Shown: positions 1-64,000 of the stretch, piece by piece
Layout: every line of letters starts with the position of its first letter
How positions within the stretch are numbered: the first letter of the stretch is position 1
From: Leptolyngbyaceae cyanobacterium
GTDB taxonomy: Bacteria; Cyanobacteriota; Cyanobacteriia; Phormidesmidales; Phormidesmidaceae
NCBI GenBank assembly: GCA_965263355.1
Contig: CBDHHL010000056.1
Span: 928,001-992,000 of the forward strand
Length of the DNA: 64,000 nt
Reading direction: 5' to 3'
The notes under the pieces: generated by a model
What the model saw: the letters and a program-made list of their open reading frames with translations, nothing else
Databases searched by the model: none
Told to the model about the DNA's origin: nothing
Translations under genes and position numbers: made by a program

Positions 1-405
1 TATTTTCAAGAAACTCTCGAAGTATTCCCCTTAAAAGCGAGTGAAGCACTGATCAGCTTCTGTAAGTCACGGCTCAATACCCTAATTGAGGAATTAGAAG
101 GGCGCGCAGTCTCCTATAAGCTTAGATTTGTCAATAATCCCCACGATGCTTGGACAATTGACCTTGCCAATCGAGAGCAGCCTATCCAACAGATAGATAG
201 GGACGCTGATTGCACGCTGACCTTTACGCCCGAAGATGCCCTCAATATTGTCAATGGGAATGCTAACCCCATCGAACTCTGGATGCAGAGTAAGCTCAAA
301 GTCTCTGGAGATAGGCATCTAGGAGAAATCTTCTGCTGGTTTTTAGTTGATCGATTACAATGGCGCAAAAAATCGGCAACATGGTGGTTGGGCGTACCCC
401 ATTAA
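1..405 (+). CDS. 3' part of a protein ending in an SCP2 (sterol carrier protein 2)-like lipid-binding domain; start lies outside the window
   Basis: Frame 1 is open from base 1 to TAA at 403-405. Translation ...DADCTLTFTPEDALNIVNGNANPIELWMQSKLKVSGD... fits the SCP2 pattern. Not in the ORF track. Confidence 0.65.
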   Translation, partial: YFQETLEVFPLKASEALISFCKSRLNTLIEELEGRAVSYKLRFVNNPHDAWTIDLANREQPIQQIDRDADCTLTFTPEDALNIVNGNANPIELWMQSKLKVSGDRHLGEIFCWFLVDRLQWRKKSATWWLGVPH

Positions 406-1175
406 GGAAAGCTGATAATTTGTTCAGCTAATGTGCTCAAATCACTCAACAGACTCGCTTGTTGGGATTGCAGAAAAAAGTGGTCTCCGGAAAATAGTTT
501 TTGGGTAAATGGCCCCCTTGTCTGTTGTTGCCAAGCCGCTAACCCCTCTGGTTTAGTATGGGTGTCAGCGGTGCCTCCATAAACCCTGATGGGGCAGCTG
601 AGCGGTGGCATTGAGCGGTGCTCATAGGTCTCCAATATCGTAAAGTCTGCCCGTAATATGGGCAAAAATAAATCAAGCAGCTCTGAATTAGCTAAAACTG
701 CTTCAGGGGTACCATCATAACGACGAATGGCAGCAATCAGTTCTGGGTCTGGCAGGGCATGGATCGGTGGCACAGATACTGGGAAGTGTGGTGCATTTCG
801 ACCAGAAACAACCAAATGTGCTGGCTCAACCTGGCCTTGCTGCTGTAGCGATCGCACTACCTCATAGGCTAACAATGCCCCGAGACTGTGACCAAACAAA
901 ATATATGGCCGATCCAAATAGGGCGCAATGGCGTTACTAACAGCTGATACCACATTGGTTAGCTGGGTCATTAGTGGTTCCGAAAAGCGATGTCCTCGCC
1001 CTGGTAACTCAACGGCCCATACCTCTACTTTTTGAGATATCCCCTCTGGCCAGTGACGAAAAAGAGTTGCTGACCCACCCGCATAGGGAAAACAAAATAA
1101 TCGCAGGGGGGACTGTTGAGAGGTAGACCATACCTTTAACCAAGGAGTAGAGGTATTTACCATATGTTGGTTCAC
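402..1175 (-). CDS. Type II thioesterase (NRPS/PKS editing thioesterase)
   Basis: RLFCFPYAGGSA, GHSLG nucleophile motif, LRADF and GDHFF motifs. Confidence 0.9.
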   Translation of the reverse strand: MNQHMVNTSTPWLKVWSTSQQSPLRLFCFPYAGGSATLFRHWPEGISQKVEVWAVELPGRGHRFSEPLMTQLTNVVSAVSNAIAPYLDRPYILFGHSLGALLAYEVVRSLQQQGQVEPAHLVVSGRNAPHFPVSVPPIHALPDPELIAAIRRYDGTPEAVLANSELLDLFLPILRADFTILETYEHRSMPPLSCPIRVYGGTADTHTKPEGLAAWQQQTRGPFTQKLFSGDHFFLQSQQASLLSDLSTLAEQIISFP

Positions 1176-1425
1176 GACGCTTACTCAACAATCATATCTT
1201 AATAATCAAAAATAACGGAACGTCATTCAGTCCCGAGTTCGAGACCTATCTCTCTCCGCTAAAAATTGCCCTTCGACTAACTCAAACCGAATCTCGGGGC
1301 AACGACAAAACTGTAAATCAATCTCTTGAGATGCACAGTAGTTCTGTAATTTCTTTATAAATAGGTAAACATCATCAAAAATCCATTTCATTGTGACGTT
1401 AAAGTAGGACACCACCCACCTTTAG

Positions 1426-1459
1426 AGAGGCTTAGGGTAAGCGCTTACCCTGAGCCTCT
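1426..1459 (-). terminator. Long hairpin just downstream of the 1466-3583 gene
   Basis: AGAGGCTTAGGGTAAGC/GCTTACCCTGAGCCTCT, a 17-bp inverted repeat with one mismatch. Confidence 0.55.
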
Positions 1460-1465
1460 GGAGCT

Positions 1466-3583
1466 TTAGTTTTGTACAGCCCCCTGCGCTTTCAGCAATT
1501 CATAGAACACTCGTGCGAGATCCCGACGTTGAACAATGCGTTGATCCCTGGGGGTGCGTTTAAAGGCATCGTCATAACTCTCAGGCATTGCCTTTTGGAC
1601 TAAAAACCCTAATTGCTGACGTGTCATGGCTTGGTTAGGAGCAAACCGTCCTCGGCCCATGCCTGCCACTATACCTTGAGCTTTAAGGGTCTCAATATTA
1701 CTGTAGGCCCAATGTTGTTCTGGCTGTACATCCTTAAAAGAAGGCTGGACCGGGGTGATTTTTTCTAACCCTAAAAGATTCACTAACGCCGTACAAACAA
1801 CCGCACGACTCACGCTAGCATAGGGACGAAAATGTAGATTCTTGACATTTTCACTGGTGATAATCCCCGCAGCAGCCATCACTTGAATAGCTTCAAAATC
1901 AGGGTCACCATGAGAAACATCATCAAACCACACAATGGGAATAGCATTACGGGTTAGAAATCCTTGTAGTTTTCGCAATAGTGTCGGCTCACTAACAATC
2001 TCGCGGGGTTGTTTCCCAGTCCACACACTAAACACCGCTAAAAAGCCACTGGCTTCACCAATAGCCCATTCCACCGGGTGCATACGATAGGCAGCGTTGG
2101 TAATGTGGGTGGTGCCAATACTTTTGGCAGATAGAACCAAGCCATCGGTATCGATTGGTACCAGTGAACCTGCCGGTAGGGTAAACGGCAATGCAATCAC
2201 ATCTTTACCCCTGGGACTTACATGCCCGTCCACCAGATTACCATGTAGGTCTAAATAGTGATATTGGCCGATTCCCACTGTATCGTCAAAGGTGCGGGCT
2301 CTGGCTTGATTTTGGAAAAAGCTGGCCGCGACATCCTCGTGACGAATTGTAGTCAAGGCAATGCCTCGACGGGCTTCACGAATATACGGCTCTAGGGCAA
2401 TACCATCCTTGGTCCAGGTGAGATCACCGCGAGGCTTCAGATCAGGCACACCATTGGTCTGCAAAAAGTGAATATAGGCCTGGGCGCGGATGCGGGCCTG
2501 CTTAATCTGTTGTTCACGCTCAGAACGACTCAGACCGATTAGATACCCAGTGCGATAGTCGTTACCACAACATTGTCCCCGTTCGGGATGGCCTGATGTC
2601 CCCCAGTTAATCACCGCTACATCGCCGGGGGAAACTGTATTCTTATTGAGAGAACGACGCAGCAACCGTCGATAGCGAAAAATGCCAAAGGCATTAAAGA
2701 AGTCACGCTTTTTCCAAACGTTGTTCTTACTAACCCAAAAATCACCGGTAAACTCATGCAGGTTAAGCCAAGGAACACGGCCATATTCTGTTGGAGCACC
2801 GATGGAAATGCCCTTGCCTGGATAGGTGCGCTCCACCAAAACATCAAAGGTAAACGATTGTTGACACTGGGGCCGAGCATCCTCAGGGAGAATAGCTTCT
2901 CCCGTATCATTACGAGATTCTTGTCCTACCCGCGAAGGGAGATCGGCCACCTCTAACAGATCACCAAAGTCGGTGGCCTCCACGACTACCTTGGCATGAA
3001 CTGTAAAGGTATAGTTTGTTTTAGTATCTTGGCAAACTACACCCGTCACTTGACGCCGCTCGCCCTCTGTTTTCATTAACAGAGACATGGGCTCAGCATA
3101 GGGAATCAGGGTCAGTTTGTCGGCTCTTAAATAGGGCAACAAAGGTTCCTGCAAAGCGGTAGCAGCGACCACAGGTGTGGTAGAGAGATGACCAACCCAC
3201 GACCCACCAGGATCGTTTACTACTCGTCCAGCTACAGGTTGTAGTTGCCGCTGCCGTTGCCGGAACAGACGTTGACTACGGGAAATGGCAAATTCTTCAC
3301 CGGCCACGGTGGTTAGATCAGCTTTGTGACGAAATAAATCTCCGTCATCAGACGCGGGCAGTGCCTGGGCAGTAAACTGACCGCCCACCATCCGTTGAGG
3401 CTGTACTAAACAGACATCTAGTTTAAGCTGCAGGGCCGTCAGCGCTGTGGTGTAGGCAGCGGTGGAACCACCAATGATGGCAATGGAGCAGGTGTAGCTT
3501 GCGCCATCTTGGGGGCGGGTGAGGGCATCGTCACTAAGCAGACCGTTTTGCTGATGAACCATGGGTGTCAATTTTAAGCTCAT
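1466..3583 (-). CDS. FAD-dependent oxidoreductase with C-terminal S-layer homology (SLH) domains
   Basis: IAIIGGSTAA dinucleotide-binding start, ATDFGDL, PYIREARR, SAKSIGTTHI; C-terminal FKDVQPEQHWAY...GIVAG...FAPNQAMTR SLH pattern. Confidence 0.8.
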   Translation of the reverse strand: MSLKLTPMVHQQNGLLSDDALTRPQDGASYTCSIAIIGGSTAAYTTALTALQLKLDVCLVQPQRMVGGQFTAQALPASDDGDLFRHKADLTTVAGEEFAISRSQRLFRQRQRQLQPVAGRVVNDPGGSWVGHLSTTPVVAATALQEPLLPYLRADKLTLIPYAEPMSLLMKTEGERRQVTGVVCQDTKTNYTFTVHAKVVVEATDFGDLLEVADLPSRVGQESRNDTGEAILPEDARPQCQQSFTFDVLVERTYPGKGISIGAPTEYGRVPWLNLHEFTGDFWVSKNNVWKKRDFFNAFGIFRYRRLLRRSLNKNTVSPGDVAVINWGTSGHPERGQCCGNDYRTGYLIGLSRSEREQQIKQARIRAQAYIHFLQTNGVPDLKPRGDLTWTKDGIALEPYIREARRGIALTTIRHEDVAASFFQNQARARTFDDTVGIGQYHYLDLHGNLVDGHVSPRGKDVIALPFTLPAGSLVPIDTDGLVLSAKSIGTTHITNAAYRMHPVEWAIGEASGFLAVFSVWTGKQPREIVSEPTLLRKLQGFLTRNAIPIVWFDDVSHGDPDFEAIQVMAAAGIITSENVKNLHFRPYASVSRAVVCTALVNLLGLEKITPVQPSFKDVQPEQHWAYSNIETLKAQGIVAGMGRGRFAPNQAMTRQQLGFLVQKAMPESYDDAFKRTPRDQRIVQRRDLARVFYELLKAQGAVQN

Positions 3584-3853
3584 CCCATCATGGCCCGAAT
3601 TTGGGGAAATGCGCTTAATTTATCCGTAGTTTTTCATAAATCACCCGGTGACTGAGCGAAGTCGTGCACAAAGCGTCTCCAAGGGAGATAGGCACCAAGC
3701 AATTGATTGTGTAGCATAGCCCACATACGGTATTCTCAAATTATTAAACCTTATTCACGTTCAAAACTTTAGTTTTGCAGTAGAAGGAAACTCCAGGTTT
3801 TAACTTGGGCGTTTTTAACTTGGACGTTGTTTAAGATCATCACTATAAAAACC

Positions 3854-3961
3854 ATGGCTAAAAAACCTTACGTCCTTGATATCGATCCGGCTACCTTGTT
3901 ATTTGCTGGATTTCTATTGATCTTGCTACCTCTGGTATTTACTGGTTTTCTTTCCCAGTAA
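3854..3961 (+). CDS. Putative 35-aa single-TM small protein (MAKKPYVLDIDPATLLFAGFLLILLPLVFTGFLSQ)
   Basis: ATG 3854 to TAA 3961; basic N-terminus followed by a hydrophobic helix; below the ORF-track cutoff. Confidence 0.5.
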   Translation: MAKKPYVLDIDPATLLFAGFLLILLPLVFTGFLSQ

Positions 3962-4661
3962 GCGCTTGATCGAGGGCATGGTCAAAGGCCGCTCGTAGCT
4001 TGTGGATGACATAGAGATCTTCTCGCTCTAGTCGGGCGATGCCATGTATGACGTAGCCTTGGTAACGATCTGGCAGTCCTATACGCTCCATTAGCTGCTG
4101 CAGAAGACGTTTTAGGCTGGCATATTCTGCTTGAGGCATGGGTTTGCTGTTTAGCCGTTGGTCTTTGATTTGGACCTGGGTTTGCTCGGCAGCCAGGACA
4201 AAGCTATAGATCATGACTGCCTGGGCCAGGTTTAAGGACGGCTGTAGCTGAAATTGTGGAATGGTGGTTAATACATCGCAGGCTTCGATGTCGGCAGATT
4301 TAAGCCCCGAGCGCTCTCCGCCAAAGACAATGGCAATACGATGCAACCATGGATCTTTAGCCTGCAGGTAAGTTGGCAGGTCGCGGACAGAGGTGTAATG
4401 GTGCTTTTCGTAGCGATGGCGGGCGGTGGTGGCACAGGCCAGGTCGCAATCTGCGATCGCATCCCTCAGTTCATCATAAACCTGAGCCTGCTGCAGCACA
4501 TGTTGAGACCCATGGGCCAGAGCCAATGCTTTTTCTCCCAGATAATCAGCCTTGGGGCGTACTAGCCGCAGGCGATTGTACCCCATAGTATGCATAGCAC
4601 GGGCAGCGGCCCCAAGGTTCTCAGGCTCTTCGGAATCAACAAGAACAAAAATAATCTCCAT
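3939..4661 (-). CDS. SpoU/TrmH-family (TrmJ/LasT-like) RNA methyltransferase
   Basis: PENLGAAARAM, VFGGERSGL and SLNLAQAV SPOUT motifs. Confidence 0.85.
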   Translation of the reverse strand: MEIIFVLVDSEEPENLGAAARAMHTMGYNRLRLVRPKADYLGEKALALAHGSQHVLQQAQVYDELRDAIADCDLACATTARHRYEKHHYTSVRDLPTYLQAKDPWLHRIAIVFGGERSGLKSADIEACDVLTTIPQFQLQPSLNLAQAVMIYSFVLAAEQTQVQIKDQRLNSKPMPQAEYASLKRLLQQLMERIGLPDRYQGYVIHGIARLEREDLYVIHKLRAAFDHALDQALTGKENQ

Positions 4662-4684
4662 GGGGGTTTATTATATAGGCCGCC

Positions 4685-4712
4685 GTAGGGACATTGCATG
4701 CAATATCCCTGC
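4685..4712. repeat. GTAG-type REP-like palindrome
   Basis: GTAGGGACATTGCATGCAATATCCCTGC imperfect palindrome; related element at 48834-48861. Confidence 0.55.
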
Positions 4713-4743
4713 ACAATGTTCATTCCGCCAAACTGGATTAAAA

Positions 4744-6252
4744 CTACGATGGTGAAGCTGTACCTGATGCTGCTGTGTTTGTAGTTGATTCTTGACCAGC
4801 TTTGTTTACATCAACCAACTTCTTCAGCAAGTCGTACCAAAAGGAAGCACCCATGGAAACAGCAATCCCAGTTATAATCCAGCCTGGAATTCGTTCTATC
4901 CAAAATGGTAAAAACTTCAAAGGAACAACCCTAAGATTAGCTTGATGTTCAAGTACTGGAGCTTGCCAGCCCAACGGTAATGATAACTGTGAGCTTAAGT
5001 GATCAATTTGGTCTGTTTGTTCAAGGACATCTTGAGGCAGCTGATCCATCACCTCAATAACTGACGCCGCAATTGTCTTTTCCTTAGCAAAGCGGTCGAT
5101 CATATAAAACGAATCAGCATTAACAACCACAGCTACGACCATGGCAATTAGAATTGCCACTAGCCTGGAGTTGCGGATATAAACACCATGGGCACGTTCC
5201 ATGGACTGATCAAACCATGTAGAAATCTCTTGTTCAAACTGGTTAGCTTCTTGAGCTAGATCGTCTACCTTGTCCAAAGCGTTATCGGCTAGATGCTCTA
5301 GATTATCTCCTAGGGCTTGAGGAATAGGAGGCAAGGCATTGATCAACGTTTGAACGGACGGATTCATCACAATCAACGCAAGGGCTAGAAAGGCCTGGTC
5401 AGTCTCTGGAGATAATATGGCATCTAGGTCAGAATTTTCCTGACGCAAGCTGGCGAGACTACGTTTTGCTTGCTCAAATGTGGGCTTCTCTGCTAATTCT
5501 TGCGTAAGGTTACTTAAGGTATCCTGCTTGAGCTGCAGATATTGTCGCACCGCCCGAATAGTGTCTGCGATAGATAGCTGCATCTTGTGGGTAAAGCTTT
5601 CAATCGCTTCAGGCGAACTAAAATCTGCTTGAAACACTTCGGATGTAATGAGTGACTCATTTTTGGTCATCTCTACTGCAATATTCTGTATAGCCGTAGC
5701 CAAGGAAATTTGCTTAGATTTAAAGGTGGCTAAGATCGCGTCTATTTTGGCGGCGAGCTTGTCTTGGTAGGCCTCTGGATCAGAGACCATCTCTTGAAGG
5801 GTGATTTTGAGGCGAAAGGCTATCAATTGACGATAAATACTTACAAAGTCGAAGGTACTCAGTAAGCTGCCGGTAAAGGCTCTTGTGGGGAGTTGGGACG
5901 GACCGCTATTGTATTCCCCAAAAATACGTTTATTTGAATTCGTCTGGAGTAGTTTTGTTACCTTACGTATGGGTTGTCGGAACACATCAGCGACTTCTCC
6001 TTTCGTTTGGTGGGTCAGGGAGCGAATCAGGGGATTATTATATAGCTGATTTGCCAGTACTCTTGCCTCCTGAAGTTGAGTCGTATCGTTGCCCACCAAC
6101 ATACCCTCAATGGATTCTTTAAGGTGCACTGCCCGCCACTGCAACAAAGCTTTTAGGATATTTTGCACCTCTGAAGCGAGAAGACTCAGAGTAAAGTATG
6201 TAAAAACCAAACTGATTGCAATATCTACGATAATTGGTAAACCTATACCCAT
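4744..6252 (-). CDS. Hypothetical membrane protein
   Basis: 502-aa ORF with N-terminal TM and C-terminal GWIITGIAVSMGASFWYDLL segment; no function recognised. Confidence 0.7.
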   Translation of the reverse strand: MGIGLPIIVDIAISLVFTYFTLSLLASEVQNILKALLQWRAVHLKESIEGMLVGNDTTQLQEARVLANQLYNNPLIRSLTHQTKGEVADVFRQPIRKVTKLLQTNSNKRIFGEYNSGPSQLPTRAFTGSLLSTFDFVSIYRQLIAFRLKITLQEMVSDPEAYQDKLAAKIDAILATFKSKQISLATAIQNIAVEMTKNESLITSEVFQADFSSPEAIESFTHKMQLSIADTIRAVRQYLQLKQDTLSNLTQELAEKPTFEQAKRSLASLRQENSDLDAILSPETDQAFLALALIVMNPSVQTLINALPPIPQALGDNLEHLADNALDKVDDLAQEANQFEQEISTWFDQSMERAHGVYIRNSRLVAILIAMVVAVVVNADSFYMIDRFAKEKTIAASVIEVMDQLPQDVLEQTDQIDHLSSQLSLPLGWQAPVLEHQANLRVVPLKFLPFWIERIPGWIITGIAVSMGASFWYDLLKKLVDVNKAGQESTTNTAASGTASPS

Positions 6253-6388
6253 TGTTGGAACCTCACCTCATTATTGAAATCTCACCTTATCTGAAAATAT
6301 ATCTAAATTTGGATATATGATCTAAGCCTGGACATATGGTGTAAAACTTAATTCAATTTGACTAGTATTCGAAGGTTTAAAAAATATA

Positions 6389-6490
6389 AAATCCTGACTA
6401 CCTGCTCCCGATATCGCAGGGCAACCACAAGGGATTGCCCCTACGGACTGATGTATTTTTTATCGGGGTTAATGAACTCGGATTTGGTAT
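6389..6490. repeat. About 102-bp dispersed repeat (MITE/REP-associated), copy 1
   Basis: Colinear copy at 19180-19281; both end in ATCGGGGTTAATGAACTCGGATTTGGTAT and contain the GGGCA..CACAAGGGA.TGCCCCTAC hairpin. Confidence 0.8.
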
Positions 6491-6587
6491 AAGCATGTTA
6501 TTTCAGTGCTCGAAGGTTTGCCCTTGTAAGTCCAAGATAATACGTCCTTCAGTAAGGGTGCTTGTCCCTATTGTTCATTGCCTATCG

Positions 6588-8429
6588 CTACGTATAACTT
6601 TCAGCTTGTAGCTCGAACATTTCGGAGTATCGACCGCGTTGAGCCATTAGTTCGTCGTGGGTACCAACTTCGGTGATAGTGCCTTGTTCTAAGACAACAA
6701 TGCGATCCGCCATGCGGACAGTGGAAAACCGATGACTGACAAGAAAAGTCATTTTACCCTGGGTCAACTGACGAAAGCGTTGAAAGAGATCATGCTCTGC
6801 GATCGCATCTACCGCCGCTGTGGGTTCATCTAAAATCAAAATTTGGGCATCGGTCATAAAGGCTCGGGCTAGACCAATTTTTTGCCATTGCCCCCCAGAG
6901 AGATCGACACCACCGGAAAACATTTTTCCCAAAATCGTTTGATACCCCGCTTCCAATTGTTCAATCACCGCTGTAGCACCGGCCCCCTCTGCGGCCTGGG
7001 CGACTAATTTCATATCCTGTCGTTGGGGCAAATTACCAAATCCGATATTGTCCTGGACATTTAAGGCATAGCGAGCAAAGTCCTGGAACAGGATGCCGAT
7101 CTGGCTGCGCAAATCACTAAGAGAGAACTTTTGTAATGGAATGCCATCAATAACAATCTGACCATGATCAATATCGTAAAGCCGGGTCAACAACTTTAAC
7201 AATGTGGTCTTACCCGAGCCATTTAGCCCCACCAAAGCAATACACTCCCCCGGTGCTACTGTGAGATTAATTCTCTTCAAGGTCGGTTGGTCAGCCCCAG
7301 GATAGGTGAAATAAACGTCCTGAAATCGGAGCCCCTGTGCCATGGGTTTGGGAAAGGGATAAGGCTGGGGGGGACTGGTGACTTGGGGAGAGATATCTAA
7401 CAGTTCAAAATACTGGGATACGTAGAGATTATATTCATACAAAGTGGCCAGATTTAGCAAAATCGACTCAATCAACCCCTGGGCCTGCTGAAATGCGCCT
7501 GCATAAAGGGTAAGGTCGCCGAGGGTAACCAACCCTCTAATGGTTTGCCAGAGGACCAAACCATAGGCACCATAGAAACCTATCCCTCCTAACAGGTCAA
7601 TGCTCAGCTGAGCCAGAGACTGGCGCTGGGACAACTGGCGTGACTCTTGGTTAAATTCCTGGCGAATGGTGCGGTACTGCTCCACCATGTGTTCCCCCAG
7701 GTTAAACAGCCGTACTTCCTTAACATACTTAGGATCCGTCAGCACCTCATAAAAGTAATCCGCTAACCGCCGCGATGGTGTTTGACGACGGTTCAGCCAA
7801 AACCGACGATAAGAATAGCGAATGCCGACCCAGAGTGTTGGGAACACGCTCACCAGTAATAGCCCTATGACCGCAGGACTAAACCGCAGCAGCAGGGTCA
7901 ACAGCCCCAACAGCCGTGTCATTGAACCTAACAGCTGTGACAATCGCTCGACCACCCGCAGTGGATAGTCACTACCACTTTGCTGGGCGCGGTTAAGCAC
8001 ATCGTGAAACTCAGATGACTCATAATGGGCCAGGTCTAACCGCATCGCCTGTTGCAACAGCTGCACATTGGCATAGAGTAAAAACTGATCGCTTAATACT
8101 CGCCCTACAAAAATATCTAGCTGGCCCAATATTTCCCGCAACAGCAACAGGCCAAAACCAGCCAACACTAATAGCGTCAGCATAGGCGTAAAGCTAGCCG
8201 TTTCCCTGGCCAAAATTGCGACTACCTGGTCAACAATCAATTTACTGATATACAGTTGCGCCACTGGCACCAGCGAACTCGCCAGGGTCAGCACAATACT
8301 TAAGGTCAGCCATATCGGTGCAGCCGACCAGACCAATTGAATTAAGCGAGGCGTATTACCCAGTAAGGCAAGGATTTCTTGATAATAACGACGGAGTTTA
8401 GGCAGAGGGTTAGGCCAGGTAGAACGCAT
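6588..8429 (-). CDS. ABC exporter, fused permease and ATPase
   Basis: N-terminal TM domain; Walker A GLNGSGKT, LSGGQWQ, ILDEPT, SHRFSTVR. Confidence 0.9.
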   Translation of the reverse strand: MRSTWPNPLPKLRRYYQEILALLGNTPRLIQLVWSAAPIWLTLSIVLTLASSLVPVAQLYISKLIVDQVVAILARETASFTPMLTLLVLAGFGLLLLREILGQLDIFVGRVLSDQFLLYANVQLLQQAMRLDLAHYESSEFHDVLNRAQQSGSDYPLRVVERLSQLLGSMTRLLGLLTLLLRFSPAVIGLLLVSVFPTLWVGIRYSYRRFWLNRRQTPSRRLADYFYEVLTDPKYVKEVRLFNLGEHMVEQYRTIRQEFNQESRQLSQRQSLAQLSIDLLGGIGFYGAYGLVLWQTIRGLVTLGDLTLYAGAFQQAQGLIESILLNLATLYEYNLYVSQYFELLDISPQVTSPPQPYPFPKPMAQGLRFQDVYFTYPGADQPTLKRINLTVAPGECIALVGLNGSGKTTLLKLLTRLYDIDHGQIVIDGIPLQKFSLSDLRSQIGILFQDFARYALNVQDNIGFGNLPQRQDMKLVAQAAEGAGATAVIEQLEAGYQTILGKMFSGGVDLSGGQWQKIGLARAFMTDAQILILDEPTAAVDAIAEHDLFQRFRQLTQGKMTFLVSHRFSTVRMADRIVVLEQGTITEVGTHDELMAQRGRYSEMFELQAESYT

Positions 8430-8440
8430 ATACTATATTG

Positions 8441-9139
8441 CTACGCTTGCACCAACCCCAGCTTAATGGCTTTAACAATAGCTTGAGTGCGACTGCGGAC
8501 CTTAAGCTTTTCAAAAATTGCCGTTAGATGAGCTTTTACCGTCGCCACAGTAATATACAGCTGTTTAGCAATCATCTCGTTAGAAGCCCCTTGTACCAGC
8601 CAGTGCAGTACATCTTGCTCGCGCTCAGTGAGATGGATCTCTGTCGATGGCTTGAAACTAAGCCCTGGATTGGCATGAAACAGTCGGAAAAATCCACTAG
8701 CCAGTTCTGAATCTAAATAGATTCCATCTTGTAGCACAGTCCGCAGAGCGTCATAGAGTTGACTACCTAGCTTGTCTTTCGCTACATATCCCTTGGCTCC
8801 AGCCTGCATAGCATGGTAAATCCACTGATCCTCTCGATGGGCAGATAAACTCAGTACTCGGGTATCTGCCCCCAGGGAGCGCAGCCGTTGTAGAACCTCT
8901 ACCCCCGTTCCTTCGGCCAGTTGCATATCCAGCAAAGTAATGGCGGGGCTATGGATCTCAACCATTTCAATCGCCTGCTCTACTGATGCAGCTTCTGCGA
9001 CCACCTTAAACGTAGTTGGCCCAGCAGTATAGAAACTCAGTAAGGTGCGTAACCCCTGCCTGAATTCAGCATTATCATCAACTAATAGAACAGAAATTGC
9101 ATCAGTCATAACGGATGCACTTGAAAAAGTGACAGACAC
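8441..9139 (-). CDS. NarL/LuxR-family response regulator
   Basis: REC domain (VLLVDD, LLDM, GYVAK) and LuxR HTH (LTEREQDVL...TVKAHL). Confidence 0.92.
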   Translation of the reverse strand: MSVTFSSASVMTDAISVLLVDDNAEFRQGLRTLLSFYTAGPTTFKVVAEAASVEQAIEMVEIHSPAITLLDMQLAEGTGVEVLQRLRSLGADTRVLSLSAHREDQWIYHAMQAGAKGYVAKDKLGSQLYDALRTVLQDGIYLDSELASGFFRLFHANPGLSFKPSTEIHLTEREQDVLHWLVQGASNEMIAKQLYITVATVKAHLTAIFEKLKVRSRTQAIVKAIKLGLVQA

Positions 9140-9270
9140 ATTTAATTACGGTTGTACCAAAGTCGTTATGCACATTAGCCATGTCAAAACTGAAAACCAA
9201 TTAAGTTTTCGACAAAAATAATGGAGCTGAACCGGGGCAAGGCTTAAAACAACAGTCTCTAACAGACCAT

Positions 9271-10401
9271 TTAGCGGGCTGGACCATAGGGTATTAACTC
9301 TGTACCCTGGCGCGGTAGAAAAATTGAAAACTGGGCTCCGCCTTGGGGAAGGGTTTTGGCACTTATGCTACCCTGATGATCCAAAATAATTTTTTTTGCG
9401 ATCGCAAGTCCTAGTCCAGTACCTCCTGTGCGTTTTGAATAAAACGGAGTAAATATATCAGTCTGCTCTACCCCCTCTAGACCCGGCCCCTGATCACTGA
9501 CAGTAATCAAAACCGACTGTTGAGATATTTGCCAACCGATCGTAATCGTCCCACCAACGGGACTAAAGTGAATGGCATTATCTAGCAAGTTTTGCAGCAC
9601 CTGCTCAAACTGCCATCCGTCCACAACAAGATGGATCGGCTGAGCTGGCTGGAGCACCCTAAGCTGTTTTTTATCCAGCTGTGGCTTTAAAACAGCAATG
9701 ACATTTTGCAATAACGTCAACAGGTTATGCTCCTCTTTTTTTAGACAGGCCTGTTTACCGCAGTTAAATAAATCACCTAAGTTTTTCAACATTGTTTCAG
9801 CTGTGCGACGAATGCAATCAGCCTGCTGTTTCTGCGTTTCGTTCTCTGCCCCGAGGGTAATCGTTTCTGCATACAGCCGAATCATGGCTAGGGGGTTACG
9901 AAACTGATGATCTGCCTGTTGCAATGTCTCCTCAAGCAACTGAATCTTGGCTTGCTGGCGTAAGTTCTCCTGGTACAACGTGAGATACTGCTGCAGTAGT
10001 TGAGCATATTCTGCGATTACATCCTTTTGCATATGAGAAATATGCTCTTTTGTCCACAGCAATAGATAGTCACATTGAGTTTCTGTCCGACGTAAGCCAC
10101 ATACATAGGCCCAAGACTCATTTGAATCGATAGATAGGGGCGTAGGCTCTAAGAATGGTAAATTCTGAGAGATCCAACGTTCTGATTCAATGTAAAATGC
10201 TAATTGCTCATTTATAGACGTATTGCGTCGGTAAGTCAGCATATCGCGTTTATTCTCAAGCTGATCCCAATATATTAGCCAAACGTCTAAGGCCGATAGC
10301 TTTTCGCTGAGGCGATCAATATGCGCCTGGCACAGCTGGCGAAGGTCAGCGGTGGCCAACTGCGTATGACGACTGGCTGTTGAATCAGGTGACATATACA
10401 T
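9271..10401 (-). CDS. Sensor histidine kinase (cytoplasmic)
   Basis: H box HQFRNPL, NLLDNA, DQGPG, GGTGLGL. Confidence 0.9.
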   Translation of the reverse strand: MYMSPDSTASRHTQLATADLRQLCQAHIDRLSEKLSALDVWLIYWDQLENKRDMLTYRRNTSINEQLAFYIESERWISQNLPFLEPTPLSIDSNESWAYVCGLRRTETQCDYLLLWTKEHISHMQKDVIAEYAQLLQQYLTLYQENLRQQAKIQLLEETLQQADHQFRNPLAMIRLYAETITLGAENETQKQQADCIRRTAETMLKNLGDLFNCGKQACLKKEEHNLLTLLQNVIAVLKPQLDKKQLRVLQPAQPIHLVVDGWQFEQVLQNLLDNAIHFSPVGGTITIGWQISQQSVLITVSDQGPGLEGVEQTDIFTPFYSKRTGGTGLGLAIAKKIILDHQGSISAKTLPQGGAQFSIFLPRQGTELIPYGPAR

Positions 10402-10746
10402 CCTTAATCCACTCCTACCTCATCCGGTAACTGTGGTGTTTACGCTGCTCATGCAATACCTGTGTCTATATTTAGAATCAACATTTTTTTGCCAACATGC
10501 AAGTATTAGAGGGAAATTTCGGTGTAAATACGCAGCTCTATACCCCTAGAAAAACATAGGGTTATTGGGGATCACAGCCCCGATATTGGGCCCCTCAAAT
10601 TGCCAGTCTAGTCTATTATTTTTCTATTGCTGCCTGTCCATTCAGGAGTTGTAAGTCATCTCTATTAGACCTTTGACCAATTGGCCCAGATCCAGCCAGA
10701 CTCTAGGCTATTAGTAAGCGCATTTCGTTGACATGTTCGCTATCGT

Positions 10747-10784
10747 AGACTCGCACCCCTTGCGTTAGGGAGCGGGTCTTTTTT
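10747..10784 (+). terminator. Intrinsic terminator-like hairpin with a plus-strand T run
   Basis: AGACTCGC...GCGGGTCT followed by a T run. Confidence 0.5.
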
Positions 10785-10911
10785 ATTTTTTACTCACTAA
10801 TTTAAAGTAGCTTTCATGGCTATCGGCATAGATTCTTCACACGCTTATCCTACTTAAGTAGGAGACGTAACTAAAATCACCCAGGTCTGAATCAGTATAA
10901 TGAGCATTGCG

Positions 10912-11454
10912 TCAATCGCACCCCAAACTCTCTCGGGTGGAGATACCCGTAATAGGATTGACCCCATCAGCTCGCTCGCATAGAGATTTAACTTGAAAAC
11001 GATCGATGATGGTGTAGGAAAAGTCAGCCCCCGTGATCTCCACATCCATAAAGGTACTACTTGTCATTAACGCATCGGTAATTAGAGCATTAGTCAGATC
11101 TGACCCCGTGAACTCTACCCGGTCAGCAAATGATTCTGATAGATTTGCCCCGGTCAAGTCAGTACGAATAAATTTGGCTTTGGTTAAAATAGTGCCGCTC
11201 AGATCGGCCCCCCGAAAGTTAGCGTCTCGGACCTCTGCCGCCGCTAGAGACGTGCCTACCAAGTTGGCATTTTCAAAGTTACGCCCAGTCAGGTCGGTCA
11301 GGGTGTAATTGACAATACCTGGTGCGGCAATCGCAACCGTTGGCAATGGAGTTAACAGTAGTGCGATCGCAACAAACATACTTACAAGTTTGAGGCCATG
11401 CCACTGCCACTTAATCATTGATCGCTTACTCCTGTCTGCCATAGCTCTTATCAT
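10912..11454 (-). CDS. Pentapeptide repeat protein (exported/lumenal)
   Basis: Signal-like N-terminus, A(D/N)LxG repeats, C-terminal [22 protein letters not shown]. Confidence 0.85.
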
Positions 11455-11490
11455 AAGCGAATTTAGAGTATGGCGGAATCTTCAGCAAAG

Positions 11491-13548
11491 CTATAGCTCT
11501 AAATTCGTCTTCTGACTTTCACTCGAGATGAAATTATTCAACTGCTGGAGGTCATCATCCTGTTCCAACGTTTCCTTTGGAGTATCTATATCAGCCTGCC
11601 ATGGGTCATCCACACTGTAGGGGGTAGCGGCGTTTTGGCTTTCTCCAGTAGTAGCCTGCTCTGGAGCTGACTTTGAAAATATATCCAGGACAGCCTCTTG
11701 ATGTTGATCAAAAATACTTATATCCCCCTGTTGCAGATCTCCCCAGAGCATGTCTGACACCTGCTTAGCGTCCTGATTAAGGGTGGTGGTAATCGCCTCA
11801 ATTTCCGCCAAAATTTGGGTAATAGTCTGAGCAGCTGTCACCATCGCCTGGGAGTTAGCAATTGTTGCCTGTCTGGATTGGGTAATCTCGTTTGTTTGAT
11901 GGTGTAGCTTTTCTAAAGAATGTCGCTGCCGATCATAGGCCTTGAGATTTGCTACGTCTGCTATAAGTTGGGCTAGCAAAGACTGAAACTGTGACTTGTC
12001 TGTCGCTTCAGTCGCCTGATCCACGGCTCCTGTTAGGGAAAATATGTGTTTATCTAAGGTTTTGAAAAGATGAGCTGACTCAGTTTCCGATGGCATACTA
12101 TCGAGGTAGCCCCCCAGGGTCTGGGCCAGACTAAACAACCCATCCAAACGACTGTCTACACATTTGCACTCATTAGATTGCTCAACCAGCTGCTTTTGGA
12201 CCTTTTGAATCAGTGACTGCTGCTCACGGGCTTCTTCGTCAATCTGGGCTGTAAAGGCCAAAAACCTCTCTGCCATTTGGTCAGAGTGCAAGTTACTCTG
12301 GGCAATGGTTTCCTCATGATGACGGATCGTTTCTTGATGCAGATTAAGCTGATTAAGAATATTAAAAAACGACATCGATAGTTGCTCCAACTCATCCTTT
12401 TGAGCAACTTCAACCTCTGCCATCAGGTTTCCCTCAGTGCCAGCAAACTGCTTACCTTGAAGCAGAATAGGCTTGATCCGCTGGTTCAGCTTCCGAATGG
12501 CCAAGTAGACCACCACTCCGATTAACAGCACCATTAAACTAGTGGTCAAGGCTGCGATTCGAAAGATTCGACCGTAGATAGCGTTGTAGGGCACAAAACC
12601 AAACAACAGCCAATCCTGTCCAGGAACCTTTGCATAGGCCCAATAACCTGACTTCCCCCCTAGTAGGCCCGGTGCATCCGAATTAATCTGCGACCAAATT
12701 GCCGCCAATCCAGGAATAGTTTGGTAGGTTTGGGCGTCGGTATCTGGATTTGTGGGATCGACGATTACTTTGCCTGACTGAGTCAGCAGTAAAAAGGAAC
12801 CGGCTTGTTGAAAGACAACATCATCCAGCAGCTCACCTAAATATCGACTATTAATATCAACCAGGCTAGTGCCTAACCAGCGCCCTTCACGGTTGAACAG
12901 AGGATAGTAATAGGTGAGTAGGCGATTATTGCCCTCTCCTTGATAGGGCTCTGTCCACAGGTTAGTCTGGGGTTCAAAGTAATTTCGGTAGCGCTCAGTT
13001 TCAGGATAAAATTCGCCAACGTCATCGGCAAAGTCCTCATAGCGAACGGCATCTGCAGATGTAATGGCCGAGTAGTAAGGGAAAAGCCAGGGCTGCTCCT
13101 CCAGAATGCCGTTTTCACTCTGCCCCAACCCTAACCCCACTACAAAGTCTGGACGACGCTCAAACAGCTGCAGCACCAACTCTCGATAGGTATCAGGAAA
13201 CTGCGCTCCTCGCTCATGCAGGGTCGTTGCACTGACGCCTAAGCTATAGGCCAGGGTTTCGGCTGACTCTGTTACAGATGCGATCGCATTGACCTTGCTA
13301 TCCACACTGCCACGGACCTGATCAATCGCTTGCCGCTTTAACATCTCACTAAAGAGAAATGCCATGCCCCCCATGCCAACCAGGGCCCCCAACATAATCA
13401 TCCAAAATAGACGACCACCAAATGAATTGAGACGGAACCATCCTTTTGCCTTATCTGTAAGCGTTGGTTGATAACTCTGGGGTGTCTGGGGAAGTTCCTT
13501 AAACGGTGCAATTGACTGCTTCGAGTTCGACAATTTGAAGGAAAACAT
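11491..13548 (-). CDS. dCache-domain membrane sensor, MCP-like but with a degenerate signalling tail (paralogue 1)
   Basis: TM, WTEPY/LLTYYYP Cache motif, second TM, HAMP-like DELEQL, coiled coil. Confidence 0.75.
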   Translation of the reverse strand: MFSFKLSNSKQSIAPFKELPQTPQSYQPTLTDKAKGWFRLNSFGGRLFWMIMLGALVGMGGMAFLFSEMLKRQAIDQVRGSVDSKVNAIASVTESAETLAYSLGVSATTLHERGAQFPDTYRELVLQLFERRPDFVVGLGLGQSENGILEEQPWLFPYYSAITSADAVRYEDFADDVGEFYPETERYRNYFEPQTNLWTEPYQGEGNNRLLTYYYPLFNREGRWLGTSLVDINSRYLGELLDDVVFQQAGSFLLLTQSGKVIVDPTNPDTDAQTYQTIPGLAAIWSQINSDAPGLLGGKSGYWAYAKVPGQDWLLFGFVPYNAIYGRIFRIAALTTSLMVLLIGVVVYLAIRKLNQRIKPILLQGKQFAGTEGNLMAEVEVAQKDELEQLSMSFFNILNQLNLHQETIRHHEETIAQSNLHSDQMAERFLAFTAQIDEEAREQQSLIQKVQKQLVEQSNECKCVDSRLDGLFSLAQTLGGYLDSMPSETESAHLFKTLDKHIFSLTGAVDQATEATDKSQFQSLLAQLIADVANLKAYDRQRHSLEKLHHQTNEITQSRQATIANSQAMVTAAQTITQILAEIEAITTTLNQDAKQVSDMLWGDLQQGDISIFDQHQEAVLDIFSKSAPEQATTGESQNAATPYSVDDPWQADIDTPKETLEQDDDLQQLNNFISSESQKTNLEL

Positions 13549-13945
13549 AGCAGTGGAATAACGAGGTTCTAATAAGCGCAGTAGGGCACATGTTGAATCT
13601 CCCTACATACTAATTCATAAGTTTCATACAAACAGACGGGCTAATGAGTATATGTGCGATTTCCAGAGCAACTTTACCGTATAAATACATAGGCCCCCAA
13701 ACGATTACTACGCCTTCAATTTCATGGACCCTCTGGAACCTATTAAGCAAAGTCATTTAGAAGCTAGATAGTAGGTACTAATTTTTAGTCCTTAAAAACA
13801 GACAAACCAAACGCTTAAAGCATCGCTAAATTGAGCAATCTTTAACAATGTGGAGCATCTAGCACGTTTTTATGCAGTGATTTTCTAACTGCTGGCAACT
13901 AGCTCCCCGTCTATCCAAGATTGCCCAGCTTAAGTTGATGGCCGA

Positions 13946-15751
13946 CTATGATTCAAAATTAGATGCAGGGTTGCTAATCACCGTATCCGCTGTCGCTCTT
14001 TCTTGCTGCTTAATCAGCTCTTTTCTCTTCTCCAGTCCGGTCCAGAGAATATTGGATGCAAACTTGACCTGTCTATTAAGATTATTGGCAATTGCCCCAA
14101 TTTTCATTAACGCCTCATGGATACGTTGTGAAGTACCCAACATTCTTCGAGAATTGTCCATAGCAGCTTGCCCAGCGTGAGAAATACTACTGGCTTGATA
14201 CTGCAGATCCTTTAAAGATGGTTGACCCTGGTCATAGAGTCTGAACATGGCGACATCTGTCCACAACTGGTCAATCACTGCTTGTAGTTGTGGCTGGTTT
14301 GATTCATCAATCTTCTTGTCTAAAACCTCTGTTAACTCCACCATATGCTGTTCCATTTTGGCTAAAAGTTCTGACGAATCGATATCTGAGGAAATTTGTT
14401 TCAGCTCTCCAGTCAAACCTTGTGTCATAGTCAACAGGGCATCTAAATGAATATCGACCGATTGATAATTGTGGTCAGCCAGCCACATTTGAACAACTTG
14501 GATCAATGACTGTTGTTCATCAGCTTCTTCATCAATGCGGTTAGCAAATTCCAAAAACTGTTCTACTACCCGACTAGTATGACGTCTTTCTTCAGTCAGA
14601 GCTTGTTTGTAATGACAAATGCTATCTTCATGATTATTCAGCTGTTCTAAAATTTTGAAAAAACCTAACGATAGCTGATTGAGTTCATCTTGCTGACTCC
14701 AACTGGTAAGAACTTGGTGATCTATTTCAGGCAGTTGATTACATTGCAGCAGAATGGGTTTAAGGTGACGGTTTAGTTTACCTACCGCAAAATATAATAC
14801 AAGTAGCAATAGTCCCATTACAAACGCTGTGATGCTGACAGTGAGGATGAGAATTCGATTATAAACAACAGTATAGGGAACAAACCCTAACAAGACCCAA
14901 TCTTGGCCAGGGACAGTCGCATGGGCCCAGTAGCCAGTTGTTCCTCTCAAAAAACCATTATCATCAAAATCAATTTGTGGCCATAGAGTATTCAACTCAG
15001 GAACATCTTGATACGTTTTTAGCTGATGGTCCGAGTTTGGCAAGTCTGTAATAATTGTTCCTGTCTTAGTCGCGAGTACAAAATGGCCTGCTTGTCGAAA
15101 AACAGGTTCATTTAGCAGATTACTTAAATACTTGCCATCAATATCTACCAGGATAGTACCCAACCAATTGCCCTCCTTACCAAACATAGGCAAATAATAG
15201 GTGAGCATACTCCTATTTCTTCGTTGGTAAGGCTCAGTCCAAACACTGGATTGAGGCATAAAATACTGCTGGTAGCGTTGGCTCTCAGGGTAAAACTCTC
15301 CCTTATTGTCAGCTAGATCATCATAAATGATGAAGTCTTGATCAAAGGAGGTATCCTCTTGAGACGTGATCAACGAATAGTAGGGAAAAAGCCAAGGTTG
15401 ATCGACAATTAAACCATTTTCGCTTTGCCCTAAGCCTAGACCAATCACAAACTCTGGGCGACGCTCAAACAACTGTAAAACAATTTCTCGATAGGTATCG
15501 GGGTACTGAGCACGACGTTCATGAAGTGTGGTCGCACTCACTCCAAGGCCATAGGCTAACATCTCAGCAGTTTCGGTTACGGCTGCGATCGCATTAACCT
15601 TGCCATCCAAACTGCCTCGGACCTGTTCTTCAGCCTGAGCCCTGACTATTCGACTAAAGCTAAATGCCATTCCTCCCAACCCCGTCAGGGTACTGAGTGA
15701 AATCATCCAAAATAGGCGTCCTCCAAATGAGTTAAGATGTAGCCATTTCAT
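13946..15751 (-). CDS. dCache-domain membrane sensor (paralogue 2)
   Basis: Shares LNSFGGRLFWMI, TTLHER, GLGLGQSENG and WTEPY with its neighbours. Confidence 0.75.
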   Translation of the reverse strand: MKWLHLNSFGGRLFWMISLSTLTGLGGMAFSFSRIVRAQAEEQVRGSLDGKVNAIAAVTETAEMLAYGLGVSATTLHERRAQYPDTYREIVLQLFERRPEFVIGLGLGQSENGLIVDQPWLFPYYSLITSQEDTSFDQDFIIYDDLADNKGEFYPESQRYQQYFMPQSSVWTEPYQRRNRSMLTYYLPMFGKEGNWLGTILVDIDGKYLSNLLNEPVFRQAGHFVLATKTGTIITDLPNSDHQLKTYQDVPELNTLWPQIDFDDNGFLRGTTGYWAHATVPGQDWVLLGFVPYTVVYNRILILTVSITAFVMGLLLLVLYFAVGKLNRHLKPILLQCNQLPEIDHQVLTSWSQQDELNQLSLGFFKILEQLNNHEDSICHYKQALTEERRHTSRVVEQFLEFANRIDEEADEQQSLIQVVQMWLADHNYQSVDIHLDALLTMTQGLTGELKQISSDIDSSELLAKMEQHMVELTEVLDKKIDESNQPQLQAVIDQLWTDVAMFRLYDQGQPSLKDLQYQASSISHAGQAAMDNSRRMLGTSQRIHEALMKIGAIANNLNRQVKFASNILWTGLEKRKELIKQQERATADTVISNPASNFES

Positions 15752-16083
15752 CAGTTTGCGATCGCGATTGGTTAATAAAGAATTTCATTTAGTCAGCGGC
15801 CCCTGAAATGAAAACGTTTAATTTGGAGCTGAATAAAACGCGGGGATAAATTTCGAATAATTCATGAAATAGGACAATATGCACTCAGAATATCCTACAG
15901 GGATATCTTTCGGACGGACAGTGATTATTTCTATGCATAGTGATATGAATCCGGTTAGATTCACGTACGTTCCTGGATCTTTTATCGACCACCCACCCAA
16001 ACTTTAAGAGCCGCTGGGCGTATTTTCACTGACATGTCAGTCTCAAAAATCACATCGCCCCAACCCCTTTCACCTAGTCAGTT

Positions 16084-17898
16084 TTAATCTAGATTTACAG
16101 TCCTGGTACGCCGCAAAAGAATCGTTGAAATTTGTTCAATCTTTGACAACATCTGGTCAATAGTCTGAACAGACGTCACCATGGAATGAGACTCTTGTGT
16201 AGCCACTCGACTAGCCTGAGTAATACTACTTGTCTGTTCTTGCAGACTATCTATGGACGGCCACCGCTGCTCAATGGCTTTTAGTGTAATCACGTTTTTT
16301 GTGAGCTGTTGAACCAGAATATGTAGCTGACCTGTGTGCTGTTCAGTCGCTTTATGCTCTAGAGTAGTCGTCAATGACTGAACCTGTTGTTCTATCAATG
16401 CTAGCGTTTCTGCTGCATGGGCAGGTGCCCGTCGGAGTTCTCCATCTAAAGCTCGACCCATCGTATTGATGGCATCTAACTGAAGATCTATGGATTTGGA
16501 ACCACTCGCAATTCCTGTCACCAGCTGTTGCACTTTACGGATAAGGCTCTGCTGCTCACTGACCAATTGATCTAGTAGTCTGGCAAACTCTACAAACTGC
16601 TCTGAAACCTGATCAACCTGCAAGGTCTCTTTTTCGATTTTTTGCTCATGGCGACGAATTGTCTCTTCATTCAGATTGAGTTTTTCTAGCATATTGAAAA
16701 ATGCCAGGGACAGCTGATTGAGATCATCTTTTTCATCCCATTGAGCCAACAACATCGCATCGGTTTTAGCCAGCTGATTACACTGGTTAAGGACCGGCCT
16801 GAGACGATGATTCAGGCTACGGATAGCCAGAACAATTGCTGTTGAAAGCAGGACCACCATGAGCCCTGTTGCCGCTAAAGTAATTAATGCTAGCCGATTA
16901 AATACGGCGGAGTAAGGAACAAATCCTAATACGAGCCAATCCTGTCCAGGGACAACCGAATAGGCCCAGTAACCCGTTTCTCCCTCTAAAAATCCGGTGT
17001 CGTTGAGCTTAATGGTTTGCCAGAGATCCTTTAAATCAGGAATATCTTTATGGGTCTTTAAATTGTTTTCCGGATTGGCTGGATCGGCAATAATGTTCCC
17101 CTCATGGGTTAGCAATAGAAAAGACCCCTGCTGACGAAAGACAGGCTGATTGAGCAGGTTACTTAAATACTGACCATCAATATCTACTAGAGTTGTCCCC
17201 AACCAACGTCCGGTACTGTCAAATAAAGGTAGGTAATATGTCAGGAGCTGCTGTGCATTGGTCTCATAGGGCTCTGACCAAATAGCCCTCTGGGGTAAAA
17301 AGTAGTCCCGGTAGCGATCGCTGTCAGGATAAAATTCGCCAACGTCATCGGCAAAGTCTTCGTAACGTATTGATAATTGGCGGTTAGACGATTGAATTTC
17401 TGAGGAGTCACTTACGGCAGAGTCAACCGAGTAATAAGGAAACAGCCAAGGCTGATCAACAATTAAGCCATTTTCCCGTTGACCTAATCCAAGGCCAACG
17501 ACAGATTCTGGACGTTTTTCAAATAGCTGTAGCGTCAATTCTCGATACGTATCTGGATACTGCGCCTGCCGCTCATGGAGGGTAGTTACACTAATGCCAA
17601 GGCCATTGGCCAGGGTCTCAGCTGCTTTTGTTACAGATGCGATCGCATTGACCTGACCCTCCAAAGAACTGAGTACCTGGTCTTCAGCCTGATACTTGAC
17701 CATCTCACTAAATAGGAAGGCCATACCGCCGACACCGGTCAGAGCACCCAGCATAATCATCCAAAATAAACGACCACCAAAGGAGTTTAGCTGTAGCCAT
17801 CTCATCAGACGGTGCTTGAGATGGGACTTTTGAAATGTTTGATGAGTAATTTCAGAGGTAACGGATGCTTGAGCAGCACTCGATAATTTAGGACTCAT
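16084..17898 (-). CDS. dCache-domain membrane sensor (paralogue 3)
   Basis: Same conserved blocks as the two downstream paralogues. Confidence 0.75.
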   Translation of the reverse strand: MSPKLSSAAQASVTSEITHQTFQKSHLKHRLMRWLQLNSFGGRLFWMIMLGALTGVGGMAFLFSEMVKYQAEDQVLSSLEGQVNAIASVTKAAETLANGLGISVTTLHERQAQYPDTYRELTLQLFEKRPESVVGLGLGQRENGLIVDQPWLFPYYSVDSAVSDSSEIQSSNRQLSIRYEDFADDVGEFYPDSDRYRDYFLPQRAIWSEPYETNAQQLLTYYLPLFDSTGRWLGTTLVDIDGQYLSNLLNQPVFRQQGSFLLLTHEGNIIADPANPENNLKTHKDIPDLKDLWQTIKLNDTGFLEGETGYWAYSVVPGQDWLVLGFVPYSAVFNRLALITLAATGLMVVLLSTAIVLAIRSLNHRLRPVLNQCNQLAKTDAMLLAQWDEKDDLNQLSLAFFNMLEKLNLNEETIRRHEQKIEKETLQVDQVSEQFVEFARLLDQLVSEQQSLIRKVQQLVTGIASGSKSIDLQLDAINTMGRALDGELRRAPAHAAETLALIEQQVQSLTTTLEHKATEQHTGQLHILVQQLTKNVITLKAIEQRWPSIDSLQEQTSSITQASRVATQESHSMVTSVQTIDQMLSKIEQISTILLRRTRTVNLD

Positions 17899-18324
17899 AA
17901 CGGCGACACAATAAAAACAAATAAGGACACAAAAAATTAAGTGCTGATGAAAGATATGCTGAACAATAATCAGACATTTTTGCGTATCTACTTCTCAGAG
18001 AAAAATCTGTCAAACCAGCGTGTAAAATACTTTTTTGTGGATTAATAGAACCTGTAAAACTAATCACAACAATACCTACGGTTATTACATAATGGCACTA
18101 TTGCTGATGCCAATCAGCGTCATTGTGGGCACCTTCGTGGCAACTTCACCAGATCAATACTCGAACTTCAAAGATTCATGGGCAGTATTGGCAAAACTTT
18201 AAGAGAAAACTCCCTGGCATAGCTCTCTCTTAAAAAACTAATTGAGATTTTTTATGGAACAATTGGTTTGCATAAAGTGTCGCTAGGCATGTAATAACCT
18301 GTAAGAACAGGAATTAAAGCTTCT

Positions 18325-19041
18325 ATGAAGCCCACTCACCCCTACCAACCTTTTCTCCTACGATTTTTGCATGGGCTGACTGGACTGTTTCTACTGTTGG
18401 CAGTTCTGAGTGCCTTTTGGACCTACAACACCTACGACGGTCGTTGGGGAACTGTTCCGCTGCCTGCGTATAAAGCCATTGAAGGTATCCATGGCACCTT
18501 TGGGTTATATACATTATTGATCTTTCCGGTGTTTGTTTTCTACGCGTTTAATCGAGGAAAACGTCGTCTAGTGTCACCAGAGTCATTAACAACATTAACC
18601 CACCAAATTGGTAAACCTAATTGGTGGTACACGCTTAGCCGCTGTGTTAATACGCTTACCCTAGTGGCACTCACCTTTGCGCTTTTTAGCGGCAAGATGA
18701 TGGATGAGCAATGGCTACCCAACGGTGAACTGGAGCATTTTTGGTATTATGGTCATCTGATTTCCTGGGTAGTCATAGGTATTGCGATCGCTCTGCATTT
18801 GCTAATGAATGCAAAGATCGGCGGTGTTCCTTTTCTCCTCTCCATGATGACTTGGAAGTTTCGCGCCCAAGATAGCCCTAGACTTTGGCAGAACCATATT
18901 GCAAACTGGTGGTCTACTTTCCAGCCAGATACCTGGTTAGATTGGAGACGTATACTTGCCACGCGACCCAAGCTAGAAATCGCCATTTGGAGTAGCCTCA
19001 TCGCCGCTTGGTTGATTTCCCTATCTAAGGAACTTGTTTAG
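18325..19041 (+). CDS. Cytochrome b-like (b561/Ni-Fe hydrogenase b-subunit type) membrane protein
   Basis: RFLH, IHG, GH..SW and LHL haem-ligand-like histidines in TM helices. Confidence 0.7.
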   Translation: MKPTHPYQPFLLRFLHGLTGLFLLLAVLSAFWTYNTYDGRWGTVPLPAYKAIEGIHGTFGLYTLLIFPVFVFYAFNRGKRRLVSPESLTTLTHQIGKPNWWYTLSRCVNTLTLVALTFALFSGKMMDEQWLPNGELEHFWYYGHLISWVVIGIAIALHLLMNAKIGGVPFLLSMMTWKFRAQDSPRLWQNHIANWWSTFQPDTWLDWRRILATRPKLEIAIWSSLIAAWLISLSKELV

Positions 19042-19179
19042 GGATCTGCCAAGAAAAATCCCTGGCTTAGATAGGTGAAAGGATAAAGGGTAAAGAGTAG
19101 GGGCTATCCGGTTAGTATGCTATTTACCTACGGGTCCCTTAGTACAGTATCGAGCTATAAATTTAATCCTAATTATCCG

Positions 19180-19281
19180 AAACCCTGGCTACCGGCTCCT
19201 GATATTGCAGGGCATCCACAAGGGAATGCCCCTACATGATTGTTCATTTCGAATCGGGGTTAATGAACTCGGATTTGGTAT
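19180..19281. repeat. About 102-bp dispersed repeat, copy 2
   Basis: Matches 6389-6490. Confidence 0.8.
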
Positions 19282-19469
19282 TACACCTGATCTTTAAAGG
19301 TGTCTACGTAAAATGACCACAAAGGGATATACCCTAGATCTGGCTCTATTGCCGAGTAGATGTGGCTGGTTAACCACGCTCATCTACTGCCGAGCGTAGT
19401 GTAGGTCACATCCTCTTAGGAGCTGGGTGGCCCCATTAACTCAATAAACATATTGTTAGGAGCAGAATT

Positions 19470-19919
19470 GTGGAACGCACTTTCATTATGATCAAGCCTG
19501 ACGGTGTTCAGCGTGGCCTGATCGGCGAAATTATTAGCCGTTTTGAAACCAAGGGCTTTAACCTAGTAGGTATGAAGTTCATGGCCGTTTCCCGTGAACT
19601 GGCAGAAAAGCACTATGCCGTTCATAAAGAGCGTCCCTTCTTTGGTAGTCTGGTCGAATTCATCACCTCTAGCCCCGTGGTTGCGATGGTTTGGGAAGGT
19701 GAAGGTGTGGTGGGTTCTGCCCGTACCCTAATCGGGGCAACTAACCCCATTAGCTCTGCCCCCGGCACTATCCGCGGCGACTACGGTGTTACCATTGGTC
19801 GCAATATTATCCATGGTTCTGACGCCATTGAAACGGCACAGACTGAAATTGCTCTGTGGTTCACTGCTGAGGAGCTAGCTGATTGGGAATCCTGCGCTAA
19901 GAGCTGGATCTACGAGTAA
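19470..19919 (+). CDS. ndk: Nucleoside diphosphate kinase
   Basis: [36 protein letters not shown] before a GTG start. Confidence 0.97.
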
Positions 19920-19994
19920 CCCCATTCCGATATAGCAAAATGGTCTAAAGCATTAGACCTGTATCCATCAGCATCATCTGCTGGTGCTTAGTTG

Positions 19995-20029
19995 ATAAAA
20001 CCGTGGTTGAGTCTTAACCACGGTTTTAT
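19995..20029. terminator. Bidirectional terminator between convergent genes
   Basis: ATAAAACCGTGGTT...AACCACGGTTTTAT perfect inverted repeat. Confidence 0.75.
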
Positions 20030-20180
20030 TCGTTTGAAATCCATCGTTTTAATCTATGGACTAACAACAACAATCTAGCCATTGGTAGACAGTGATTGGT
20101 CTGACAACGAAACAATCACCGTTTTACTGATGTTCACCCTACCCATTGCCTATTTTGTCGAGGGTGCTCTTTAGCAGGCG

Positions 20181-20879
20181 TTAATCATACAAAACATCCA
20201 TTAGAAAGGTTGCCAGATCATGGCTAACAATCTGTTGAATGGGTTTGTGATCAACGATGTCAAACTTTGCGCCGTTCTCTCGTAAATTATTGTCCAGGGT
20301 GACTAAAAATCCTTTTGTAATATAGTCATCCCCTACCTGGACCCAGCCAATACCCAATTCATCGTTGTGATCCAGTTTTTGGGATGCTGTGACGATTTGT
20401 TTTGCGATCGCAAGCCGATCTGTCGGCTCATTGTCGAGCAAAATCAAAATAATCTCTCCATTGGCAGGTTGTTGACCAGCGGCCCGCTCAACAAAATACT
20501 GTTCCAGAACTCTCTTTAACACTGGAGCCAATGCCAATTTCTCAGGCATGGGAGCGGTATCCATAAGAGAGACTAAATTCTCAATATTTACATTTTGATG
20601 AGCTTGAAACCCATCTTCATCAGGACAATAAACCGTTAACCCATTTGGTGCTAGGGTATGACACTGTGCAGCAATTTCTAAAATTTGGCTCCGGGCCTGT
20701 TGCCAACGCTGCTCAAATCCAGGTGTCATGCCTAACCGCTGGAGCTGGGTAGGCGCATAAATTAACGTGTAATTACGGTTATGTAGCTGAGCAGGTAGAG
20801 CGGTATTTGTAGGTATCATCCAGTATCTCCCCCTTTTATCATAATTTTCCAAATTTTTGTCAGGATATCCTTCGGGCAT
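20181..20879 (-). CDS. Hypothetical protein, divergent vWA-like fold
   Basis: GEIILILLDNEP, IGWVQVGDD, LDNNLRENGAKFDIVD resemble cyanobacterial vWA proteins; MIDAS motif absent. Confidence 0.6.
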   Translation of the reverse strand: MPEGYPDKNLENYDKRGRYWMIPTNTALPAQLHNRNYTLIYAPTQLQRLGMTPGFEQRWQQARSQILEIAAQCHTLAPNGLTVYCPDEDGFQAHQNVNIENLVSLMDTAPMPEKLALAPVLKRVLEQYFVERAAGQQPANGEIILILLDNEPTDRLAIAKQIVTASQKLDHNDELGIGWVQVGDDYITKGFLVTLDNNLRENGAKFDIVDHKPIQQIVSHDLATFLMDVLYD

Positions 20880-20927
20880 TATCGGGTGGGCATTTTTGAT
20901 TATTCTTATTGCCCCATGGGCTATTTG

Positions 20928-21443
20928 TTATGCCCAATTCTCTACTGTTAATGCCCAGCGTTGATGGTCACGCCATTTCCCATTGATTTTTAGATATTGT
21001 CGTGAGAACCCTTCGTTGGTAAATCCCAGTCGCTTGACGAGATTAATAGATGCACTATTGCCCGATTGAATATTTGCTTCGACACGGTGAAGCTTGAGGG
21101 TGCTAAAGGCAAGGTTAAGTACCAGCCTCAATCCCTCTGTCATCAACCCCTGACCAGCATAATCCACACTGCCATAGTAACCTAAATAAGCATTTTGAAA
21201 GCTACCGTAAAAAATTTGGCTTAAGTTCGCTACACCTACCAAGCGATGGTCAACAGCATGCCATATCAGTAATCCTTCAAACGGTGCCGTTTGACAACGA
21301 TGGATATAGCGCTGACAGCCTTGCTTATCTTTGGCAGGGTCTGCCCAAGGATAATGATAGTCAGCGCTACGCTGGTGTAAATCCAGCAGCACTGACCAAT
21401 CCGCATCGACAGGGGGACGAATGTAAACACGCGGGAGTATCAT
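20928..21443 (-). CDS. GNAT acetyltransferase, RimJ/RimL type
   Basis: AYLGYY, GQGLMTE, LHRVEANIQSGNSAS, GKWRDH. Confidence 0.88.
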   Translation of the reverse strand: MILPRVYIRPPVDADWSVLLDLHQRSADYHYPWADPAKDKQGCQRYIHRCQTAPFEGLLIWHAVDHRLVGVANLSQIFYGSFQNAYLGYYGSVDYAGQGLMTEGLRLVLNLAFSTLKLHRVEANIQSGNSASINLVKRLGFTNEGFSRQYLKINGKWRDHQRWALTVENWA

Positions 21444-21559
21444 AGGAATTGCAAATGATTTCAGTAGCAGTCATCGAGTCTTTATAGAGTTCAATGCCAG
21501 CATCGGTCTTTTGACTCGGTAAAGCTATCCTCCAAAAGAAGCAAATAGTAAAAAGTAGA

Positions 21560-21602
21560 GGCATTTCCTTTGGACACCTCTACAGGTTGAAAAGGAAATG
21601 CC
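21560..21602 (-). terminator. Hairpin downstream of the RTX gene
   Basis: GGCATTTCCTTT...AAAGGAAATGCC 12-bp inverted repeat, T-rich tail on the minus strand. Confidence 0.55.
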
Positions 21603-21669
21603 TTACGGAAAGATGCCTGATATCAAATGTTATGCTTCCCTCAACATAACCAGGGGCTTACGTCGATAA

Positions 21670-24597
21670 TTACAGCATCACAAAGTCACTAATATCGACT
21701 TGGCTGACCGTTGTTTGCTTGAGTAAAGCTAGCTGCTTATCGGTTGCAGCTATGCTAAGTAGTACATCGTCATCCTTTTGATTAACAGACAGTTGCCCAA
21801 ACGTCAGAGCACCATTAAGCACAAACTTATCTTGACCGTCTTGATAGTCGAGAATGGTATTTAGACCATTATCAATTGCTAAGATAAAACGATCATTGCC
21901 AGGCCCACCTTTTAACTCATCGTTACCAGGCCCACCGTCTAATAAGTCGTCGCCCCAGTTACCAAATAAATGATCATCACCAGTATTTCCTTCGAGACGA
22001 TCATCACCCCAATTGCCAAAAATTTCATCATCACCCAATCCGCCTATAAGGTCATCATCACCCCAATGACCAAGAATTCGATCATCACCAGCTAGACCGT
22101 CAATCGTATCATCGGCAGGGGTTCCCTCTAGGAAATCATCATCATTATCAGTGCCCAAGATTGTATCGTCAGAAAGTACCTGAAGCTCAAAAATGTCAGA
22201 TACTGTTTCTCCTTCATTATCGGTTGCAATAACTTCGATAGAGAAAGTACCCAGTTCACCAACTGTTGGCGTTCCAAACAAGGCTAAAGCAAAGATACTT
22301 GTAGTGAAAGTAAGCCAATCAGGTAACGGGTCGCCATTCTCTAGGGTAGCATTCAACGTTAGAGTATGGTTAGGATCAACACCATCATCCACATCCTGGA
22401 AATAGACATCTGTAGGAATGATAAAGGTAAATGATTGGTTAACAATGGCTGCTTGATCAGGCAGTTCGGTTTCTAATGTGGGTGCATCGTTAGTATTGTT
22501 AACTGTTAAATCGAAGGTTGTACCGACCACGCCTCCATTGCCATCACTTGAGGTTACCGTAATCGGTATGGCACCAACATCGTCATTCTCTGGGGTTCCA
22601 CTAAACGTGCGCGATTGTTCATCAAACATAAGCCAATCTGGCAGAGGTGTTGTTGTATAGGTTAATATGTCGCCATCAGCGTCGTTAAATGTGTCTGTAG
22701 CAAATTGAAATTCAAACAGAGTATCTTCATCTGCAATTTGATCTGGTATTGGGTTTACAAGAGTAGGTGGATTATTGTCTGAATCCGAAGTCTCATAAAG
22801 ACTCAATGTATATTCACCTGTATCATTACCGCCAATATCACTGACCATAAGCGAGTAAGTCCCCGTTTGGTCCAGGTCAAAGTCTTGCAACAGTGCATTG
22901 CCGATGCCTCCATTTTCCGGTTGCACTTCAATAGCAAGGCTCCCGTCTGGATTATAGAGACGGAACTGAGAAGCTTGCAGAATACTGAAATCATTGAGTT
23001 GTAGAGTGATGATATCGCCTTCAGTCCCATTGAAGGTGTAATGGTCTAAATCACTGGCAACCTCCAAACTACTTTCAATACTCTCCCCATAATTGATCGG
23101 TACTGAATTACCAGGGGTATTGACACTCTCTAGCGTAAAAACATAATCGCCTGTATCATTACCGCCAACATCACTGACCATAAGCGAGTAAGTCCCCGTT
23201 TGGTCCAGGTCAAAGTCTTGCAACAGTGCATTGCCGATGCCTCCATTTTCCGGTTGCACTTCAATAGCAAGGCTCCCGTCTGGATTATAGAGACGGAACT
23301 GAGAAGCTTGCAGAATACTGAAATCATTGAGTTGTAGAGTGATGATATCGCCTTCAGTCCCATTGAAGGTGTAATGGTCTAAATCACTGGCAACCTCCAA
23401 ACTACTTTCAATACTCTCCCCATAATTGATCGGTACTGAATTACCAGGGGTATTGACACTCTCTAGCGTAAAAACATAATCGCCTGTATCATTACCGCCA
23501 ACATCACTGACCATAAGCGAGTAAGTCCCCGTTTGGTCCAGGTCAAAGTCTTGCAACAGTGCATTGCCGATGCCTCCATTTTCCGGTTGCACTTCAATAG
23601 CAAGGCTCCCGTCTGGATTATAGAGACGGAACTGAGAAGCTTGCAGAATACTGAAATCATTGAGTTGTAGAGTGATGATATCGCCTTCAGTCCCATTGAA
23701 GGTGTAATGGTCTAAATCACTGGCAACCTCCAAACTACTTTCAATACTCTCCCCATAATTGATCGGTACTGAATTACCAGGGGTATTGACACTCTCTAGC
23801 GTAAAAACATAATCGCCTGTATCATTACCGCCAACATCACTGACCATAAGCGAGTAAGTCCCCGTTTGGTCCAAGTAAAAGTCTTGCAACAGTGCATTGC
23901 CGATGCCTCCATTTTCCGGTTGCACTTCAATAGCAAGGCTCCCGTCTGGATTATAGAGACGGAACTGAGAAGCTTGCAGAATACTGAAATCATTGAGTTG
24001 TAGAGTGATGATATCGCCTTCAGTCCCATTGAAGGTGTAATGGTCTAAATCACTGGCAACCTCCAAACTACTTTCAATACTCTCTCCATAACTGATTGGT
24101 ACTGAATTACCAGGGGTATTGACACTCTCTAGCGTAAAAACATAATCGCCTGTATCATTACCGCCAACATCACTGACCATAAGCAAGTAAGTCCCCGTTT
24201 GGTCGAGGTCAAAGTCTTGTAACAGTGCATTGCCGATACCTCCATTTTCCGGTTGCACTTCGATGGCAAGGCTCCCGTCTGGATTATAGAGATGAAACTG
24301 AGAAGCTTGCAGGATACTAAAATCGTTAAGCTGTAGAGTGATAATGTCATCTGCTGTCCCTTCAAAGATGTAATAATCTTCTTCTCCTGGAAAATCAATG
24401 GCATTATTAGACACACTTTGGCCATACTCTACAGTTTCAGAATCTTGATTAGTTGTTGAAGCAATGGTGTCTGCTTCAAACAAACCTATGTCCACATTGA
24501 CTAATTTTTGAGATGTTTTATTCAAATAGATAGCCTTATTCAAAGTATTCAGACTCTCTTCAGCAGTTAAAAACGTCCAAAACAAGCGGTCAGACAT
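21670..24597 (-). CDS. Secreted repeat protein: five PPC-like beta-domains, two cadherin/Ig-like (He_PIG) domains and a C-terminal RTX Ca-binding region
   Basis: DLDHYTFNGTEGD..GTYSLMVSD repeats; LPDWLxF...FSGTP; GGxGxD nonapeptides. Confidence 0.85.
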   Translation of the reverse strand: MSDRLFWTFLTAEESLNTLNKAIYLNKTSQKLVNVDIGLFEADTIASTTNQDSETVEYGQSVSNNAIDFPGEEDYYIFEGTADDIITLQLNDFSILQASQFHLYNPDGSLAIEVQPENGGIGNALLQDFDLDQTGTYLLMVSDVGGNDTGDYVFTLESVNTPGNSVPISYGESIESSLEVASDLDHYTFNGTEGDIITLQLNDFSILQASQFRLYNPDGSLAIEVQPENGGIGNALLQDFYLDQTGTYSLMVSDVGGNDTGDYVFTLESVNTPGNSVPINYGESIESSLEVASDLDHYTFNGTEGDIITLQLNDFSILQASQFRLYNPDGSLAIEVQPENGGIGNALLQDFDLDQTGTYSLMVSDVGGNDTGDYVFTLESVNTPGNSVPINYGESIESSLEVASDLDHYTFNGTEGDIITLQLNDFSILQASQFRLYNPDGSLAIEVQPENGGIGNALLQDFDLDQTGTYSLMVSDVGGNDTGDYVFTLESVNTPGNSVPINYGESIESSLEVASDLDHYTFNGTEGDIITLQLNDFSILQASQFRLYNPDGSLAIEVQPENGGIGNALLQDFDLDQTGTYSLMVSDIGGNDTGEYTLSLYETSDSDNNPPTLVNPIPDQIADEDTLFEFQFATDTFNDADGDILTYTTTPLPDWLMFDEQSRTFSGTPENDDVGAIPITVTSSDGNGGVVGTTFDLTVNNTNDAPTLETELPDQAAIVNQSFTFIIPTDVYFQDVDDGVDPNHTLTLNATLENGDPLPDWLTFTTSIFALALFGTPTVGELGTFSIEVIATDNEGETVSDIFELQVLSDDTILGTDNDDDFLEGTPADDTIDGLAGDDRILGHWGDDDLIGGLGDDEIFGNWGDDRLEGNTGDDHLFGNWGDDLLDGGPGNDELKGGPGNDRFILAIDNGLNTILDYQDGQDKFVLNGALTFGQLSVNQKDDDVLLSIAATDKQLALLKQTTVSQVDISDFVML
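22795..24435 (-). repeat. Intragenic tandem repeat, 333-bp (111-aa) unit x5
   Basis: Shadow ORFs recur at 23030, 23363, 23696 and 24029; four units are nearly identical in DNA. Boundaries approximate. Confidence 0.92.
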
Positions 24598-25088
24598 ATT
24601 ATTTCTCCAAATGGTAGATACTGAGATCGAAGATAAAACTTACCGTCCCCAAAACAACACTCTGTTGGCGCATGGCAGTAGTTCGATGCCTAGGCACCGA
24701 ACTAACATAATTCAACCACTACCCCAAAGACTAATTTGCTAAGATCTCTGGCTAATCAAATACAAAATATGTCTGACTATCTTAAGGATATGCAAAAATC
24801 ATATGCTCTGCCTTAAAAGGCTTGATTTTTCGTTTCCCTTGTATCAGCTTTTTACAAAGCTATGTAAATTAGCCTATTTCTATCATTTCTTTTTGCAAAT
24901 ACACATATTTTCAGCCAATAGTCAAGAATTTGAGCCAAAGAGACAACAGTGTATATTTAAATTCAACCGATTAAGGACTCTGCAGTATGCCGAGAATACC
25001 TCAAATCCATTCAGCAGCAGAGTCCCCTGGAACAATTAATTCACTTTTTCAGAACCAACCTATGGGTTATTAACCGATGTCTTTCATT

Positions 25089-25490
25089 TTAAAGGCCCAT
25101 TGCTTGTCTCACATCTGCCATAAATTGTGACTCAGACTGCACGATACCATCAGACTCTAACAGCTCTTGGAGAGAATCAATGGCAGTTTGCTTAAAGTTG
25201 CCATCCCCTAGACGCTGGGAAATATCTTGCAGAAATGTTGCACGTTCTGGAGCATCATTGGTGGCCGAACGCACCTTGGGAATGACTCGCTGCAGATAGC
25301 TACTAAACGAAATGCCAGATTCCCACGATAGCTTGTCAAACTCAGCATTCAAAAAGTCCTGTTCATTGATGGACAGCTTCGAATCTGAATACATTCCCAG
25401 CAGGCACAAGTCGACCATGGCCTCCCGTTGAGGCTGGCTGATGCCCTCAGGTTGCTGACTAAACAATTTTTGAAATAAGGCTTGCATCAA
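25089..25490 (-). CDS. Hypothetical protein (TerB-like helical fold possible)
   Basis: 133-aa ORF; SDSKLSINE and SDGIVQSE resemble TerB-like Dx motifs. Confidence 0.6.
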   Translation of the reverse strand: MMQALFQKLFSQQPEGISQPQREAMVDLCLLGMYSDSKLSINEQDFLNAEFDKLSWESGISFSSYLQRVIPKVRSATNDAPERATFLQDISQRLGDGNFKQTAIDSLQELLESDGIVQSESQFMADVRQAMGL

Positions 25491-25579
25491 ATCCTCCCGA
25501 ATTATCTGAAGATGCTGAAAATATGCCCAAGGTTAGTAATACAAGCCCAGATATCAAATTTCGTGTTCTTGTAAACACA

Positions 25580-26926
25580 TTAAACACTCACAAGGACATT
25601 AACCCGTTCCCCAGTCAGGCTAAAGGCCCGCACCTCCGTAATTTTTACATCGATAATTTTGCCCTTGAGTTCGTTGATATCGCCTTTACAGAACGTTAGA
25701 CGATTGGTCCGTGTACGGCCCATCACCTGATCAGGATTTTTCGGATTCACCGCTTCAACCAGCACCCGTTCCAGACGATTGGCATAGCGCTGGGAGCGTT
25801 CAGCCGCTTTAATCGATACTAGATGATTTAACCGCTGTAGACGGTCGCTTTTGGTGGCTTCATCCAGCTGGTTATCCCACAGGGCTGCGGGTGTATTTGG
25901 CCGGGGGGAATAGGCTGCCGTATTCAGCTGGTCAAAGCCAATGTCATCCACTAGCTTTAGGGTGTTTTGAAACTGCGCTTCGGTTTCACCGGGAAAACCT
26001 ACAATAGCATCGGCGCTAATGGCGGCATCGGGCACATAGCGACGAACGGTATCAATAATGCGACGATATTTCTCGTGGGTATACCCCCTGGCCATGGCCT
26101 TGAGTAAATCATTGTCACCGGACTGAAAGGGAATATGGAAATGCTCACAGACCTTAGGCAACTCGGCACAGGCCTTAATCAGACGCTCGGTAAAGTAGCG
26201 AGGATGGCTGGTGGCAAAGCGAATGCGCTCAATACCGGGCACATCATGGACGTAGTAGAGCAGGTCTGTCAGGGTATTTTGACGGCGGCCTTCAGGGGTA
26301 ATGCCGGGTAAATCACGGCCATAGGCATCGATATTTTGCCCCAGCAGCGTCACTTCGGTATAGCCCTGTTGCCCCAAGTCCTGCATCTCAGCCCGGATTG
26401 CTTCGGGGGTACGGGACTGTTCAATACCGCGTACGCCAGGCACGACGCAGTAGGTACATCGCTCATTACAGCCATAGATGACGTTGACCCAGGCACTGAT
26501 TTTGCTATCGCGTCGGGGTTTTGTAATGTCTTCCATAATGTGGACAGGCTCGGTGGCGACCACCTGATTACCGTCAAACACCTGCTCCAGCAAATCTCCT
26601 AGACGATTGGCATGCTGTGGTCCCATGACCAGATCCAGCTCAGGCACTCGGCGGAGTAAGGCCTCACCTTCTTGCTGCGCTACGCATCCTGCCACGATCA
26701 GGGTGACATTGGGATCTGACTGCTTACGCTTTGCCTGCTTACCGAGGTAGGAATAGACCTTTTGCTCGGCATTGTCTCGAATGGAGCAGGTGTTGTAGAG
26801 CACTACGTCTGCCTCTAAGGGATTTTCAGTCCAGTTCATCCCCATGTCATCTAAGATGCCAGCCATCCGCTCAGAGTCGGCTTTGTTCATCTGACAACCA
26901 AATGTAGTGATGTGATAACGGCGCAT
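25580..26926 (-). CDS. miaB: tRNA-2-methylthio-N6-dimethylallyladenosine synthase
   Basis: [18 protein letters not shown], radical [12 protein letters not shown]-terminal TRAM domain. Confidence 0.96.
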
Positions 26927-27671
26927 GGGGGTTTAGGGAAATATAGATCTTAGAAAAGCGAAGGCAATTCCCTATTGTGCCACAGCGATGGCTCCCTTGC
27001 GACTGTTATCTCCCACCCCATACAGGCCACCGCTTTCATCCAGGCTGACGGTATGCGCCCCAAAACATGTTCTAAACAGCCGTTAATCATATACAAGCTC
27101 ATTAAAAGAATTAATTTAACCAAAGTTCTTGAAGATTACACAATCGATACAATACCTGTTGTCTCTGAAGGATTCTATTATTGCAAAGTGGTCATCTTTT
27201 TTGTAAGAAGATCTCCTAAACCAATTACTAAGACTCATTCAGAAGTTATTTGTTTAAGCCTCTATTAGAGAAGCATATGCTCTCAGAGATTGTTAACTTT
27301 AGTCTATAAGTCCCCTATCAAAAGCACAATGCTCTATATTGTTATTGAAGCGAAATGAATCGCTTCCCTGGCAGATTAAACAGCTGGAGAATACAAGAAA
27401 AGAGGTAAGGCTGTTGCATATTCTGTCTCGTTTAGGCCAACACCCAACGGGTCACGCTGATACATCCTATCGCTGATGAGTAGGGAGCTATGCTAAGGTT
27501 GTTGAGTAATACGCTCAAAGGGCAATTACGAGGTAACAAAATGCATCTCCAGGTACTAACGAACTAACGGAAAGGATGTTCCTCGGTGAGACAGTTGGGT
27601 GTTGTGCTTTAATTTCACGAGTACTTCTGCCTACTTAGGCTGCTCACTAAAGTCGTTATTCTAGAGATTTT

Positions 27672-28097
27672 TTACAGCTTGGCTAACCATTTTTCAGCTC
27701 GGGCATAGTTATCTTTCTGAACCTGTTTGATAGTTTGCTTGAAATTGAGCGTAACGCCCCATACATCAGTAGAAAAGCGTTTTTCTTGCTTCATTCGCTC
27801 AAAGAAATTGACCGCCTCAATATGTGACAACCCGCCTTCTGACTTAGCAATGTGCATAAAGACATCAAACACATTGTCAGCCATGCGAGCATCCCCACAA
27901 ACATAATAATGACACTGAGGATGACTCAGCTGTTGCCAAAGGTTTGCTGCCTGCTGTTGCATTAACGTCTGCACATAAACCTTTTCCTCTGTCAAACGCG
28001 AGAATGCTACCTGTAAATCAGTCAATACTCCCTGCTCCAGCCAAGTCTTGAGCTGATCCTCGTAAAGAAAATCACCATGATTGCGGCAGCCAAAATA
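27672..28097 (-). pseudogene. C-terminal fragment of a diflavin (CPR/NOS-type) NADPH reductase domain
   Basis: Frame reads [16 protein letters not shown]...AFSR...KVYVQ...[10 protein letters not shown]...DVW; in-frame TAG at 28098-28100 immediately upstream and no N-terminal domains. Confidence 0.75.
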
Positions 28098-28101
28098 CTA
28101 G

Positions 28102-28196
28102 ATTGTTCTTGGAAAGGATGCAAAGAACTTTCACCATAGGTCCCTATAATAAATTGTTCTTGGGAAGGATGCAAAGAACTTTTAGCATAGATCCCT
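28102..28196. repeat. Tandem direct repeat, 51-bp period x2
   Basis: ATTGTTCTTGG(A/G)AAGGATGCAAAGAACTTT..CATAG.TCCCT at 28102 and 28153. Confidence 0.8.
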
Positions 28197-29115
28197 GTTT
28201 TCCAAATATCTTTCTCCCCTGGAGGGGAGTATAAAATATCATCTGTGACTTTATATTGACTCTTCTGCGGAACAGTACTACATCACCAGTCCTGTACTCA
28301 CCATTGTAGAAGCCAAAAACGAAGTTTATTGATATTGAGGACTATTACATCAATCAGGTAGATAAAATCCTCGGGATCTTGACCTCCAGTTTTCACTAGT
28401 AGGGCGATAACGGTGTACACACAATGTTTCACTAAATAAACAAGAGTTGAAGCATAAGGCCTCAACCCTTTTTGTCTATCGACATAAAACACATGGATCT
28501 GGTTTATTTAGACTTGGTGCCCCATGCGTAGAAAAACTTTAAATTGGAGAAGAGCCCTATAAGCAATGCCTAAGCCTTCGGATAAAAAATAGGAATTACA
28601 CCAGGAGGAAAGCCAGGAAAATGGAATCCGCCTTTGGTAGATTCTTGTTGCTCAACAGTTAACGGCTTCCAGAGGGATTGGGATTTTTTCTGTGACTGAG
28701 ATGTTTTTTGAGTCTTAGACATGGCTCAATAAAGTGAGTTTAATGAATACGAGATATTACATATTTATTAAACTTATCTCTCTCTGTTAAATCACCTAGG
28801 AAAACTCTGGAGTGATGGATAAAGTTTACGTATGTAATCGGCCTAATTTAGGCAAATACTGTGAAGTAACTTGAAATTAATTGAGAATGTTAGAAAAGAG
28901 GTTTTTGAATCAGCCATTTGGCGGAAGTCAAACCAAGACAGCCTCAAGACAAGTTCCTGTACCTAGGCTGAAATGTGCTTAGCAAGAAATTGTCGAATTA
29001 AGTCTGCGCTCATTCGCAATCCTGGCTGTCACCATATTCGCCTAAACATAGGCATCTTCTCTGCAAGATTTGAGCAAGCCTATGGGGCTTTAAAAAAATT
29101 AATCATAGACCCTGA

Positions 29116-29154
29116 CTCCGGCTTCGTTTAGCCTGCCACTGCGCGAAGCCGGAG
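29116..29154 (+). other. Strong stem-loop ahead of the ABC operon
   Basis: CTCCGGCTTCG...CGAAGCCGGAG perfect 11-bp inverted repeat, no T tract. Confidence 0.6.
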
Positions 29155-29217
29155 CCTTAATCAATCCTTTACGCGTTTGCGGTATATCTCTGACGATTAA
29201 TTTTAGTTCGATAGCCT

Positions 29218-30243
29218 ATGGCATCTTCCTCCAATAGTGAAGCGTTCTGGCGGTTCTTACTAGAGCGTTTGCTGATCTCACTGCTGACACTCTTGGCTGT
29301 GTCATTTATGATCTACGCTTTAATTGAGCTGATGCCAGGGGATTATGCCGAGCGTGAGCTGTTTCGTAAGTTTTCGGGCACAGGCGTCAGTATCACCCAA
29401 GCTGATATTGAGCAAGCCAGGGCCAATCTTGGTCTAGACCGGCCCTTTTTAGTCCGCTACGTTGAATGGCTGTGGAACGTGGTGACTCGTTTTGACTTTG
29501 GTCCTGCCTTCCGGGTGCGCTCGTCCGTTAATACTATTATTCAGGCTAAGTTTTGGTATACCTTTGTGCTGGTGATTGGGGCCATGGTATTTTCCTACCT
29601 GATTGCCATACCGGTGGGTATCTGGGTGGCCACTCGGAAATCGGGCCTGGGGGATGGATTAGTAACGCTGCTGTCCTATTTGGGATTAGCGATTCCGAAC
29701 TTTGCGATCGCACTCATCCTCCTCATGCTCAACGCCTTTGTATTCAAGTTGGATGTCACCGGTCTCGTCTCCCAGGCCTACAAAAATGAACCCTGGTCCA
29801 TGGCTAAGTTTCTGGACTTTTTAGGCCATGCCTACATTCCATTGTTGGTGCTGGGCTGGTCTACTACTGCCTTTCAGCTTCAAACGATGCGCGGTCTAAT
29901 GAAAGATGAGCTGGGCAAACTCTACGTCACTGCCGCCAAAGCCAGGGGCATGTCTGGTTGGCCCATGTTGTTAAAGTATCCCGCCCGCCACGCCGTCATC
30001 CCCATTGTCTCCACCATTGGTTTTGACTTCTCTCGTTCCTTTAACGAACTGCCCATCGTCGCTTCGATTTTAGTCTTGGGAGAACTGGGCCAAGAACTCC
30101 TGCTTGCCTTTCTCGACGCAGACCAAAATACAGCAGCCGGTATTCTCGTATGTATCACTGGAGTGATTGTCATCGCCAATTTACTCTCGGACATTTTGAT
30201 GGCTGTGCTTGACCCCAGGGTCCGTGCCGGGAGAGCCCTATGA
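29218..30243 (+). CDS. Opp/Dpp-family ABC permease (OppB-like)
   Basis: LGLDRP..VRY, EAA-loop YVTAAKARGM, DPRVR ending. Confidence 0.9.
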   Translation: MASSSNSEAFWRFLLERLLISLLTLLAVSFMIYALIELMPGDYAERELFRKFSGTGVSITQADIEQARANLGLDRPFLVRYVEWLWNVVTRFDFGPAFRVRSSVNTIIQAKFWYTFVLVIGAMVFSYLIAIPVGIWVATRKSGLGDGLVTLLSYLGLAIPNFAIALILLMLNAFVFKLDVTGLVSQAYKNEPWSMAKFLDFLGHAYIPLLVLGWSTTAFQLQTMRGLMKDELGKLYVTAAKARGMSGWPMLLKYPARHAVIPIVSTIGFDFSRSFNELPIVASILVLGELGQELLLAFLDADQNTAAGILVCITGVIVIANLLSDILMAVLDPRVRAGRAL

Positions 30244-31367
30244 AACCACTCCATAAAAATCGCGAGCGTTACTATACCGCCTCCCAATGGCAGCTGTTCT
30301 GGTCTCGATTTAAGGCCAATCGTCTGGCCGCCATCGGTGGCGCAGTCCTGGGTGTTTTTATCGTTATTTCCCTATTTGCCGAATTCATCGCTCCCTACTC
30401 TGGTCTAGCCAATGATCGGAATGCAGAATATCCAGCTGGACCACCGCAGATGATTCACATCTGTGATGACGCAGGTTGCCGTTGGCCCTTTGTCTACGAA
30501 CTCGCCAGTGGCTACAGCGTGATTGATAAAAGCTACACCTTCGAGATCATTGAAGAGAACGGTGAGCCGATTCGAAAACCACTCCAGCTATTTGCTAAAG
30601 GCGGTCAGTATCGTCTGTTGGGCATACTCCCCAGTGACCGCCATTTATTTGGTGTGGAACGTGGATTTGTTCACCTATTTGGCACGGATAGCAACGGACT
30701 CGACCTCTTTAGTCGGGTAATGTTTGCCACCCGTACTTCGCTGAGTATTGGCTTTCTAGGCATTCTTATTTCCTTTGTACTGAGTCTATTGATCGGGGGC
30801 ATCTCAGGGTATGTCGGGGGTCGCATAGATACCGCCATTCAGGCCTTTACCGATGTCGTCCGCGTCGTGCCTCCCATTCCCCTATACATGGCCCTCACCG
30901 CCATGTTTCCCCGCGACTGGAGCAATCAACAGGTCTACTTTGCCATGACCCTGGTCCTGGGTTTGGTCAACTGGCCCACCCTGGCCCGTCGCATCCGGTC
31001 TTACCTACTCTCGGCCCGAGAAGAAGAATATGTATTAGCTGCTAGACTGTCTGGCGCGAATGGCTGGCGCATCGTCACCCGTCACCTACTCCCCGGATTT
31101 GCCAGCTATATCATTGTGGAACTGGTGATTAATTTCCCCTATCGTATTCTGGACGAGACCGCCCTTTCAATTGTCGGTCTAGGATTACGTCGTCCCACCA
31201 TGTCCTGGGGCGTATTACTCCAGGAAATGACCACGGTTCAAGCCATTCAGCTCACTCCCTGGTTTTTTATCCCGCTGATTTTCTTTATCATCGCTGTGTT
31301 GTCCTTTACCCTCCTGGGCGATGGTCTACGGGATGCGGCTGACCCCTATGCAGGCATCAGGAGATAA
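30240..31367 (+). CDS. Opp/Dpp-family ABC permease (OppC-like)
   Basis: HLFGTDSNGLDLFSR, EYVLAARLSGA, LGDGLRDAADP. Confidence 0.9.
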   Translation: MKPLHKNRERYYTASQWQLFWSRFKANRLAAIGGAVLGVFIVISLFAEFIAPYSGLANDRNAEYPAGPPQMIHICDDAGCRWPFVYELASGYSVIDKSYTFEIIEENGEPIRKPLQLFAKGGQYRLLGILPSDRHLFGVERGFVHLFGTDSNGLDLFSRVMFATRTSLSIGFLGILISFVLSLLIGGISGYVGGRIDTAIQAFTDVVRVVPPIPLYMALTAMFPRDWSNQQVYFAMTLVLGLVNWPTLARRIRSYLLSAREEEYVLAARLSGANGWRIVTRHLLPGFASYIIVELVINFPYRILDETALSIVGLGLRRPTMSWGVLLQEMTTVQAIQLTPWFFIPLIFFIIAVLSFTLLGDGLRDAADPYAGIRR

Positions 31368-31369
31368 AA

Positions 31370-32404
31370 ATGACCCAAGAAGCCCCCCTTCTCCAAGTCT
31401 CTAACCTTTCGGTCACCTTCTCCACCGATGAAGGTACTGTCATCGCTGTAGATGACCTTTCCTTTACCATCAGTCCAGGTCAAACCCTGGGCATTGTTGG
31501 TGAATCTGGTTCTGGTAAATCTGTTTCCACCAAGTCTCTGATGCGACTGTTGCCAGGTAACGCGACCCTGGGGCAGAACAGCCGCATTTTGTATCGTCTC
31601 AAAAACGGTGGCGTCAGTGATTTGGCTCAGCTTGCCCCCAAGCATCGACTACTCAGCCAAATCCGGGGTGGAGAAATCGCCATGATTTTCCAGGAACCCA
31701 GTGCGGCGTTCTCTCCCCTTTACACCATTGGTCACCAAATGGTTGAAGGTATTCGTCTCCATCGTCAGGTGAGTCGCAAAAAGGCACGGGAAACAGCCCT
31801 GGCGATGCTAGAACGGGTAGGCATGACCAATCCAGAACTGCGGTTAGACCAATATGCCTTTCAGCTGTCGGGCGGTATGCGGCAGCGCGCAATGATTGCC
31901 TCTGCCCTAGTGATGCAGCCTGCCCTACTAATTGCCGATGAACCAACCACTGCCCTGGATGTTACTATTCAGGCCCAAATTCTTGACCTCTTAAAAGAGT
32001 TACAGCAAGAGTTTGGCATGGCAATTATCTTTATCTCCCATGATCTGGCGGTAATTTCTCAAATTGCCGACGATGTCCTTGTAATGTATCTGGGCAAGGC
32101 CATGGAAACGGGACCCGTGAGAACGATTATTCGAGACCCGAAACATCCCTATACCCAAGGGTTAATCCAGGCGATTCCTCGTCTGGAGCTATTGGATGCA
32201 CCGTTGCTTCCCATTCCTGGGGATATCCCCAGTCCGCTAGAACGCCCTGAGGGCTGCGTCTTTTCCACCCGCTGTCAATTTGTAAACAGCCGCTGCCACA
32301 CTGAGGTACCTCAAATGACCGTAACCGATGGGGTGCATCAAACGGCCTGCCATTTGTTAACAGGCCAAGGAACTAAAGAGAAAGTACTGGAGGAAACAGC
32401 ATGA
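31370..32404 (+). CDS. Opp/Dpp ABC ATPase (OppD-like)
   Basis: [21 protein letters not shown]-terminal Cys cluster. Confidence 0.92.
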
Positions 32405-33408
32405 CCACACCGATTGTTTCCGTCCGTCATCTCAAGGTTCACTATCCCATTGGCAAAGGGGGACTGTTTGGTGGCAAAAAACAGATAGTGCGGGCTGTGG
32501 ATGGAGTGAGTTTTGATATTCTGCCAGGTCAAACCTTTGGCTTGGTGGGAGAATCAGGCTCCGGTAAATCCACCATTGGACGAGCGATTCTAAAGGCGGC
32601 ACCGATCACGGCAGGTGAGGTTCTATTTAATATTGACCATCAGTCTCTGGATATTGCCAAACTCAAAGGAGAACAGTTAAAACAACTGCGTCGCAATGCC
32701 CAGATGATTTTTCAGGATCCCTATGCAGCCCTATCTCCCCGCATGACGGTGCGGGATATTATCGCTGAGCCCCTAGAGGCAATGCAGCTGACCAAAACCC
32801 GCCAGGCCACTGATCAGCAGGTACGTCAGGTGGCAAAGCGCTGCAGTCTGAACCTGGAACATCTGCGGCGGTTTCCCCATGCATTTTCTGGGGGGCAGCG
32901 ACAGCGGATTGCCATTGCCCGAGCGCTGGTGTCTGACCCTAAATTTTTGGTGGCTGATGAAGCGGTGGCAGCGTTGGATGTGTCAATCCAGGCGAACATT
33001 CTCAACCTGATGAAGGCGTTGCAGGATGATATGCAGCTGACCTTTTTGTTTATTAGCCACGATCTCTCGGTAGTGGCCCATGTATGTGATGTGGTGGCGG
33101 TATTGTATCTGGGTGAGATTGTTGAAATTGCACCGACGCGTCAATTGTTTGCAACACCAGCCCATCCTTACACCCAGGCGCTGCTGTCGGCGATTCCGCC
33201 GTTAGACCCGGATGCTGAGCGCGATCGCACCCGTCTTACTGGCGAAATCCCATCCCCCATCAATCCCCCCACAGGCTGCCGATTTCACACCCGCTGCCCC
33301 GTTGCAGAACCCCGTTGCAAAACGAGCCAACCCGAATGGAGTCAGCTATCGGATAGTCATGGTGCTGCCTGTCACTTGGTGGCTGATAAACTACCTGCAG
33401 CTGCATGA
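32401..33408 (+). CDS. Opp/Dpp ABC ATPase (OppF-like)
   Basis: [24 protein letters not shown]. Confidence 0.92.
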   Translation: MTTPIVSVRHLKVHYPIGKGGLFGGKKQIVRAVDGVSFDILPGQTFGLVGESGSGKSTIGRAILKAAPITAGEVLFNIDHQSLDIAKLKGEQLKQLRRNAQMIFQDPYAALSPRMTVRDIIAEPLEAMQLTKTRQATDQQVRQVAKRCSLNLEHLRRFPHAFSGGQRQRIAIARALVSDPKFLVADEAVAALDVSIQANILNLMKALQDDMQLTFLFISHDLSVVAHVCDVVAVLYLGEIVEIAPTRQLFATPAHPYTQALLSAIPPLDPDAERDRTRLTGEIPSPINPPTGCRFHTRCPVAEPRCKTSQPEWSQLSDSHGAACHLVADKLPAAA

Positions 33409-33418
33409 GGAGATACCA

Positions 33419-34081
33419 ATGAATCAGTCAACGTGGACCGCAGTCGATAACTACTTTAATGATGTTTTGCTGACGGCAGACCCTGTTTTAGAGCAGGCGA
33501 TTCAGGCTAGCGAAGCAGCTGGTATGCCCCAGCATCAAGTCGCCCCTAACCAAGGACAACTGCTGCAGCTTTTAGTCCAGATGATGGGGGCTAAAAATAT
33601 TCTGGAAATTGGCACCTTAGCTGGCTACAGCACTATCTGGCTAGGGCGGGCTGTGGCACCGGACGGTCGTGTTATTACCCTAGAGGCCGATGCCGCCTAT
33701 GCAGAGGTAGCTAAGCAAAATATTGCCCTGGCAGAACTAACCCATGTGGTCGATGTGCGGGTGGGCAGAGCCATTGACACCCTGCCACAGCTGGTAGACC
33801 TGGCTCCCTTTGATTTTATCTTTATCGATGCAGATAAACCGAGCAATCCAGACTATCTGCGGTGGTCTTTAAAACTGTCTCGTCCGGGCACCATCATCGT
33901 TGGCGATAATGTAGTACGTAACGGTGCTGTGGTAGAGCCCGATAGCGCAGATCCTAAGGTTCAGGGCGTGCGTGCGTTTTTGCAGATGATGGCAGATGAG
34001 CCCAGGCTATCGACTACGGCCATTCAGACCGTTGGCAGTAAGGGATATGACGGATTTGCGATCGCACAAGTATTAACTTAA
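33419..34081 (+). CDS. SAM-dependent O-methyltransferase (caffeoyl-CoA/COMT family)
   Basis: LEIGTLAGYS, FDFIFIDADK, GSKGYDGF; start moved to ATG 33419 after a GAGGAG RBS. Confidence 0.88.
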   Translation: MNQSTWTAVDNYFNDVLLTADPVLEQAIQASEAAGMPQHQVAPNQGQLLQLLVQMMGAKNILEIGTLAGYSTIWLGRAVAPDGRVITLEADAAYAEVAKQNIALAELTHVVDVRVGRAIDTLPQLVDLAPFDFIFIDADKPSNPDYLRWSLKLSRPGTIIVGDNVVRNGAVVEPDSADPKVQGVRAFLQMMADEPRLSTTAIQTVGSKGYDGFAIAQVLT

Positions 34082-34732
34082 ACGTGTATGCGAATCTTTC
34101 AAATCACTCAATACGTATGTTTGCGTATCGCATACGCTGTCTCTAAGTATCATATGACAAGGCTAAAAAAGCCTATTTCAATATGTAGCTATAAATGAAC
34201 AAGATATTTTGATTAGCGATAAAGATTTATAAATCAACATTTCTTTTTGTTCGATAGCCTGGACGCCAAAAAACGCTTGGTGCTAAGTTTTGTAATACTG
34301 CGAGCAACTTGCAAAAAAGCGTGATCTTTTGGGTTTACACATTGTTTTTACTCTATAAATCTGTTCTTAAACACTGCAATTCATATATTTTGAATCATTT
34401 AGCATTTCCCTCAGGTCATCTTAAAAGATTGGTTATGGTCAGGCTCAATTGTCCAGTGGTACGTTGCTCGACAGAGTACTAGTAAGAAGCTAGTCAGAAA
34501 GCAGTTTCTCTTTTGCTGTCTGACCCTCACATCAATTCTTAAAACACATGTTATTTCTCCGACGTAGATTTCGTTCTATAGTCGGTGTTCTTGTTGCAAA
34601 CGCTATCTTTAACCAACATTATAATCACGTTGCCAAGGAGATTTTTTCCTGAAATTAGGCTGGGGAGAGCTACCTCCTCAACGTCCGATAAACAGTGATG
34701 TAATGAGTGGTGAGTCGTAAAAAGAGATCAGG

Positions 34733-37700
34733 ATGAACAGAAGACGGGTGCCAAAAACGATTACTCAGGGAGGTGCATTGCTCATAGTCAGTGCCTTCCT
34801 GTGCTCTATGCTCTTTCTATTTCCATTGCAGAACCTACCTGTTAGCTATGCCCAAACCAGTCCTGCGTTAGGATTTGTGGGCAATATGCTGCCGGCAGGG
34901 GGAACCATCTTTGAGGTTGATTCCTTTAGCATTAATATCGAAGCTTACAAAGCGGGGGTGACGGATCAAATTGGTCAGGGAAACGACATCCGCTGTAATG
35001 TTTATTGGAGTCCGGTGACTAGCTTTGGTAGCGATTGGTTAAATCCAGTCACCACTCCCATGAACTATGCAGGGGATGTGGCTAACAACGATGAGTATGG
35101 GGCAACCCTTTTCCCTGGCATCGGCACCTATGAATATACGACCAATTGCGAAGACCTGACAACAGACACAGTGGTCTGGCAACAGGATGGCAATGGGCAA
35201 CTGACCGTTAACAACGATCGCAATGCCCTATGGGTAGACCAGACAACGATTGCCTGGAACAGCTTTGGTTATGCCACCTATGAACTCCATGGGAGCCGAG
35301 ACGGACAGTTGAATATTCCCATGCAGGTAGGTGCTGGGATTCCTTTAAACTTTTCCCGTAAACTTCAACTAGGGGACTATCCCAAGACACCTAATCTGTC
35401 TAACTATGATGCCTGGACAATTCCAGCGGAGTTCATAGGGCAAATTCCTGATTTGTTAAAAGGTGAAGTTGCGATCGCAGCCTATGACCGCAGTGGTTTT
35501 TTGCGAGATGCCTCTCGACTGCAGCTCCAGGGTGTCTTGGACGACATGTACACCTACACAGGAGAACTGGGGGTTGTTTATGCCGAGAATCAACCCAGCT
35601 TGCATCTATGGGCACCCACTGCTCAGTCTGTGGTTTTGCAACGTTTCACCAGTCCTGATCCAACCGCTACACCGATCACGAATCCAATGACCTTAGATTC
35701 GACAACCGGGGTGTGGAGCATTACTGGGGACCCCGATTGGGACAAACAATACTATCGCTACGACATCCAGGTTTTTGTGCCAGATGCTCGCCAGATCGAA
35801 CGCAATCTTGTCACCGATCCCTACTCTCTCAATCTGTCCCAAAATAGCCAGCTAAGCCAAATTCTGGATATTTACAACGACCCTACCCTGAAACCAGCGG
35901 GATGGGACAGCTTACCAAAACCTTCTCTGGAAGCACCTGAGGACATTGCTGTTTATGAAGTCCATGTCCGGGACTTTAGCGCTAATGATACTAAGGTAGC
36001 CGCTCAGGAACAGGGAAAGTTTAAGGCTTTCACCTATGATGGCACTGGCGATAGGCCCTTATCTGATGGCATGAAGCATTTGCTTAACTTAGCCAATGCC
36101 GGCCTCACCCATGTGCATCTATTACCTGCCTTTGATATTGCCTCGGTCAATGAAGATCCCACCCAGCAACAATCGCCTGATCCAGCTGTCTTAGCGACAT
36201 TTGCGCCAGACTCTCCCAAGCAACAGGAAGCGGTCACAGCTACCCGTGGGTTGGATGCCTTTAACTGGGGGTATGACCCATTTCACTATGGAGCTGCCGA
36301 GGGAAGTTACGCGACTAACGCCAATGACACGTCACGGGTGCTTGAGTTTAGGGAAATGGTTCAGGCCCTAAACCGCCATAATCTAGGGGTGGTCATGGAC
36401 GTAGTCTATAACCATACCGCCGCCAGCGGTCAATTTAGTGACTCTGTTTTGGACCGCGTTGTCCCCGGTTATTATTACCGCTATGACAACAATGGGTTTC
36501 TGCAAACCTCCAGCTGTTGTTCAGATACGGCCACTGAGTTCAACATGATGGAAAAGCTCATGGTTGACACGGTGTTGATTTGGGCTAAGGCGTATAAAGT
36601 AGATGGTTTTCGATTTGACTTGATGAATCTCCATACGGTCAAAAATATGCAGGTGCTGAGGGATGCGGTGCAGTCCCTGACCCTAGAAAATGATGGTGTA
36701 GATGGTCAACGTATTTATCTCTATGGTGAAGGGTGGGATTTTGGGTCAGCTCAAGGTAAATTTGCCTCTGTCCAAAGTCAACTACCCAGAAATCCCAACT
36801 TTTTGCATGCTAATCAATTCAATGTAGGAGGAACCGGCATCGGTACCTTTAATGACAAAATCCGTGACGCAGTCCATGGTGGTTTTGGTGATAAAACCAG
36901 ACAGGGATTCTCTAACGGGCAAGCCTATGACTGGAACGGCTATAGGTATTCCAACCGAGGACGGGGAGATTTACGATTTTCCATGGATCGAGTCCGGGTG
37001 GGTCTGGCAGGTAACCTCAGAAATTATCGCTTTACAGACCAGGCAGGTCGCTCAATCACAGGGGAACAGCTGGCCTTTACCGGCTATGCCTTAGATCCCG
37101 AAGAGGTGGTTAACTATGCGACAAAACATGACAATGAGACCCTGTACGACCTGAATGTGTTCAAATTGCCCTTAGGTCAAGGGGGGACACCGATTACTCC
37201 CATGGCTGATCGAGTACGGGTACAAAATATGAACCTAAGCGTGATTGGTTTGTCCCAGGGGATTCCGTTCTTCCACATGGGTAGTGATATGTTGCGTTCA
37301 AAGTCGTTGGACCGCAACAGTTATGATTCTGGGGATTGGTTTAATCGCGTAGATTTTACTTACAATACCAATCATTTTGGCTCAGGTTTACCTCCTAGCT
37401 TCGAGAATGCACGCCTTTGGGGATTTATGGGTCCTTTTTTGAGAAATCAAAGTTTGGTACCGACCTCCACAAACATTGACAATTCTGTTAATCATCTGCA
37501 AGAGATTTTGGCAATTCGCAAAAGCTCCAAGCTGTTTCGTTTGGAAACGGCAGACGCGATCCAGGACCGGGTTAAGTTTCTGAATACAGGACCTGGACAA
37601 CAGGATGCTTTAATTGTCATGTCTCTTCAGGACGGAGATGGTGAGGAGGATTTGGATCCTACCTACGATCAAGTGGTGGTTTTGTTTAATGCGAATAAGT

Positions 37701-37873
37701 TTGGGCAAACCTTTACGGTGCCATCCCTAGCAGGGGCAATGTTGGAACTACATCCTGTGCAGGTGCGATCGCAAGACCCGATTGTCCAAACCGCCAACTT
37801 CGATAGCACCACTGGAACCTTTTCCATTCCAGCGCGAACCACCGCTGTGTTTGTGCTACCTCAAACCCCTTAA
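34733..37873 (+). CDS. Pullulanase-type alpha-1,6-glucosidase (GH13), probably exported
   Basis: FNWGYDP, DVVYNH, DGFRFDLM, YGEGW and KHDN catalytic regions; N-terminal hydrophobic signal. Confidence 0.9.
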   Translation: MNRRRVPKTITQGGALLIVSAFLCSMLFLFPLQNLPVSYAQTSPALGFVGNMLPAGGTIFEVDSFSINIEAYKAGVTDQIGQGNDIRCNVYWSPVTSFGSDWLNPVTTPMNYAGDVANNDEYGATLFPGIGTYEYTTNCEDLTTDTVVWQQDGNGQLTVNNDRNALWVDQTTIAWNSFGYATYELHGSRDGQLNIPMQVGAGIPLNFSRKLQLGDYPKTPNLSNYDAWTIPAEFIGQIPDLLKGEVAIAAYDRSGFLRDASRLQLQGVLDDMYTYTGELGVVYAENQPSLHLWAPTAQSVVLQRFTSPDPTATPITNPMTLDSTTGVWSITGDPDWDKQYYRYDIQVFVPDARQIERNLVTDPYSLNLSQNSQLSQILDIYNDPTLKPAGWDSLPKPSLEAPEDIAVYEVHVRDFSANDTKVAAQEQGKFKAFTYDGTGDRPLSDGMKHLLNLANAGLTHVHLLPAFDIASVNEDPTQQQSPDPAVLATFAPDSPKQQEAVTATRGLDAFNWGYDPFHYGAAEGSYATNANDTSRVLEFREMVQALNRHNLGVVMDVVYNHTAASGQFSDSVLDRVVPGYYYRYDNNGFLQTSSCCSDTATEFNMMEKLMVDTVLIWAKAYKVDGFRFDLMNLHTVKNMQVLRDAVQSLTLENDGVDGQRIYLYGEGWDFGSAQGKFASVQSQLPRNPNFLHANQFNVGGTGIGTFNDKIRDAVHGGFGDKTRQGFSNGQAYDWNGYRYSNRGRGDLRFSMDRVRVGLAGNLRNYRFTDQAGRSITGEQLAFTGYALDPEEVVNYATKHDNETLYDLNVFKLPLGQGGTPITPMADRVRVQNMNLSVIGLSQGIPFFHMGSDMLRSKSLDRNSYDSGDWFNRVDFTYNTNHFGSGLPPSFENARLWGFMGPFLRNQSLVPTSTNIDNSVNHLQEILAIRKSSKLFRLETADAIQDRVKFLNTGPGQQDALIVMSLQDGDGEEDLDPTYDQVVVLFNANKFGQTFTVPSLAGAMLELHPVQVRSQDPIVQTANFDSTTGTFSIPARTTAVFVLPQTP

Positions 37874-37882
37874 AACCAGTTA

Positions 37883-37920
37883 AGGGCATGGGTTTATCTA
37901 TTAAAAGATATCCATGCCCT
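37883..37920. terminator. Hairpin between convergent genes
   Basis: AGGGCATGG...CCATGCCCT inverted repeat. Confidence 0.55.
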
Positions 37921-37939
37921 ACCGACAACTCTTTAAACT

Positions 37940-38287
37940 TTAACTGCTAACTGCCCTGGGATCAGGCCCAAACTTATTGGCACCAGCTGTACCTTCCGTG
38001 ACCGCAAAGATTAAATTTACAATTGGACAAAATATCCACCAACCACTACGTTCAATGTCATGCATGCGACGAAACCCCACCGCAAGCGATGGAACGATCA
38101 TCGCTAAGCTGTAAATTGAGCCAAGAATACTTTGATCCGTATTCATGATTCCGCTCAAAATCCCTGATATAAAGCCGATTCCTATGGAAATTAGAATATT
38201 GAACAAAACAAACATCCAGTATTCTTTTCGGTGTGCACGTCCGTCAAACACCGCATAGTTCTTTAAAACCTTGATATACCATTCCAT
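37940..38287 (-). CDS. DUF805 (YhaH-like) membrane protein
   Basis: YAVFDGRAHRKEYW, RRMHDIERSGWW, NKFGPDP. Confidence 0.88.
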   Translation of the reverse strand: MEWYIKVLKNYAVFDGRAHRKEYWMFVLFNILISIGIGFISGILSGIMNTDQSILGSIYSLAMIVPSLAVGFRRMHDIERSGWWIFCPIVNLIFAVTEGTAGANKFGPDPRAVSS

Positions 38288-38470
38288 TGCACATTTCTCT
38301 CTACGCGTTTGCAGCTAGCTTGCCCAGCCCCTTAATTAGGCCTTATATCGCCCTAGGGGTTGGTCAGCAATTGATTTCTAATATAATCCTTAATTTATAT
38401 CTAACGAATACTATTCAGAATTTATTTGATATCTAGTCAACGTTTATGGATATTACAGGCAAACAACCAT

Positions 38471-40084
38471 TTAAGAACTAGCAAGTCTGCTCCCCAAATT
38501 CTCAAACCCGCTTTTAAGAACCAACTTTGTATCCATTGAGCCCACTTCAATATCTTCTTTTAGCAACTCCACCAAACAACGCTGTCTAAGCAATCGCTGA
38601 ATCTTGAGATGTTTACCCGGCTTTACCTTGGTGCGGGTATAAATCATACAAATCTCTTCTGCAAAGGTCTCTACCCCCATAATACAAGTTGGCTCCAGAA
38701 TATCGTCCTCCGCCTCACACAGCTCCACCCCTACCCGCTCAATAATCTCAAACGCCTTTTCTGGGTCCACCTCATAGGTAATCGACACTTCCACCGCTGC
38801 ATCGATTGGCTGTTTGGAATAGTTCACAATCGAGCCAATATCACCATTGCGAAGGATCTGCACCTGGCCATCTGGGTGCAAAATTCGAGTAGTGCGCAGC
38901 TCAATGGACTGGACAACGCCCTGGGCTTCCGCCGTCTCAATAAAATCACCGACCAGATAATAATCTTCAAACAAGATGAAAAACCCACTCACCAAATCCG
39001 TCACCAGGTTCTGAGCCCCTAAGCCAACGGTAATACCAACAATTCCAGCCCCCGCTAAGATCGGCCCTGGATCAATGTTGAGTACTTTCAAAACAAATAA
39101 AGCCGTGCCAAAATAAATCATGTACCTGAGTAAGCTCACTACCAGGGGGGTAACTGTGACCCGCCGCTGATAAACCTCAGCCGATGTATCCTCAGTGGCC
39201 AGCAATACTTCCGAGACAACCAGTTGCATAATATTGGCAGCAAATCGCCCTACAAAAACCAGGACAATGACTTTCACAGCCATGGCACCATAGCCTGCCA
39301 AATCGGCAATCAAGGCAATTTGGCTAACCACTAGCATTGCCACATACAGCCAGACCACATATTCTAAACAGCGTTTTAGAAACGGAATCAGATGCTGTAG
39401 CCGCTCATAAAACCGCAATAAATTATTTGGGCTCGAATACTTTTTACTGAGGGCATCTAAACTGTCAACTACAACACTGACCGATCTAAAAACGATCACC
39501 CCAATCGAAACAATCAAATAAATACGCCAAGTGGCATATAAATAGGGAGAAACCTGGTCTGGCAAATGCAAAAAACGAGCACACCAAATCAAAGCCAAAA
39601 GCCACATACCCACCGCCAGAACAGCACTCAAAGCATTGAACAGATGCTCGACACTGTCATCATTGGCCGTAATTTGTTCTACCTGCTTAACATAGCGACT
39701 TCCCTTAGCTAACCCGCGTCTAAGGGGACGTTGTAAAGTACCCACCAACACCAGCAAACAAATGCTTTTAGCAATACCCGCCGCAATCCTTAGCCATATA
39801 TCCTGTGGTGTATTTTGAATCAACGACCAGGTGTAGGTATCTGGTCGTTCTCCCTGCAGCAGTATCCATCCGTTAAATCCTGCTACTAATAGAATGAGCA
39901 AGGCACCAGCAATCAGGACAATGCCAAATACGTTCTGTCGCAGCGTTTGCAAACCGGCATCATCTAACTGTAGTGGAGATGATTGAAAAATCCATTGAGT
40001 CCCCCAGTTAAACGAAGCATATAAGAAATAGCAAAGGATAATAATTAAAGTTAGCTCGATGGAAAAGAGCACTAACGCAGCCAT
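38471..40084 (-). CDS. MscS-family mechanosensitive channel
   Basis: AGAGIVGITVGLGAQNLVTDLVSGFFIL, VGDFI, LRTT. Confidence 0.88.
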   Translation of the reverse strand: MAALVLFSIELTLIIILCYFLYASFNWGTQWIFQSSPLQLDDAGLQTLRQNVFGIVLIAGALLILLVAGFNGWILLQGERPDTYTWSLIQNTPQDIWLRIAAGIAKSICLLVLVGTLQRPLRRGLAKGSRYVKQVEQITANDDSVEHLFNALSAVLAVGMWLLALIWCARFLHLPDQVSPYLYATWRIYLIVSIGVIVFRSVSVVVDSLDALSKKYSSPNNLLRFYERLQHLIPFLKRCLEYVVWLYVAMLVVSQIALIADLAGYGAMAVKVIVLVFVGRFAANIMQLVVSEVLLATEDTSAEVYQRRVTVTPLVVSLLRYMIYFGTALFVLKVLNIDPGPILAGAGIVGITVGLGAQNLVTDLVSGFFILFEDYYLVGDFIETAEAQGVVQSIELRTTRILHPDGQVQILRNGDIGSIVNYSKQPIDAAVEVSITYEVDPEKAFEIIERVGVELCEAEDDILEPTCIMGVETFAEEICMIYTRTKVKPGKHLKIQRLLRQRCLVELLKEDIEVGSMDTKLVLKSGFENLGSRLASS

Positions 40085-40714
40085 AATCTAATAGCCCTTA
40101 AATCTGCAGGTGAGTGGACAGATACAGCGTGCGTCCCCATGCCTGAACATTAGGAACATACGATATACGCACCATACAGAACTTGCCCATCCAATGGCAA
40201 TTCCAAGTGGATAAAACCACGAGAGAGGACCTTAAATGTGGAGTCGACTCTCTTGCAAAATATATATTGTTGGCCCGTTCACTTGTTGACCTGTTGAGGC
40301 AACAAAATCACCTAACCAACAACATGACTAGTACCATCAGAAGTCTTATGCCAAGACCAAAATTTAAGATAAGGCAATGAGTAGTGTGTGATGAATTAAA
40401 GAGAGACCATCTCACTACTTAACTACACAACCAGACTGTATTTATCGCAACCGGGAACCGCTATAGAGTGGAGTAGCCCAGATAGGCTTGAACAAATGTG
40501 CTTAGCTCATACCCATGGGAGCTGGTTAGAATACTAATCTATCAACCAACGTATGGATTATTACTCACAGCAATCTGAACCTTAACCCGCTATAAGGGAA
40601 GATGGTACCCCATACCTCCATGCTCTTAAAGTTTCTCTATATGAATTTCCCATGATGGCTTTCAAGTTCACGGCTAAAAACCAGTTGCATCGTGTCCTCA
40701 AACGAGCAATAATT

Positions 40715-40724
40715 TGTCTAGACA
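40715..40724. promoter_or_regulatory. Palindromic GntR/HutC (PhnF-like) operator candidate upstream of phnG
   Basis: TGTCTAGACA; the GTCTAGAC core recurs upstream of phnM. Confidence 0.55.
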
Positions 40725-40763
40725 TCTACATGAATTAACGATTGATTAATTTTTGGTTAAGTC

Positions 40764-41216
40764 ATGATAAAAACAGTGCAGCAGTCAACCAGAGCCATTT
40801 GGATGTCCGTCTTGGCAAAGGCTCCTTTGCCGCTTCTAGAGCAGTGCATCGCCATGATTAAAGACGTACCTGAGTACAGCTTTTTGCGATCGCCAGAAAT
40901 TGGCTTGACCATGGTGCGAGGTCGGGCTGAGGGGACTGGACAACCCTTTAACCTCGGTGAAATGACATTGACTCGATGTGTCGTACAGCTCGATGACATC
41001 ACTGGATTTGGCTATGTCGCTGGGCGCTCAAAACGCCATGCCGAACTAGCTGCCCTATGTGATGGACTCCTGCAGCACCCTGACTGGCACGACCGGGTCC
41101 AGTCCCAGGTAATTGCCCCTTTGCAAACAGCCGCTCAGACAAAACGGGCGACTGACGCTGCGGAAGTAGAATCCACTCGCGTCAATTTCTTCACAATGCT
41201 GCGGGGGGAGAGTTAA
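40764..41216 (+). CDS. phnG: C-P lyase subunit PhnG
   Basis: PEIGLTMVRGR, FNLGEMTLTRC, TRVNFFTMLRGE. Confidence 0.95.
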   Translation: MIKTVQQSTRAIWMSVLAKAPLPLLEQCIAMIKDVPEYSFLRSPEIGLTMVRGRAEGTGQPFNLGEMTLTRCVVQLDDITGFGYVAGRSKRHAELAALCDGLLQHPDWHDRVQSQVIAPLQTAAQTKRATDAAEVESTRVNFFTMLRGES

Positions 41217-41218
41217 CC

Positions 41219-41824
41219 ATGGTTACCCAACTACCAGGATTTGCCGACCCAGTTCACAACGCCCAGAACACCTTTCGTGCCCTTTTAGATGCCCTGGCTA
41301 GACCTGGTATTGCCCAAACAACCCTCTCCCTCAGGTCGCCCAATGGGTTGGAGCCTAGCTGTGCAGCTGCTTGCCTGACGCTATTAGATTTGGAAACTGT
41401 GGTGTGGCTGCAGCCGGGACTTCCAGATGATGTGCGCCCATGGTTAGTGTTTCACACGGGTTGTCGGTTTACTGACAGTCCTCAAGCGGCCAACTTTGCT
41501 GTAATTTGGAATATTGCCACTGCGCCAGAGCTAACTGAATTCTCTTGGGGGACTGCCGAATATCCAGAAGCATCCACATCATTATTAATTCAGTTGTCTG
41601 AGTTATCGGCGGGAGAGGTGATGACGTTGCAAGGACCTGGCATCTTAAACAAGATAGAGATAGAGCTTCCCCTTGGCTTAAGATTTTGGCAACAGTGGCA
41701 AGCTATGACCACAGACTATCCCCTTGGTCTGGACTGTTGGTGTTTTGCCAACGACAAAATGCTAGGCTTACCCCGAACAGCCAAATTGGCAACAGCATCG
41801 ACAGAGGTCCATGGCACTAGCTAA
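41219..41824 (+). CDS. phnH: C-P lyase subunit PhnH
   Basis: PGFADPVHNAQNTFRALLDALARPG, GTAEYPE, GPGI, GLPRT. Confidence 0.95.
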   Translation: MVTQLPGFADPVHNAQNTFRALLDALARPGIAQTTLSLRSPNGLEPSCAAACLTLLDLETVVWLQPGLPDDVRPWLVFHTGCRFTDSPQAANFAVIWNIATAPELTEFSWGTAEYPEASTSLLIQLSELSAGEVMTLQGPGILNKIEIELPLGLRFWQQWQAMTTDYPLGLDCWCFANDKMLGLPRTAKLATASTEVHGTS

Positions 41825-41878
41825 CTGAACACAGATACAGCTATCGAGTTGAGTTAACAAACCCATCAGGAGAGAATT

Positions 41879-43042
41879 ATGCCCTACGTTGCGGTCAAAG
41901 GTGGAGAACAGGCCATTCGCAATGCCGAAGCCTTACTTATGGCAAAACGGCGGGGTGATCAGGCTGTGCCGGAGCTTTCCCTGGAGCAGATCAAGCAACA
42001 GATGCAACTAGCGGTAAACCGCGTCATGGCCGAAGGTAGTTTATACGATCCAGATCTGGCAGCATTGGCAATAAAACAGGCCTGGGGTGACCTGGTGGAG
42101 GCAGCGTTTTTGCTGCGGGCTTATCGGACAACGTTGCCTCGACTTTATTACAGTCAGCCGCTAGATACTAGCATTATGGTTATCCAGCGGCGGATTTCTG
42201 CCATCTTTAAGGAGGCTCCGGGGGGACAGAAACTGGGACCCACCTTTGACTATATTCATCGGTTATTGGACTTTAAACTGGCAGCTGAGGATAATACGTT
42301 TCCGGCACCTACGAGTGAGAAGGTGGAGGTGAAAGAAACAACACCTCGGGTTGCCCATACGTTGGCCCAGGAGGGGTTGGTTATGCCACCAACTAGTGAG
42401 GCGATGGGTGATGGGGCAGAGCCGTTTGACATTACGCGGCAATCATTGACCACGCCAGCAACTCGGGATGCTCGTTTGCAAAATTTAGCCCGTGGTGATG
42501 AGGGTTTTTTGTTGTCTATGGCCTACTCCACCCAGCGGGGGTATGGTAAAAATCATCCCTTTGCTGGCGAGGTGCGTATGGGCGAGGTGGAGGTGATGAT
42601 TTGTCCTGAAGAACTTGGGTTTGAAATTGCCATTGCTGACATTACGGTGACCGAAGTGCAAATGGTTAACCAGTTTAAGGGCAGTAAAGAGATTCCCCCT
42701 CAGTTTACCCAAGGGTACGGTCTCACCTTTGGCTATAACGAACGCAAGGCGATGGCCATGGCTTTGGTGGATCGAGCACTTCAGGCAAAGGATTTGGGAG
42801 AGTCTCTAGATGGGCCAGCCCAGGACGAAGAATTTGTTCTTTATCATTCAGATAATACCGAGGCCCAGGGGTTTGTACAGCATCTTAAGTTACCCCATTA
42901 TATTGACTTCCAGGCTGAGTTGAATCTAATTCGTAAGCTGCGTAGTGATTACGAACAGACAAAATACTTAGGAAACTCGCCATTAGCTAACGTTGAGCAT
43001 GTTCCCTCTGACTCTAGTTCTAAGGAGGTCACAACAGCATGA
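41879..43042 (+). CDS. phnI: C-P lyase subunit PhnI
   Basis: YVAVKGGEQAI, LRAYRTTLPR, HLKLPHY. Confidence 0.96.
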   Translation: MPYVAVKGGEQAIRNAEALLMAKRRGDQAVPELSLEQIKQQMQLAVNRVMAEGSLYDPDLAALAIKQAWGDLVEAAFLLRAYRTTLPRLYYSQPLDTSIMVIQRRISAIFKEAPGGQKLGPTFDYIHRLLDFKLAAEDNTFPAPTSEKVEVKETTPRVAHTLAQEGLVMPPTSEAMGDGAEPFDITRQSLTTPATRDARLQNLARGDEGFLLSMAYSTQRGYGKNHPFAGEVRMGEVEVMICPEELGFEIAIADITVTEVQMVNQFKGSKEIPPQFTQGYGLTFGYNERKAMAMALVDRALQAKDLGESLDGPAQDEEFVLYHSDNTEAQGFVQHLKLPHYIDFQAELNLIRKLRSDYEQTKYLGNSPLANVEHVPSDSSSKEVTTA

Positions 43043-43239
43043 TCAAAGGGGTAAACCATGTCACCCTGGTGGCCTCAGATTTGGAGACGTCTTTTAACTT
43101 TTACAAAGATATCCTTGGCTGTCAGCCACTAGCACGTTGGCAACGAGGGGCCTATTTTCTGGTAGGTGATTTGTGGTTGTGTCATCGCTATATGGGTGAT
43201 TGGCGGTCTCGTCTGGCGGCTGTGAGGGTGGACCCGTAG
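43039..43239 (+). pseudogene. Truncated FosA-like VOC/glyoxalase protein
   Basis: GVNHVTLVASDLETSFNFYKDILG...ARWQRGAYF..GDLWLC matches the FosA N-terminal half; similarity stops after WLC; ATGA-coupled to phnI. Confidence 0.7.
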
Positions 43240-43341
43240 ACGATATGGAATTTTTTATTTGATTTTGTGGATGGGGGATTGGCTATGTTGTGATGTTGCG
43301 GATGGTTGGGGTATGGGATGTGGGGGGCGGGATCCTGGATT

Positions 43342-43372
43342 GTTGGGTTTCGTTGCCTTCAACCCAACCTAC
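43342..43372 (-). repeat. GTAG-type REP palindrome
   Basis: Minus strand GTAGGTTGGGTTGAAGGCAACGAAACCCAAC. Confidence 0.65.
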
Positions 43373-43419
43373 GGTGTTTGTCTATTGTCTATCGTTTATT
43401 GTCGTCAACAACATCACGT

Positions 43420-44325
43420 ATGACCGCTTCTTTCCCTGCGTCTCCTCCCGCCTCCCCTGGTTCCCCCGAACCTGGCTTCAATTTTGCGTATCTGGATGAA
43501 CAGACTAAACGCTCTATTCGTCGTGCCCTACTTAAGGCTGTTGCTATCCCTGGGCATCAGATTCCGTTTAGCTCGCGGGAAATGCCGATGTCCTATGGTT
43601 GGGGGACTGGGGGCATTCAGGTGACAGCCTCGGTCATTGGTAAGGAAGATACCTTAAAGGTGATTGACCAGGGTGCCGATGATACGACCAATGCTGTGAA
43701 TATTCGGCGCTTTTTTAGGAAGGTATGTGGTGTAGCTACCACCGAGCGTACGGAAGAGGCTACATTAATTCAAACCCGTCATCGGATTCCTGAAATTCCC
43801 CTCAAAGAGGGACAGGTGTTTGTCTATCAGGTGCCTATGCCAGAGCCCCTGTATTTTATTGAGCCGTCTCAGACCGAGGCGAACAAGATGCATGCGTTGG
43901 AAGAATATGGGCCGATGTATGTGAAGCTTTATGAGGATATTACCAAATTTGGGCGGATTGCCCTGGCCTATGACTATCCGGTCATGGTGAATGAGCGCCA
44001 CTTGATGAATCCTAGCCCAATTCCCCGGTTTGATAATCCAAAAATGGATATGAATCCGGCGCTACAACTATTTGGGGCGGGAAGAGCAAAACGGATCTAT
44101 GCCATACCACCCTACACCAAGGTAAAAAGCCTGGACTTTGAGGATCATCCATTCTCTGTGGAGCACTGGGAACAGCCCTGTGAGTTTTGTGGGGCAACGG
44201 ATAGTTATTTAGATGAAGTTGTTATTGATGACCAGGGTGGTCGCATGTGGATTTGTTCGGATACGGACTATTGTGAACGACGTCAGCGGGAACAACGGGG
44301 CAGTGCACAAAAACTCGGGCAATAG
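43420..44325 (+). CDS. phnJ: Alpha-D-ribose 1-methylphosphonate 5-phosphate C-P lyase
   Basis: FNFAYLDEQTKRSIRR, YGWGTGG, CEFC...CSDTDYC; start set at ATG 43420 because the upstream extension runs through a REP. Confidence 0.95.
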   Translation: MTASFPASPPASPGSPEPGFNFAYLDEQTKRSIRRALLKAVAIPGHQIPFSSREMPMSYGWGTGGIQVTASVIGKEDTLKVIDQGADDTTNAVNIRRFFRKVCGVATTERTEEATLIQTRHRIPEIPLKEGQVFVYQVPMPEPLYFIEPSQTEANKMHALEEYGPMYVKLYEDITKFGRIALAYDYPVMVNERHLMNPSPIPRFDNPKMDMNPALQLFGAGRAKRIYAIPPYTKVKSLDFEDHPFSVEHWEQPCEFCGATDSYLDEVVIDDQGGRMWICSDTDYCERRQREQRGSAQKLGQ

Positions 44326-44337
44326 GAGGAATACACC

Positions 44338-45108
44338 ATGCAGCCACTATTAACGGTCAATAACTTAAGCAAGTATTATGGTGATTTGTGCGCGTGCGAT
44401 CGCATCTCCTTTACCCTTTACCCTGGGCAAGTTCTCGGCATCATCGGCGAGTCGGGTTCTGGCAAAAGTACCCTGCTCGATAGCATTGCCGGTCATGTAC
44501 CCTTGGAAGAGGGAGAGATCACCTATTGTAATCGAGACAACAACCTAATCAATCTACGCACCCTGCCTGAACCCCGACGACGTCAGCTCATGAAAACCGA
44601 ATGGGGATTTGTCCGGCAAAACCCACGGGATGGGCTACGGATGAGAGTCACCGCTGGAGCCAACATTGGTGAACGGCTCTTGGATATTGGTCAACGCCAC
44701 TATGGCAACATTCGCACCGACGCCCTCCAATGGCTTAGAGAAGTCGAAATTCCGGCTGACCGAATCGATAATTTTCCTAGCACTTTTTCCGGTGGCATGC
44801 AACAGCGGTTACAATTAGCCCGTATCCTCGTCACTCGCCCCCGCATTGTACTGATGGACGAGCCCACTGGCGGTCTAGATGTCTCGGTCCAGGCCAGACT
44901 GTTAGACCTGCTGCGTTCCCTGGTACGCACCCTCAACCTCAGCGTAATTTTGGTCACCCATGATATTGGAGTCGTACGGCTATTGGCCCATCGGCTAATG
45001 GTGATGCAAAACGGTCAGGTCGTGGAAACCGGCCTCACCGACCAAGTATTGGATGATCCCCATCATCCGTATACTCAACAGCTTGTAAATGCCACGTTAG
45101 TTCCTTAG
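44338..45108 (+). CDS. phnK: C-P lyase ABC-type ATPase PhnK
   Basis: EWGFVRQNPRDGL, HYGNIR, GLTDQVLDDPHHPYTQ. Confidence 0.95.
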   Translation: MQPLLTVNNLSKYYGDLCACDRISFTLYPGQVLGIIGESGSGKSTLLDSIAGHVPLEEGEITYCNRDNNLINLRTLPEPRRRQLMKTEWGFVRQNPRDGLRMRVTAGANIGERLLDIGQRHYGNIRTDALQWLREVEIPADRIDNFPSTFSGGMQQRLQLARILVTRPRIVLMDEPTGGLDVSVQARLLDLLRSLVRTLNLSVILVTHDIGVVRLLAHRLMVMQNGQVVETGLTDQVLDDPHHPYTQQLVNATLVP

Positions 45109-45128
45109 TTAAACAAGCAGATTACTCC

Positions 45129-45350
45129 ATGCTTAAGCAAGCCATTAACAAATTCTGTCCCCGCTCCGGTAAATATGTTCGAGACGATGCATTAACAACC
45201 TATAGAAGTCATACAGTCGGTTTTTGTAATCCCCAATGCTGTCAAGACTTTGCCGCGAATCCAGACGCCCATTCCAGCGATCGGGCCTATTTTGACACGT
45301 TGCTTAAGGAATATGAACTGGCAACAGAAGTAGATGAATCACACCAATGA
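45129..45350 (+). CDS. Small YHS/TRASH-like Cys protein
   Basis: AINKFCPRSGK...VGFCNPQC..DF; ATGA-coupled to phnL. Confidence 0.65.
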   Translation: MLKQAINKFCPRSGKYVRDDALTTYRSHTVGFCNPQCCQDFAANPDAHSSDRAYFDTLLKEYELATEVDESHQ

Positions 45351-46078
45351 ATACAGTACAACTCTCATCCCCACCCACAACTCCCAAAAACACTACTGCC
45401 TTACTCCAGGCAGAACAACTCTACAAAAGCTTTATTCTTCACCATCAGGGTGGTATCCAACTGCCCGTTCTCACAGGTGTTTCCCTCGCCGTTGCCCCTG
45501 GCGAATGCGTGGCTCTCCAGGGACCATCCGGTTCGGGTAAGTCTACCTTTATGCGGTCCCTATATGCCAACTATCGGGTCGATAGCGGCGCTATCTGGGT
45601 AAAGCACCAGGGTACATGGGTTGATCTACCCCAGCTGGAAGCCCACCAACTGATTGAGGTGCGCCAGTATACCCTGGGATATGTCAGTCAGTTTCTGCGG
45701 GTCATCCCTCGGGTACCAGCGGTAGAAGTAGCGGCAGAACCACTGATAGAACTAGGGACTGATGCAGACACCGCCCAGGCTAAAGTGTGTGGACTCTTCT
45801 CTCGGCTTAACCTGCCAGAGCGACTGTGGGAACTGTCACCGACCACCTTTTCTGGAGGAGAAAAGCAGCGAGTGAATATTGCCCGTGCGTTTGCCGTAGA
45901 CTATCCCATTTTGCTTTTAGATGAACCTACATCTGCCCTAGACGTTGCTAACCGCGAAGTCGTGATGCAGCTGATCGAAGAACGTAAGGCTCAAGGCTGT
46001 GCCATGGTTGGTATTTTCCATGATGACGAAGTGAGAGAACGGGTATGCGATCGCACCCTCAACTTTGGACAAGCCTAA
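45347..46078 (+). CDS. phnL: C-P lyase ABC-type ATPase PhnL
   Basis: KSFILHHQGG, YVSQFLRVIPRV, GIFHD. Confidence 0.95.
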   Translation: MNTVQLSSPPTTPKNTTALLQAEQLYKSFILHHQGGIQLPVLTGVSLAVAPGECVALQGPSGSGKSTFMRSLYANYRVDSGAIWVKHQGTWVDLPQLEAHQLIEVRQYTLGYVSQFLRVIPRVPAVEVAAEPLIELGTDADTAQAKVCGLFSRLNLPERLWELSPTTFSGGEKQRVNIARAFAVDYPILLLDEPTSALDVANREVVMQLIEERKAQGCAMVGIFHDDEVRERVCDRTLNFGQA

Positions 46079-46299
46079 GCGTCTTTCAAATTTTTAGCTT
46101 GTCTGAGCCGTTAAAATCGCTACCAAAATACTCATTAGCAGTTCTACATCTGCAGGTACCCGATATAGCTCCAGATCTTGAGATTTTTTTTACTTAAATC
46201 ACATCGCAAAGGACACCATAAGTTTTAACTTGGCCGTGGTTGAATCAGAAAAATAACAGGACTCCGGCAGTTCAATTGTTTGAGCCATTCTTTTATCTC

Positions 46300-46329
46300 C
46301 TAAACCTAACGATAACGTTAACTTAACCT
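46300..46329 (+). promoter_or_regulatory. Pho box (SphR/PhoB-type) upstream of phnM
   Basis: CTAAACCT-aac-GATAACGT-taa-CTTAACCT: three 8-mers at 11-bp period matching the cyanobacterial CTTAACCT consensus. Confidence 0.7.
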
Positions 46330-46349
46330 TGATTGGATATTAGTTAGGG

Positions 46350-46361
46350 ATGTCTAGACGT
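46350..46361. promoter_or_regulatory. Second GTCTAGAC operator candidate
   Basis: ATGTCTAGACGT about 60 bp upstream of phnM. Confidence 0.55.
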
Positions 46362-46421
46362 TTTTGCGATATCTAATCGGTAGAGAAGCCCGTTTTAGCC
46401 CCATAGCCTCCCCACACGCCC

Positions 46422-47558
46422 ATGACTGAAACCATCTACACCAATTATCGCTTGCAACTCCCTGACCAGGAAGTGCTAGGCACCCTAGTCGTTGAGGATG
46501 GCCTGATTGCCGATATTCAGCCAGAAACGGTCCACCAGGGGCAAAATGGCAACGGCGACTATCTGCTGCCAGGGCTGATTGAGCTACACACCGATAATCT
46601 AGAACGGTGTATGTCGCCTCGGCCAAAAGTAAACTGGCCTCTGGATGTGGCTGCCGTCAATCACGATCGAGATTTAGCGGGGGCTGGTATCACCACGGTT
46701 TGTGACGCCATTTCCATTGGCGATATTACCCCTGGTTCTCTGCGCATGACCCAGTTTGGGCCGATGATCGATACCATTTATAACGGCCAAAACCAGGGGC
46801 GGTTTGCGGTGGACCATCGCCTACACCTGCGTTGTGAGTTGGGCTACAACCAGGTGTATGACCTGGTAGAAACCTATGCTGACCATCCGCTGCTGTCGTT
46901 AATGTCCTTGATGGATCATACGCCAGGTCAACGACAGTTTGTAAAAATTGACAAGTATAAAGAATATTATCAGGGCAAACATGGCGTGAGTGCGGAGGAA
47001 ATGGAGGGCTTTATTCGCGATCGCATCGAAGCCCAGCAGCTCCATGCCGTGGACAATCGCCGTAGGCTAGTAGAATTAGCTCAGCAGCGCGATATTTGTT
47101 TGGCCAGCCATGACGATGCCACTCCAGAGCATGTCCAAGAGGCGGTGGCAGATGGTGCGGCCATTGCCGAATTTCCCACCACCCTGGATGCGGCCAAAGA
47201 AGCCCACAGTCATGGTTTACAGGTGCTGATGGGGGCCCCTAACTTAATCCTGGGGGGCTCCCATTCTGGCAATGTGTCAGCCATGGATTTAGTCGAGCGA
47301 GAGTTAGCCGATATTATCTCCTCAGACTATGTACCCCAAAGTTTAGTTCAAGCGATATTCCTTATTGCGGAGCAGGTCCAGCTACCGCTCCACAAAGCTA
47401 TGCGTTTGTTTACCTTAAATCCAGCTAAGGCGATTGGTTTAGATTGCGATCGCGGCAGTCTGGAAGTGGGTAAACGAGCTGACATGATTACCTTGCACCA
47501 CGACGGTGTAGTACCTCGGCTCACTTCTGTTGTTAGCCAGGGCAAACGCATTGCATAG
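46422..47558 (+). CDS. phnM: Alpha-D-ribose 1-methylphosphonate 5-triphosphate diphosphatase
   Basis: PGLIELHTDNLE, MDHTPGQRQF, ASHDD, GGSHSGN, SSDY. Confidence 0.95.
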   Translation: MTETIYTNYRLQLPDQEVLGTLVVEDGLIADIQPETVHQGQNGNGDYLLPGLIELHTDNLERCMSPRPKVNWPLDVAAVNHDRDLAGAGITTVCDAISIGDITPGSLRMTQFGPMIDTIYNGQNQGRFAVDHRLHLRCELGYNQVYDLVETYADHPLLSLMSLMDHTPGQRQFVKIDKYKEYYQGKHGVSAEEMEGFIRDRIEAQQLHAVDNRRRLVELAQQRDICLASHDDATPEHVQEAVADGAAIAEFPTTLDAAKEAHSHGLQVLMGAPNLILGGSHSGNVSAMDLVERELADIISSDYVPQSLVQAIFLIAEQVQLPLHKAMRLFTLNPAKAIGLDCDRGSLEVGKRADMITLHHDGVVPRLTSVVSQGKRIA

Positions 47559-47649
47559 GTGTAAGGGAATTAGGGGGGAGTGAGAGAAGTTCCTCACCGA
47601 AACTTATTTGCTTCTCTCCCCCCTTTTCTTCGTGGCCTCGTGTAATTAG

Positions 47650-48828
47650 ATGACCAACAACATCATGACGCCCATTTCTTCAACGAAGCTCGCGTTTCAC
47701 GGAGCCCAGGTGCTCACGCCAGATGGCTGGCTAGAGGACAGTACCGTTCTGGTCGAAGACGGTAAATTTATTGCAGTTGATCAAACTACTATCCCTGATG
47801 GTTATACCGAAGTAGATAGCTCTGATCTTCAGCTATTACCTGGTCTCATTGATATTCATGGAGATGCGTTTGAGCGCATGATTGCGCCACGACCCAGTAT
47901 ATCCATGCCCTTAGATATGGCCCTGGTCGAAAATGATCAGGCCTTACTCGCTGCGGGTATCACCACATTTTTCTATTCCATTACCGATTCGTTTGAGCCA
48001 GGGTTACGCAGTCGAGCCACAGCCCGACAACTAATTGAAAAGATTACGGCCCCTGACAATTATCTCCAAACAGATAGCCGCATTCATATCCGTCATGAAC
48101 AAGCCAATACCGCCGATTATGACGAGCTATGTCACTGGTTAGACTCGCGTCAGGTAACCTTACTATCCCTCAATAATCACTTACCTGACACCCTTGAAGA
48201 ATCCAAAATTCAACGTTATGCCAGCAGTGTACGCCAACGCATTAAACAGTCTGACCAGGACATTCGCACCCTGGTAGAAACAGCCTTTACTCAATTAGAC
48301 AAAGGCTTAACTCAAACAGAAGAGCTGGTAATGCGCTGCCATCAGCTCGGTATACCGGTTGCTTCCCATGATGATGAGACCGAGGCTGATGTTGCCAAGA
48401 GTCGAGAAAGGGGTGTTGCGATCGCAGAATTTCCCGCCGCTATTCCCCTGGCCAAACAATCCCGAGCCTATGGTGCTGCCGTCCTTATGGGAGCCCCTAA
48501 CCTGGTGCGAGGAGGGTCTCACGTCGGCTACATGGGTGTGGCCGAAGCTGCCCATGCCCAAGTGCTCGACTGCCTGTGTTCCGACTACCATTATCCGTCG
48601 TTATTCCATGCCCCTTTCTTGCTAGCCGAGAAAAATTTAATGTCCTTTGAACAAGCCTGGAAATGCGTTTCTCAATACCCAGCCGAAGCCGCCAAAATCG
48701 GAGACCAAAAAGGAAAAGTCGCACCCGGCCACGACGCCGATTTTCTCTTGTTAACCCCCGACTGTCCCTTACCCAGTGCCATCCGAGCTGTGTACATCAA
48801 CGGCAACCTCGTTAAGCAATCCAGATAA
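47650..48828 (+). CDS. phnM: Second, divergent PhnM-like amidohydrolase
   Basis: PGLIDIHGDAFER, ASHDD, AEFP, GAPNLVRGGSH, CSDY. Confidence 0.85.
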   Translation: MTNNIMTPISSTKLAFHGAQVLTPDGWLEDSTVLVEDGKFIAVDQTTIPDGYTEVDSSDLQLLPGLIDIHGDAFERMIAPRPSISMPLDMALVENDQALLAAGITTFFYSITDSFEPGLRSRATARQLIEKITAPDNYLQTDSRIHIRHEQANTADYDELCHWLDSRQVTLLSLNNHLPDTLEESKIQRYASSVRQRIKQSDQDIRTLVETAFTQLDKGLTQTEELVMRCHQLGIPVASHDDETEADVAKSRERGVAIAEFPAAIPLAKQSRAYGAAVLMGAPNLVRGGSHVGYMGVAEAAHAQVLDCLCSDYHYPSLFHAPFLLAEKNLMSFEQAWKCVSQYPAEAAKIGDQKGKVAPGHDADFLLLTPDCPLPSAIRAVYINGNLVKQSR

Positions 48829-48833
48829 TCTAT

Positions 48834-48861
48834 GTACAGACGTTCCATGGAACGTCTCCAC
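48834..48861. repeat. REP-like palindrome
   Basis: Perfect 20-bp palindrome AGACGTTCCATGGAACGTCT at 48838-48857. Confidence 0.65.
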
Positions 48862-48879
48862 ACCCTACTCCTAATTCCC

Positions 48880-49437
48880 ATGACTGTAACCCTAACTCAA
48901 ATTCTCGATCTCTACCGCCACCGGGGGCAGGCCCAATATGGTGGTGAAGCCGTTAGCCAACTGGAACACGCCCTCCAGTGCGCCACCCTGGCCGAAGACA
49001 ATGGCGAATCGCCGGAATTAATTGCCGCTTGTTTACTCCATGATTTAGGTCACTTAGTGCACCATCTCGGTGATGACCCTGCTATACGTGGCATCGATGA
49101 TCGCCATGAATATCGGGCCGTTCCTGTCTTAGAAACACTGTTTCCAGAAGCGGTTACCACCCCAATTCGTTTACATGTGGCCGCCAAGCGCTATCTTTGT
49201 GCAGTGGATAAAGACTACTGGAGTTCACTCTCGCCAGCCTCTAAGCTAAGCCTGGAACTCCAGGGAGGCATATTCTCAAAGCCGATGGCAGACAAATTTA
49301 TCGATCAGCCCAATGCGCCCCAGGCCGTTAAGCTGCGTCGTTGGGATGACCTGGCCAAGATCGAAAAGCTAAAAACGCCTGACTTAGATCATTTTCAACC
49401 CATTCTCAAAGTCGCTTGTCGGGTACCCGTAGCATGA
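48880..49437 (+). CDS. PhnZ-like HD-domain phosphonate-degradation protein
   Basis: YGGEAVSQLEHALQ, LLHDLGH, LHVAAKRYL, SLELQGG, LRRWDD; start set at ATG 48880. Confidence 0.85.
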   Translation: MTVTLTQILDLYRHRGQAQYGGEAVSQLEHALQCATLAEDNGESPELIAACLLHDLGHLVHHLGDDPAIRGIDDRHEYRAVPVLETLFPEAVTTPIRLHVAAKRYLCAVDKDYWSSLSPASKLSLELQGGIFSKPMADKFIDQPNAPQAVKLRRWDDLAKIEKLKTPDLDHFQPILKVACRVPVA

Positions 49438-50264
49438 CTTTTATCGCCCAAATTAGTGACCTGCATGTCCAATTGCCCGGCAAACTCGCCTATGGCATCG
49501 TAGACACTAACCCTTTAGTCGCTGAAGCCATCGCTAGACTGAGCAGACTCAACCCTCAGCCAGATGTAGTAGTCGCATCTGGCGATCTGATTCAAGACGG
49601 TACTGTGGAGGAATATGAACTGCTAAAAGTCATGCTCTCGCCGCTACAGTGCCCTGTTTATTTAATGCCTGGCAACCATGATGATCGGGATAATCTACGA
49701 CAGGTATTTGACACTCACACCTATCTCTTTAGGGAGCGTTCTCATATCAGTTACGTTGTAGACGGCTATCCCGTTCGTATGGTTATGCTCGATAGCATCA
49801 TTCCAGGACAAGGTGGGGGCCGTATTGATGCAGAGCGTTTGGCCTGGTTAGAACAACAACTTTTAGCAGCCCCCAAAACCCCCACACTGATATTTATTCA
49901 CCATCCGCCCTTTGCCACTGGTATACCCTGGATAGACCGCAAACGGTTTCACGGTCATGGGGCACTGGCGGAGTTAATTAGCCAACATCCCCAGGTAAAG
50001 CGTATTAGCTGTGGTCACTTGCACCGTACTATTTACTGTCCCTGGGCTGGTACGGTGGCCAGTAGTCAGCCTAGCTTGGTCCACCAGAGTGCCGTAGATT
50101 TTAACCCTGACAGTTCTAGCCAGTTTGTGATGGAGCCACCAGCCTACCAACTCCATGTGTGGACCCATGAAAATTTGGTCTCTCACACCATGTATGTTGG
50201 TCAGTTTGATGGCCCCTATCGTTTTTCCAATGGCAAACTGATTGCCACAGCTGCGTTAGGTTAG
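49434..50264 (+). CDS. Calcineurin-like metallophosphoesterase (CpdA/Icc type)
   Basis: SDLH, GDL, PGNHD, HHPP, GHLH; ATGA-coupled to the HD gene. Confidence 0.88.
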   Translation: MTFIAQISDLHVQLPGKLAYGIVDTNPLVAEAIARLSRLNPQPDVVVASGDLIQDGTVEEYELLKVMLSPLQCPVYLMPGNHDDRDNLRQVFDTHTYLFRERSHISYVVDGYPVRMVMLDSIIPGQGGGRIDAERLAWLEQQLLAAPKTPTLIFIHHPPFATGIPWIDRKRFHGHGALAELISQHPQVKRISCGHLHRTIYCPWAGTVASSQPSLVHQSAVDFNPDSSSQFVMEPPAYQLHVWTHENLVSHTMYVGQFDGPYRFSNGKLIATAALG

Positions 50265-50918
50265 TTCTCTAACAATAGCCAACACATCCTGGGGTTCAGC
50301 TCGCTGGGTATAGTCTGCTTCGGCAAAGGCATAGCGAATGCGCCTGGATTGATCAATCACATAGGTAGCGGGCATGGGTAGCTCGTAGCTATCATCGCCA
50401 TTGTTAGCCGGGATATCAATGCCAAAGTTCTTGTAAATGGGCTGCAGAGACTTATCCAGGATAAAGACCAGACCATACTGGCGAGAGACTTGGTTACCCA
50501 CATCGCTGAGAACAGCAAATTCCAGGTTATGCTTCTCAGTCACACTGAGGGAATGGTCCGGCAGCTCTGGAGAAATGGCGACCAAGGTGGCACCGGCTTG
50601 CTTAAATTCAGGCAGTAGGCTCTGAAATGCCCGCAGTTCCAAATTACAATAGGGACACCATTCGCCTCGATAGAAGTTAATGATAACGGGGCCTTCTTTA
50701 AGCAATTCACTAAGACGTACGGACTTACCCGTAGCATCGGGCAGTTCAAAATCTGGCGCAATATCACCTACGGTGAGGGCCTGATTAGCAATACCTGATG
50801 CTTCCAGGGCATCTGTTGCTGCTGCCATTGTATCCTGAATGCCTTGGGGCACCTGTTGCTGGAACCCAGCACGAAATTCTGCAAGGTCATCGGCCAGGGA
50901 ATGAGTCGTTGTAGTCAT
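50256..50918 (-). CDS. AhpC/TSA peroxiredoxin-like protein
   Basis: APDFELPD, FYRGEWCPYCNLEL, LPMPATYVID. Confidence 0.9.
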   Translation of the reverse strand: MTTTTHSLADDLAEFRAGFQQQVPQGIQDTMAAATDALEASGIANQALTVGDIAPDFELPDATGKSVRLSELLKEGPVIINFYRGEWCPYCNLELRAFQSLLPEFKQAGATLVAISPELPDHSLSVTEKHNLEFAVLSDVGNQVSRQYGLVFILDKSLQPIYKNFGIDIPANNGDDSYELPMPATYVIDQSRRIRYAFAEADYTQRAEPQDVLAIVRELT

Positions 50919-51225
50919 GGAATATGCCTCTGGGGGATTAGCTTTGTTCGAGATTTTAGAACTAGCTTATTGACCAAAGATGAGAGCCCGCTGAGAAATG
51001 TCAATTAATCCCACTATTGGTCCGTCCAGCCTAAGATTTTGGCTTGGGTATGTAAAGAGTCAAGAGTTTAACGGCTAGCATAGTGAGTTCATTCTGCGGC
51101 CATAGCCGCATTGATGTTGGTATGAAAGATAATGCTCAGATTCAGCTTGAGAATAAAACCTAAAGTATCTGGGCGCGGCGATCAAAAATCACTAGCCAGC
51201 CATGGAAATCCACGCTAAATTTGTT

Positions 51226-51410
51226 TTATGTGTCATCTTGCAACAAAGATTTGGCCTGAACAACAAATTGAGTCGCCAGCTCAAGTGCTTGTTTAGCTGA
51301 GGGCTCGGTAACATGAGCGGTCTCACCATAGTCTTTTAGCCAACGTAGTGACCTGAAGAGCGGCATCTGAATCTTTCTAAGTTGGCTTGAATTTCATCGG
51401 GATAGTTCAC
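51226..51410 (-). pseudogene. HEPN-domain gene remnant (frameshifted and internally deleted)
   Basis: GTG overlaps the MNT stop (GTGA). N-terminus MNYPDEIQANLER and, in another frame, C-terminus DYGETAHVTEPSAKQALELATQFV...; the central part is missing. Confidence 0.6.
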
Positions 51411-51763
51411 AGTTTTATCCCTTCTCGATGAATGTTTCGGTATAGCTGATTAGTCCCGGCCATAAATTTATCGGTTTCGGCTGGGCTGGCGGAAATCCAG
51501 TGACTGGCCTCTAGCTGCAGGGGATACAGTAGGTCCACAATGGTTCTAAGCTCCTGGCCATAGTCAAAGGGACCGGGCAGTACAACCAGTAAGTCAAGAT
51601 CACTGTTGGGGGTAAGTTCTTGTCTAGCAGCGGAACCGTAGAGAATTAGTTCGTTAAGACGCTGTTGATAATGCTGCTCAAGAATTTCTTTGCATCGCCT
51701 TACGACTTCTTGAATTTCTGAGGGTAAAGGGTTAATACCTTCTGCCATATCATTTTGGTTCAT
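51407..51763 (-). CDS. Minimal nucleotidyltransferase (MNT antitoxin-type)
   Basis: LYGSAARQELTPNSDLDLLV (GSx10DxD); ends LYRNIHREG. Confidence 0.88.
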   Translation of the reverse strand: MNQNDMAEGINPLPSEIQEVVRRCKEILEQHYQQRLNELILYGSAARQELTPNSDLDLLVVLPGPFDYGQELRTIVDLLYPLQLEASHWISASPAETDKFMAGTNQLYRNIHREGIKL

Positions 51764-51849
51764 GAAATTGACAAGAACTCAATTTTGCAAGTGGATTGAA
51801 AGGGCTAAACGTCTACAAATACTATAAGCGGGCAGCTTTCTATAGTTTA

Positions 51850-52146
51850 CTAACGAGGTAAATATTTCACCAAAGCCCGCATGGATTCGTGGGGTTGGGG
51901 CTGGATGGGGCGATCGGTGGGTAGGAATTGGGTCCATTCAAAAGGTTCGGCGAAGTGGAGATGGTGGAGGCTGTGGATGATGGTGTTGACGGCGGTCTGG
52001 GAACCGATAATAAGGATTTTGACGGGTTCGCGATCGTGCTTGGGAACTGAATAGAGCCGAAGGGCTGTTTCAGGGGAAATAGCAGGATTAGGCAAGGCTA
52101 TAAAGCTTTGGAGTTGCATAGTTAACATGTATACCCAATGGTTCAC
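51850..52146 (-). CDS. Hypothetical protein divergent from the XRE gene (true start may be ATG 52119)
   Basis: REPVKILIIGS...IHSLHHLHFAEPFEW pattern; no function known to me. Confidence 0.55.
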   Translation of the reverse strand: MNHWVYMLTMQLQSFIALPNPAISPETALRLYSVPKHDREPVKILIIGSQTAVNTIIHSLHHLHFAEPFEWTQFLPTDRPIQPQPHESMRALVKYLPR

Positions 52147-52194
52147 GCTTTTAATTTAGTTGCCCATTGGGTATACGTCAACTAGTTGGTATAC
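52129..52194. promoter_or_regulatory. Operator-like inverted repeats in the divergent promoter
   Basis: GTATACCCAATGG (52129-52141) and CCATTGGGTATAC (52164-52176) form a perfect 13-bp IR; also CAACTAGTTG and a third TTGGTATAC. Confidence 0.65.
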
Positions 52195-52230
52195 TTTTGT
52201 GGTGGATGATCCTCTGACACGATGTGTGTC

Positions 52231-52470
52231 ATGGGAAAAGCTGGACGCGTTTTGAAGCAGGTTCTGGAAACCTACGATATTAGTCAATACAGCCTCGCTG
52301 CCACGTTGGGTATCGAGCGGACTAATGTGTATCGTTGGGTGCACGAGAGGCGGGATCCGACGTCTGAGACGTTGGTGGATATTGTTAAGGCGTTACGGAC
52401 ACTTAACTCAGAGGCAGCTGAGATATTTGTGCAGAAGTATTTAGGGGATGTGGCCCAAGGATTGGACTAA
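52231..52470 (+). CDS. XRE/Cro-family HTH transcriptional regulator
   Basis: MGKAGRVLKQVLETYDISQYSLAATLGIERTNVYRWVHERRDP. Confidence 0.85.
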   Translation: MGKAGRVLKQVLETYDISQYSLAATLGIERTNVYRWVHERRDPTSETLVDIVKALRTLNSEAAEIFVQKYLGDVAQGLD

Positions 52471-52504
52471 ATTTCAACAGATAGGTAAGTTTGGAAAGAA
52501 TCTC

Positions 52505-53362
52505 TCATTCTTGATAGCGGTTGTACAAAGTTTGAATTTGTGAATATATCTTTTCTCTTACACTCTCTGGACCAATCACTTCACAGTCTCCGCCATAGGG
52601 GAGTACTTCTCGTATAAACCAAAAGGTACTGGTAATTTGTCGGATCACCTGGCGTACCTGGGGTTTATCGGGTAACCATTCCACTGAGATATCTCTGCTT
52701 TTTTTACTTCGGTAGGCAAAGGCAAGACCTTTGTATAAGTGCATTTCCACCTTGAGGGTATCTAAATCATCGCGCCAGGGGCCTTTAATGGCGCTGATAG
52801 CGGCATCGGTAATGCGATCTAGTCGTAGGGTGCGGTTATGAATGAGTTCAGGGACATCTTGGGAGCCTTCGGTTTCTTCGCACCAGCAGTCGAGATACTG
52901 CCGTTCGTCTCTGGGGACGATACGGGCATGGCGGATGGTGAAGTGCCAGATGATGTCTCGGGCGTCTTGATAGGAGAGTTGAAACGGCTGCTGACGATTT
53001 ATGTAACGTTCGATATCGATGCGCCAGGGATGTACGTGACTGGTTACGAATTGTTCTAGTTCGTTACGCAGGGGTATGGTGAGTTCGCTACGGCTACACA
53101 ATAGCTGTGTAATCGTGATGGCATCTGCGATTTTGCCTGCATCGACCAGGGTCAGGCGGGCTTGGTTGAGGGCTTCGATGCGTTCCGAGGACCAGTCATG
53201 GTTAGGGGCAATTTTAAGGTCTTTGCGGGCGATGGCTTCGACGAGTTTGGAGATGTTAGGGCGCTCCCCCCAGGTCATGTTGTATTCGAGCGCGAGTGCT
53301 TCGAGCAGCGCTTTGTCGCGTTCTGAAATAGAAAGGGTAACAGATTGGCCTCGACGTCCCAT
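52505..53362 (-). CDS. WYL-domain regulator of the type I-D locus (Sll7009-like)
   Basis: N-terminal GQSVTLS..PNISKLVEAIAR, QYLDCWCEE, RTLRLDRI, WCX-like C-terminus; divergent from the cas genes. Confidence 0.85.
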   Translation of the reverse strand: MGRRGQSVTLSISERDKALLEALALEYNMTWGERPNISKLVEAIARKDLKIAPNHDWSSERIEALNQARLTLVDAGKIADAITITQLLCSRSELTIPLRNELEQFVTSHVHPWRIDIERYINRQQPFQLSYQDARDIIWHFTIRHARIVPRDERQYLDCWCEETEGSQDVPELIHNRTLRLDRITDAAISAIKGPWRDDLDTLKVEMHLYKGLAFAYRSKKSRDISVEWLPDKPQVRQVIRQITSTFWFIREVLPYGGDCEVIGPESVREKIYSQIQTLYNRYQE

Positions 53363-53508
53363 GGGGTTACTACTTTGGTCTAGAACTTATACTTTTACCT
53401 GGCTTGTACGTACACTTTAATCTAAAATGAGTTTATTTAGCCTTGACTGTCCAAATTATCGATGACAGTATAGGTATATTCAAGTCGTCAAGTACAGTTT
53501 ATAGACTT

Positions 53509-54528
53509 ATGACGATACAACCTTCAGGTGACTACCAAAATTTACTCGGTGACGTCAAACAACGCATCCGCTCAGCGCAATATGATGCTTTGAAATCGGT
53601 CAATCGTGAGCTGATTGCCCTGTACTGGGAAATTGGGCAGATGATCGTCACTCGTCAGCAAACTACGGGTTGGGGGCGTTCGGTGGTGGAGCAGTTATCA
53701 AAAGACCTCCGGGCAGAGTTCCCAGGTATTAGTGGGTTCTCGGCTCGTAATATTTGGAGAATGAGGGATTTCTATCTTAATTATCGTACTAATGAAAAAC
53801 TGCCACCATTGGTGGCAGAAATTGGCTGGACCCACAATTGTGTCATTTTAGAAAAATGTAAGGATGATTTGGAGCGTGAGTTTTACCTGCGCATGACGCG
53901 TAAATTTGGTTGGACGAAGAATGTTTTAATTCATCAAATTGATAATAAGACCTATGGGAAAACTCTCACGAGTCAGACTAACTTTGATGGAGCTTTACCT
54001 GAAGAGATTCGAAATCAAGCCAAGCTTGCTGTAAAAGACGAGTATACGTTTGATTTTCTAGAGCTAGCCGATGAACATAGTGAACGGCAGCTAGAGCAGG
54101 CCATTTTGAGTAAAGTTGAACCCTTTCTAAGAGAAATGGGTGGCATGTTTACGTTTGTGGGTAGCCAGTATCGCCTGGAAATCAGTGGTGAGGAGTATTT
54201 TATTGATCTGTTGCTCTATCATCGGACTTTGAAGTGTTTGATTGCGGTAGAGCTGAAGATTGGGAAGTTTTTACCAGAGTATGTGGGCAAGATGCAGTTT
54301 TATTTGGCTGCCTTGGATGCTCGGGTGCGGTTGCCGGATGAGAATTCGGCGATTGGCATCATTCTTTGTAAATCGAAAGATCGGACCATCGTAGAGTATG
54401 CGCTGCGGGAGTCGAATAAGCCAATTGGGGTGGCCACATATCAGATTGTGTCAGCGGTGCCTCCAGAGTTGGAGGGGCAGCTACCGGCACCGGAACAGAT
54501 AGCGAAATTATTGGGAGATGTTAATTAA
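53509..54528 (+). CDS. YhcG/DUF1016 PD-(D/E)XK nuclease-domain protein
   Basis: LYWEIG, GFSARN, KDEYTFDFL, IDLLLYHR..VELK, GKMQFY; start set at ATG 53509 (ORF track starts at 53443). Confidence 0.88.
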   Translation: MTIQPSGDYQNLLGDVKQRIRSAQYDALKSVNRELIALYWEIGQMIVTRQQTTGWGRSVVEQLSKDLRAEFPGISGFSARNIWRMRDFYLNYRTNEKLPPLVAEIGWTHNCVILEKCKDDLEREFYLRMTRKFGWTKNVLIHQIDNKTYGKTLTSQTNFDGALPEEIRNQAKLAVKDEYTFDFLELADEHSERQLEQAILSKVEPFLREMGGMFTFVGSQYRLEISGEEYFIDLLLYHRTLKCLIAVELKIGKFLPEYVGKMQFYLAALDARVRLPDENSAIGIILCKSKDRTIVEYALRESNKPIGVATYQIVSAVPPELEGQLPAPEQIAKLLGDVN

Positions 54529-54551
54529 TCAGCGCACTACAATAAAGCTCT

Positions 54552-56729
54552 ATGTATAGCATTACCTTAAAGCCAGTCTATTCATGTCCTGCTCAACAAC
54601 TGCCTGATGGAGTTATTTTGCCTGATGGCTGGGAGTCTTTGGCTTGGCATCAGGTCGAGACCTTTAAAGCACTCAACGATCCTGATGTCGATGTTGTTTT
54701 TAACACAGCAATGACCGGAGATGGTAAGAGTTTAGCTGCCTATCTCAAGGTATTTCAGGAGTATTACTGTGCTCTAGGTCTTTATCCCACCAATGAGTTA
54801 GCCAGAGATCAAGAAAATCAACTGCTGGAGAATATCCAAAAATTTAAGCCATCCCATAGGCCAAGAGTAAATCGTCTGAGTAGTGCTGAGTTAGAGATTT
54901 ATGCAGAAACTGAAGGGTTGACTAAAGCTGGGTCCATAGGAACACTAACAAACCAATCCGAAGTCATCGTCACTAACCCTGATATCCTGCACTACATTTA
55001 CCGGGGTGCCTATGTAATGAAACAGGACACGCCAGATAAGCTATGGAATCGGATTGACCGAAATTTTGACTTATTTATCTTTGATGAGTTTCATATTTTT
55101 GCGGCACCCCAAGTGGCCAGTGTTATCAACACGCTGTTGTTAATTCGATTGACCAATCGGCCTAAAAAGTTTTTATTCTTGTCTGCGACGCCTGATGAAC
55201 AACTTGTGGGACGCCTGAGAACTGCTGGGTTTCGTTGTCAGGTGATTGATCCACAGAAAGAGAACAAATATAATTTTCCAGATAGTGCTGAACAAGCTAT
55301 TGAGTTAAATGGTAAACACTGGCGGCAAATTGCCAGGGCTATAGATCTAAACTTTGTAGCAGTTGAATCGACGTCTAAAGCATCGGAAACCTGGATCAAA
55401 GAGAATTCAGAACAAATTCTGCAGCATTTTCAACAAGGTCCTGGCACTAAGGGGGCAATCATTCTGAACTCTATTGCTTCAGTTAAGCGGCTGGTACCTT
55501 TTCTACAAAACTTGTTTCAGCCCCATGGATTGACTGTTGGTGAAAATACAGGACTTTCAGGTAAAGAAAAACGAGCGCAATCTTTAGAGGCTGATTTGGT
55601 TATTGGTACCAGCACCATTGATGTGGGTGTGGACTTTAAGATTAACTTTTTAATTTTTGAATCAGCCGATGCTGGTAATTTTATTCAGCGATTGGGGCGA
55701 TTGGGCAGACATGATGGCTATGTGAAAGCAGGCAAGGAAATTGCATTCAATGGGTTTACCGCCTATGCCCTGATTCCTCAGTTCTTTGCAGAACGGCTAT
55801 TTACAAAAGGAGACCAGCCACCACTTAAAACGGGTAAGAGTTATGATCGTCAGTCTTTGCACAACATCATCAGAGACAATTATCGAAATATCAACGACTT
55901 TCAGGGTTATTATTCTCGCTGGGGTGCTTATCAGTCCCTGGCATTGGGTAAGAAGTTGGCCGACAAGAAAATTCAAGAACAGTATGCAGGTAGTTTAGCG
56001 GTCTTTCAAGCAACCTGTGAAAAGGTTTTTAATCGTCGCTTTAAGGAATTGTCCGGTCGGGCTAGCAGTTGGCGCAAAGACTGGCAGGCATTATCCGGGA
56101 AGAAAGATGGAAGTAACCCTATTTTTGAAGATGCCTGTAGTTTTCGAGGGGCTAGTCCGCTGCAGTGTGGACTATATGATCTGACTGAAGAAAACCCAGT
56201 GGATCGGTATAAGACCTATTCACTACCGGGCATCCTCAGCAATTTAGAGGTAGAGGTATGGACAAAAGCTGCATTTTTGAGATCCCTCAAAGAAACGGTT
56301 AAAGCGACTGGACAGTCGATACCCAAAGGCAGATTTGAACATTGCCTGATTTTTCTAAAGCTCCGTGCCTACCGTGAAGAACGATTGGATTGGAAGTTTA
56401 CGTATCCAGGTGAACTGACTAAGCAGACTAATCAGGTACAGGTACTGACAGGACTTGAAATCTGGCAACCTGATAACCCATGGGCCAGCAGTGTTAATAA
56501 AAAGCTACGGAATCAAGGAATAGTCTGCTATGGCCTTCATAAACCTGTTCAGGAAGTACGGCATAAGCTGCGACTACCAATGCATTTTCAGCTTTATTCC
56601 ATCAGCGATCACTATAGTTATCACGATCCTAAAGCACCGTATTCAATAGCCTTTGGGCAAAGCGCTTTGATGCTGGATACACTGACTGGCTGGCTCAAGC
56701 ACAAGAGCAGTGAACCACTTATTTTTTAG
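54552..56729 (+). CDS. cas3: Type I-D Cas3' helicase
   Basis: TAMTGDGKS, YPTNEL, DEFH, SAT, TSTIDVGVDF, QRLGRLGRH; no HD domain. Confidence 0.93.
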   Translation: MYSITLKPVYSCPAQQLPDGVILPDGWESLAWHQVETFKALNDPDVDVVFNTAMTGDGKSLAAYLKVFQEYYCALGLYPTNELARDQENQLLENIQKFKPSHRPRVNRLSSAELEIYAETEGLTKAGSIGTLTNQSEVIVTNPDILHYIYRGAYVMKQDTPDKLWNRIDRNFDLFIFDEFHIFAAPQVASVINTLLLIRLTNRPKKFLFLSATPDEQLVGRLRTAGFRCQVIDPQKENKYNFPDSAEQAIELNGKHWRQIARAIDLNFVAVESTSKASETWIKENSEQILQHFQQGPGTKGAIILNSIASVKRLVPFLQNLFQPHGLTVGENTGLSGKEKRAQSLEADLVIGTSTIDVGVDFKINFLIFESADAGNFIQRLGRLGRHDGYVKAGKEIAFNGFTAYALIPQFFAERLFTKGDQPPLKTGKSYDRQSLHNIIRDNYRNINDFQGYYSRWGAYQSLALGKKLADKKIQEQYAGSLAVFQATCEKVFNRRFKELSGRASSWRKDWQALSGKKDGSNPIFEDACSFRGASPLQCGLYDLTEENPVDRYKTYSLPGILSNLEVEVWTKAAFLRSLKETVKATGQSIPKGRFEHCLIFLKLRAYREERLDWKFTYPGELTKQTNQVQVLTGLEIWQPDNPWASSVNKKLRNQGIVCYGLHKPVQEVRHKLRLPMHFQLYSISDHYSYHDPKAPYSIAFGQSALMLDTLTGWLKHKSSEPLIF

Positions 56730-56841
56730 TTTCAGTCCCGGTTTTCGGGATTAGGGATGTCGATAGAAATGAAACAGCTTTCGCCATTAAGTACAGACAG
56801 ACGTGTTTCAGTCCCGATTGTCGGGATTTATATTAACTTCG
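56729..56841 (-). CRISPR. Degenerate mini-CRISPR array: two repeats of about 37 nt and one spacer of about 39 nt
   Basis: Repeats GTTTCAGTCCCGGTTTTCGGGATTAG... (56729) and GTTTCAGTCCCGATTGTCGGGATTTA... (56805). The reverse complement ends in CCCG-loop-CGGGACTGAAAC, like the cyanobacterial I-D repeat as I recall it. Spacer on the minus strand: ACGTCTGTCTGTACTTAATGGCGAAAGCTGTTTCATTTC. Confidence 0.88.
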
Positions 56842-56912
56842 ACAAATTGACCTATCGAACTCTATCAACCAATTTCAATCATATATGGTTTAAGCAATCA
56901 AAGATTGAAAAG

Positions 56913-56933
56913 GTAACGTCAGTCTTAACTTAA
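56913..56933 (+). promoter_or_regulatory. Self-target site A of the mini-array spacer, with GTA PAM
   Basis: GTA|ACGTCAGTCTTAACTTAA versus spacer ACGTCTGTCTGTACTTAA: 15/18, mismatches at positions 6, 11 and 12. Confidence 0.7.
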
Positions 56934-57032
56934 CATATTTAGAAAAAGGTATTGCTATCGGCTATCGATTAAGTTAGCTTCAGATTGTCAGAGGAAGTAA
57001 TTCATTCGTATTAGTTAACTAGGAGTATATCA

Positions 57033-57233
57033 ATGCGACGAATCAAGACGAAAGGAAAAATTGATCTCTTATTAAAGGTACTTTCCGATCACGAATGGCA
57101 TTGGGGAGAAGAGCTTGCTACTAAAGTAGGATGGCGATTTGGTGCAACAGTTAAAACAGCAAGAGACAAAGGATATCAAATTGAAAGTGAGCGTGTTGGT
57201 CTTCAGTGGAGGTATCGACTATTGAGAGATTAG
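57033..57233 (+). CDS. 66-aa winged-HTH protein (BirA N-terminal/HTH_11-like)
   Basis: AGGAG RBS; LLKVLSDHEWHWGEELATKVG...GYQIES...YRL. Confidence 0.75.
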   Translation: MRRIKTKGKIDLLLKVLSDHEWHWGEELATKVGWRFGATVKTARDKGYQIESERVGLQWRYRLLRD

Positions 57234-57294
57234 CTAAAACTTAGATTAAAGTAGCTCTTCGCGAATAACTGTTCCATAAGTTGAAGAGCTCCAC

Positions 57295-57431
57295 AAGGAA
57301 GCCTGATTAATAGCTTTCGGCGTTAAGAACAGGCAGACGTAGTCTAAACCCCCTCGCTTTTTGATAGCAGGCTGGTTAAGTCTTAAGAGCTGATGAACTG
57401 ACTCGAATTTGCAAAGTTCTCAGGCTTCCTT
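57295..57431 (+). ncRNA. Candidate structured RNA/leader element closed by a 12-bp inverted repeat
   Basis: AAGGAAGCCTGA (57295-57306) pairs with TCAGGCTTCCTT (57420-57431); internal stems AGCTT/GAGCT, TTAAGA/TCTTAA, AGAC/GTCT, GAACT/AGTTC. Strand is inferred. Confidence 0.45.
57312..57340 (-). other. Self-target site B of the mini-array spacer (25/29, no GTN PAM)
   Basis: Plus strand AGCTTTCGGCGTTAAGAACAGGCAGACGT versus spacer AGCTTTCGCCATTAAGTACAGACAGACGT (56776-56804); the PAM position reads ACT. Confidence 0.85.
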
Positions 57432-57468
57432 TCTTATAGTTTCAGTCGATGAGTACCTCAAGTGAAAC

Positions 57469-57911
57469 ATGTTTATTCAAAGCCTTGAGAATCTGTATTC
57501 CAAAGTGCCAAAGATTTTAGAGCAAGTTCCCTATCTCAAGCTATTAATACTTTTTGGGTCTAGGGCAAAAGGTGACAATACATCCAACAGTGATTGGGAT
57601 TTTGCTTTTCTATGTGATGAAAATGAGCGTTCTCATTATGAACAAGGTGGTTGGGATAACTTCAGGATCAGTAGCTTGTTAGGACAGGTACTTGAACTTC
57701 CTAGTCATGCTATAGACATCGTGGATCTTAACGAGTGTCCTGAACTTTTAGCCCATCAAATAGCTCAGGACGGAAGGTCATCTACGAAAAAGAACCCAGC
57801 GAGTTTGAACGGTTTCGACAAAGCCATCTAAAGAGTCCAGAGCAAATACAGCAAATAGGACAAGACTTAAGTTCAAGCATTCAAGAGCGTCTACGACAGT
57901 GGAGTGCATGA
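57469..57911 (+). pseudogene. MNT (MntA-like) antitoxin with an apparent 1-nt deletion near 57774
   Basis: LFGSRAKGD..NSDWDFA and IDIVDL motifs. Annotated frame ends at 57831; the shifted frame reads (G)KVIYEKEPSEFERF...WSA to TGA 57911, overlapping the HEPN ATG. Confidence 0.75.
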
Positions 57912-58348
57912 CAATGAATTTTAACTCTGTTCGTTTCAGACTTAACTTGATTCTGGATTATCTAGAAGAGCTGAGACCGCTTGGAACAGTGACGTTTGAT
58001 GAATTAACTGATGATCGATACAAATATCGTTCTGCTGAACGATTGTTGGAAATCATTATCCAGGCTGCCATTGATATCAACAACCATCTGATATCAGGAC
58101 TGAGCAAACGACGACAGGCATCAAATACCGACAATTTTCTGGAAATGGCTAAATTAAATATCCTGACTCCAGAAATAGCGCAAGATTTATCGGCCTCCAG
58201 CAATTTTCGAAATCGTTTGGCCCATGAATATTACAGCATTGATCCATCCATTGTTTTTCAGTCCATTACTAAAGCTTTAGAACAATATCCACAGTACGTG
58301 CAACAAGTGCTTGAATTTGTAGACAACTTTGAGATGAATGATGAGTAA
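57908..58348 (+). CDS. HEPN (DUF86/HepT-like) RNase toxin
   Basis: SAERLLEIIIQAAIDI and intact RNRLAHEY (Rx4HxY) motif; overlaps the cas10d start. Confidence 0.88.
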   Translation: MTMNFNSVRFRLNLILDYLEELRPLGTVTFDELTDDRYKYRSAERLLEIIIQAAIDINNHLISGLSKRRQASNTDNFLEMAKLNILTPEIAQDLSASSNFRNRLAHEYYSIDPSIVFQSITKALEQYPQYVQQVLEFVDNFEMNDE

Positions 58349-61300
58349 TAATCTCAACGACGATAATCTTGATTGGTTAGATGACGATATTGGGGATGAA
58401 CAGTCGTCTAACCGAACGATTGAACCCACTCAGCGTGAGCTTCTGACCTTAAAGCTTTTACGCTCCGCGATTCACACACAGAATCCTGATGATGCCGTAA
58501 TGCAGGATTTTGCTGAGTATGTATTACCTAACTTGTTGAAAATTACCATTGGCGTTACGGCTAAGGGAGGTAAGTTTTTTGACAAGTTAGATCAAGAAAA
58601 GGGGAAAGAAAACGTTCGGCGTGATAATGCAGCGGATCAGTCTCTGAATACTCACTTGCTTAATGGTTTATTTCCAGCAAATCTAATCGAACAACGGCTT
58701 GAACAACTGGATACAACGATTCAACGATTAGTGCGAGAGCAAGAGCGTCGTTTGGTCATGGCGGCTTTTATTCTGCATGATTTTGAGAAATTTCCTGATG
58801 TTGATGGTGAGATTAGAAGCTTGCCTGGTGAAGAACGTCTAAAACAACATCGTCAGGTTATCGACAAAAAAATACAACAGCTTGGGCTAGATCACTTTAT
58901 TAATCCCCAAAATCCAACGGCATACCGAGAGTATCTGGATGATCTGTTATGTATGGCTTACAACGCCCAAAGACGTTGGGATACGAATTGGAATTTTTCA
59001 GAATATGGGTTGCAGCCAGTCTTAAAAGACAAAATTTTGCGAAATTTGACTGAGTTAACCTGTTTAGCTGATTCCTTGGCATCCATCATCAAACATCCCC
59101 AAGATGCCACCAGTTATAAGTTCAAAGAACTACTCCATAGCTTGAGTGACGGACAAATCAGCCTTACCTATCATAGCATTTCAGAAAACAGGGGGGTGTT
59201 GACCAACGTAGTCAATAATGCCGTTATGGATGCCCATATTGCGCTCAATACCCCAGATAAAAAGCATTATGAACCGCTACTCTATCTACCAACTGGGGTT
59301 ATTTATCTGGCCTATGGGAAACCACCTCCGGTGGCACTTAATGATTTGCCTGAGCGGGTGATCGCCAAAATCAAACAACTCTGTTTTGAACAGCTAAGAC
59401 GTCGCCAAACTGGTTTTAGTCGGGATGGTAAAGGCATGAAATATGCCGACTACTACACGCTTTTCTGTGACACTCGGCAGTTAATGTACATCGCCTTAGA
59501 TGCCACCCTCAGAATCTTATCTAACAATAAAAAGTCTGTTGGTCCTAGCCGCAGTGCAAAACTCAAAACGTTTCAAGAAAAAGGTGCTCTTTCAGCGGAT
59601 TATGATTTTCAACTGGGGGATGATATTCGGATTGATCAGCTAGCTGAGTTCGGCGATGTGATTTGCCGTAAAGTGTGGGGTGAGCGATGCGATCTCATCC
59701 AAACCCTATACAAAGAAAGAACCAAAAAACGGAAGAAAAACAAAGACTTATCAGAACTTCCGGAGTTAAAGCTATTGCCTGAACAACTGGTTATCAAGCT
59801 GGCTGAGTTTTTAGGTCTATCAGAGTATCTACCGCAACTCCGAGAAATCCAGACTATTAACGCTACTCTAAAAGAGAAAAAAGTCAAAGGCAGTACCGGT
59901 GGCATTCCCTACGAATGGTATTTTATCTCCACTAAACTAATTCAGGGTTCAGGTATCGAAAATATTCGAGAGATTGCCGAGAAAATTATTGACCATGCTG
60001 CAAACTTAATTGAGCCTGTTATCGCCCAATATGAAGTTGCTGATGGCTGGGATGACTTAAGATCTTGGGTAAATCAAGTGGTGATGCTGCCACAGGCCAC
60101 CATAACTAAAACACCCAAAGATCAGACCGATATCTTTCTAAAGGAATTGGCCAGCTATCAGGTGGCCAAAAAAGTTGGACGTGGCAAACTAGCGATTTGC
60201 TCAGTCTCCCATTCTGCCTACTCTGTAAAAGAGCAAATGGAATCAGAGGTATTATTTACTCCCCAGGTGTATACCAATAAACAGCTACTGGGTGGTTCTA
60301 ACGCGAAACGCAATATTTCCAGCATTGCAGGGTTAGAAATGATGCTACGTCAGATTCTAATGAACCAAACTCAAGCAGTGGGCAAACGGTTTGAAGATGG
60401 CAAATATCGTTATCTCTACTTTTACCCTACCTACTACTTCACCCCGGAAACCAGTCGTTTCTTACAAAAAGCTTATACAGGCATTGCCCAAACTCGATTT
60501 AGTACCAATCTACGCAATCACTTTATCTCTAAGGATTTGGTCGTTGATTTTAGTCGTGAGCACTATCAGGCGGTTGATTCATTCTTGATCGATGATGATT
60601 TAGAGCGCAAGACAACCTTACCTGAAGATGATCCAGACTATAAACGCGATCGCACCTTTAAACTCTCTTACCCAGACGATCAGCCATTAACCTTTTTCTT
60701 TATGGCATTGCCACCGGGACGAGACCCCACCGATACCGAATCTTGGGTAATGCCAGCCTGGTTAGCCTTTGCTAGTCCAATGATTCTGGATGTCAAAACC
60801 GTGGTCTCAGAATCTCCTGTCCCCCCATTTAATGATGGTGCGGAGTTTGAAGAAAGTGTCTTTTTGGATAGTGCCCCCCAAGCCTTTAGAGCCCTACTCA
60901 AACAGGATAGGTTCCGGTTAGATTACATCCTTGAAGGTTGGCAAACCCCAGACGGCACCCAGCAAGCTTCTCCCCTTAATGCCTTAACCAGTGCCTATGC
61001 AATTCACCTGGATGTGAATGCCAAACAAGGTAAGGGAGGATATGACGCTAACTGGGGCAAGTTGACAGAGCTAGCCAAAGATTTAGAAACCAGTCCGCTC
61101 TATGTATTCAATTACTTAAATCGTTGGCTTCGTAATCAGAAAAAAGAATCTATACGTATAGAAAAGATCAAACTCTATGCCTACCACTTTTATCCCTGTT
61201 TTGACCCGCATACAAAATTAATCGTACTTGACTTGGAGGAAATGCTTGTGTGTGACGAGAAATCTGCGCTGAGACATCCGCAAAGACTGACCGAATTGTA

Positions 61301-61757
61301 CAGACGGTTTTATCGTGCCGATAAACGATATAACCCCAAAAGCAATGCCGTTTTGAAACCGATCAAGGAAGCCGCTGATGTTATTTTGAATGCGGATACT
61401 GATGGGTTTAGGGGAGAAGACTTAGTCTTTTTAGTTGCTGCTAAGAATACAAAGTTAATGGATCGAATTCATTCGTCAGGTGCGGAAGGCTATCCTGTCT
61501 TTAAACGAAATGAGCGCGACCAAGAACGAGAATCTATCCTAGAATTTGCTCGATATTTTGTCCATGAGGTATTTGAAAAATCCTTTGCTAGTGATCGTGG
61601 TCGGTTAGCAGGCAGACAACTCAATCTTCTGCGTGATGCGTGTGAATTCATCTATCGTCTTGAACAAGACAAAGAAAATAAAAAAGATAAAGATAAAGCA
61701 GACAGTAAGCAAATCAAGAACGACGTTAACTCATCGAACGATAATGGCGAGGATTAA
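58338..61757 (+). CDS. cas10d: Type I-D large subunit Cas10d (Csc3) with N-terminal HD domain
   Basis: DQSLNTHLLNG, LHDFEK HD motif, RGVLTN, YTNKQ, DTESW. Confidence 0.92.
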   Translation: MMSNNLNDDNLDWLDDDIGDEQSSNRTIEPTQRELLTLKLLRSAIHTQNPDDAVMQDFAEYVLPNLLKITIGVTAKGGKFFDKLDQEKGKENVRRDNAADQSLNTHLLNGLFPANLIEQRLEQLDTTIQRLVREQERRLVMAAFILHDFEKFPDVDGEIRSLPGEERLKQHRQVIDKKIQQLGLDHFINPQNPTAYREYLDDLLCMAYNAQRRWDTNWNFSEYGLQPVLKDKILRNLTELTCLADSLASIIKHPQDATSYKFKELLHSLSDGQISLTYHSISENRGVLTNVVNNAVMDAHIALNTPDKKHYEPLLYLPTGVIYLAYGKPPPVALNDLPERVIAKIKQLCFEQLRRRQTGFSRDGKGMKYADYYTLFCDTRQLMYIALDATLRILSNNKKSVGPSRSAKLKTFQEKGALSADYDFQLGDDIRIDQLAEFGDVICRKVWGERCDLIQTLYKERTKKRKKNKDLSELPELKLLPEQLVIKLAEFLGLSEYLPQLREIQTINATLKEKKVKGSTGGIPYEWYFISTKLIQGSGIENIREIAEKIIDHAANLIEPVIAQYEVADGWDDLRSWVNQVVMLPQATITKTPKDQTDIFLKELASYQVAKKVGRGKLAICSVSHSAYSVKEQMESEVLFTPQVYTNKQLLGGSNAKRNISSIAGLEMMLRQILMNQTQAVGKRFEDGKYRYLYFYPTYYFTPETSRFLQKAYTGIAQTRFSTNLRNHFISKDLVVDFSREHYQAVDSFLIDDDLERKTTLPEDDPDYKRDRTFKLSYPDDQPLTFFFMALPPGRDPTDTESWVMPAWLAFASPMILDVKTVVSESPVPPFNDGAEFEESVFLDSAPQAFRALLKQDRFRLDYILEGWQTPDGTQQASPLNALTSAYAIHLDVNAKQGKGGYDANWGKLTELAKDLETSPLYVFNYLNRWLRNQKKESIRIEKIKLYAYHFYPCFDPHTKLIVLDLEEMLVCDEKSALRHPQRLTELYRRFYRADKRYNPKSNAVLKPIKEAADVILNADTDGFRGEDLVFLVAAKNTKLMDRIHSSGAEGYPVFKRNERDQERESILEFARYFVHEVFEKSFASDRGRLAGRQLNLLRDACEFIYRLEQDKENKKDKDKADSKQIKNDVNSSNDNGED
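61248..61757 (+). CDS. cas11d: Probable internally translated small subunit Cas11d
   Basis: GGAGG at 61235-61239, then in-frame ATG 61242 and GTG 61248, before LTELYRRFYRA. Confidence 0.6.
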   Translation: MCDEKSALRHPQRLTELYRRFYRADKRYNPKSNAVLKPIKEAADVILNADTDGFRGEDLVFLVAAKNTKLMDRIHSSGAEGYPVFKRNERDQERESILEFARYFVHEVFEKSFASDRGRLAGRQLNLLRDACEFIYRLEQDKENKKDKDKADSKQIKNDVNSSNDNGED

Positions 61758-61760
61758 ACA

Positions 61761-62369
61761 ATGGTTAAACTATTGCAAGCTGGACAATCCTACACCTTTA
61801 GTAAAATCTTTGACCTCAAAATCCCGGCTGATGAATTGGCCAGTGAGTTTGGGTATACCTTTAGTCGGCAAAAATTAAAGTTAGGACGCTATCAGGGAGA
61901 ACTTGATCGAATTGTGGAATTGCAATCACGCATCGAAGAAATTTTGCCTTATGTTGATCTAGCAAACGAAACATCTCGCCGAGAAATTTTAATTTCTCGA
62001 ATTGTCTCAGAGGTAGTTCACTATACTAAAGCCCAATTGCGCATTGAGTATCCCATCAAAGTTACGGAACAATTGCAAGGGTACCTTGATTATTTATTGC
62101 GGACTCAAACAGAACTCATTGTGATTGAGGCTAAGCGCCAGGATTTAGACTATGGATTTACCCAACTGGTTGCTGAAATGATTGCCCTTGATCAATGGGA
62201 GCGTACACCCACTCAATCGTCGTTGCTAGGTGCAATCACAACAGGGTCGGTATGGCAATTTGGCGTCTTATATCGAGAGAATAAGCATATCGAAAAGGGC
62301 TTAGATAGCTACCGTGTCCCTGAAGATATAGATGACTTGATGCGGATATTAGTAGCTGCATTACCTTAA
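61761..62369 (+). CDS. PD-(D/E)XK-like hypothetical protein inserted in the cascade operon
   Basis: GYLDYLL...IVIEAKR...QLVAEM..., GAITTGSVWQF. Confidence 0.7.
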   Translation: MVKLLQAGQSYTFSKIFDLKIPADELASEFGYTFSRQKLKLGRYQGELDRIVELQSRIEEILPYVDLANETSRREILISRIVSEVVHYTKAQLRIEYPIKVTEQLQGYLDYLLRTQTELIVIEAKRQDLDYGFTQLVAEMIALDQWERTPTQSSLLGAITTGSVWQFGVLYRENKHIEKGLDSYRVPEDIDDLMRILVAALP

Positions 62370-62415
62370 CTGTGTTTTGAATGTCCAGCAAACTATTAAA
62401 CCAGGAAAATTAATT

Positions 62416-63426
62416 ATGACTTTGCTCAAAACCCTCGATTCTAAGTTTTTCCATAACGAAATTCCCTATAAACCCATGGGAAAATATGCACATTTTCTGA
62501 CTGTTCGTATCACCGAGTCTTATCCTCTATTTCAAACAGATGGAGAACTCAATAAAGCAAGGGTTCGAGCTGGAATCGTAAATGCTCAACCTGTCAGGCG
62601 ATTAAGCATGTTTAAGCGTAAACAATCAACGCCAGAACGTTTGGTAGGCAGAGAACTTTTACGTAACTATGGCTTTATGACTGCAGAAGACTGTGAGTAT
62701 AACGTCAAATTTGCCATGGATAATCCAGACTGTATTATCTATGGATTTGCCATTGGTGACTCTGGTTCAGAAAAGTCAAAGGTGGTTGTAGATACTGCTT
62801 TTTCTATTACACCCTTTGATAAATCCCATGAAACTTTTACCCTAAATGCACCATTTGAGAATGGAACAATGGCCTCTAAAGGAGAAGGTGGAGGAAAGTT
62901 AGGAGAAATTACAAATCGCATCAATCAGCAAGACCATATTCGCCCCCAGGTTTTTTTCCCAAGCATTGTCACCCTCAAAGATCCAACGGAAGCAGGCTTT
63001 TTGTATGTGTTCAACAATATCTTACGTACTCGTCATTATGGAGCTCAGACGACACGTACAGGACGGGTACGGAATGAGTTAATTGGTGTTGTTTTTGCTG
63101 ATGGTGAAATTGTTAGCAACCTGCGCTGGACTCAAGCTATCTACGATTTAATGAAAGATGGTGGCCATTTAGATATTCCAGACCCTTTAAATGAGGATGA
63201 TGTTGTACAAGCCGCTAAAGATGCGATCGCAAATCTCATGTCAGATGAATTTATTGTCCATACAGACTTTATCGGGGATGATTTTCAATCTGTACTGGAT
63301 GAAGTTAAGTCTTTAACCGGTACTGAAAAAGGTATCAAGTCAATTTTAGAAGCCGCTGATGCCGAAGCTAAAACCTATGCCTCTAAGCACATCAGTAGCA
63401 AGAAAAAAGCTGCCGCCAAGAAATAA
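62416..63426 (+). CDS. cas7d: Type I-D Cas7 (Csc2)
   Basis: FKRKQSTPERLVGRELLR, CEYN..PDCIIYGFAIG, YGAQTTRTG; start set at ATG 62416. Confidence 0.93.
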   Translation: MTLLKTLDSKFFHNEIPYKPMGKYAHFLTVRITESYPLFQTDGELNKARVRAGIVNAQPVRRLSMFKRKQSTPERLVGRELLRNYGFMTAEDCEYNVKFAMDNPDCIIYGFAIGDSGSEKSKVVVDTAFSITPFDKSHETFTLNAPFENGTMASKGEGGGKLGEITNRINQQDHIRPQVFFPSIVTLKDPTEAGFLYVFNNILRTRHYGAQTTRTGRVRNELIGVVFADGEIVSNLRWTQAIYDLMKDGGHLDIPDPLNEDDVVQAAKDAIANLMSDEFIVHTDFIGDDFQSVLDEVKSLTGTEKGIKSILEAADAEAKTYASKHISSKKKAAAKK

Positions 63427-63428
63427 TC

Positions 63429-64000
63429 ATGCCAATTATCTATCGTTGCACCCTAGAACTGCACGATAGCTTGTACTTTGCCACCCGTGAGATTGGACGG
63501 CTTTATGAAACCGAACCGATTTTGCATAATTATGCTCTTTCCTACGTTTTAGGGCTGGTGGACAACGAACAATTAGCCACTACTGTTGCTGAAGAGTACA
63601 GCTATCGTAACTTTTGTGCAGAACAAATTCCTCGATATCAGGAACAACTCACTCCCCTTACGCAGCAAGGTATCTATGTCACCCCAGCCAGGTCGCTCAC
63701 CCATACCAGTGTGCTTAATACCTGGAAGTATGCCGACAACCGCTACCACGTAGAAATGCAGGCCACTGAAAAGAACATTCCCAGTTTTGGGCGTACCAAA
63801 GAGATTGCGATTGAGAGCCAGTTTGAGTTTTTTGTGTTCTCAGAACAGACTTTGAAACTACCCCGATGGGTGCGTATCGGTAAGTGGGCCAGCAAAGCTG
63901 AGCTAACAGCTTTTGAACTCCCTAAACCACAACTCAATAAGGCGAATAAGGAGTTTACCTATGCCTATCCACTCAATCCGTTGGATGTGATGTTTACTAA
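63429..64000 (+). CDS. cas5d: Type I-D Cas5 (Csc1), truncated by the window end
   Basis: MPIIYRCTLELHDSLYFATREIGRLYETEPILHNYAL...LPRWVRIGKW; not in the ORF track. Confidence 0.9.
   Translation, partial: MPIIYRCTLELHDSLYFATREIGRLYETEPILHNYALSYVLGLVDNEQLATTVAEEYSYRNFCAEQIPRYQEQLTPLTQQGIYVTPARSLTHTSVLNTWKYADNRYHVEMQATEKNIPSFGRTKEIAIESQFEFFVFSEQTLKLPRWVRIGKWASKAELTAFELPKPQLNKANKEFTYAYPLNPLDVMFT

Follow-up and report, generated by a model that had tools for sequence, protein, structure and literature searches.

Control of a CRISPR locus by its own mini-array with a single guide is a known kind of regulation. In the available text of Shmakov et al. 2023 (PMC10120712), type I-D mini-arrays occupy the cas3-cas10d interval, are accompanied by toxin-antitoxin and regulator genes as cargo and have their targets in the promoter of the cargo or of cas10d; the position of the array is conserved and the cargo variable. 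Elements resembling creA are also noted for I-D in Liu et al. 2023 (10.1101/2023.03.10.532045; Fig. S7).

The locus considered here, located in a 64-kb window (the whole stretch of DNA analysed), shares with the Shmakov mini-arrays the cas3-cas10d position, the two repeats with one spacer, the toxin-antitoxin and regulator cargo and the partial promoter targets. The suggestion in the initial annotation that the architecture is undescribed is therefore not borne out. The difference is that PMC10120712, in its available text, has one kind of target, with no additional targets having a valid PAM and seed in the cases examined there, and makes no mention of a second, full-length, PAM-less sense site with six-base periodic mismatches, which is called site B below. 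Some of its I-D targets, whose coordinates are given in Supplementary file 6, may be such sites.

Three other described systems are close. CreR (10.1101/2023.03.10.532045, available part) is likewise encoded by a degenerate mini-CRISPR; its pseudo-spacer has a partial match in a PAM-flanked site by the effector promoter, leading to Cascade autorepression. The experiments there concern I-B, I-E and V-A rather than I-D, and the target is one DNA site, with none at the level of RNA, whereas here protein-coding cargo including a toxin-antitoxin pair stands between target and effector genes. In CreTA (summarised in PMC10120712) a mini-array guide together with Cascade represses a toxin that is freed upon loss of Cascade; the toxin CreT, on the other hand, is a small RNA encoded next to creA in I-B systems, while here the first gene past the target encodes a winged helix-turn-helix (wHTH) protein, and the toxin is the HepT protein with its MntA antitoxin. 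The tracr-L and scaRNA regulation of type II, as summarised in the same source, also directs a repeat-derived RNA to a short partial promoter site for repression without cleavage, but with the single-protein effector Cas9 and another RNA architecture.

It is important to point out that I-D Cascade binds ssRNA at ~11 nM regardless of flanking sequence (Schwartz et al. 2022, PMC9123187). This binding is PAM-independent and sequence-specific, and site B would offer exactly such a substrate. The results in the accessible text of that paper are in vitro and structural, for the Synechocystis complex with a fully matching target, and that text gives no natural substrate and nothing on self-regulation. 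The addition made here is the second site, which looks designed for reading as RNA: a long, PAM-less target in sense orientation, for which we apparently have no published description.

The mini-array and its neighbours

The features are collected in Table 1.

Table 1. Features of the I-D locus, in window coordinates.
Feature	Position	Strand	Remarks
cas3′ (type I-D helicase, 725 aa)	54552..56729	+	ORF list; NCBIfam TIGR03158, 377.4 bits (cut-off 69.1)
R1, degenerate I-D repeat	56729..56765	-	downstream of guide on RNA strand; gives 3′ hairpin
Predicted crRNA-like RNA, 76 nt	56737..56812	-	handle to base of R1 hairpin; from Cas6 cut rule
Long-range helix (fold)	56759..56861	.	56759-56766 GTCGATAG with 56853-56861 CTATCGAAC; encloses spacer and R2
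Spacer-like guide	56766..56804	-	position 1 is complement of 56804; positions 1-29 are ACGTCTGTCTGTACTTAATGGCGAAAGCT
R2, degenerate I-D repeat	56805..56841	-	Cas6 hairpin and 8-nt handle ACUGAAAC before guide
Site A	56913..56933	+	GTA PAM 56913-56915; 18-nt partial protospacer 56916-56933
Predicted promoter of small gene	56952..56980	+	-35 TTGCTA 56952-56957; -10 TAGCTT 56975-56980
66-aa wHTH gene	57033..57233	+	homologues at same place in family-1 relatives; 21-sequence alignment
Structured element around B	57295..57431	+	closed by 12-bp perfect helix, 57295-57306 with 57420-57431
Site B	57309..57340	+	+ strand complementary to guide positions 1-32, 27/32; flank ACT, no GTN PAM
Third, decayed repeat-like piece	57434..57474	+	D3 13/14, D4 12/15; ends on mntA start codon
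mntA (nucleotidyltransferase antitoxin), 120-aa ORF	57469..57831	+	NCBIfam NF047752, 72.5 bits (cut-off 60); Pfam Polbeta
hepT (HEPN RNase toxin)	57899..58348	+	NCBIfam NF047751, 96.6 bits (cut-off 60); Pfam HepT-like
cas10d (csc3)	58338..61757	+	NCBIfam TIGR03174, 931.8 bits
csc2 (cas7d)	62377-63426	+	NCBIfam TIGR03157, passes cut-off
csc1 (cas5d), incomplete	63429 to window end (63998)	+	NCBIfam TIGR03159, passes cut-off

The cas3′ reading frame, which also matches Pfam DEAD and Cas3-like_C_2, ends with a TAG stop codon whose G is the first base of R1. The two repeats are identical at 22/24 positions (56729-56752 against 56805-56828) with a spacing of 76 nt, and their pattern GTTTCAGTCCCGNTTNTCGGGATT is found at these two places only in the window, compared to 0 expected (100 shuffles). 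Both match Rfam CRISPR-DR52 weakly on the minus strand (R1 23 bits and R2 21.6 bits, where the gathering score is 50), and the minus-strand fold forms both hairpins (z -3.36; 0/200 shuffles equally good). The identity, shuffles and folds confirm the two degenerate I-D repeats that had been annotated from the last base of the cas3′ stop codon, and re-reading yields the same minus-strand guide sequence as before. In the 26 relatives that have a real array, R1 keeps 12-24 and R2 17-24 of the first 24 repeat bases; the distal 13 bases are lost from both, while handle and hairpin are kept. The CRISPR array and cas6 belonging to the window's own system are located outside the 64 kb.

Cas6 usually cleaves where the repeat hairpin ends on its 3′ side, and the ends of the 76-nt RNA are predicted from this rule. 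The relatives show a pair, GACGGAG/CTCCGTC, equivalent to the long-range helix of the window. A simple consensus scan over 56650-57550 gave no promoter calls, the predicted promoter at 56952-56980 included, no minus-strand promoter of the mini-array was identified, and the promoters proposed here are therefore based on conservation.

The 66-aa product has no match in Pfam or NCBIfam. Its AF2 model (pLDDT 85.4, topology H-H-H-strand-strand) is predicted to be a winged helix, with NolR, ArsR and SmtB as best Foldseek matches (TMq up to 0.73, E 0.02). The mntA reading frame seems to be broken by one base near 57772-57775, and the rest of the homologous C-terminus is found in a different frame, which runs to the TGA at 57909-57911. 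The likely start of hepT is the ATG at 57908 or 57914, and its end overlaps the start of cas10d by 11 nt.

Two sites for one guide

Site A matches the guide at 15/18 positions, with mismatches at guide positions 6, 11 and 12 and nothing paired past 18; when positions 6, 12 and 18 are left out, the match is 14/15. Site B can also be scored as 25/30, plus two G-U pairs. Both the GTA-flanked site and the long PAM-less one had been proposed initially, and both hold up against shuffled sequences: 0/2000 shuffles give a GTN-flanked match as good as A (maximum 12), and 0/2000 reach the 25 of B (maximum 20). In the whole window, the guide matches only the spacer, A and B, plus one chance-level site of 19/30 at 13809.

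In the spacer family of the window (family 1), site A adjoins a conserved predicted promoter, the 17-nt spacer of which between the -35 and -10 boxes holds the conserved ATCGGCTATCGAT; the block is conserved in 19 aligned family-1 sequences. The promoter element seen in family 2 is an extended -10, TGnTAnnnT, placed between the two sites.

The helix closing the element around B, GAGGGAAGC/GCTTCCCTC, is shared by 16 family-1 sequences, and its G-U pairs would be mismatches on the other strand. The fold is modestly better than shuffles (z -1.8), and covariation in the closing helix is sparse. Further downstream, the third repeat-like piece looks like the cas3′ stop codon joined to R1 minus the hairpin, and is likely a recombination scar.

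Distribution and co-variation among relatives

A total of 288 cas10d relatives were confirmed by tblastn, and 74 loci, which are phylogenetically related, were compared from the best 80 of these 288 matches. Within this set, a repeat-like motif is found at most 260 nt from the cas3′ stop codon in 58/70 sequences. Of these 58 regions (again from the best 80 of 288), 24 have both sites, 9 only A, 18 only B and 7 neither. The mini-array with its A/B arrangement is widespread, and the two-site design is not universal. A-type sites (GTN PAM, seed of at least 12/15), 33/58, lie 76-160 nt past R2 with pairing limited to guide positions 1-18, and the PAM is conserved, a GTN flank being present in 26/38 distinct tabulated pairs. 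Among the B-type sites (at least 20/30), 42/58, the flank is GTN in 0/42 and A-N-T in 35/42, and most show no match at guide positions 1-3, that is, no seed. The wHTH gene between the sites occurs in a single spacer family only, the A-B gap being ~45 nt in the others.

The mismatches between guide and B follow a periodic pattern. In 36 distinct pairs, positions 6, 12, 18, 24 and 30 are mismatched in 137/180 cells (24, 27, 25, 29 and 32 pairs, respectively), compared to 108/792 cells at the remaining positions from 4 to 29. Family 1 (n=18) shows the periodicity on its own, as do the other families (n=20). The variability of the guide itself, in 18 family-1 sequences with homologous spacers, peaks at the same five positions, of which 24 and 30 are beyond the reach of A. 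Site B is near-invariant at 14-17, 22-23 and 25-29 across families whose flanks no longer align. Taken from these alignments, the six-base period is the signature of pairing within a Cas7 filament. Some non-wobble mismatches in B are also conserved, such as the G facing G at guide position 21 (13/18 family-1 pairs), and wobble-compatible substitutions show a weak excess (37 vs 18 cells; 12 vs 8 distinct types).

The spacer is conserved across genera, and A and B change along with it. The spacer/target covariation sought at other I-D cas3′-cas10d loci, as the initial annotation had proposed, was found: the guide is identical to its own B at 22.1 positions on average, compared to 19.3 for the B of other loci, and 0/10000 permutations reach the own-pair value. 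In the lineage of the window, guide positions 1-6 are ACGTCT instead of the AAATAC of the family, and A reads ACGTCA and B ACGTCT.

Proposed mechanism and alternatives

We consider it likely that the locus is a regulatory mini-CRISPR (crRNA-like, of CreR type) of a cyanobacterial I-D system, with A as a DNA target and B most likely as an RNA target. The two-repeat unit would be transcribed from the minus strand, and Cas6 would trim the transcript to a guide of ~76 nt, to be loaded into I-D Cascade (Cas10d-Csc2-Csc1). Judging from the anatomy and from the known behaviour of the family, Cascade would bind the DNA of site A, which lies immediately ahead of the -35 box, by way of the GTA PAM and of seed-proximal pairing over 18 nt. 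Since pairing ends at position 18, Cas3′ would not be licensed, and the bound Cascade would repress its own operon together with the toxin-antitoxin cargo; the adjacent promoter would drive the wHTH gene and probably also mntA-hepT-cas10d-csc2-csc1.

Site B is another partner of this guide, conserved in its own right, with the full guide paired and every sixth base free. It has no PAM, in most relatives no match at positions 1-3, and a place within the sense transcript, so that the most likely form in which Cascade binds it is RNA (or exposed ssDNA); this would add a further step of control, post-transcriptional or co-transcriptional, beyond the promoter. The RNA-guided self-control module of the initial annotation gains comparative support from the array position (58/70), the conserved spacer and the joint change of A and B; that it represses, that its RNA is processed and that HepT comes under its control are what we infer. 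Similarly, the conservation of B comes from the comparison of loci, and its mechanism as given here is a proposal.

Another option is that B is a functional Cascade target bound as DNA, either on the non-template strand as exposed by transcription in an open complex or R-loop, or in a PAM-independent mode, acting as a roadblock inside the transcription unit. The guide-complementary strand is indeed the non-template one, I-D Cascade has a high affinity for ssDNA (PMC9123187, available part), and with the extended -10 of family 2 ending 5-12 nt ahead of B, the site there spans ~+1 to +32, a region that melts when transcription starts. The initiation bubble exposes only ~13 nt, however, and in family 1, including the window, B is ~320 nt past the predicted -10, beyond a whole gene. 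As the plus-strand helix with its G-U pairs also favours a function in RNA, we regard this scenario as unlikely.

We have also considered that B is a functionless relic of a duplicated spacer-repeat unit from a formerly longer array, owing its likeness to the spacer to shared ancestry or gene conversion. B is a direct copy, and its downstream flank in relatives, AATCTCAACCCCC, resembles a decayed repeat start, which points to an origin by duplication of such a unit; the third decayed repeat at 57434-57474 and the unusual first six bases common to spacer and B in the window fit with this, and short-tract gene conversion could account for part of the likeness here. A neutral relic would be expected to diverge everywhere, but B is near-invariant at 14-17, 22-23 and 25-29 and free at every sixth position, and gene conversion would even out those positions too, yet 76% of their cells are mismatched. 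With B retained in 42/58 regions as well, a relic is highly unlikely.

That B is instead a second, paralogous pseudo-spacer, guide-like on the minus strand and constrained periodically through a target shared with the spacer, is very improbable in our view. Two guides with one target would show the identical every-sixth pattern between them, and the derivation of B from a spacer-repeat duplication agrees with the idea. No Cas6 hairpin or intact handle is present beside B, though, where the flank is TTGAGATT or TTGAGACT and the adjoining sequence variable, and no third full-length partner is found in the window or between R2 and cas10d of relatives (best same-sense total at most 19/30); the helix around B moreover favours the plus strand.

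Finally, although guide and B can form a long duplex, as plain antisense pairing without Cas proteins would need, and although the gene separating the two sites codes for a DNA-binding protein whose operators might explain the likeness of spacer, A and B, both ideas are scarcely credible: neither a free duplex nor a protein operator gives any reason for the exact relaxation at every sixth base, families 2 and 3 have B without a wHTH gene between or beside the sites, and the GTN PAM at A is conserved (26/38 distinct pairs).

The mini-array and its relatives

Immediately behind cas3', a 24-nt block, GTTTCAGTCCCGGTTTTCGGGATT, starts on the final base of the TAG stop codon, and a second copy follows 76 nt on. 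The two copies are identical at 22 of 24 positions, both changes being located in the loop, and the repeat pattern does not occur again in the 64-kb window, with 0 occurrences expected by chance. The pair of degenerate repeats (R1 and R2) reported in the initial annotation is thus confirmed. On the minus strand, the handle ACTGAAAC ends both repeats, 3' of a CCCG...CGGG hairpin, and the guide from between them, ACGTCTGTCTGTACTTAATGGCGAAAGCT, is the same as the one first proposed. Both repeat hairpins form when the minus-strand RNA is folded (z -3.36). Both repeats also match the Rfam family CRISPR-DR52 on the minus strand, weakly, scoring 23 and 21.6 bits where the gathering score is 50; the Rfam search otherwise yielded two chance-level rows, and no match for the element around site B, the PAM-less one of the two sites matching the guide.

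A Cas10d search of genome contigs confirmed 288 related stretches, and the best 80 of these correspond to 74 loci, all cyanobacterial by title. Among these best 80 of 288, the C-terminus of Cas3' was located in 70 sequences (69 loci and the window). A repeat-like motif is found at most 260 nt from the cas3' stop in 58 of these 70 and is absent in 12. The first copy is usually on the stop codon itself, and two of the 58 (L008 and L065) have the stop-codon copy only. The spacer is conserved across genera within the same best 80, and three spacer families can be recognised, which are probably homologous; the consensus guide of family 1, to which the window belongs, is AAATACGTCTGCACTTAATGGCGTAAGCT.

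A real array is present in 30 of the related loci (best 80 of 288), placed after the operon and read in the cas direction, which means that the mini-array points the opposite way. In 26 of these 30 loci, where a mini-array is also found, R2 keeps 17-24 of the first 24 bases of the repeat, i.e. handle and hairpin, and the distal 13 repeat bases have diverged in the mini-array. As in known mini-arrays, a single spacer-like sequence is enclosed by two repeat-like ones, and the unit occupies a conserved position between cas genes. The element is a real and strongly conserved mini-array, with a probable regulatory role.

Two further structures were observed around it. In the predicted fold, the distal end of R1 (56759-56766) pairs with a stretch past R2 (56853-56861), and the helix encloses the spacer and R2; relatives have GACGGAG and CTCCGTC in the corresponding places, and both strands of the helix have undergone changes. 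Further on, at 57434-57474, there is a third repeat-like piece, which resembles the cas3' stop plus R1 minus the hairpin, and which ends on the mntA start codon; it is probably the scar of a cassette exchange via recombination between repeats.

Features of the locus, in window coordinates
Feature	Position	Strand	Evidence or remark
cas3' (helicase, type I-D, 725-aa ORF)	54552-56729	+	TIGR03158, 377.4 bits
Repeat R1	56729-56765		degenerate I-D repeat
Guide	56766-56804	-	between R1 and R2
Repeat R2	56805-56841		degenerate I-D repeat
Site A	56916-56933		matches guide
Predicted -35 / -10 of wHTH gene	56952-56957 / 56975-56980	+	conservation in family 1
66-aa wHTH gene	57033-57233	+	fold (AF2, Foldseek)
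Helix enclosing site B	57295-57306 with 57420-57431		perfect 12 bp
Site B	57309-57340		matches guide
mntA	57469-57831	+	NF047752, 72.5 bits
hepT	57899-58348	+	NF047751, 96.6 bits; 3' end overlaps cas10d start
cas10d	58338-61757	+	TIGR03174, 931.8 bits
202-aa ORF between cas10d and csc2	61761-62369		no Pfam or NCBIfam match
csc2, then csc1	3' of 202-aa ORF		TIGR03157, 355.5 bits; TIGR03159, 160.6 bits; csc1 cut by window end

Sites matching the guide

Site A follows GTA and pairs with guide positions 1-18 except 6, 11 and 12, with nothing beyond. With positions 6, 12 and 18 left out, its seed is 14/15. When the 1547 nt separating R2 from cas10d were shuffled 2000 times, no GTN-flanked 14/15 seed arose (maximum 12). 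The proposed site is thus real, with 0 of 2000 shuffles as good. An A-type site, defined as a GTN flank with a seed of at least 12/15 over the same positions, is found in 33 of the 58 regions, at 76-160 nt past R2 (best 80 of 288). The mismatch counts by position indicate pairing to position 17 or 18, followed by random agreement.

In the window, A lies 18 nt 5' of a conserved -35. In family 1, a short gap of variable length separates A from a conserved block, TTGCAA/TTGACA, and 17 nt further on there is a second one, TAGNTT; in family 2, A lies directly 5' of an extended -10, TGnTAnnnT. The promoters of both families are predicted from conservation. A simple consensus scan of 56650-57550 gave 0 promoter-like and 0 terminator-like sites. 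What is found at A is a PAM-flanked, partial and seed-proximal match near a promoter, itself predicted, as is characteristic of mini-array targets. The promoter spacer of family 1 contains a near-invariant ATCGGCTATCGAT, which in the window (56958-56970) is a near-palindrome between the predicted -35 and -10 and could be an operator through which the wHTH protein controls its own gene.

Just upstream of A, six loci (L002, L009, L024, L041, L045 and L071) carry another seed site with a GTN flank, on the minus strand. The two are back to back and make up a palindrome, e.g. GACTTATTTAAC-G-GTTAAATAAGTC. This arrangement occurs in 6 of the 33 A-bearing loci (best 80 of 288) and is absent from the window (best 5/15). 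By eye, A seems to be duplicated in tandem on the plus strand in L049, L061 and L062, among other relatives.

We now turn to site B, a direct copy of the spacer, whose plus strand is complementary to the guide at 27/32 or 25/30 positions and which is flanked by ACT. None of the 2000 shuffles reaches 25/30 (maximum 20), and the claim of a second, PAM-less site holds. A scan of the whole window for guide matches gives only the spacer, A and B, together with one chance-level 19/30. Copies of the B type (at least 20/30) are present in 42 of the 58 regions (best 80 of 288), with GTN as flank in 0 of the 42 and A-N-T in 35. In 25 regions (families 2 and 3 and a few others), B is at 135-299 nt past R2 and starts 5-12 nt past the extended -10, so that it would cover roughly +1 to +32 of the transcript predicted there. 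In family 1, it is at 467-562 nt past R2, with the wHTH gene between A and B.

Each of the three spacer families has matching A and/or B sites. Both are present in 24 of the 58 regions (best 80 of 288), A only in 9, B only in 18, including a Microcoleus group without an A candidate, and neither in 7. In ten family-2 loci (L003, L005, L007, L011, L014, L018, L026, L043, L047 and L056), the first gene after B, about 100 nt on, is a small orphan ORF that begins MA(D/E)Y..QLELFDL, has a GGAGG ribosome-binding site and has no counterpart in the window.

The pairing between guide and B follows a distinct rhythm. Among 36 distinct guide/B pairs, positions 6, 12, 18, 24 and 30 are mismatched in 24, 27, 25, 29 and 32 pairs, respectively, giving 137 of 180 cells (76%), which is about the level of an unconstrained base. 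For the remaining positions between 4 and 29, the mismatches come to 108 of 792 cells (14%), with at most five pairs each at positions 14-17, 23 and 25-29, and positions 1-3 disagree in about 20 of the 36 pairs. The same rhythm is seen when family 1 (18 sequences) and the remaining families (20 distinct pairs) are taken as two disjoint sets, and the variability of the family-1 guide itself peaks at 6, 12, 18, 24 and 30. When a crRNA is held on the Cas7 backbone, every sixth base does not count in pairing. This exemption is cited for I-F1 in the available text of PMC10120712. The pairing of A stops at position 18, so that a partner matching the full length is required to account for the constraint on guide positions 19-29 (24 and 30 being free). 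B is the only such partner found.

Guide and B also change together. In family 1, a guide has 22.1 matches to its own B and 19.3 to the B of other loci, and 0 of 10000 permutations are as high. In the lineage of the window, guide positions 1-6 read ACGTCT instead of the AAATAC of the family, and the change is mirrored both in A (ACGTCA vs AAATAA or AAATAG) and in B (ACGTCT vs ACTTAC or ACCTAC). The spacer/target covariation that the initial annotation had suggested looking for between cas3' and cas10d of relatives is thus present, in the form of matching sites in each family, the permutation result and the concerted change at positions 1-6.

Site B as a proposed RNA target

Site B has no PAM, and in relatives it is mostly without a match at positions 1-3, which makes canonical recognition of double-stranded DNA unlikely. 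Its flank looks like a decayed repeat start, and because of this B would have arisen by duplication of the spacer-repeat unit. Duplication explains the origin of B, not its maintenance.

B is best explained as a site that would be bound as RNA or as a single-strand target, with RNA as the leading reading of the sequence. Complementarity along the whole guide with the sixth positions unconstrained is what is expected for an RNA target of a Cas7-backbone effector, and this is found at B. B complements the guide on the operon's sense strand and lies 3' of the predicted promoters. In family 1, B is located just inside a helix of GAGGGAAGC with GCTTCCCTC; the G-U pairs of this helix would mismatch on the opposite strand, and the family-1 consensus folds better on the plus strand (-16.2 vs -10.8 kcal/mol). 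A strand test based on wobble-compatible substitutions gives a bias too weak to be of use, with 71 vs 36 cells for all positions, 37 vs 18 for paired positions and 12 vs 8 distinct types. The Synechocystis I-D Cascade is described, in the available text of PMC9123187, as binding ssRNA specifically at about 11 nM with any flanking sequence. Speaking against the RNA reading are the weakness of the wobble bias, the modest structural support and conserved mismatches, e.g. G opposite G at position 21, for which it offers no explanation.

On this basis, a possible scenario, which we put forward tentatively, is that one I-D regulatory crRNA acts at two levels, with Cascade on promoter DNA at A and on the operon transcript at B. 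Recognition at A would use the PAM and the seed, with pairing to position 18, and recognition at B would use no PAM and often no seed, with pairing to about position 32 and every sixth base free. The guide in Cascade would probably bind A and block the adjacent promoter, and Cas3' would not be licensed, as for CreR, for which this has been shown in other subtypes (10.1101/2023.03.10.532045, available text). Escaped transcripts would carry B, to which the same complex could bind. When Cascade or guide is scarce, the wHTH gene, mntA-hepT and the Cascade genes would be released. Binding at B may alter the stability of the transcript or how the next gene is translated, or it may serve to tether or titrate.

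The self-regulating mini-array is a recent idea, which for type I-D comes from computation only. According to the available text of Shmakov et al. 2023 (PMC10120712), repeat-like sequences are enriched next to the cas3 gene of type I-D, and 18% of the I-D loci have a long spacer between cas3 and cas10d; Liu et al. 2023 (10.1101/2023.03.10.532045, available text) named such elements CreR and mention I-D examples. The architecture was initially thought to be undescribed. In view of these two sources, this cannot be maintained for the mini-array, the cargo and the promoter-proximal target, which are already known kinds, and it appears to stand for the PAM-less full-length second site. Neither such a site nor RNA-level targeting by mini-array guides was found in the available literature texts; the BLASTN-based targets of Shmakov et al. 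could include B-type sites. The I-D review PMC10212523 does not mention 'mini-array' or 'repeat-like', nor does the preprint 10.1101/2024.10.29.618823 (2026 version) mention 'I-D' or 'RNA target'. The new part is the dual-site design, with a second site that has a Cas7-register signature. The locus also differs from CreTA, in which a small RNA toxin gene, creT, lies directly under the targeted promoter; here, the first gene past A encodes the conserved 66-aa wHTH protein and the toxin of the operon is the protein HepT.

The window and 57 related loci constitute a clean quantitative case, in which a spacer has been kept so long that the six-base periodicity of the Cas7 filament can be read from its own conservation. 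RNA binding in vitro by the I-D Cascade, a type I/III hybrid, has no known purpose, and B, a conserved full-length complement without a PAM in the predicted sense transcript of the Cascade's own operon, is a concrete and testable candidate for one. If the proposal is true, it would provide a natural substrate and a physiological role for PAM-independent ssRNA binding by I-D Cascade, and a first case of a type I effector that regulates by guided RNA binding, a use conserved in many genera of cyanobacteria. The design suggests avoidance of self-cleavage, the DNA site being short and the long site being without PAM and seed. If B is bound as RNA, the abundance of Cascade would be coupled to the transcription and fate of the HepT-toxin transcript, which bears on how CRISPR loci become hard to lose.

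Cargo genes and the surrounding locus

No Pfam or NCBIfam family matches the 66-aa protein. Its AF2 model, from a 21-homologue alignment, has a pLDDT of 85.4 and consists of three helices (H9-19, H25-31, H36-46) and a beta-hairpin wing (E50-55, E58-63), and the top Foldseek matches are the wHTH repressors NolR, ArsR and SmtB (TMq 0.57-0.73, E 0.02 and weaker). The assignment as a winged helix-turn-helix protein made in the initial annotation is thus supported by the modelled fold, and weakly by the score, the Foldseek E being only 0.02. Upstream paralogues of the gene in L021, L023, L037 and L043 have no clear mini-array beside them. In locus L002 (4870-5556), a 229-aa protein is a homologue of the wHTH protein fused to an MNT nucleotidyltransferase domain, and this fusion would link the small regulator functionally to MntA-type antitoxins.

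MntA and HepT form a type VII toxin-antitoxin pair, both scoring above the NCBIfam cut-off of 60 bits, and the RNRLAH stretch of HepT (Rx4H) is readable at about 58210-58230. The mntA gene has an apparent one-base frame break near 57772-57775, such that its ORF continues past IAQDG with 19 unrelated residues to a stop at 57831. The alternative frame encodes KVIYEKEPSEFERFRQ..., which matches homologues, and its TGA overlaps the hepT ATG (ATGA, 57908-57911). The break is either an assembly error, or it leaves a truncated antitoxin beside an intact HepT toxin.

The type I-D signature genes are all present in the window, encoding Cas10d/Csc3, Csc2 (Cas7d), Csc1 (Cas5d) and Cas3', and all exceed their NCBIfam cut-offs. 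Full-length homologues of the 202-aa ORF, with 51-72% identity, occupy the same place in at least eight related loci (best 80 of 288), twice in two of these eight, and fragments are found in two more; the ORF appears to be optional cargo within the effector operon. Two genes are found directly 5' of cas3', one for a WYL/WCX-domain protein (52505-53362, minus strand), the other for a YhcG/DUF1016 PD-(D/E)xK nuclease (53443-54528). In Synechocystis pSYSA, a WYL regulator is likewise located upstream of cas3', and the cas3'-cas10d gap is 14 nt, with no mini-array for comparison with published transcript maps. A search of a plasmid collection gave only three records, with short matches to cas3' and the nucleotidyltransferase. 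Elsewhere in the window, at 22810-24342, there is a tandem repeat with a period of 333 nt and 4.6 copies (98% identical), which has no relation to the mini-array and is probably a repeated protein domain.

Follow-up and report, generated by a model that had tools for sequence, protein, structure and literature searches.

One mini-array guide of a cyanobacterial type I-D CRISPR-Cas locus probably targets both the promoter and the transcript of a toxin-antitoxin and cas gene cassette

Gene content of the locus and its mini-array

The stretch of DNA analysed here (64,000 nt, referred to below as the window) carries a CRISPR-Cas locus that profile matches across the 64 kb assign to the cyanobacterial type I-D. 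Its genes are arranged in the order WYL gene (minus strand), YhcG/DUF1016, cas3′, a 1.6-kb insert, cas10d and cas7d (Table 1). The insert contains a two-repeat mini-array on the minus strand (56729–56841), a gene for a 66-AA HTH-like protein (wHTH), mntA and hepT. Comparison of the wHTH protein with Pfam/NCBIfam gave no match and with the PDB no significant relative (best E 0.11); it has six database relatives besides itself, and the atlas linked it at 0.95 to clusters in which 22–37% of the members carry HTH_39. The mntA reading frame is interrupted: at window positions 57773–57777 every covering contig from four sequencing runs has one more base. Elsewhere, too, the contigs with the extra base disagree with the window sequence; the contig identical to it ends at 57734. 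The frameshift is probably an assembly error; if real, it would leave HepT without its full antitoxin. In runs X1 and X2 a related contig has 990 other letters in place of window positions 56490–57550, a divergent insert between cas3′ and mntA. Directly 5′ of the mntA ATG lies a hairpin with arms GTTTCA/TGAAAC (57440–57468) that resembles the repeat ends, and elsewhere in the window (22810–24441) there are five 333-nt tandem coding repeats, mostly 97–99% identical.

Table 1. Coordinates of the features discussed, in window positions unless a locus identifier is given
Feature	Position	Strand	Remarks
cas3′ (type I-D helicase)	54552–56729	+	TIGR03158, E 7e-113
Distal degenerate repeat	56729–56765	−	stem-loop kept
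Guide (39-nt pseudo-spacer)	56766–56804	−	position 1 at 56804
Leader-side repeat	56805–56841	−	stem-loop and 8-nt 5′ handle kept
Candidate extended −10 of the mini-array	56859–56864	−	found by eye; not recovered by promoter scans
PAM GTA of site A	56913–56915	+	GTN/GTH PAM per PMC10212523
Site A, seed-type dsDNA target	56916–56933	+	15/18 matches
Candidate promoter TTGCTA-17-TAGCTT of the wHTH/cargo transcript	56952–56980	+	relaxed scan
wHTH, small HTH-like gene (66 AA)	57033–57233	+	SD AGGAG at 57021
Conserved, putatively structured RNA (about 150 nt)	57290–57443	+	closing stem 57295–57306 / 57420–57431
Site B	57309–57340	−	matches the guide at 27/32; flanked by ACT, no PAM
mntA antitoxin	57469–57831	+	NF047752; frameshift near 57775
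hepT HEPN RNase toxin (type VII TA)	57899–58348	+	NF047751
cas10d	58338–61757	+	TIGR03174; HD motif present
cas7d/csc2	62377–63426	+	TIGR03157
Site-B ORF family 1	L013:12530-12727, L016:12514-12705, L023:2791-2982, L062		63–78 AA
Site-B ORF family 2	L004:12972-13208, L008:12633-12869, L018:12666-12893		63–78 AA

The mini-array has the composition of CreR/CreA elements, two degenerate repeats around one spacer inside the cas locus, and its leader-side repeat keeps the 5′ handle and the Cas6 hairpin (−8.0 kcal/mol) in an orientation opposite to cas3. The repeats were compared with the type I-D repeat of Synechocystis pSYSA, the cognate array lying outside the window. Over the final 22 nt the leader-side repeat agrees with it at 20 positions and the distal repeat at 18, which fixes guide position 1. 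A minus-strand match to Rfam CRISPR-DR52 at the distal repeat was weak and below the gathering threshold.

A PAM-flanked match upstream of the cargo genes

An earlier note on this DNA had described a GTA followed by matches to guide positions 1–5, 7–10 and 13–18 (site A), and direct reading of the sequence confirmed it. Pairing ends after position 18, as proposed; beyond it there are only four scattered matches (26, 27, 37 and 38). The mismatches at 6 and 12, attributed to bases flipped out in the effector complex, are present, but a third one at position 11, which is not a flipped position, had been omitted. The placement of the site about 100 bp upstream of wHTH and within the leader of the mini-array also holds: it ends 100 nt before the ATG (57033), and the distance from the start of its PAM to the leader-side repeat, measured at the 5′ end of the latter, is 71 nt. 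GTA fits the type I-D PAMs given in PMC10212523, GTN for Synechocystis and GTH for Microcystis, and is rare among the relatives examined here (2/28). When GTN, a perfect match at positions 1–5 and at least 14 of 15 non-sixth positions were required, site A was the only such site on both strands of the 64-kb window, and none occurred in 100 dinucleotide-shuffled windows; the analytic expectation is 1.8e-6 per 627-nt stretch, or 0.014 per 5-Mb genome. As in CreR/CreA elements, the match is partial, anchored in the seed, flanked by the PAM of the subtype and beyond chance.

The position of site A relative to a promoter was examined by scanning for sigma-70 elements. A strict scan gave no promoter on either strand between 56600 and 57600. 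The hexamers TTGAAA (56905) and TAACAT (56931), between which the site had been placed, do exist, but as a promoter they are unsupported, being 20 nt apart; with this spacing and the empty strict scan the pair was dropped in favour of a candidate at 56952–56980, a weak consensus (7/12) found with the relaxed scan. This candidate has counterparts in L012 (TTGCAA/TAGGTT, at the same offset) and L021 (TTGCAA/TAGCTT). Its −35 box, weak and absent from the strict scan, begins 19 nt past the site A match, and a Cascade footprint of 36–39 nt starting at 56916 would end at this box. CreR targets are reported to adjoin −35 boxes (10.1101/2023.03.10.532045). A feedback of site A on the guide itself, also suggested by the earlier note, appears doubtful; the only minus-strand candidate −10, picked by eye, would place site A near −60 or farther upstream. 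In several relatives predicted minus-strand −10 boxes end 14–36 nt from the repeat. Five relatives (L017, L021, L025, L026, L028) have a second GTN-flanked target closer to the array, the two lying in tandem or on opposite strands, 55–135 nt from the leader-side repeat; the nearer of them may repress the mini-array's own promoter. The window is without such a target.

To place the site in a wider context we used loci fetched by cas3′, 43 from genomes and 30 from metagenomes. The resulting 35 distinct loci, including the window, have a leader-side repeat, chosen by hand, which lies either a short way behind cas3′ or deeper in the insert. Loci without a repeat were left out (17 of the 43 genome loci and 13 of the 26 metagenome loci with a cas3′ end, four of the 30 metagenome loci lacking that end), as were L022 and L067, which have only a repeat beside the cas3′ stop, and the duplicates L056, L058, L065 and L074 (the last a duplicate of L012). 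When no PAM was required, 23 of 27 loci had a GTN flank at the insert match with the highest seed-weighted score. With the GTN filter, 28 of 35 loci had a seed match to their own guide within 300 nt, the guides being unrelated and differing completely between groups. Among these 28 loci, positions 6, 12 and 18 matched in 9, 5 and 11 cases vs. 15–28 at positions 7–11 and 13–17 (positions 1–5 were required to match), and positions 19–32 stayed at background (5–10 matches). Foreign guides differing in the first 5 nt never reached 9/15 or more in any of 26 loci. A second set, selected by the wHTH protein, comprised 25 of 401 genomes and three plasmid loci; here site A was found in all 11 non-duplicate loci in which wHTH follows cas3′. 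Six further loci (L087, L091, L093, L094, L095, L097) are arranged differently: the mini-array neighbours the WYL gene, site A, on the minus strand, precedes a wHTH homologue that lies farther off, and there is no site B (see below).

As the design of PAM, seed and early end of pairing recurs across relatives with different guides, comparative sequence analysis indicates that site A is a selected Cascade binding site. Partial PAM-flanked matches have been described as repressing rather than cutting. The proposal that binding without cleavage would repress the transcript running in the wHTH/TA/cas direction gains support from the recurrence in 28 of 35 loci and from the published CreR/CreA logic. 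Most likely, the guide brings the cell's own CRISPR complex to a place beside the promoter of the neighbouring toxin-antitoxin and CRISPR genes, which would be self-control of a known kind.

A second match without a PAM inside a putative RNA element

The guide has another match, site B, 27/32 without a PAM, which accounts for positions 19–32. It lies on the minus strand, and the plus-strand RNA, i.e., the cas-direction transcript, is the complement of the guide at this place. The calculated duplex energy is −46.8 kcal/mol; site A, if taken as RNA, gives −20.3 kcal/mol. Among the 35 loci, 15 have a site B of at least 21/32 without GTN, in each case on the strand whose transcript complements the guide, and the score was reached by 0–1 of 50 shuffles each. 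The three plus-strand matches of at least 21 are one site A, one at chance level and one unexplained. In the held-out wHTH set site B reached at least 20/32 in 10 of 11 loci and at least 21 in eight; L080 and L082, which at 20/32 fall short of the threshold of 21 used first, were retained. The two sets together gave 25 site-B loci (15 plus 10), 16 of which belong to one guide family; the loci are related, so that the counts are not independent and overstate independence.

At these 25 sites the mismatches are periodic. Matches at every sixth position (6n) number 39/125 vs. 98/125, 93/125, 87/100, 116/125 and 122/125 in the other phases (78–98%), and the dip is seen in all six guide groups, including positions 24 and 30, beyond the reach of site A. 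A crRNA bound by Cas7 tolerates mismatches with a period of six bases. According to PMC10212523 one base in six is flipped, ‘starting at position one’, a numbering that differs from that of the 6n pattern observed here. Neither naked antisense pairing nor simple descent would give such a period, which makes it likely that site B is read by the Cas7-bound guide. Guide and site B also change together, at positions 5, 11, 20, 22, 25 and 29; at position 5 the change in the window is common to the guide, site A and site B.

These results bear on the simplest account of the locus, a plain CreR/CreA circuit in which site A represses and site B is a relic of the sequence from which the spacer came. 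Both sites occur in 13 of the 35 loci, site A only in 15, site B only in two (L008, L051) and neither in five; site B is dispensable, and the two sites are separable. That site A alone suffices in 15 loci speaks for the plain circuit, as does the description of I-D mini-arrays with promoter targets only in 10.1101/2023.03.03.530964, as far as its text was available. Yet descent alone would scatter the mismatches, which instead fall at 6n up to 24 and 30, and it would not produce compensatory changes at six positions, a pattern recurring in six guide groups of unrelated sequence, or loci that keep B without A. We regard this account as unlikely. Two loci with neither site, L060 and L063, have a PAM-less plus-strand match of 20–21/32, best at guide positions 19–29, 96 nt from the repeat.

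In the window's family site B lies within a conserved element of about 150 nt that follows wHTH and consists of a purine-rich 5′ strand, a complementary 3′ strand and conserved internal blocks. Its predicted structure is moderately supported. The fold of the window sequence has z = −1.39, the closing stem was exceeded by at most one of 200 shuffles in 10 of 16 sequences, and the alifold covariation term is −0.03, with two-sided change in 11 of 23 pairs. Neither Rfam (nothing above chance) nor a blastn search of plasmids gave a match, and one exact degenerate pattern, a narrow search, found none in viral contigs. A model of the element matched only its five training I-D loci among 151 genomes and, among 61 sequence sources, the window, L085, L015 and L100. 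In the last two, both I-D loci, the element persists (L015:13150-13293, L100:5801-5936) ahead of a DUF433-type gene, with no matching guide, promoter or wHTH.

The conserved sequence outside the guide-paired part, the confinement of all five matches in 151 genomes to the I-D loci behind the model, and a position analogous to creT would fit a CreT-like RNA toxin, neutralised by the guide both at the promoter and by direct binding. CreTA toxin RNAs have a strong SD, a start codon and rare codons; in our alignment, examined by eye, no start codon is conserved after the purine-rich 5′ strand (in-frame ATG in 2 of 15 rows), and the minigene reading was rejected on this ground. The copies in L015 and L100 have no matching guide, though promoter and wHTH are also gone there, and in other families a small ORF behind the site is the likelier effector. 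An RNA toxin therefore seems very improbable. We also considered a ribosome-binding-site switch: of 14 folds with site B forced single-stranded, 12 showed hardly any change in the accessibility of the downstream RBS and two an increase (L051 gave no ORF), and this candidate was rejected.

Whether site B is bound as RNA or as DNA was assessed from its flank and mismatches. No GTN flank occurs at the 25 sites (the filter enforced this for the first 15), and 21 of the 25 have ANT where a PAM would stand, in guide families that are not related. This conserved flank would suit a reading in which a Cascade roadblock forms on DNA, either on the displaced non-template strand or on dsDNA with a non-canonical ANT flank, and I-D Cascade also binds ssDNA, as stated in the literature available. 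Wobble does not discriminate here: G-U-type mismatches at site B (31 vs. 11) are driven by one family (24 vs. 1), those at site A stand at 17 vs. 1, and they do not separate RNA from DNA at site B. Against DNA, guide positions 1, 2 and 3 are mismatched in 5, 7 and 8 of 15 loci, mismatches that the seed of a dsDNA target would not accept; with the HD nuclease intact, a match of 27/32 in dsDNA would risk self-cleavage; and site B lies inside a conserved RNA-like fold. We hold binding as DNA to be highly unlikely and infer that the substrate is probably RNA.

Proposed regulation and comparison with described circuits

One guide thus probably locks both the promoter DNA and the transcript, RNA rather than single-stranded DNA being inferred for the latter. 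We propose that the minus-strand mini-array would be transcribed, with Cas6 cutting the RNA at both repeat hairpins, and that the guide would load into the locus's own type I-D Cascade. In the first lock Cas10d would read GTA and the guide would form an R-loop over positions 1–18, too short to license cleavage; the complex would cover roughly 56913–56951, abut the −35 box at 56952 and repress the transcript wHTH – RNA element – mntA – hepT, possibly with the cas10d operon. Repression at site A is, in our estimation, very likely. In the second lock the loaded guide would pair through positions 4–32, with no PAM, with leaky transcript inside the RNA element, and what lies downstream would be silenced by premature termination or decay, an outcome at which we can only guess. 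Loss of Cascade, or competition from ordinary crRNAs, would release both locks and induce the cargo and the cas genes. The explanation as a whole, with site A in promoter DNA and site B in the transcript, appears moderately probable, and we lean slightly towards the view that a single guide uses both binding modes of I-D Cascade, PAM-dependent on promoter DNA (1–18) and PAM-free on structured RNA (4–32).

PMC9123187 gives 11 nM for the binding of ssRNA by I-D Cascade, whatever the flank, and 35 nM for GTT-dsDNA. Such PAM/PFS-independent ssRNA binding by type I-D Cascade from Synechocystis (PMC9123187, PMC10212523) is the biochemistry that site B needs; it was described in vitro with a fully matched target, while in vivo interference, in the text of PMC10212523 at hand, was tested only against dsDNA. 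The same difference in affinity, together with the longer pairing at B, the lack of an RBS switch and a closing stem that suggests a discrete, stable RNA, could favour a decoy, in which the transcript soaks up guide-loaded Cascade and draws it off site A, the positive feedback giving switch-like induction of toxin and cas genes. In L008 and L051, however, B occurs without a detectable A, so that there would be nothing to relieve, and a permanent decoy would weaken repression; a decoy role is improbable. Returning to the two locks, AcrID1 is predicted to block dsDNA binding, and PMC9123187 gives, in the part available, no indication of an effect on single-strand binding. The two locks might therefore differ in how they react to an anti-CRISPR on the one hand and to the complete loss of Cascade on the other.

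Site A itself is an example of a circuit already predicted for type I-D, and a clean one. Among the predictions of 10.1101/2023.03.03.530964 (PMC10120712, Fig. 6A) are I-D mini-arrays that target promoters, the TA cargo being placed between cas3 and cas10d, and the window has the features drawn there: a fixed mini-array after cas3, variable TA/regulator cargo before cas10d and a target upstream of it. As in the published I-D cases, the two repeats follow cas3 directly in the opposite orientation, and the PAM-flanked seed target lies upstream of the TA/regulator cargo and shows sixth-position tolerance. In contrast to our locus, the available text of PMC10120712 mentions no PAM-less second target or structured RNA; further PAM-plus-seed targets were sought there and none was reported in the cases examined in detail. 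Repression of cas promoters by CreR has been shown for I-B, I-E and V-A, the I-D elements resting on manual search only (10.1101/2023.03.10.532045, in the part available). Our locus shares with CreR (same source) the degenerate mini-CRISPR and the partial PAM-flanked match, which lies next to a −35 box in CreR and near a weak candidate −35 box here; unlike CreR, which in the text available has a DNA target only, its target is separated from cas10d by cargo, and there is a second site complementary to the transcript. With CreTA/CrePA (PMC12737573) it would share a crRNA-like antitoxin repressing a toxic gene in the cas locus, an arrangement that penalises the cell when the effector is lost or inhibited. 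Unlike in CreTA/CrePA, where repression is described as transcriptional only in the accessible part of PMC12737573, the cargo here is wHTH plus MntA/HepT with its own protein antitoxin, and Pfam/NCBIfam give no KilA-N domain, the CrePA toxin, in the cargo. In Synechocystis pSYSA the cas3–cas10d gap is 13 nt, which leaves no room for this cassette.

What is new here, at the level of sequence, is the pairing of a PAM-less site B complementary to the transcript with a site A of known type. A literature search, with thin coverage of subscription journals, gave no paper on a second PAM-less, transcript-complementary target, and the term ‘I-D’ does not occur in the text of 10.1101/2024.10.29.618823. 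If the two-lock explanation is true, the RNA element would be a natural cellular RNA target of I-D Cascade and part of a two-layer regulator, and site B would give a testable answer to the purpose of PAM-free RNA binding in this type I/III hybrid. Mini-array guides would then control genes after as well as before transcription, and surveys for PAM-plus-seed targets alone would miss half of the circuit.

The remaining guide families place site B close to, or at, the predicted transcript 5′ end, and it is followed by an ORF of 63–78 AA of no known family. None of six such ORFs gave a significant match in Pfam, and the atlas gave no usable match for the one compared; they are candidate toxins under the same double control. 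The two ORF families directly behind site B (Table 1) carry QL(T/S/E)LF-like motifs, which we take to resemble sliding-clamp-binding motifs. The window's Cas10d, as called, is without an N-terminal motif of the QLSLF/QLSLL type, presumably also sliding-clamp-motif-like, which is found ahead of an acidic stretch at the Cas10d N-termini of L004, L008, L015, L016, L017, L021, L023 and L025.

Follow-up and report, generated by a model that had tools for sequence, protein, structure and literature searches.

A PAM-less guide-complementary site in a conserved structured RNA at cyanobacterial type I-D CRISPR loci: a candidate target mimic for Cascade

Mini-arrays of type I-D with promoter targets and toxin-antitoxin (TA) cargo are described in the available text of PMC10120712, and I-D mini-arrays are also mentioned in that of 10.1101/2023.03.10.532045. 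As far as the available sections of these two reports on CreR/crlRNA autoregulation go, the locus described here shares with them a degenerate two-repeat mini-array that lies opposite to cas3, between cas3 and cas10d, a partial PAM-plus-seed match at the promoter of the cargo or effector genes, and TA cargo. The same sections give PAM-flanked promoter DNA targets only, whereas the present locus carries an extra, longer and PAM-less match in a conserved structured RNA, which we call site B. The CreTA/CrePA systems (PMC10097628; 10.1101/2024.01.05.574328; 10.64898/2026.06.02.729485), in the parts of these sources consulted, have in common with it a guide-repressed promoter and a small RNA or ORF in the gap between cas3 and the effector genes, but the site-B RNA has no conserved mini-ORF. 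In addition, transcript binding by the I-F complex is not expected according to the consulted part of PMC10097628; at the present locus, by contrast, the pairing pattern implicates the transcript. Cas complexes are also sequestered or redirected by the small RNA anti-CRISPRs Racr and Cracr (PMC10651486; 10.1101/2024.10.29.618823); according to the portions seen, these are phage-encoded repeat mimics loaded as guides, whereas the site-B RNA is host-encoded and resembles the target of a loaded guide.

The biochemistry needed for a guide to act on RNA is found in PMC9123187, the accessible part of which reports PAM-independent, sequence-specific RNA binding by I-D Cascade in vitro with synthetic RNA only; ssRNA was bound at 11 nM with either flank versus 35 nM for PAM-bearing dsDNA. 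This agrees with the first-pass annotation, which had noted that I-D Cascade is reported to bind single-stranded nucleic acid without a PAM. According to the review PMC10212523, in vivo I-D interference has been tested on dsDNA only. Our literature search, which reached few subscription journals, found no mini-array guide with a second, PAM-less target complementary to the transcript; these sites may be marked in Supplementary file 6 of PMC10120712. The mini-array guide belongs to the CreR/CreA type already described, and its RNA target is the undescribed addition.

Organization of the I-D locus and its mini-array guide

The window is the whole 64-kb stretch of DNA that was analysed. The gene order in its I-D locus is cas3', mini-array, site A, likely promoter, 66-aa ORF, hairpin P0, site-B RNA, MntA, HepT, cas10d, an unassigned ORF, cas7d and cas5d. 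The features are the following:

54552..56729, plus strand: cas3' of type I-D (TIGR03158 cas3_cyano, E 7e-113)
56729..56775, minus strand: distal degenerate repeat of the mini-array plus linker (weak DR52 match at 56759-56729; direct repeat D2)
56776..56804, minus strand: mini-array spacer, guide positions 1-29, between two repeats and conserved in family-1 homologues
56805..56832, minus strand: leader-proximal repeat, source of the 8-nt 5' handle (weak DR52 match)
56913..56933, plus strand: site A, GTA PAM plus seed match (positions 1-5, 7-10, 13-18), predicted DNA target just upstream of the promoter
56952..56980, plus strand: likely sigma-70 promoter TTGCTA-17-TAGCTT, inferred (7/12 consensus bases; missed by the strict scan)
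57033..57233, plus strand: 66-aa helix-turn-helix-like (HTH) protein, upstream of the site-B RNA in family-1 loci
57253..57290, plus strand: hairpin P0, directly before the site-B RNA (predicted fold; single-sequence folds of homologues)
57312-57340, plus strand: site B, complementary to the guide as RNA (25/29 plus 2 wobbles), without PAM
57469..57831, plus strand: MntA antitoxin, cargo (NF047752; frame shift near 57773)
57899..58348, plus strand: HepT RNase toxin, cargo, of a bacterial type VII TA pair (NF047751)
58338..61757, plus strand: cas10d (TIGR03174, E 4.7e-280)
62377..63426, plus strand: cas7d (csc2; TIGR03157)
63429..63998, plus strand: cas5d (csc1; TIGR03159), continuing beyond the window edge

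Two features of a CreR/CreA-type mini-array were found, namely two degenerate repeats around one spacer beside cas genes and a PAM-flanked seed match at a promoter. Both repeats resembled Rfam CRISPR-DR52 on the minus strand with sub-threshold scores of 23 and 21.6 bits (gathering score 50), so the guide is read from the minus strand and would pair with the plus-strand transcript at site B. Site A was the sole GTN-plus-seed site for this guide in the 64-kb window. In seven of the eight family-1 relatives checked (see below), the sequence in the same place has 8-10 of 12 consensus bases. The promoter stretch 56952-56969 contains a tandem GCTATCG repeat that is also present in family-1 relatives and may be an operator for the small HTH or for the WYL protein. 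At 11 of 33 loci with site B (e.g. L106 and L085; L numbers denote surveyed loci), a second, inverted GTN-plus-seed site was observed on the minus strand just upstream of site A, which may let the guide repress its own promoter; this inverted site is absent from the window.

Searches of Pfam and NCBIfam with the 66-aa ORF gave no match, and its Atlas neighbours (score 0.95) carried HTH_39 in 22-37% of members. Hairpin P0 recurs among homologues with varying sequence. The frame shift in MntA removes the usual C-terminus; other contigs from two public runs have one extra base there, so the shift could reflect either strain variation or an error in assembly. Contigs of these runs (X1 and X2, from one sample that is possibly the window's own) matched the window over 56600-57734 with zero differences. 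Elsewhere in the window, we observed five tandem 333-nt repeats at 22810-24441, four of them at 97-100% identity, and the translations at 40764-50264 look like what we take to be a phosphonate C-P lyase (phn) operon.

The first-pass annotation had described site B as a 25/29 match in which guide U8 and U19 would form G-U wobbles with the plus-strand transcript, with ACT at the PAM position and a flank unlike the 5' handle, and we obtained the same result at each point. On the plus strand, site B (57312-57340) repeats the spacer (56776-56804) in the same orientation with 25 of 29 identical positions, or 27 of 32 with a distal extension, as the pairing runs past the spacer end to about guide position 32. 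The differences lie at guide positions 8, 13, 19 and 21, of which 8 and 19 are U-G wobbles against the plus-strand RNA; the PAM position reads ACT, and two of the eight flanking bases agree with the handle. The next best guide matches in the 64 kb were 19/29 on the plus strand and 18/29 on the minus strand, while the chance expectation for matches of at least 25/29 in the window was about 6e-6.

Covariation of guide and site B across homologues

A protein search of 401 cyanobacterial genomes yielded 72 I-D cas3' ends in 71 genomes. The scan covered all 72 ends and reached as far as 1450 nt downstream, except on five short contigs, where it ended earlier. A mini-array repeat was detected by pattern at 47 of the 72 loci and not at the other 25, among which L087 is a miss. 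Site B was called as a same-sense second match of 17-21/22 whose score exceeded those of all 30 spacer shuffles and that of the opposite strand. By this measure, 27 of the 47 sampled loci with a repeat have a site B; the first scan gave no clear site B in the remaining 20, so the site is dispensable. A gapped re-scan of these 20 recovered the shifted site of L083 and gave low p-values for L082 and L112, with opposite-strand scores of similar size. Five loci from other searches enlarged the set. Because the first score skipped every sixth position, the choice of site B was redone by plain identity, and the same site was picked in 33 of 33 loci. Among named records, Picosynechococcus sp. PCC 7117 and Anabaena sp. 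90 have a site B at 22/29 each, the former on plasmid NZ_CP016482.1 (252700-257000) and the latter on pANA02; these two and Leptolyngbyaceae UHCC 1019 are cultured strains with such loci. The survey confirmed that site B is a real, conserved feature that is not limited to this locus.

The guides form at least three divergent families that are probably related to one another. In family 1, which includes the window, site B is located 430-540 nt from the repeat, after the HTH gene, whereas in families 2 and 3 it is located 140-170 nt from the repeat, directly after a -10-like box. The first-pass annotation had proposed that the guide pairs without a PAM with the leader RNA of the operon. The homologues strongly support the plus-strand pairing, but the term leader is wrong here, as site B in the window sits between the 66-aa ORF and the TA genes and is a leader RNA only in the two related families. 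Site A was found in 30 of the 33 loci with site B. We also found loci that have lost parts of the module: L002 keeps a family-1 spacer in the absence of the RNA, L015 has lost the RNA and its spacer has diverged in the distal half, and at L018:1335-1427 (G053) the RNA is truncated after site B by other sequence and the spacer is 1 nt shorter, possibly a sign of decay. Several further loci (L097, L100, L111, L123, L082, L142 and others) carry single-repeat units after cas3' with a PAM-plus-seed promoter target and no site B.

The RNAs of the other families are followed by different small ORFs. A conserved ORF of 61-64 aa comes after the family-2 RNA (L115:860-1045, L117:842-1030, L084:2257-2442 and four more loci), and it contains two QLxLF-like motifs, presumably the sliding-clamp binding motif; the ORF is a candidate protein toxin or clamp competitor. 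Similar motifs were observed at the N-terminus of several Cas10d proteins (L129, L143 and L091). The family-3 and L098 RNAs are followed by a conserved ORF of about 80 aa that belongs to no known family (L114:924-1160, L091:833-1081 and L098:2702-2935). The small ORFs of families 2 and 3 gave no Pfam family above cut-off and no useful Atlas match.

Near copy L036 (of L034) was left out, L018 (1-nt shifted spacer, truncated RNA) was left out of the family-1 pairing test, L098 (a match that contains an indel) was left out of both the 32-locus pairing count and the cas3-tree test, and L156 (indel) and L162 (no spacer) were left out of the latter. In 32 loci, 650 of 704 positions of the cognate guide-site B pairs were paired, as against a mean of 532 and a maximum of 592 for shuffled partners; family 1 alone showed 392 of 418 versus 388.2 (p 0.004). 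By these counts, each site B tracks its own guide although the guides differ widely. On a low-resolution cas3 tree of 35 loci, joint changes of guide and site B numbered 103 of 121 possible, while column permutation gave a mean of 54 and a maximum of 78; at the sixth positions, they numbered 24 of 50. Guide families were scattered on this tree, and the site-B module seems to move between loci as a cassette. All of the pairing and joint-change counts are inflated by the relatedness of the loci and by this exchange. Such guide-RNA co-evolution in many cyanobacteria suggests that a DNA-targeting CRISPR complex is naturally regulated via an RNA target.

The mismatches were distributed in a characteristic register. 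At guide positions 6, 12, 18 and 24, 77 of 128 cells (60%) were unpaired in the 32 loci, compared with 54 of 704 cells (8%) at the other positions between 4 and 29, and 17 of those 54 fell at position 21. At position 21 (57320 in the window), a G-G mismatch is kept in 15 of 19 family-1 loci, and few have a match. Position 30 was mostly unmatched, and positions 31-33 were paired again. At site A, positions 6 and 12 matched in only 9 and 4 of 30 loci, with neighbouring positions matching far more often. Since the same register is free at site A, the pairing of guide and site B probably takes place inside Cascade. Guide positions 19-29 matched site A at background level and site B nearly fully; retention of this part of the guide is therefore explained by site B. 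The divergence of L015 agrees with this, whereas L002 has kept this half in spite of lacking the RNA.

A GTN PAM was present at site B in 0 of 32 loci, and guide positions 2 and 3 were matched in only 9 and 8 of 32, respectively, so that site B looks like an RNA target and lacks the cognate PAM and matched seed of CreR/CreA-type targets. Flank positions -3/-4 read T-C in 27 of 32 sites. The net energy of the guide-site B hybrid was below -10 kcal/mol in 30 of 33 loci. As for the earlier argument that the mismatches favour RNA:RNA pairing, the wobbles are present in the window, but across loci we counted 25 wobble-type versus 15 reverse-type changes, a modest excess; taken alone this argument is weak, and the six-base periodicity, the absent PAM and the broken seed outweigh it.

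The structured RNA around site B

Site B is contained in a previously unannotated, predicted RNA with the following elements:

57295..57431, plus strand: structured RNA of about 140 nt that holds site B, closed by helix P1 (inverted repeat I6)
57295-57306 with 57420-57431, plus strand: helix P1, predicted, closing the site-B RNA
57344..57380, plus strand: inner helix P3, located PAM-side of site B, whose apical insert varies

In 17 family-1 loci, P1 was 95.9% paired, and four of its ten pairs showed two-sided changes; its cells included 15 G-U versus 4 A-C pairs, favouring the plus strand. The inner helix was 85% paired, and its pairs 57-110 and 58-109 were invariant. The arms between P1 and P3 measured 39-42 and 39-46 nt in all 17 family-1 RNAs, with an apical insert of 7-29 nt, and the 3' arm was A-rich. 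A closing helix was also found in most loci of families 2 and 3. Folding of the whole RNA revealed no strand preference: the plus strand was more stable in 12 of 33 loci, and z was below -2 in 13 versus 8. An Rfam covariance search over the site-B RNA returned no family (best E 8.8), whereas a covariance model of the family-1 RNA matched 10 of 90 genomes, all at I-D loci and once per genome besides the spacer itself.

Several simpler descriptions of this RNA were considered and rejected. A rod-like hairpin derived from an inverted duplication did not fit, as complementarity of the 3' arm to site B did not exceed that of shuffles in 31 of 33 loci and was significant (p<0.05) in only 2 of 33; for the same reason, the likeness of this RNA to an R-loop is one of geometry only. 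An intrinsic terminator or attenuator is unlikely since at least five T in the 8 nt after P1 occurred in only 6 of 17 loci, and a terminator scan found none. A solitary repeat unit of the Racr kind was set aside because no repeat-like Cas6 hairpin and handle were found, with no DR52 match at site B. The first-pass annotation had noted a weak resemblance of the flank to the repeat start; this resemblance was present in family 1 with a 1-nt offset and absent from families 2 and 3. The repeat-like 30-mer at 57439-57468 has no repeat counterpart in homologues; in L067, the beginning of the following gene looks similar to it. The site-B pattern also matched viral sequence at five loci, all without mini-array context, and these matches were read as chance. 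Finally, a third genomic copy that could be a shared target was not found among the extra pattern matches inspected (L042 and L056), which lacked the module; in that check, 11 of 22 new loci had no nearby cas3 or cas10d.

Possible function of the site-B RNA and alternative explanations

The covariation makes it likely that Cascade binds the site-B RNA at all, while the consequence of this binding is the most uncertain step of the mechanism. Our best model, which we put forward tentatively, is that the Cascade acting as repressor is titrated by a target mimic within the operon transcript. One guide processed from the mini-array would have two targets, DNA at site A in the promoter and RNA at site B. 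Guide-loaded I-D Cascade would bind the PAM-bearing partial match at site A and repress the operon of HTH, TA, cas10d, cas7 and cas5 genes, a step that we infer from the layout. The same Cascade would pair guide positions 4-33, every sixth excepted, with site B in the helix-closed RNA made from that promoter, and the absent PAM and broken seed would protect the DNA copy of site B from cutting. The two helices would hold open a bubble of about 40 by 42 nt, shaped like an R-loop substrate, so that the RNA would act as a target mimic. Upon promoter leak or a shortage of Cascade (by an anti-CRISPR or competing crRNAs), new transcript would pull the repressing complex off the promoter, and this positive feedback would switch on Cascade and cargo genes in a sharp burst, to be reset as new Cascade accumulates. 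Titration would follow if the RNA accumulates, because the long RNA match should outcompete the 10-16 nt promoter match. In 6S RNA and small-RNA sponges, helices around a bubble mimic a DNA substrate and titrate the binder; the partner there is different, and the likeness is by analogy only.

The main rival, which is a realistic possibility though a doubtful one, is a second lock in cis, where Cascade would bind, or Cas7d would slice, the nascent transcript at site B and lower expression of the downstream small ORF, TA genes and cas10d, in addition to the repression at the promoter. L091 and L114 have a site B without a convincing promoter site A, so in these two loci there would be no repression for a decoy to relieve. 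In family 2, site B overlaps the P1 5' strand at the apparent transcript start and the conserved 61-64 aa ORF comes next; blocking site B in silico made the ribosome site harder to open in three of seven family-2 loci, although it became easier in one of seven. Also in favour of the lock, archaeal Cas7d cuts ssDNA in 6-nt steps (PMC10212523). In family 1, however, blocking site B left the next ribosome site unchanged in 23 of 23 loci. With the P1 5' strand blocked too, the site became harder to open in 14 of 23 and easier in none, but this outcome is close to built in, since the freed pyrimidine-rich strand can only add competition. The scarcity of U-tracts after P1 (6/17) speaks against termination, and the gene after the RNA varies in family 1. 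A translational switch in cis is thus not needed in family 1, where the ribosome site is unchanged and the cargo genes vary. The closed ends, the constant bubble, the variable cargo and the unchanged ribosome access (0/23) fit the decoy, that is, the titration model.

The remaining explanations are much weaker. It is improbable that the RNA is a CreT-like toxin, both repressed and neutralised by guide binding. It does occupy the place of creT under a repressed promoter, the P1 5' strand is Shine-Dalgarno-like, and model matches were restricted to I-D loci; nevertheless, the sequence that is best conserved is the one that varies along with the guide. In addition, the first two loci showed a mini-ORF across site B, which was rejected since neither start codon nor mini-ORF is conserved in 20 family-1 loci, and CreT needs one according to the available part of PMC10097628. 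We regard as quite improbable that site B is a PAM-less DNA target, such as transient ssDNA or a weak roadblock. The six-base periodicity cannot separate an RNA from a DNA target and fits both equally, I-D Cascade binds ssDNA (PMC10212523), and guide positions 1-7 are all matched in the window, which is unusual among the sampled sites. Against it stand the missing GTN, the mostly mismatched positions 2 and 3, and the RNA-type helix with G-U pairs that surrounds site B.

Pairing without Cascade, as naked antisense, or in the other direction, with a minus-strand copy of site B as a second guide against read-through across the mini-array, is very improbable. The repeat-like flank of family 1 and the small wobble bias (25 vs 15) would be compatible with it, but a naked duplex would not spare positions 6, 12, 18, 24 and 30, and the repeat hairpins, handle and PAM target belong to the spacer only, with a flank that is not repeat-like in families 2 and 3. 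Least probable, and already largely refuted, is a neutral relic of a mini-array duplication whose copies gene conversion keeps alike: the spacer recurs at site B as a direct repeat, both share the same new seed in the window, and L162 looks like a deletion between both, but gene conversion would not skip every sixth base, and site B persists, always within a conserved fold, although the guides differ from one another at most positions. The homologues accordingly do not show the decayed array duplication that the first-pass annotation had named as its refuting case. Origin of site B by duplication of the spacer plus repeat start is plausible. At L162 (plasmid of Stanieria cyanosphaera PCC 7437, 2986-3165), site B lies directly behind the first repeat and the spacer-side linker, and the locus lacks the second repeat, the promoter and the HTH gene, which looks like a deletion from spacer to site B; recombination of the two copies with each other seems to have collapsed this locus.

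The binding of RNA by I-D Cascade is tight in vitro (PMC9123187). The loci described here point to a particular RNA as its natural partner, and their evolution displays the pairing register that would be expected. We consider it likely that host-encoded structured RNAs are natural targets of type I Cascade that co-evolve with the guide and serve as an R-loop-like decoy or an RNA-level lock, through which autorepression senses its own transcript. If this is true, regulatory CRISPR guides would act on RNA besides promoters and CRISPR autoregulation would gain a feedback element, and I-D Cascade would be a candidate for a programmable RNA binder or an RNA-input sensor.
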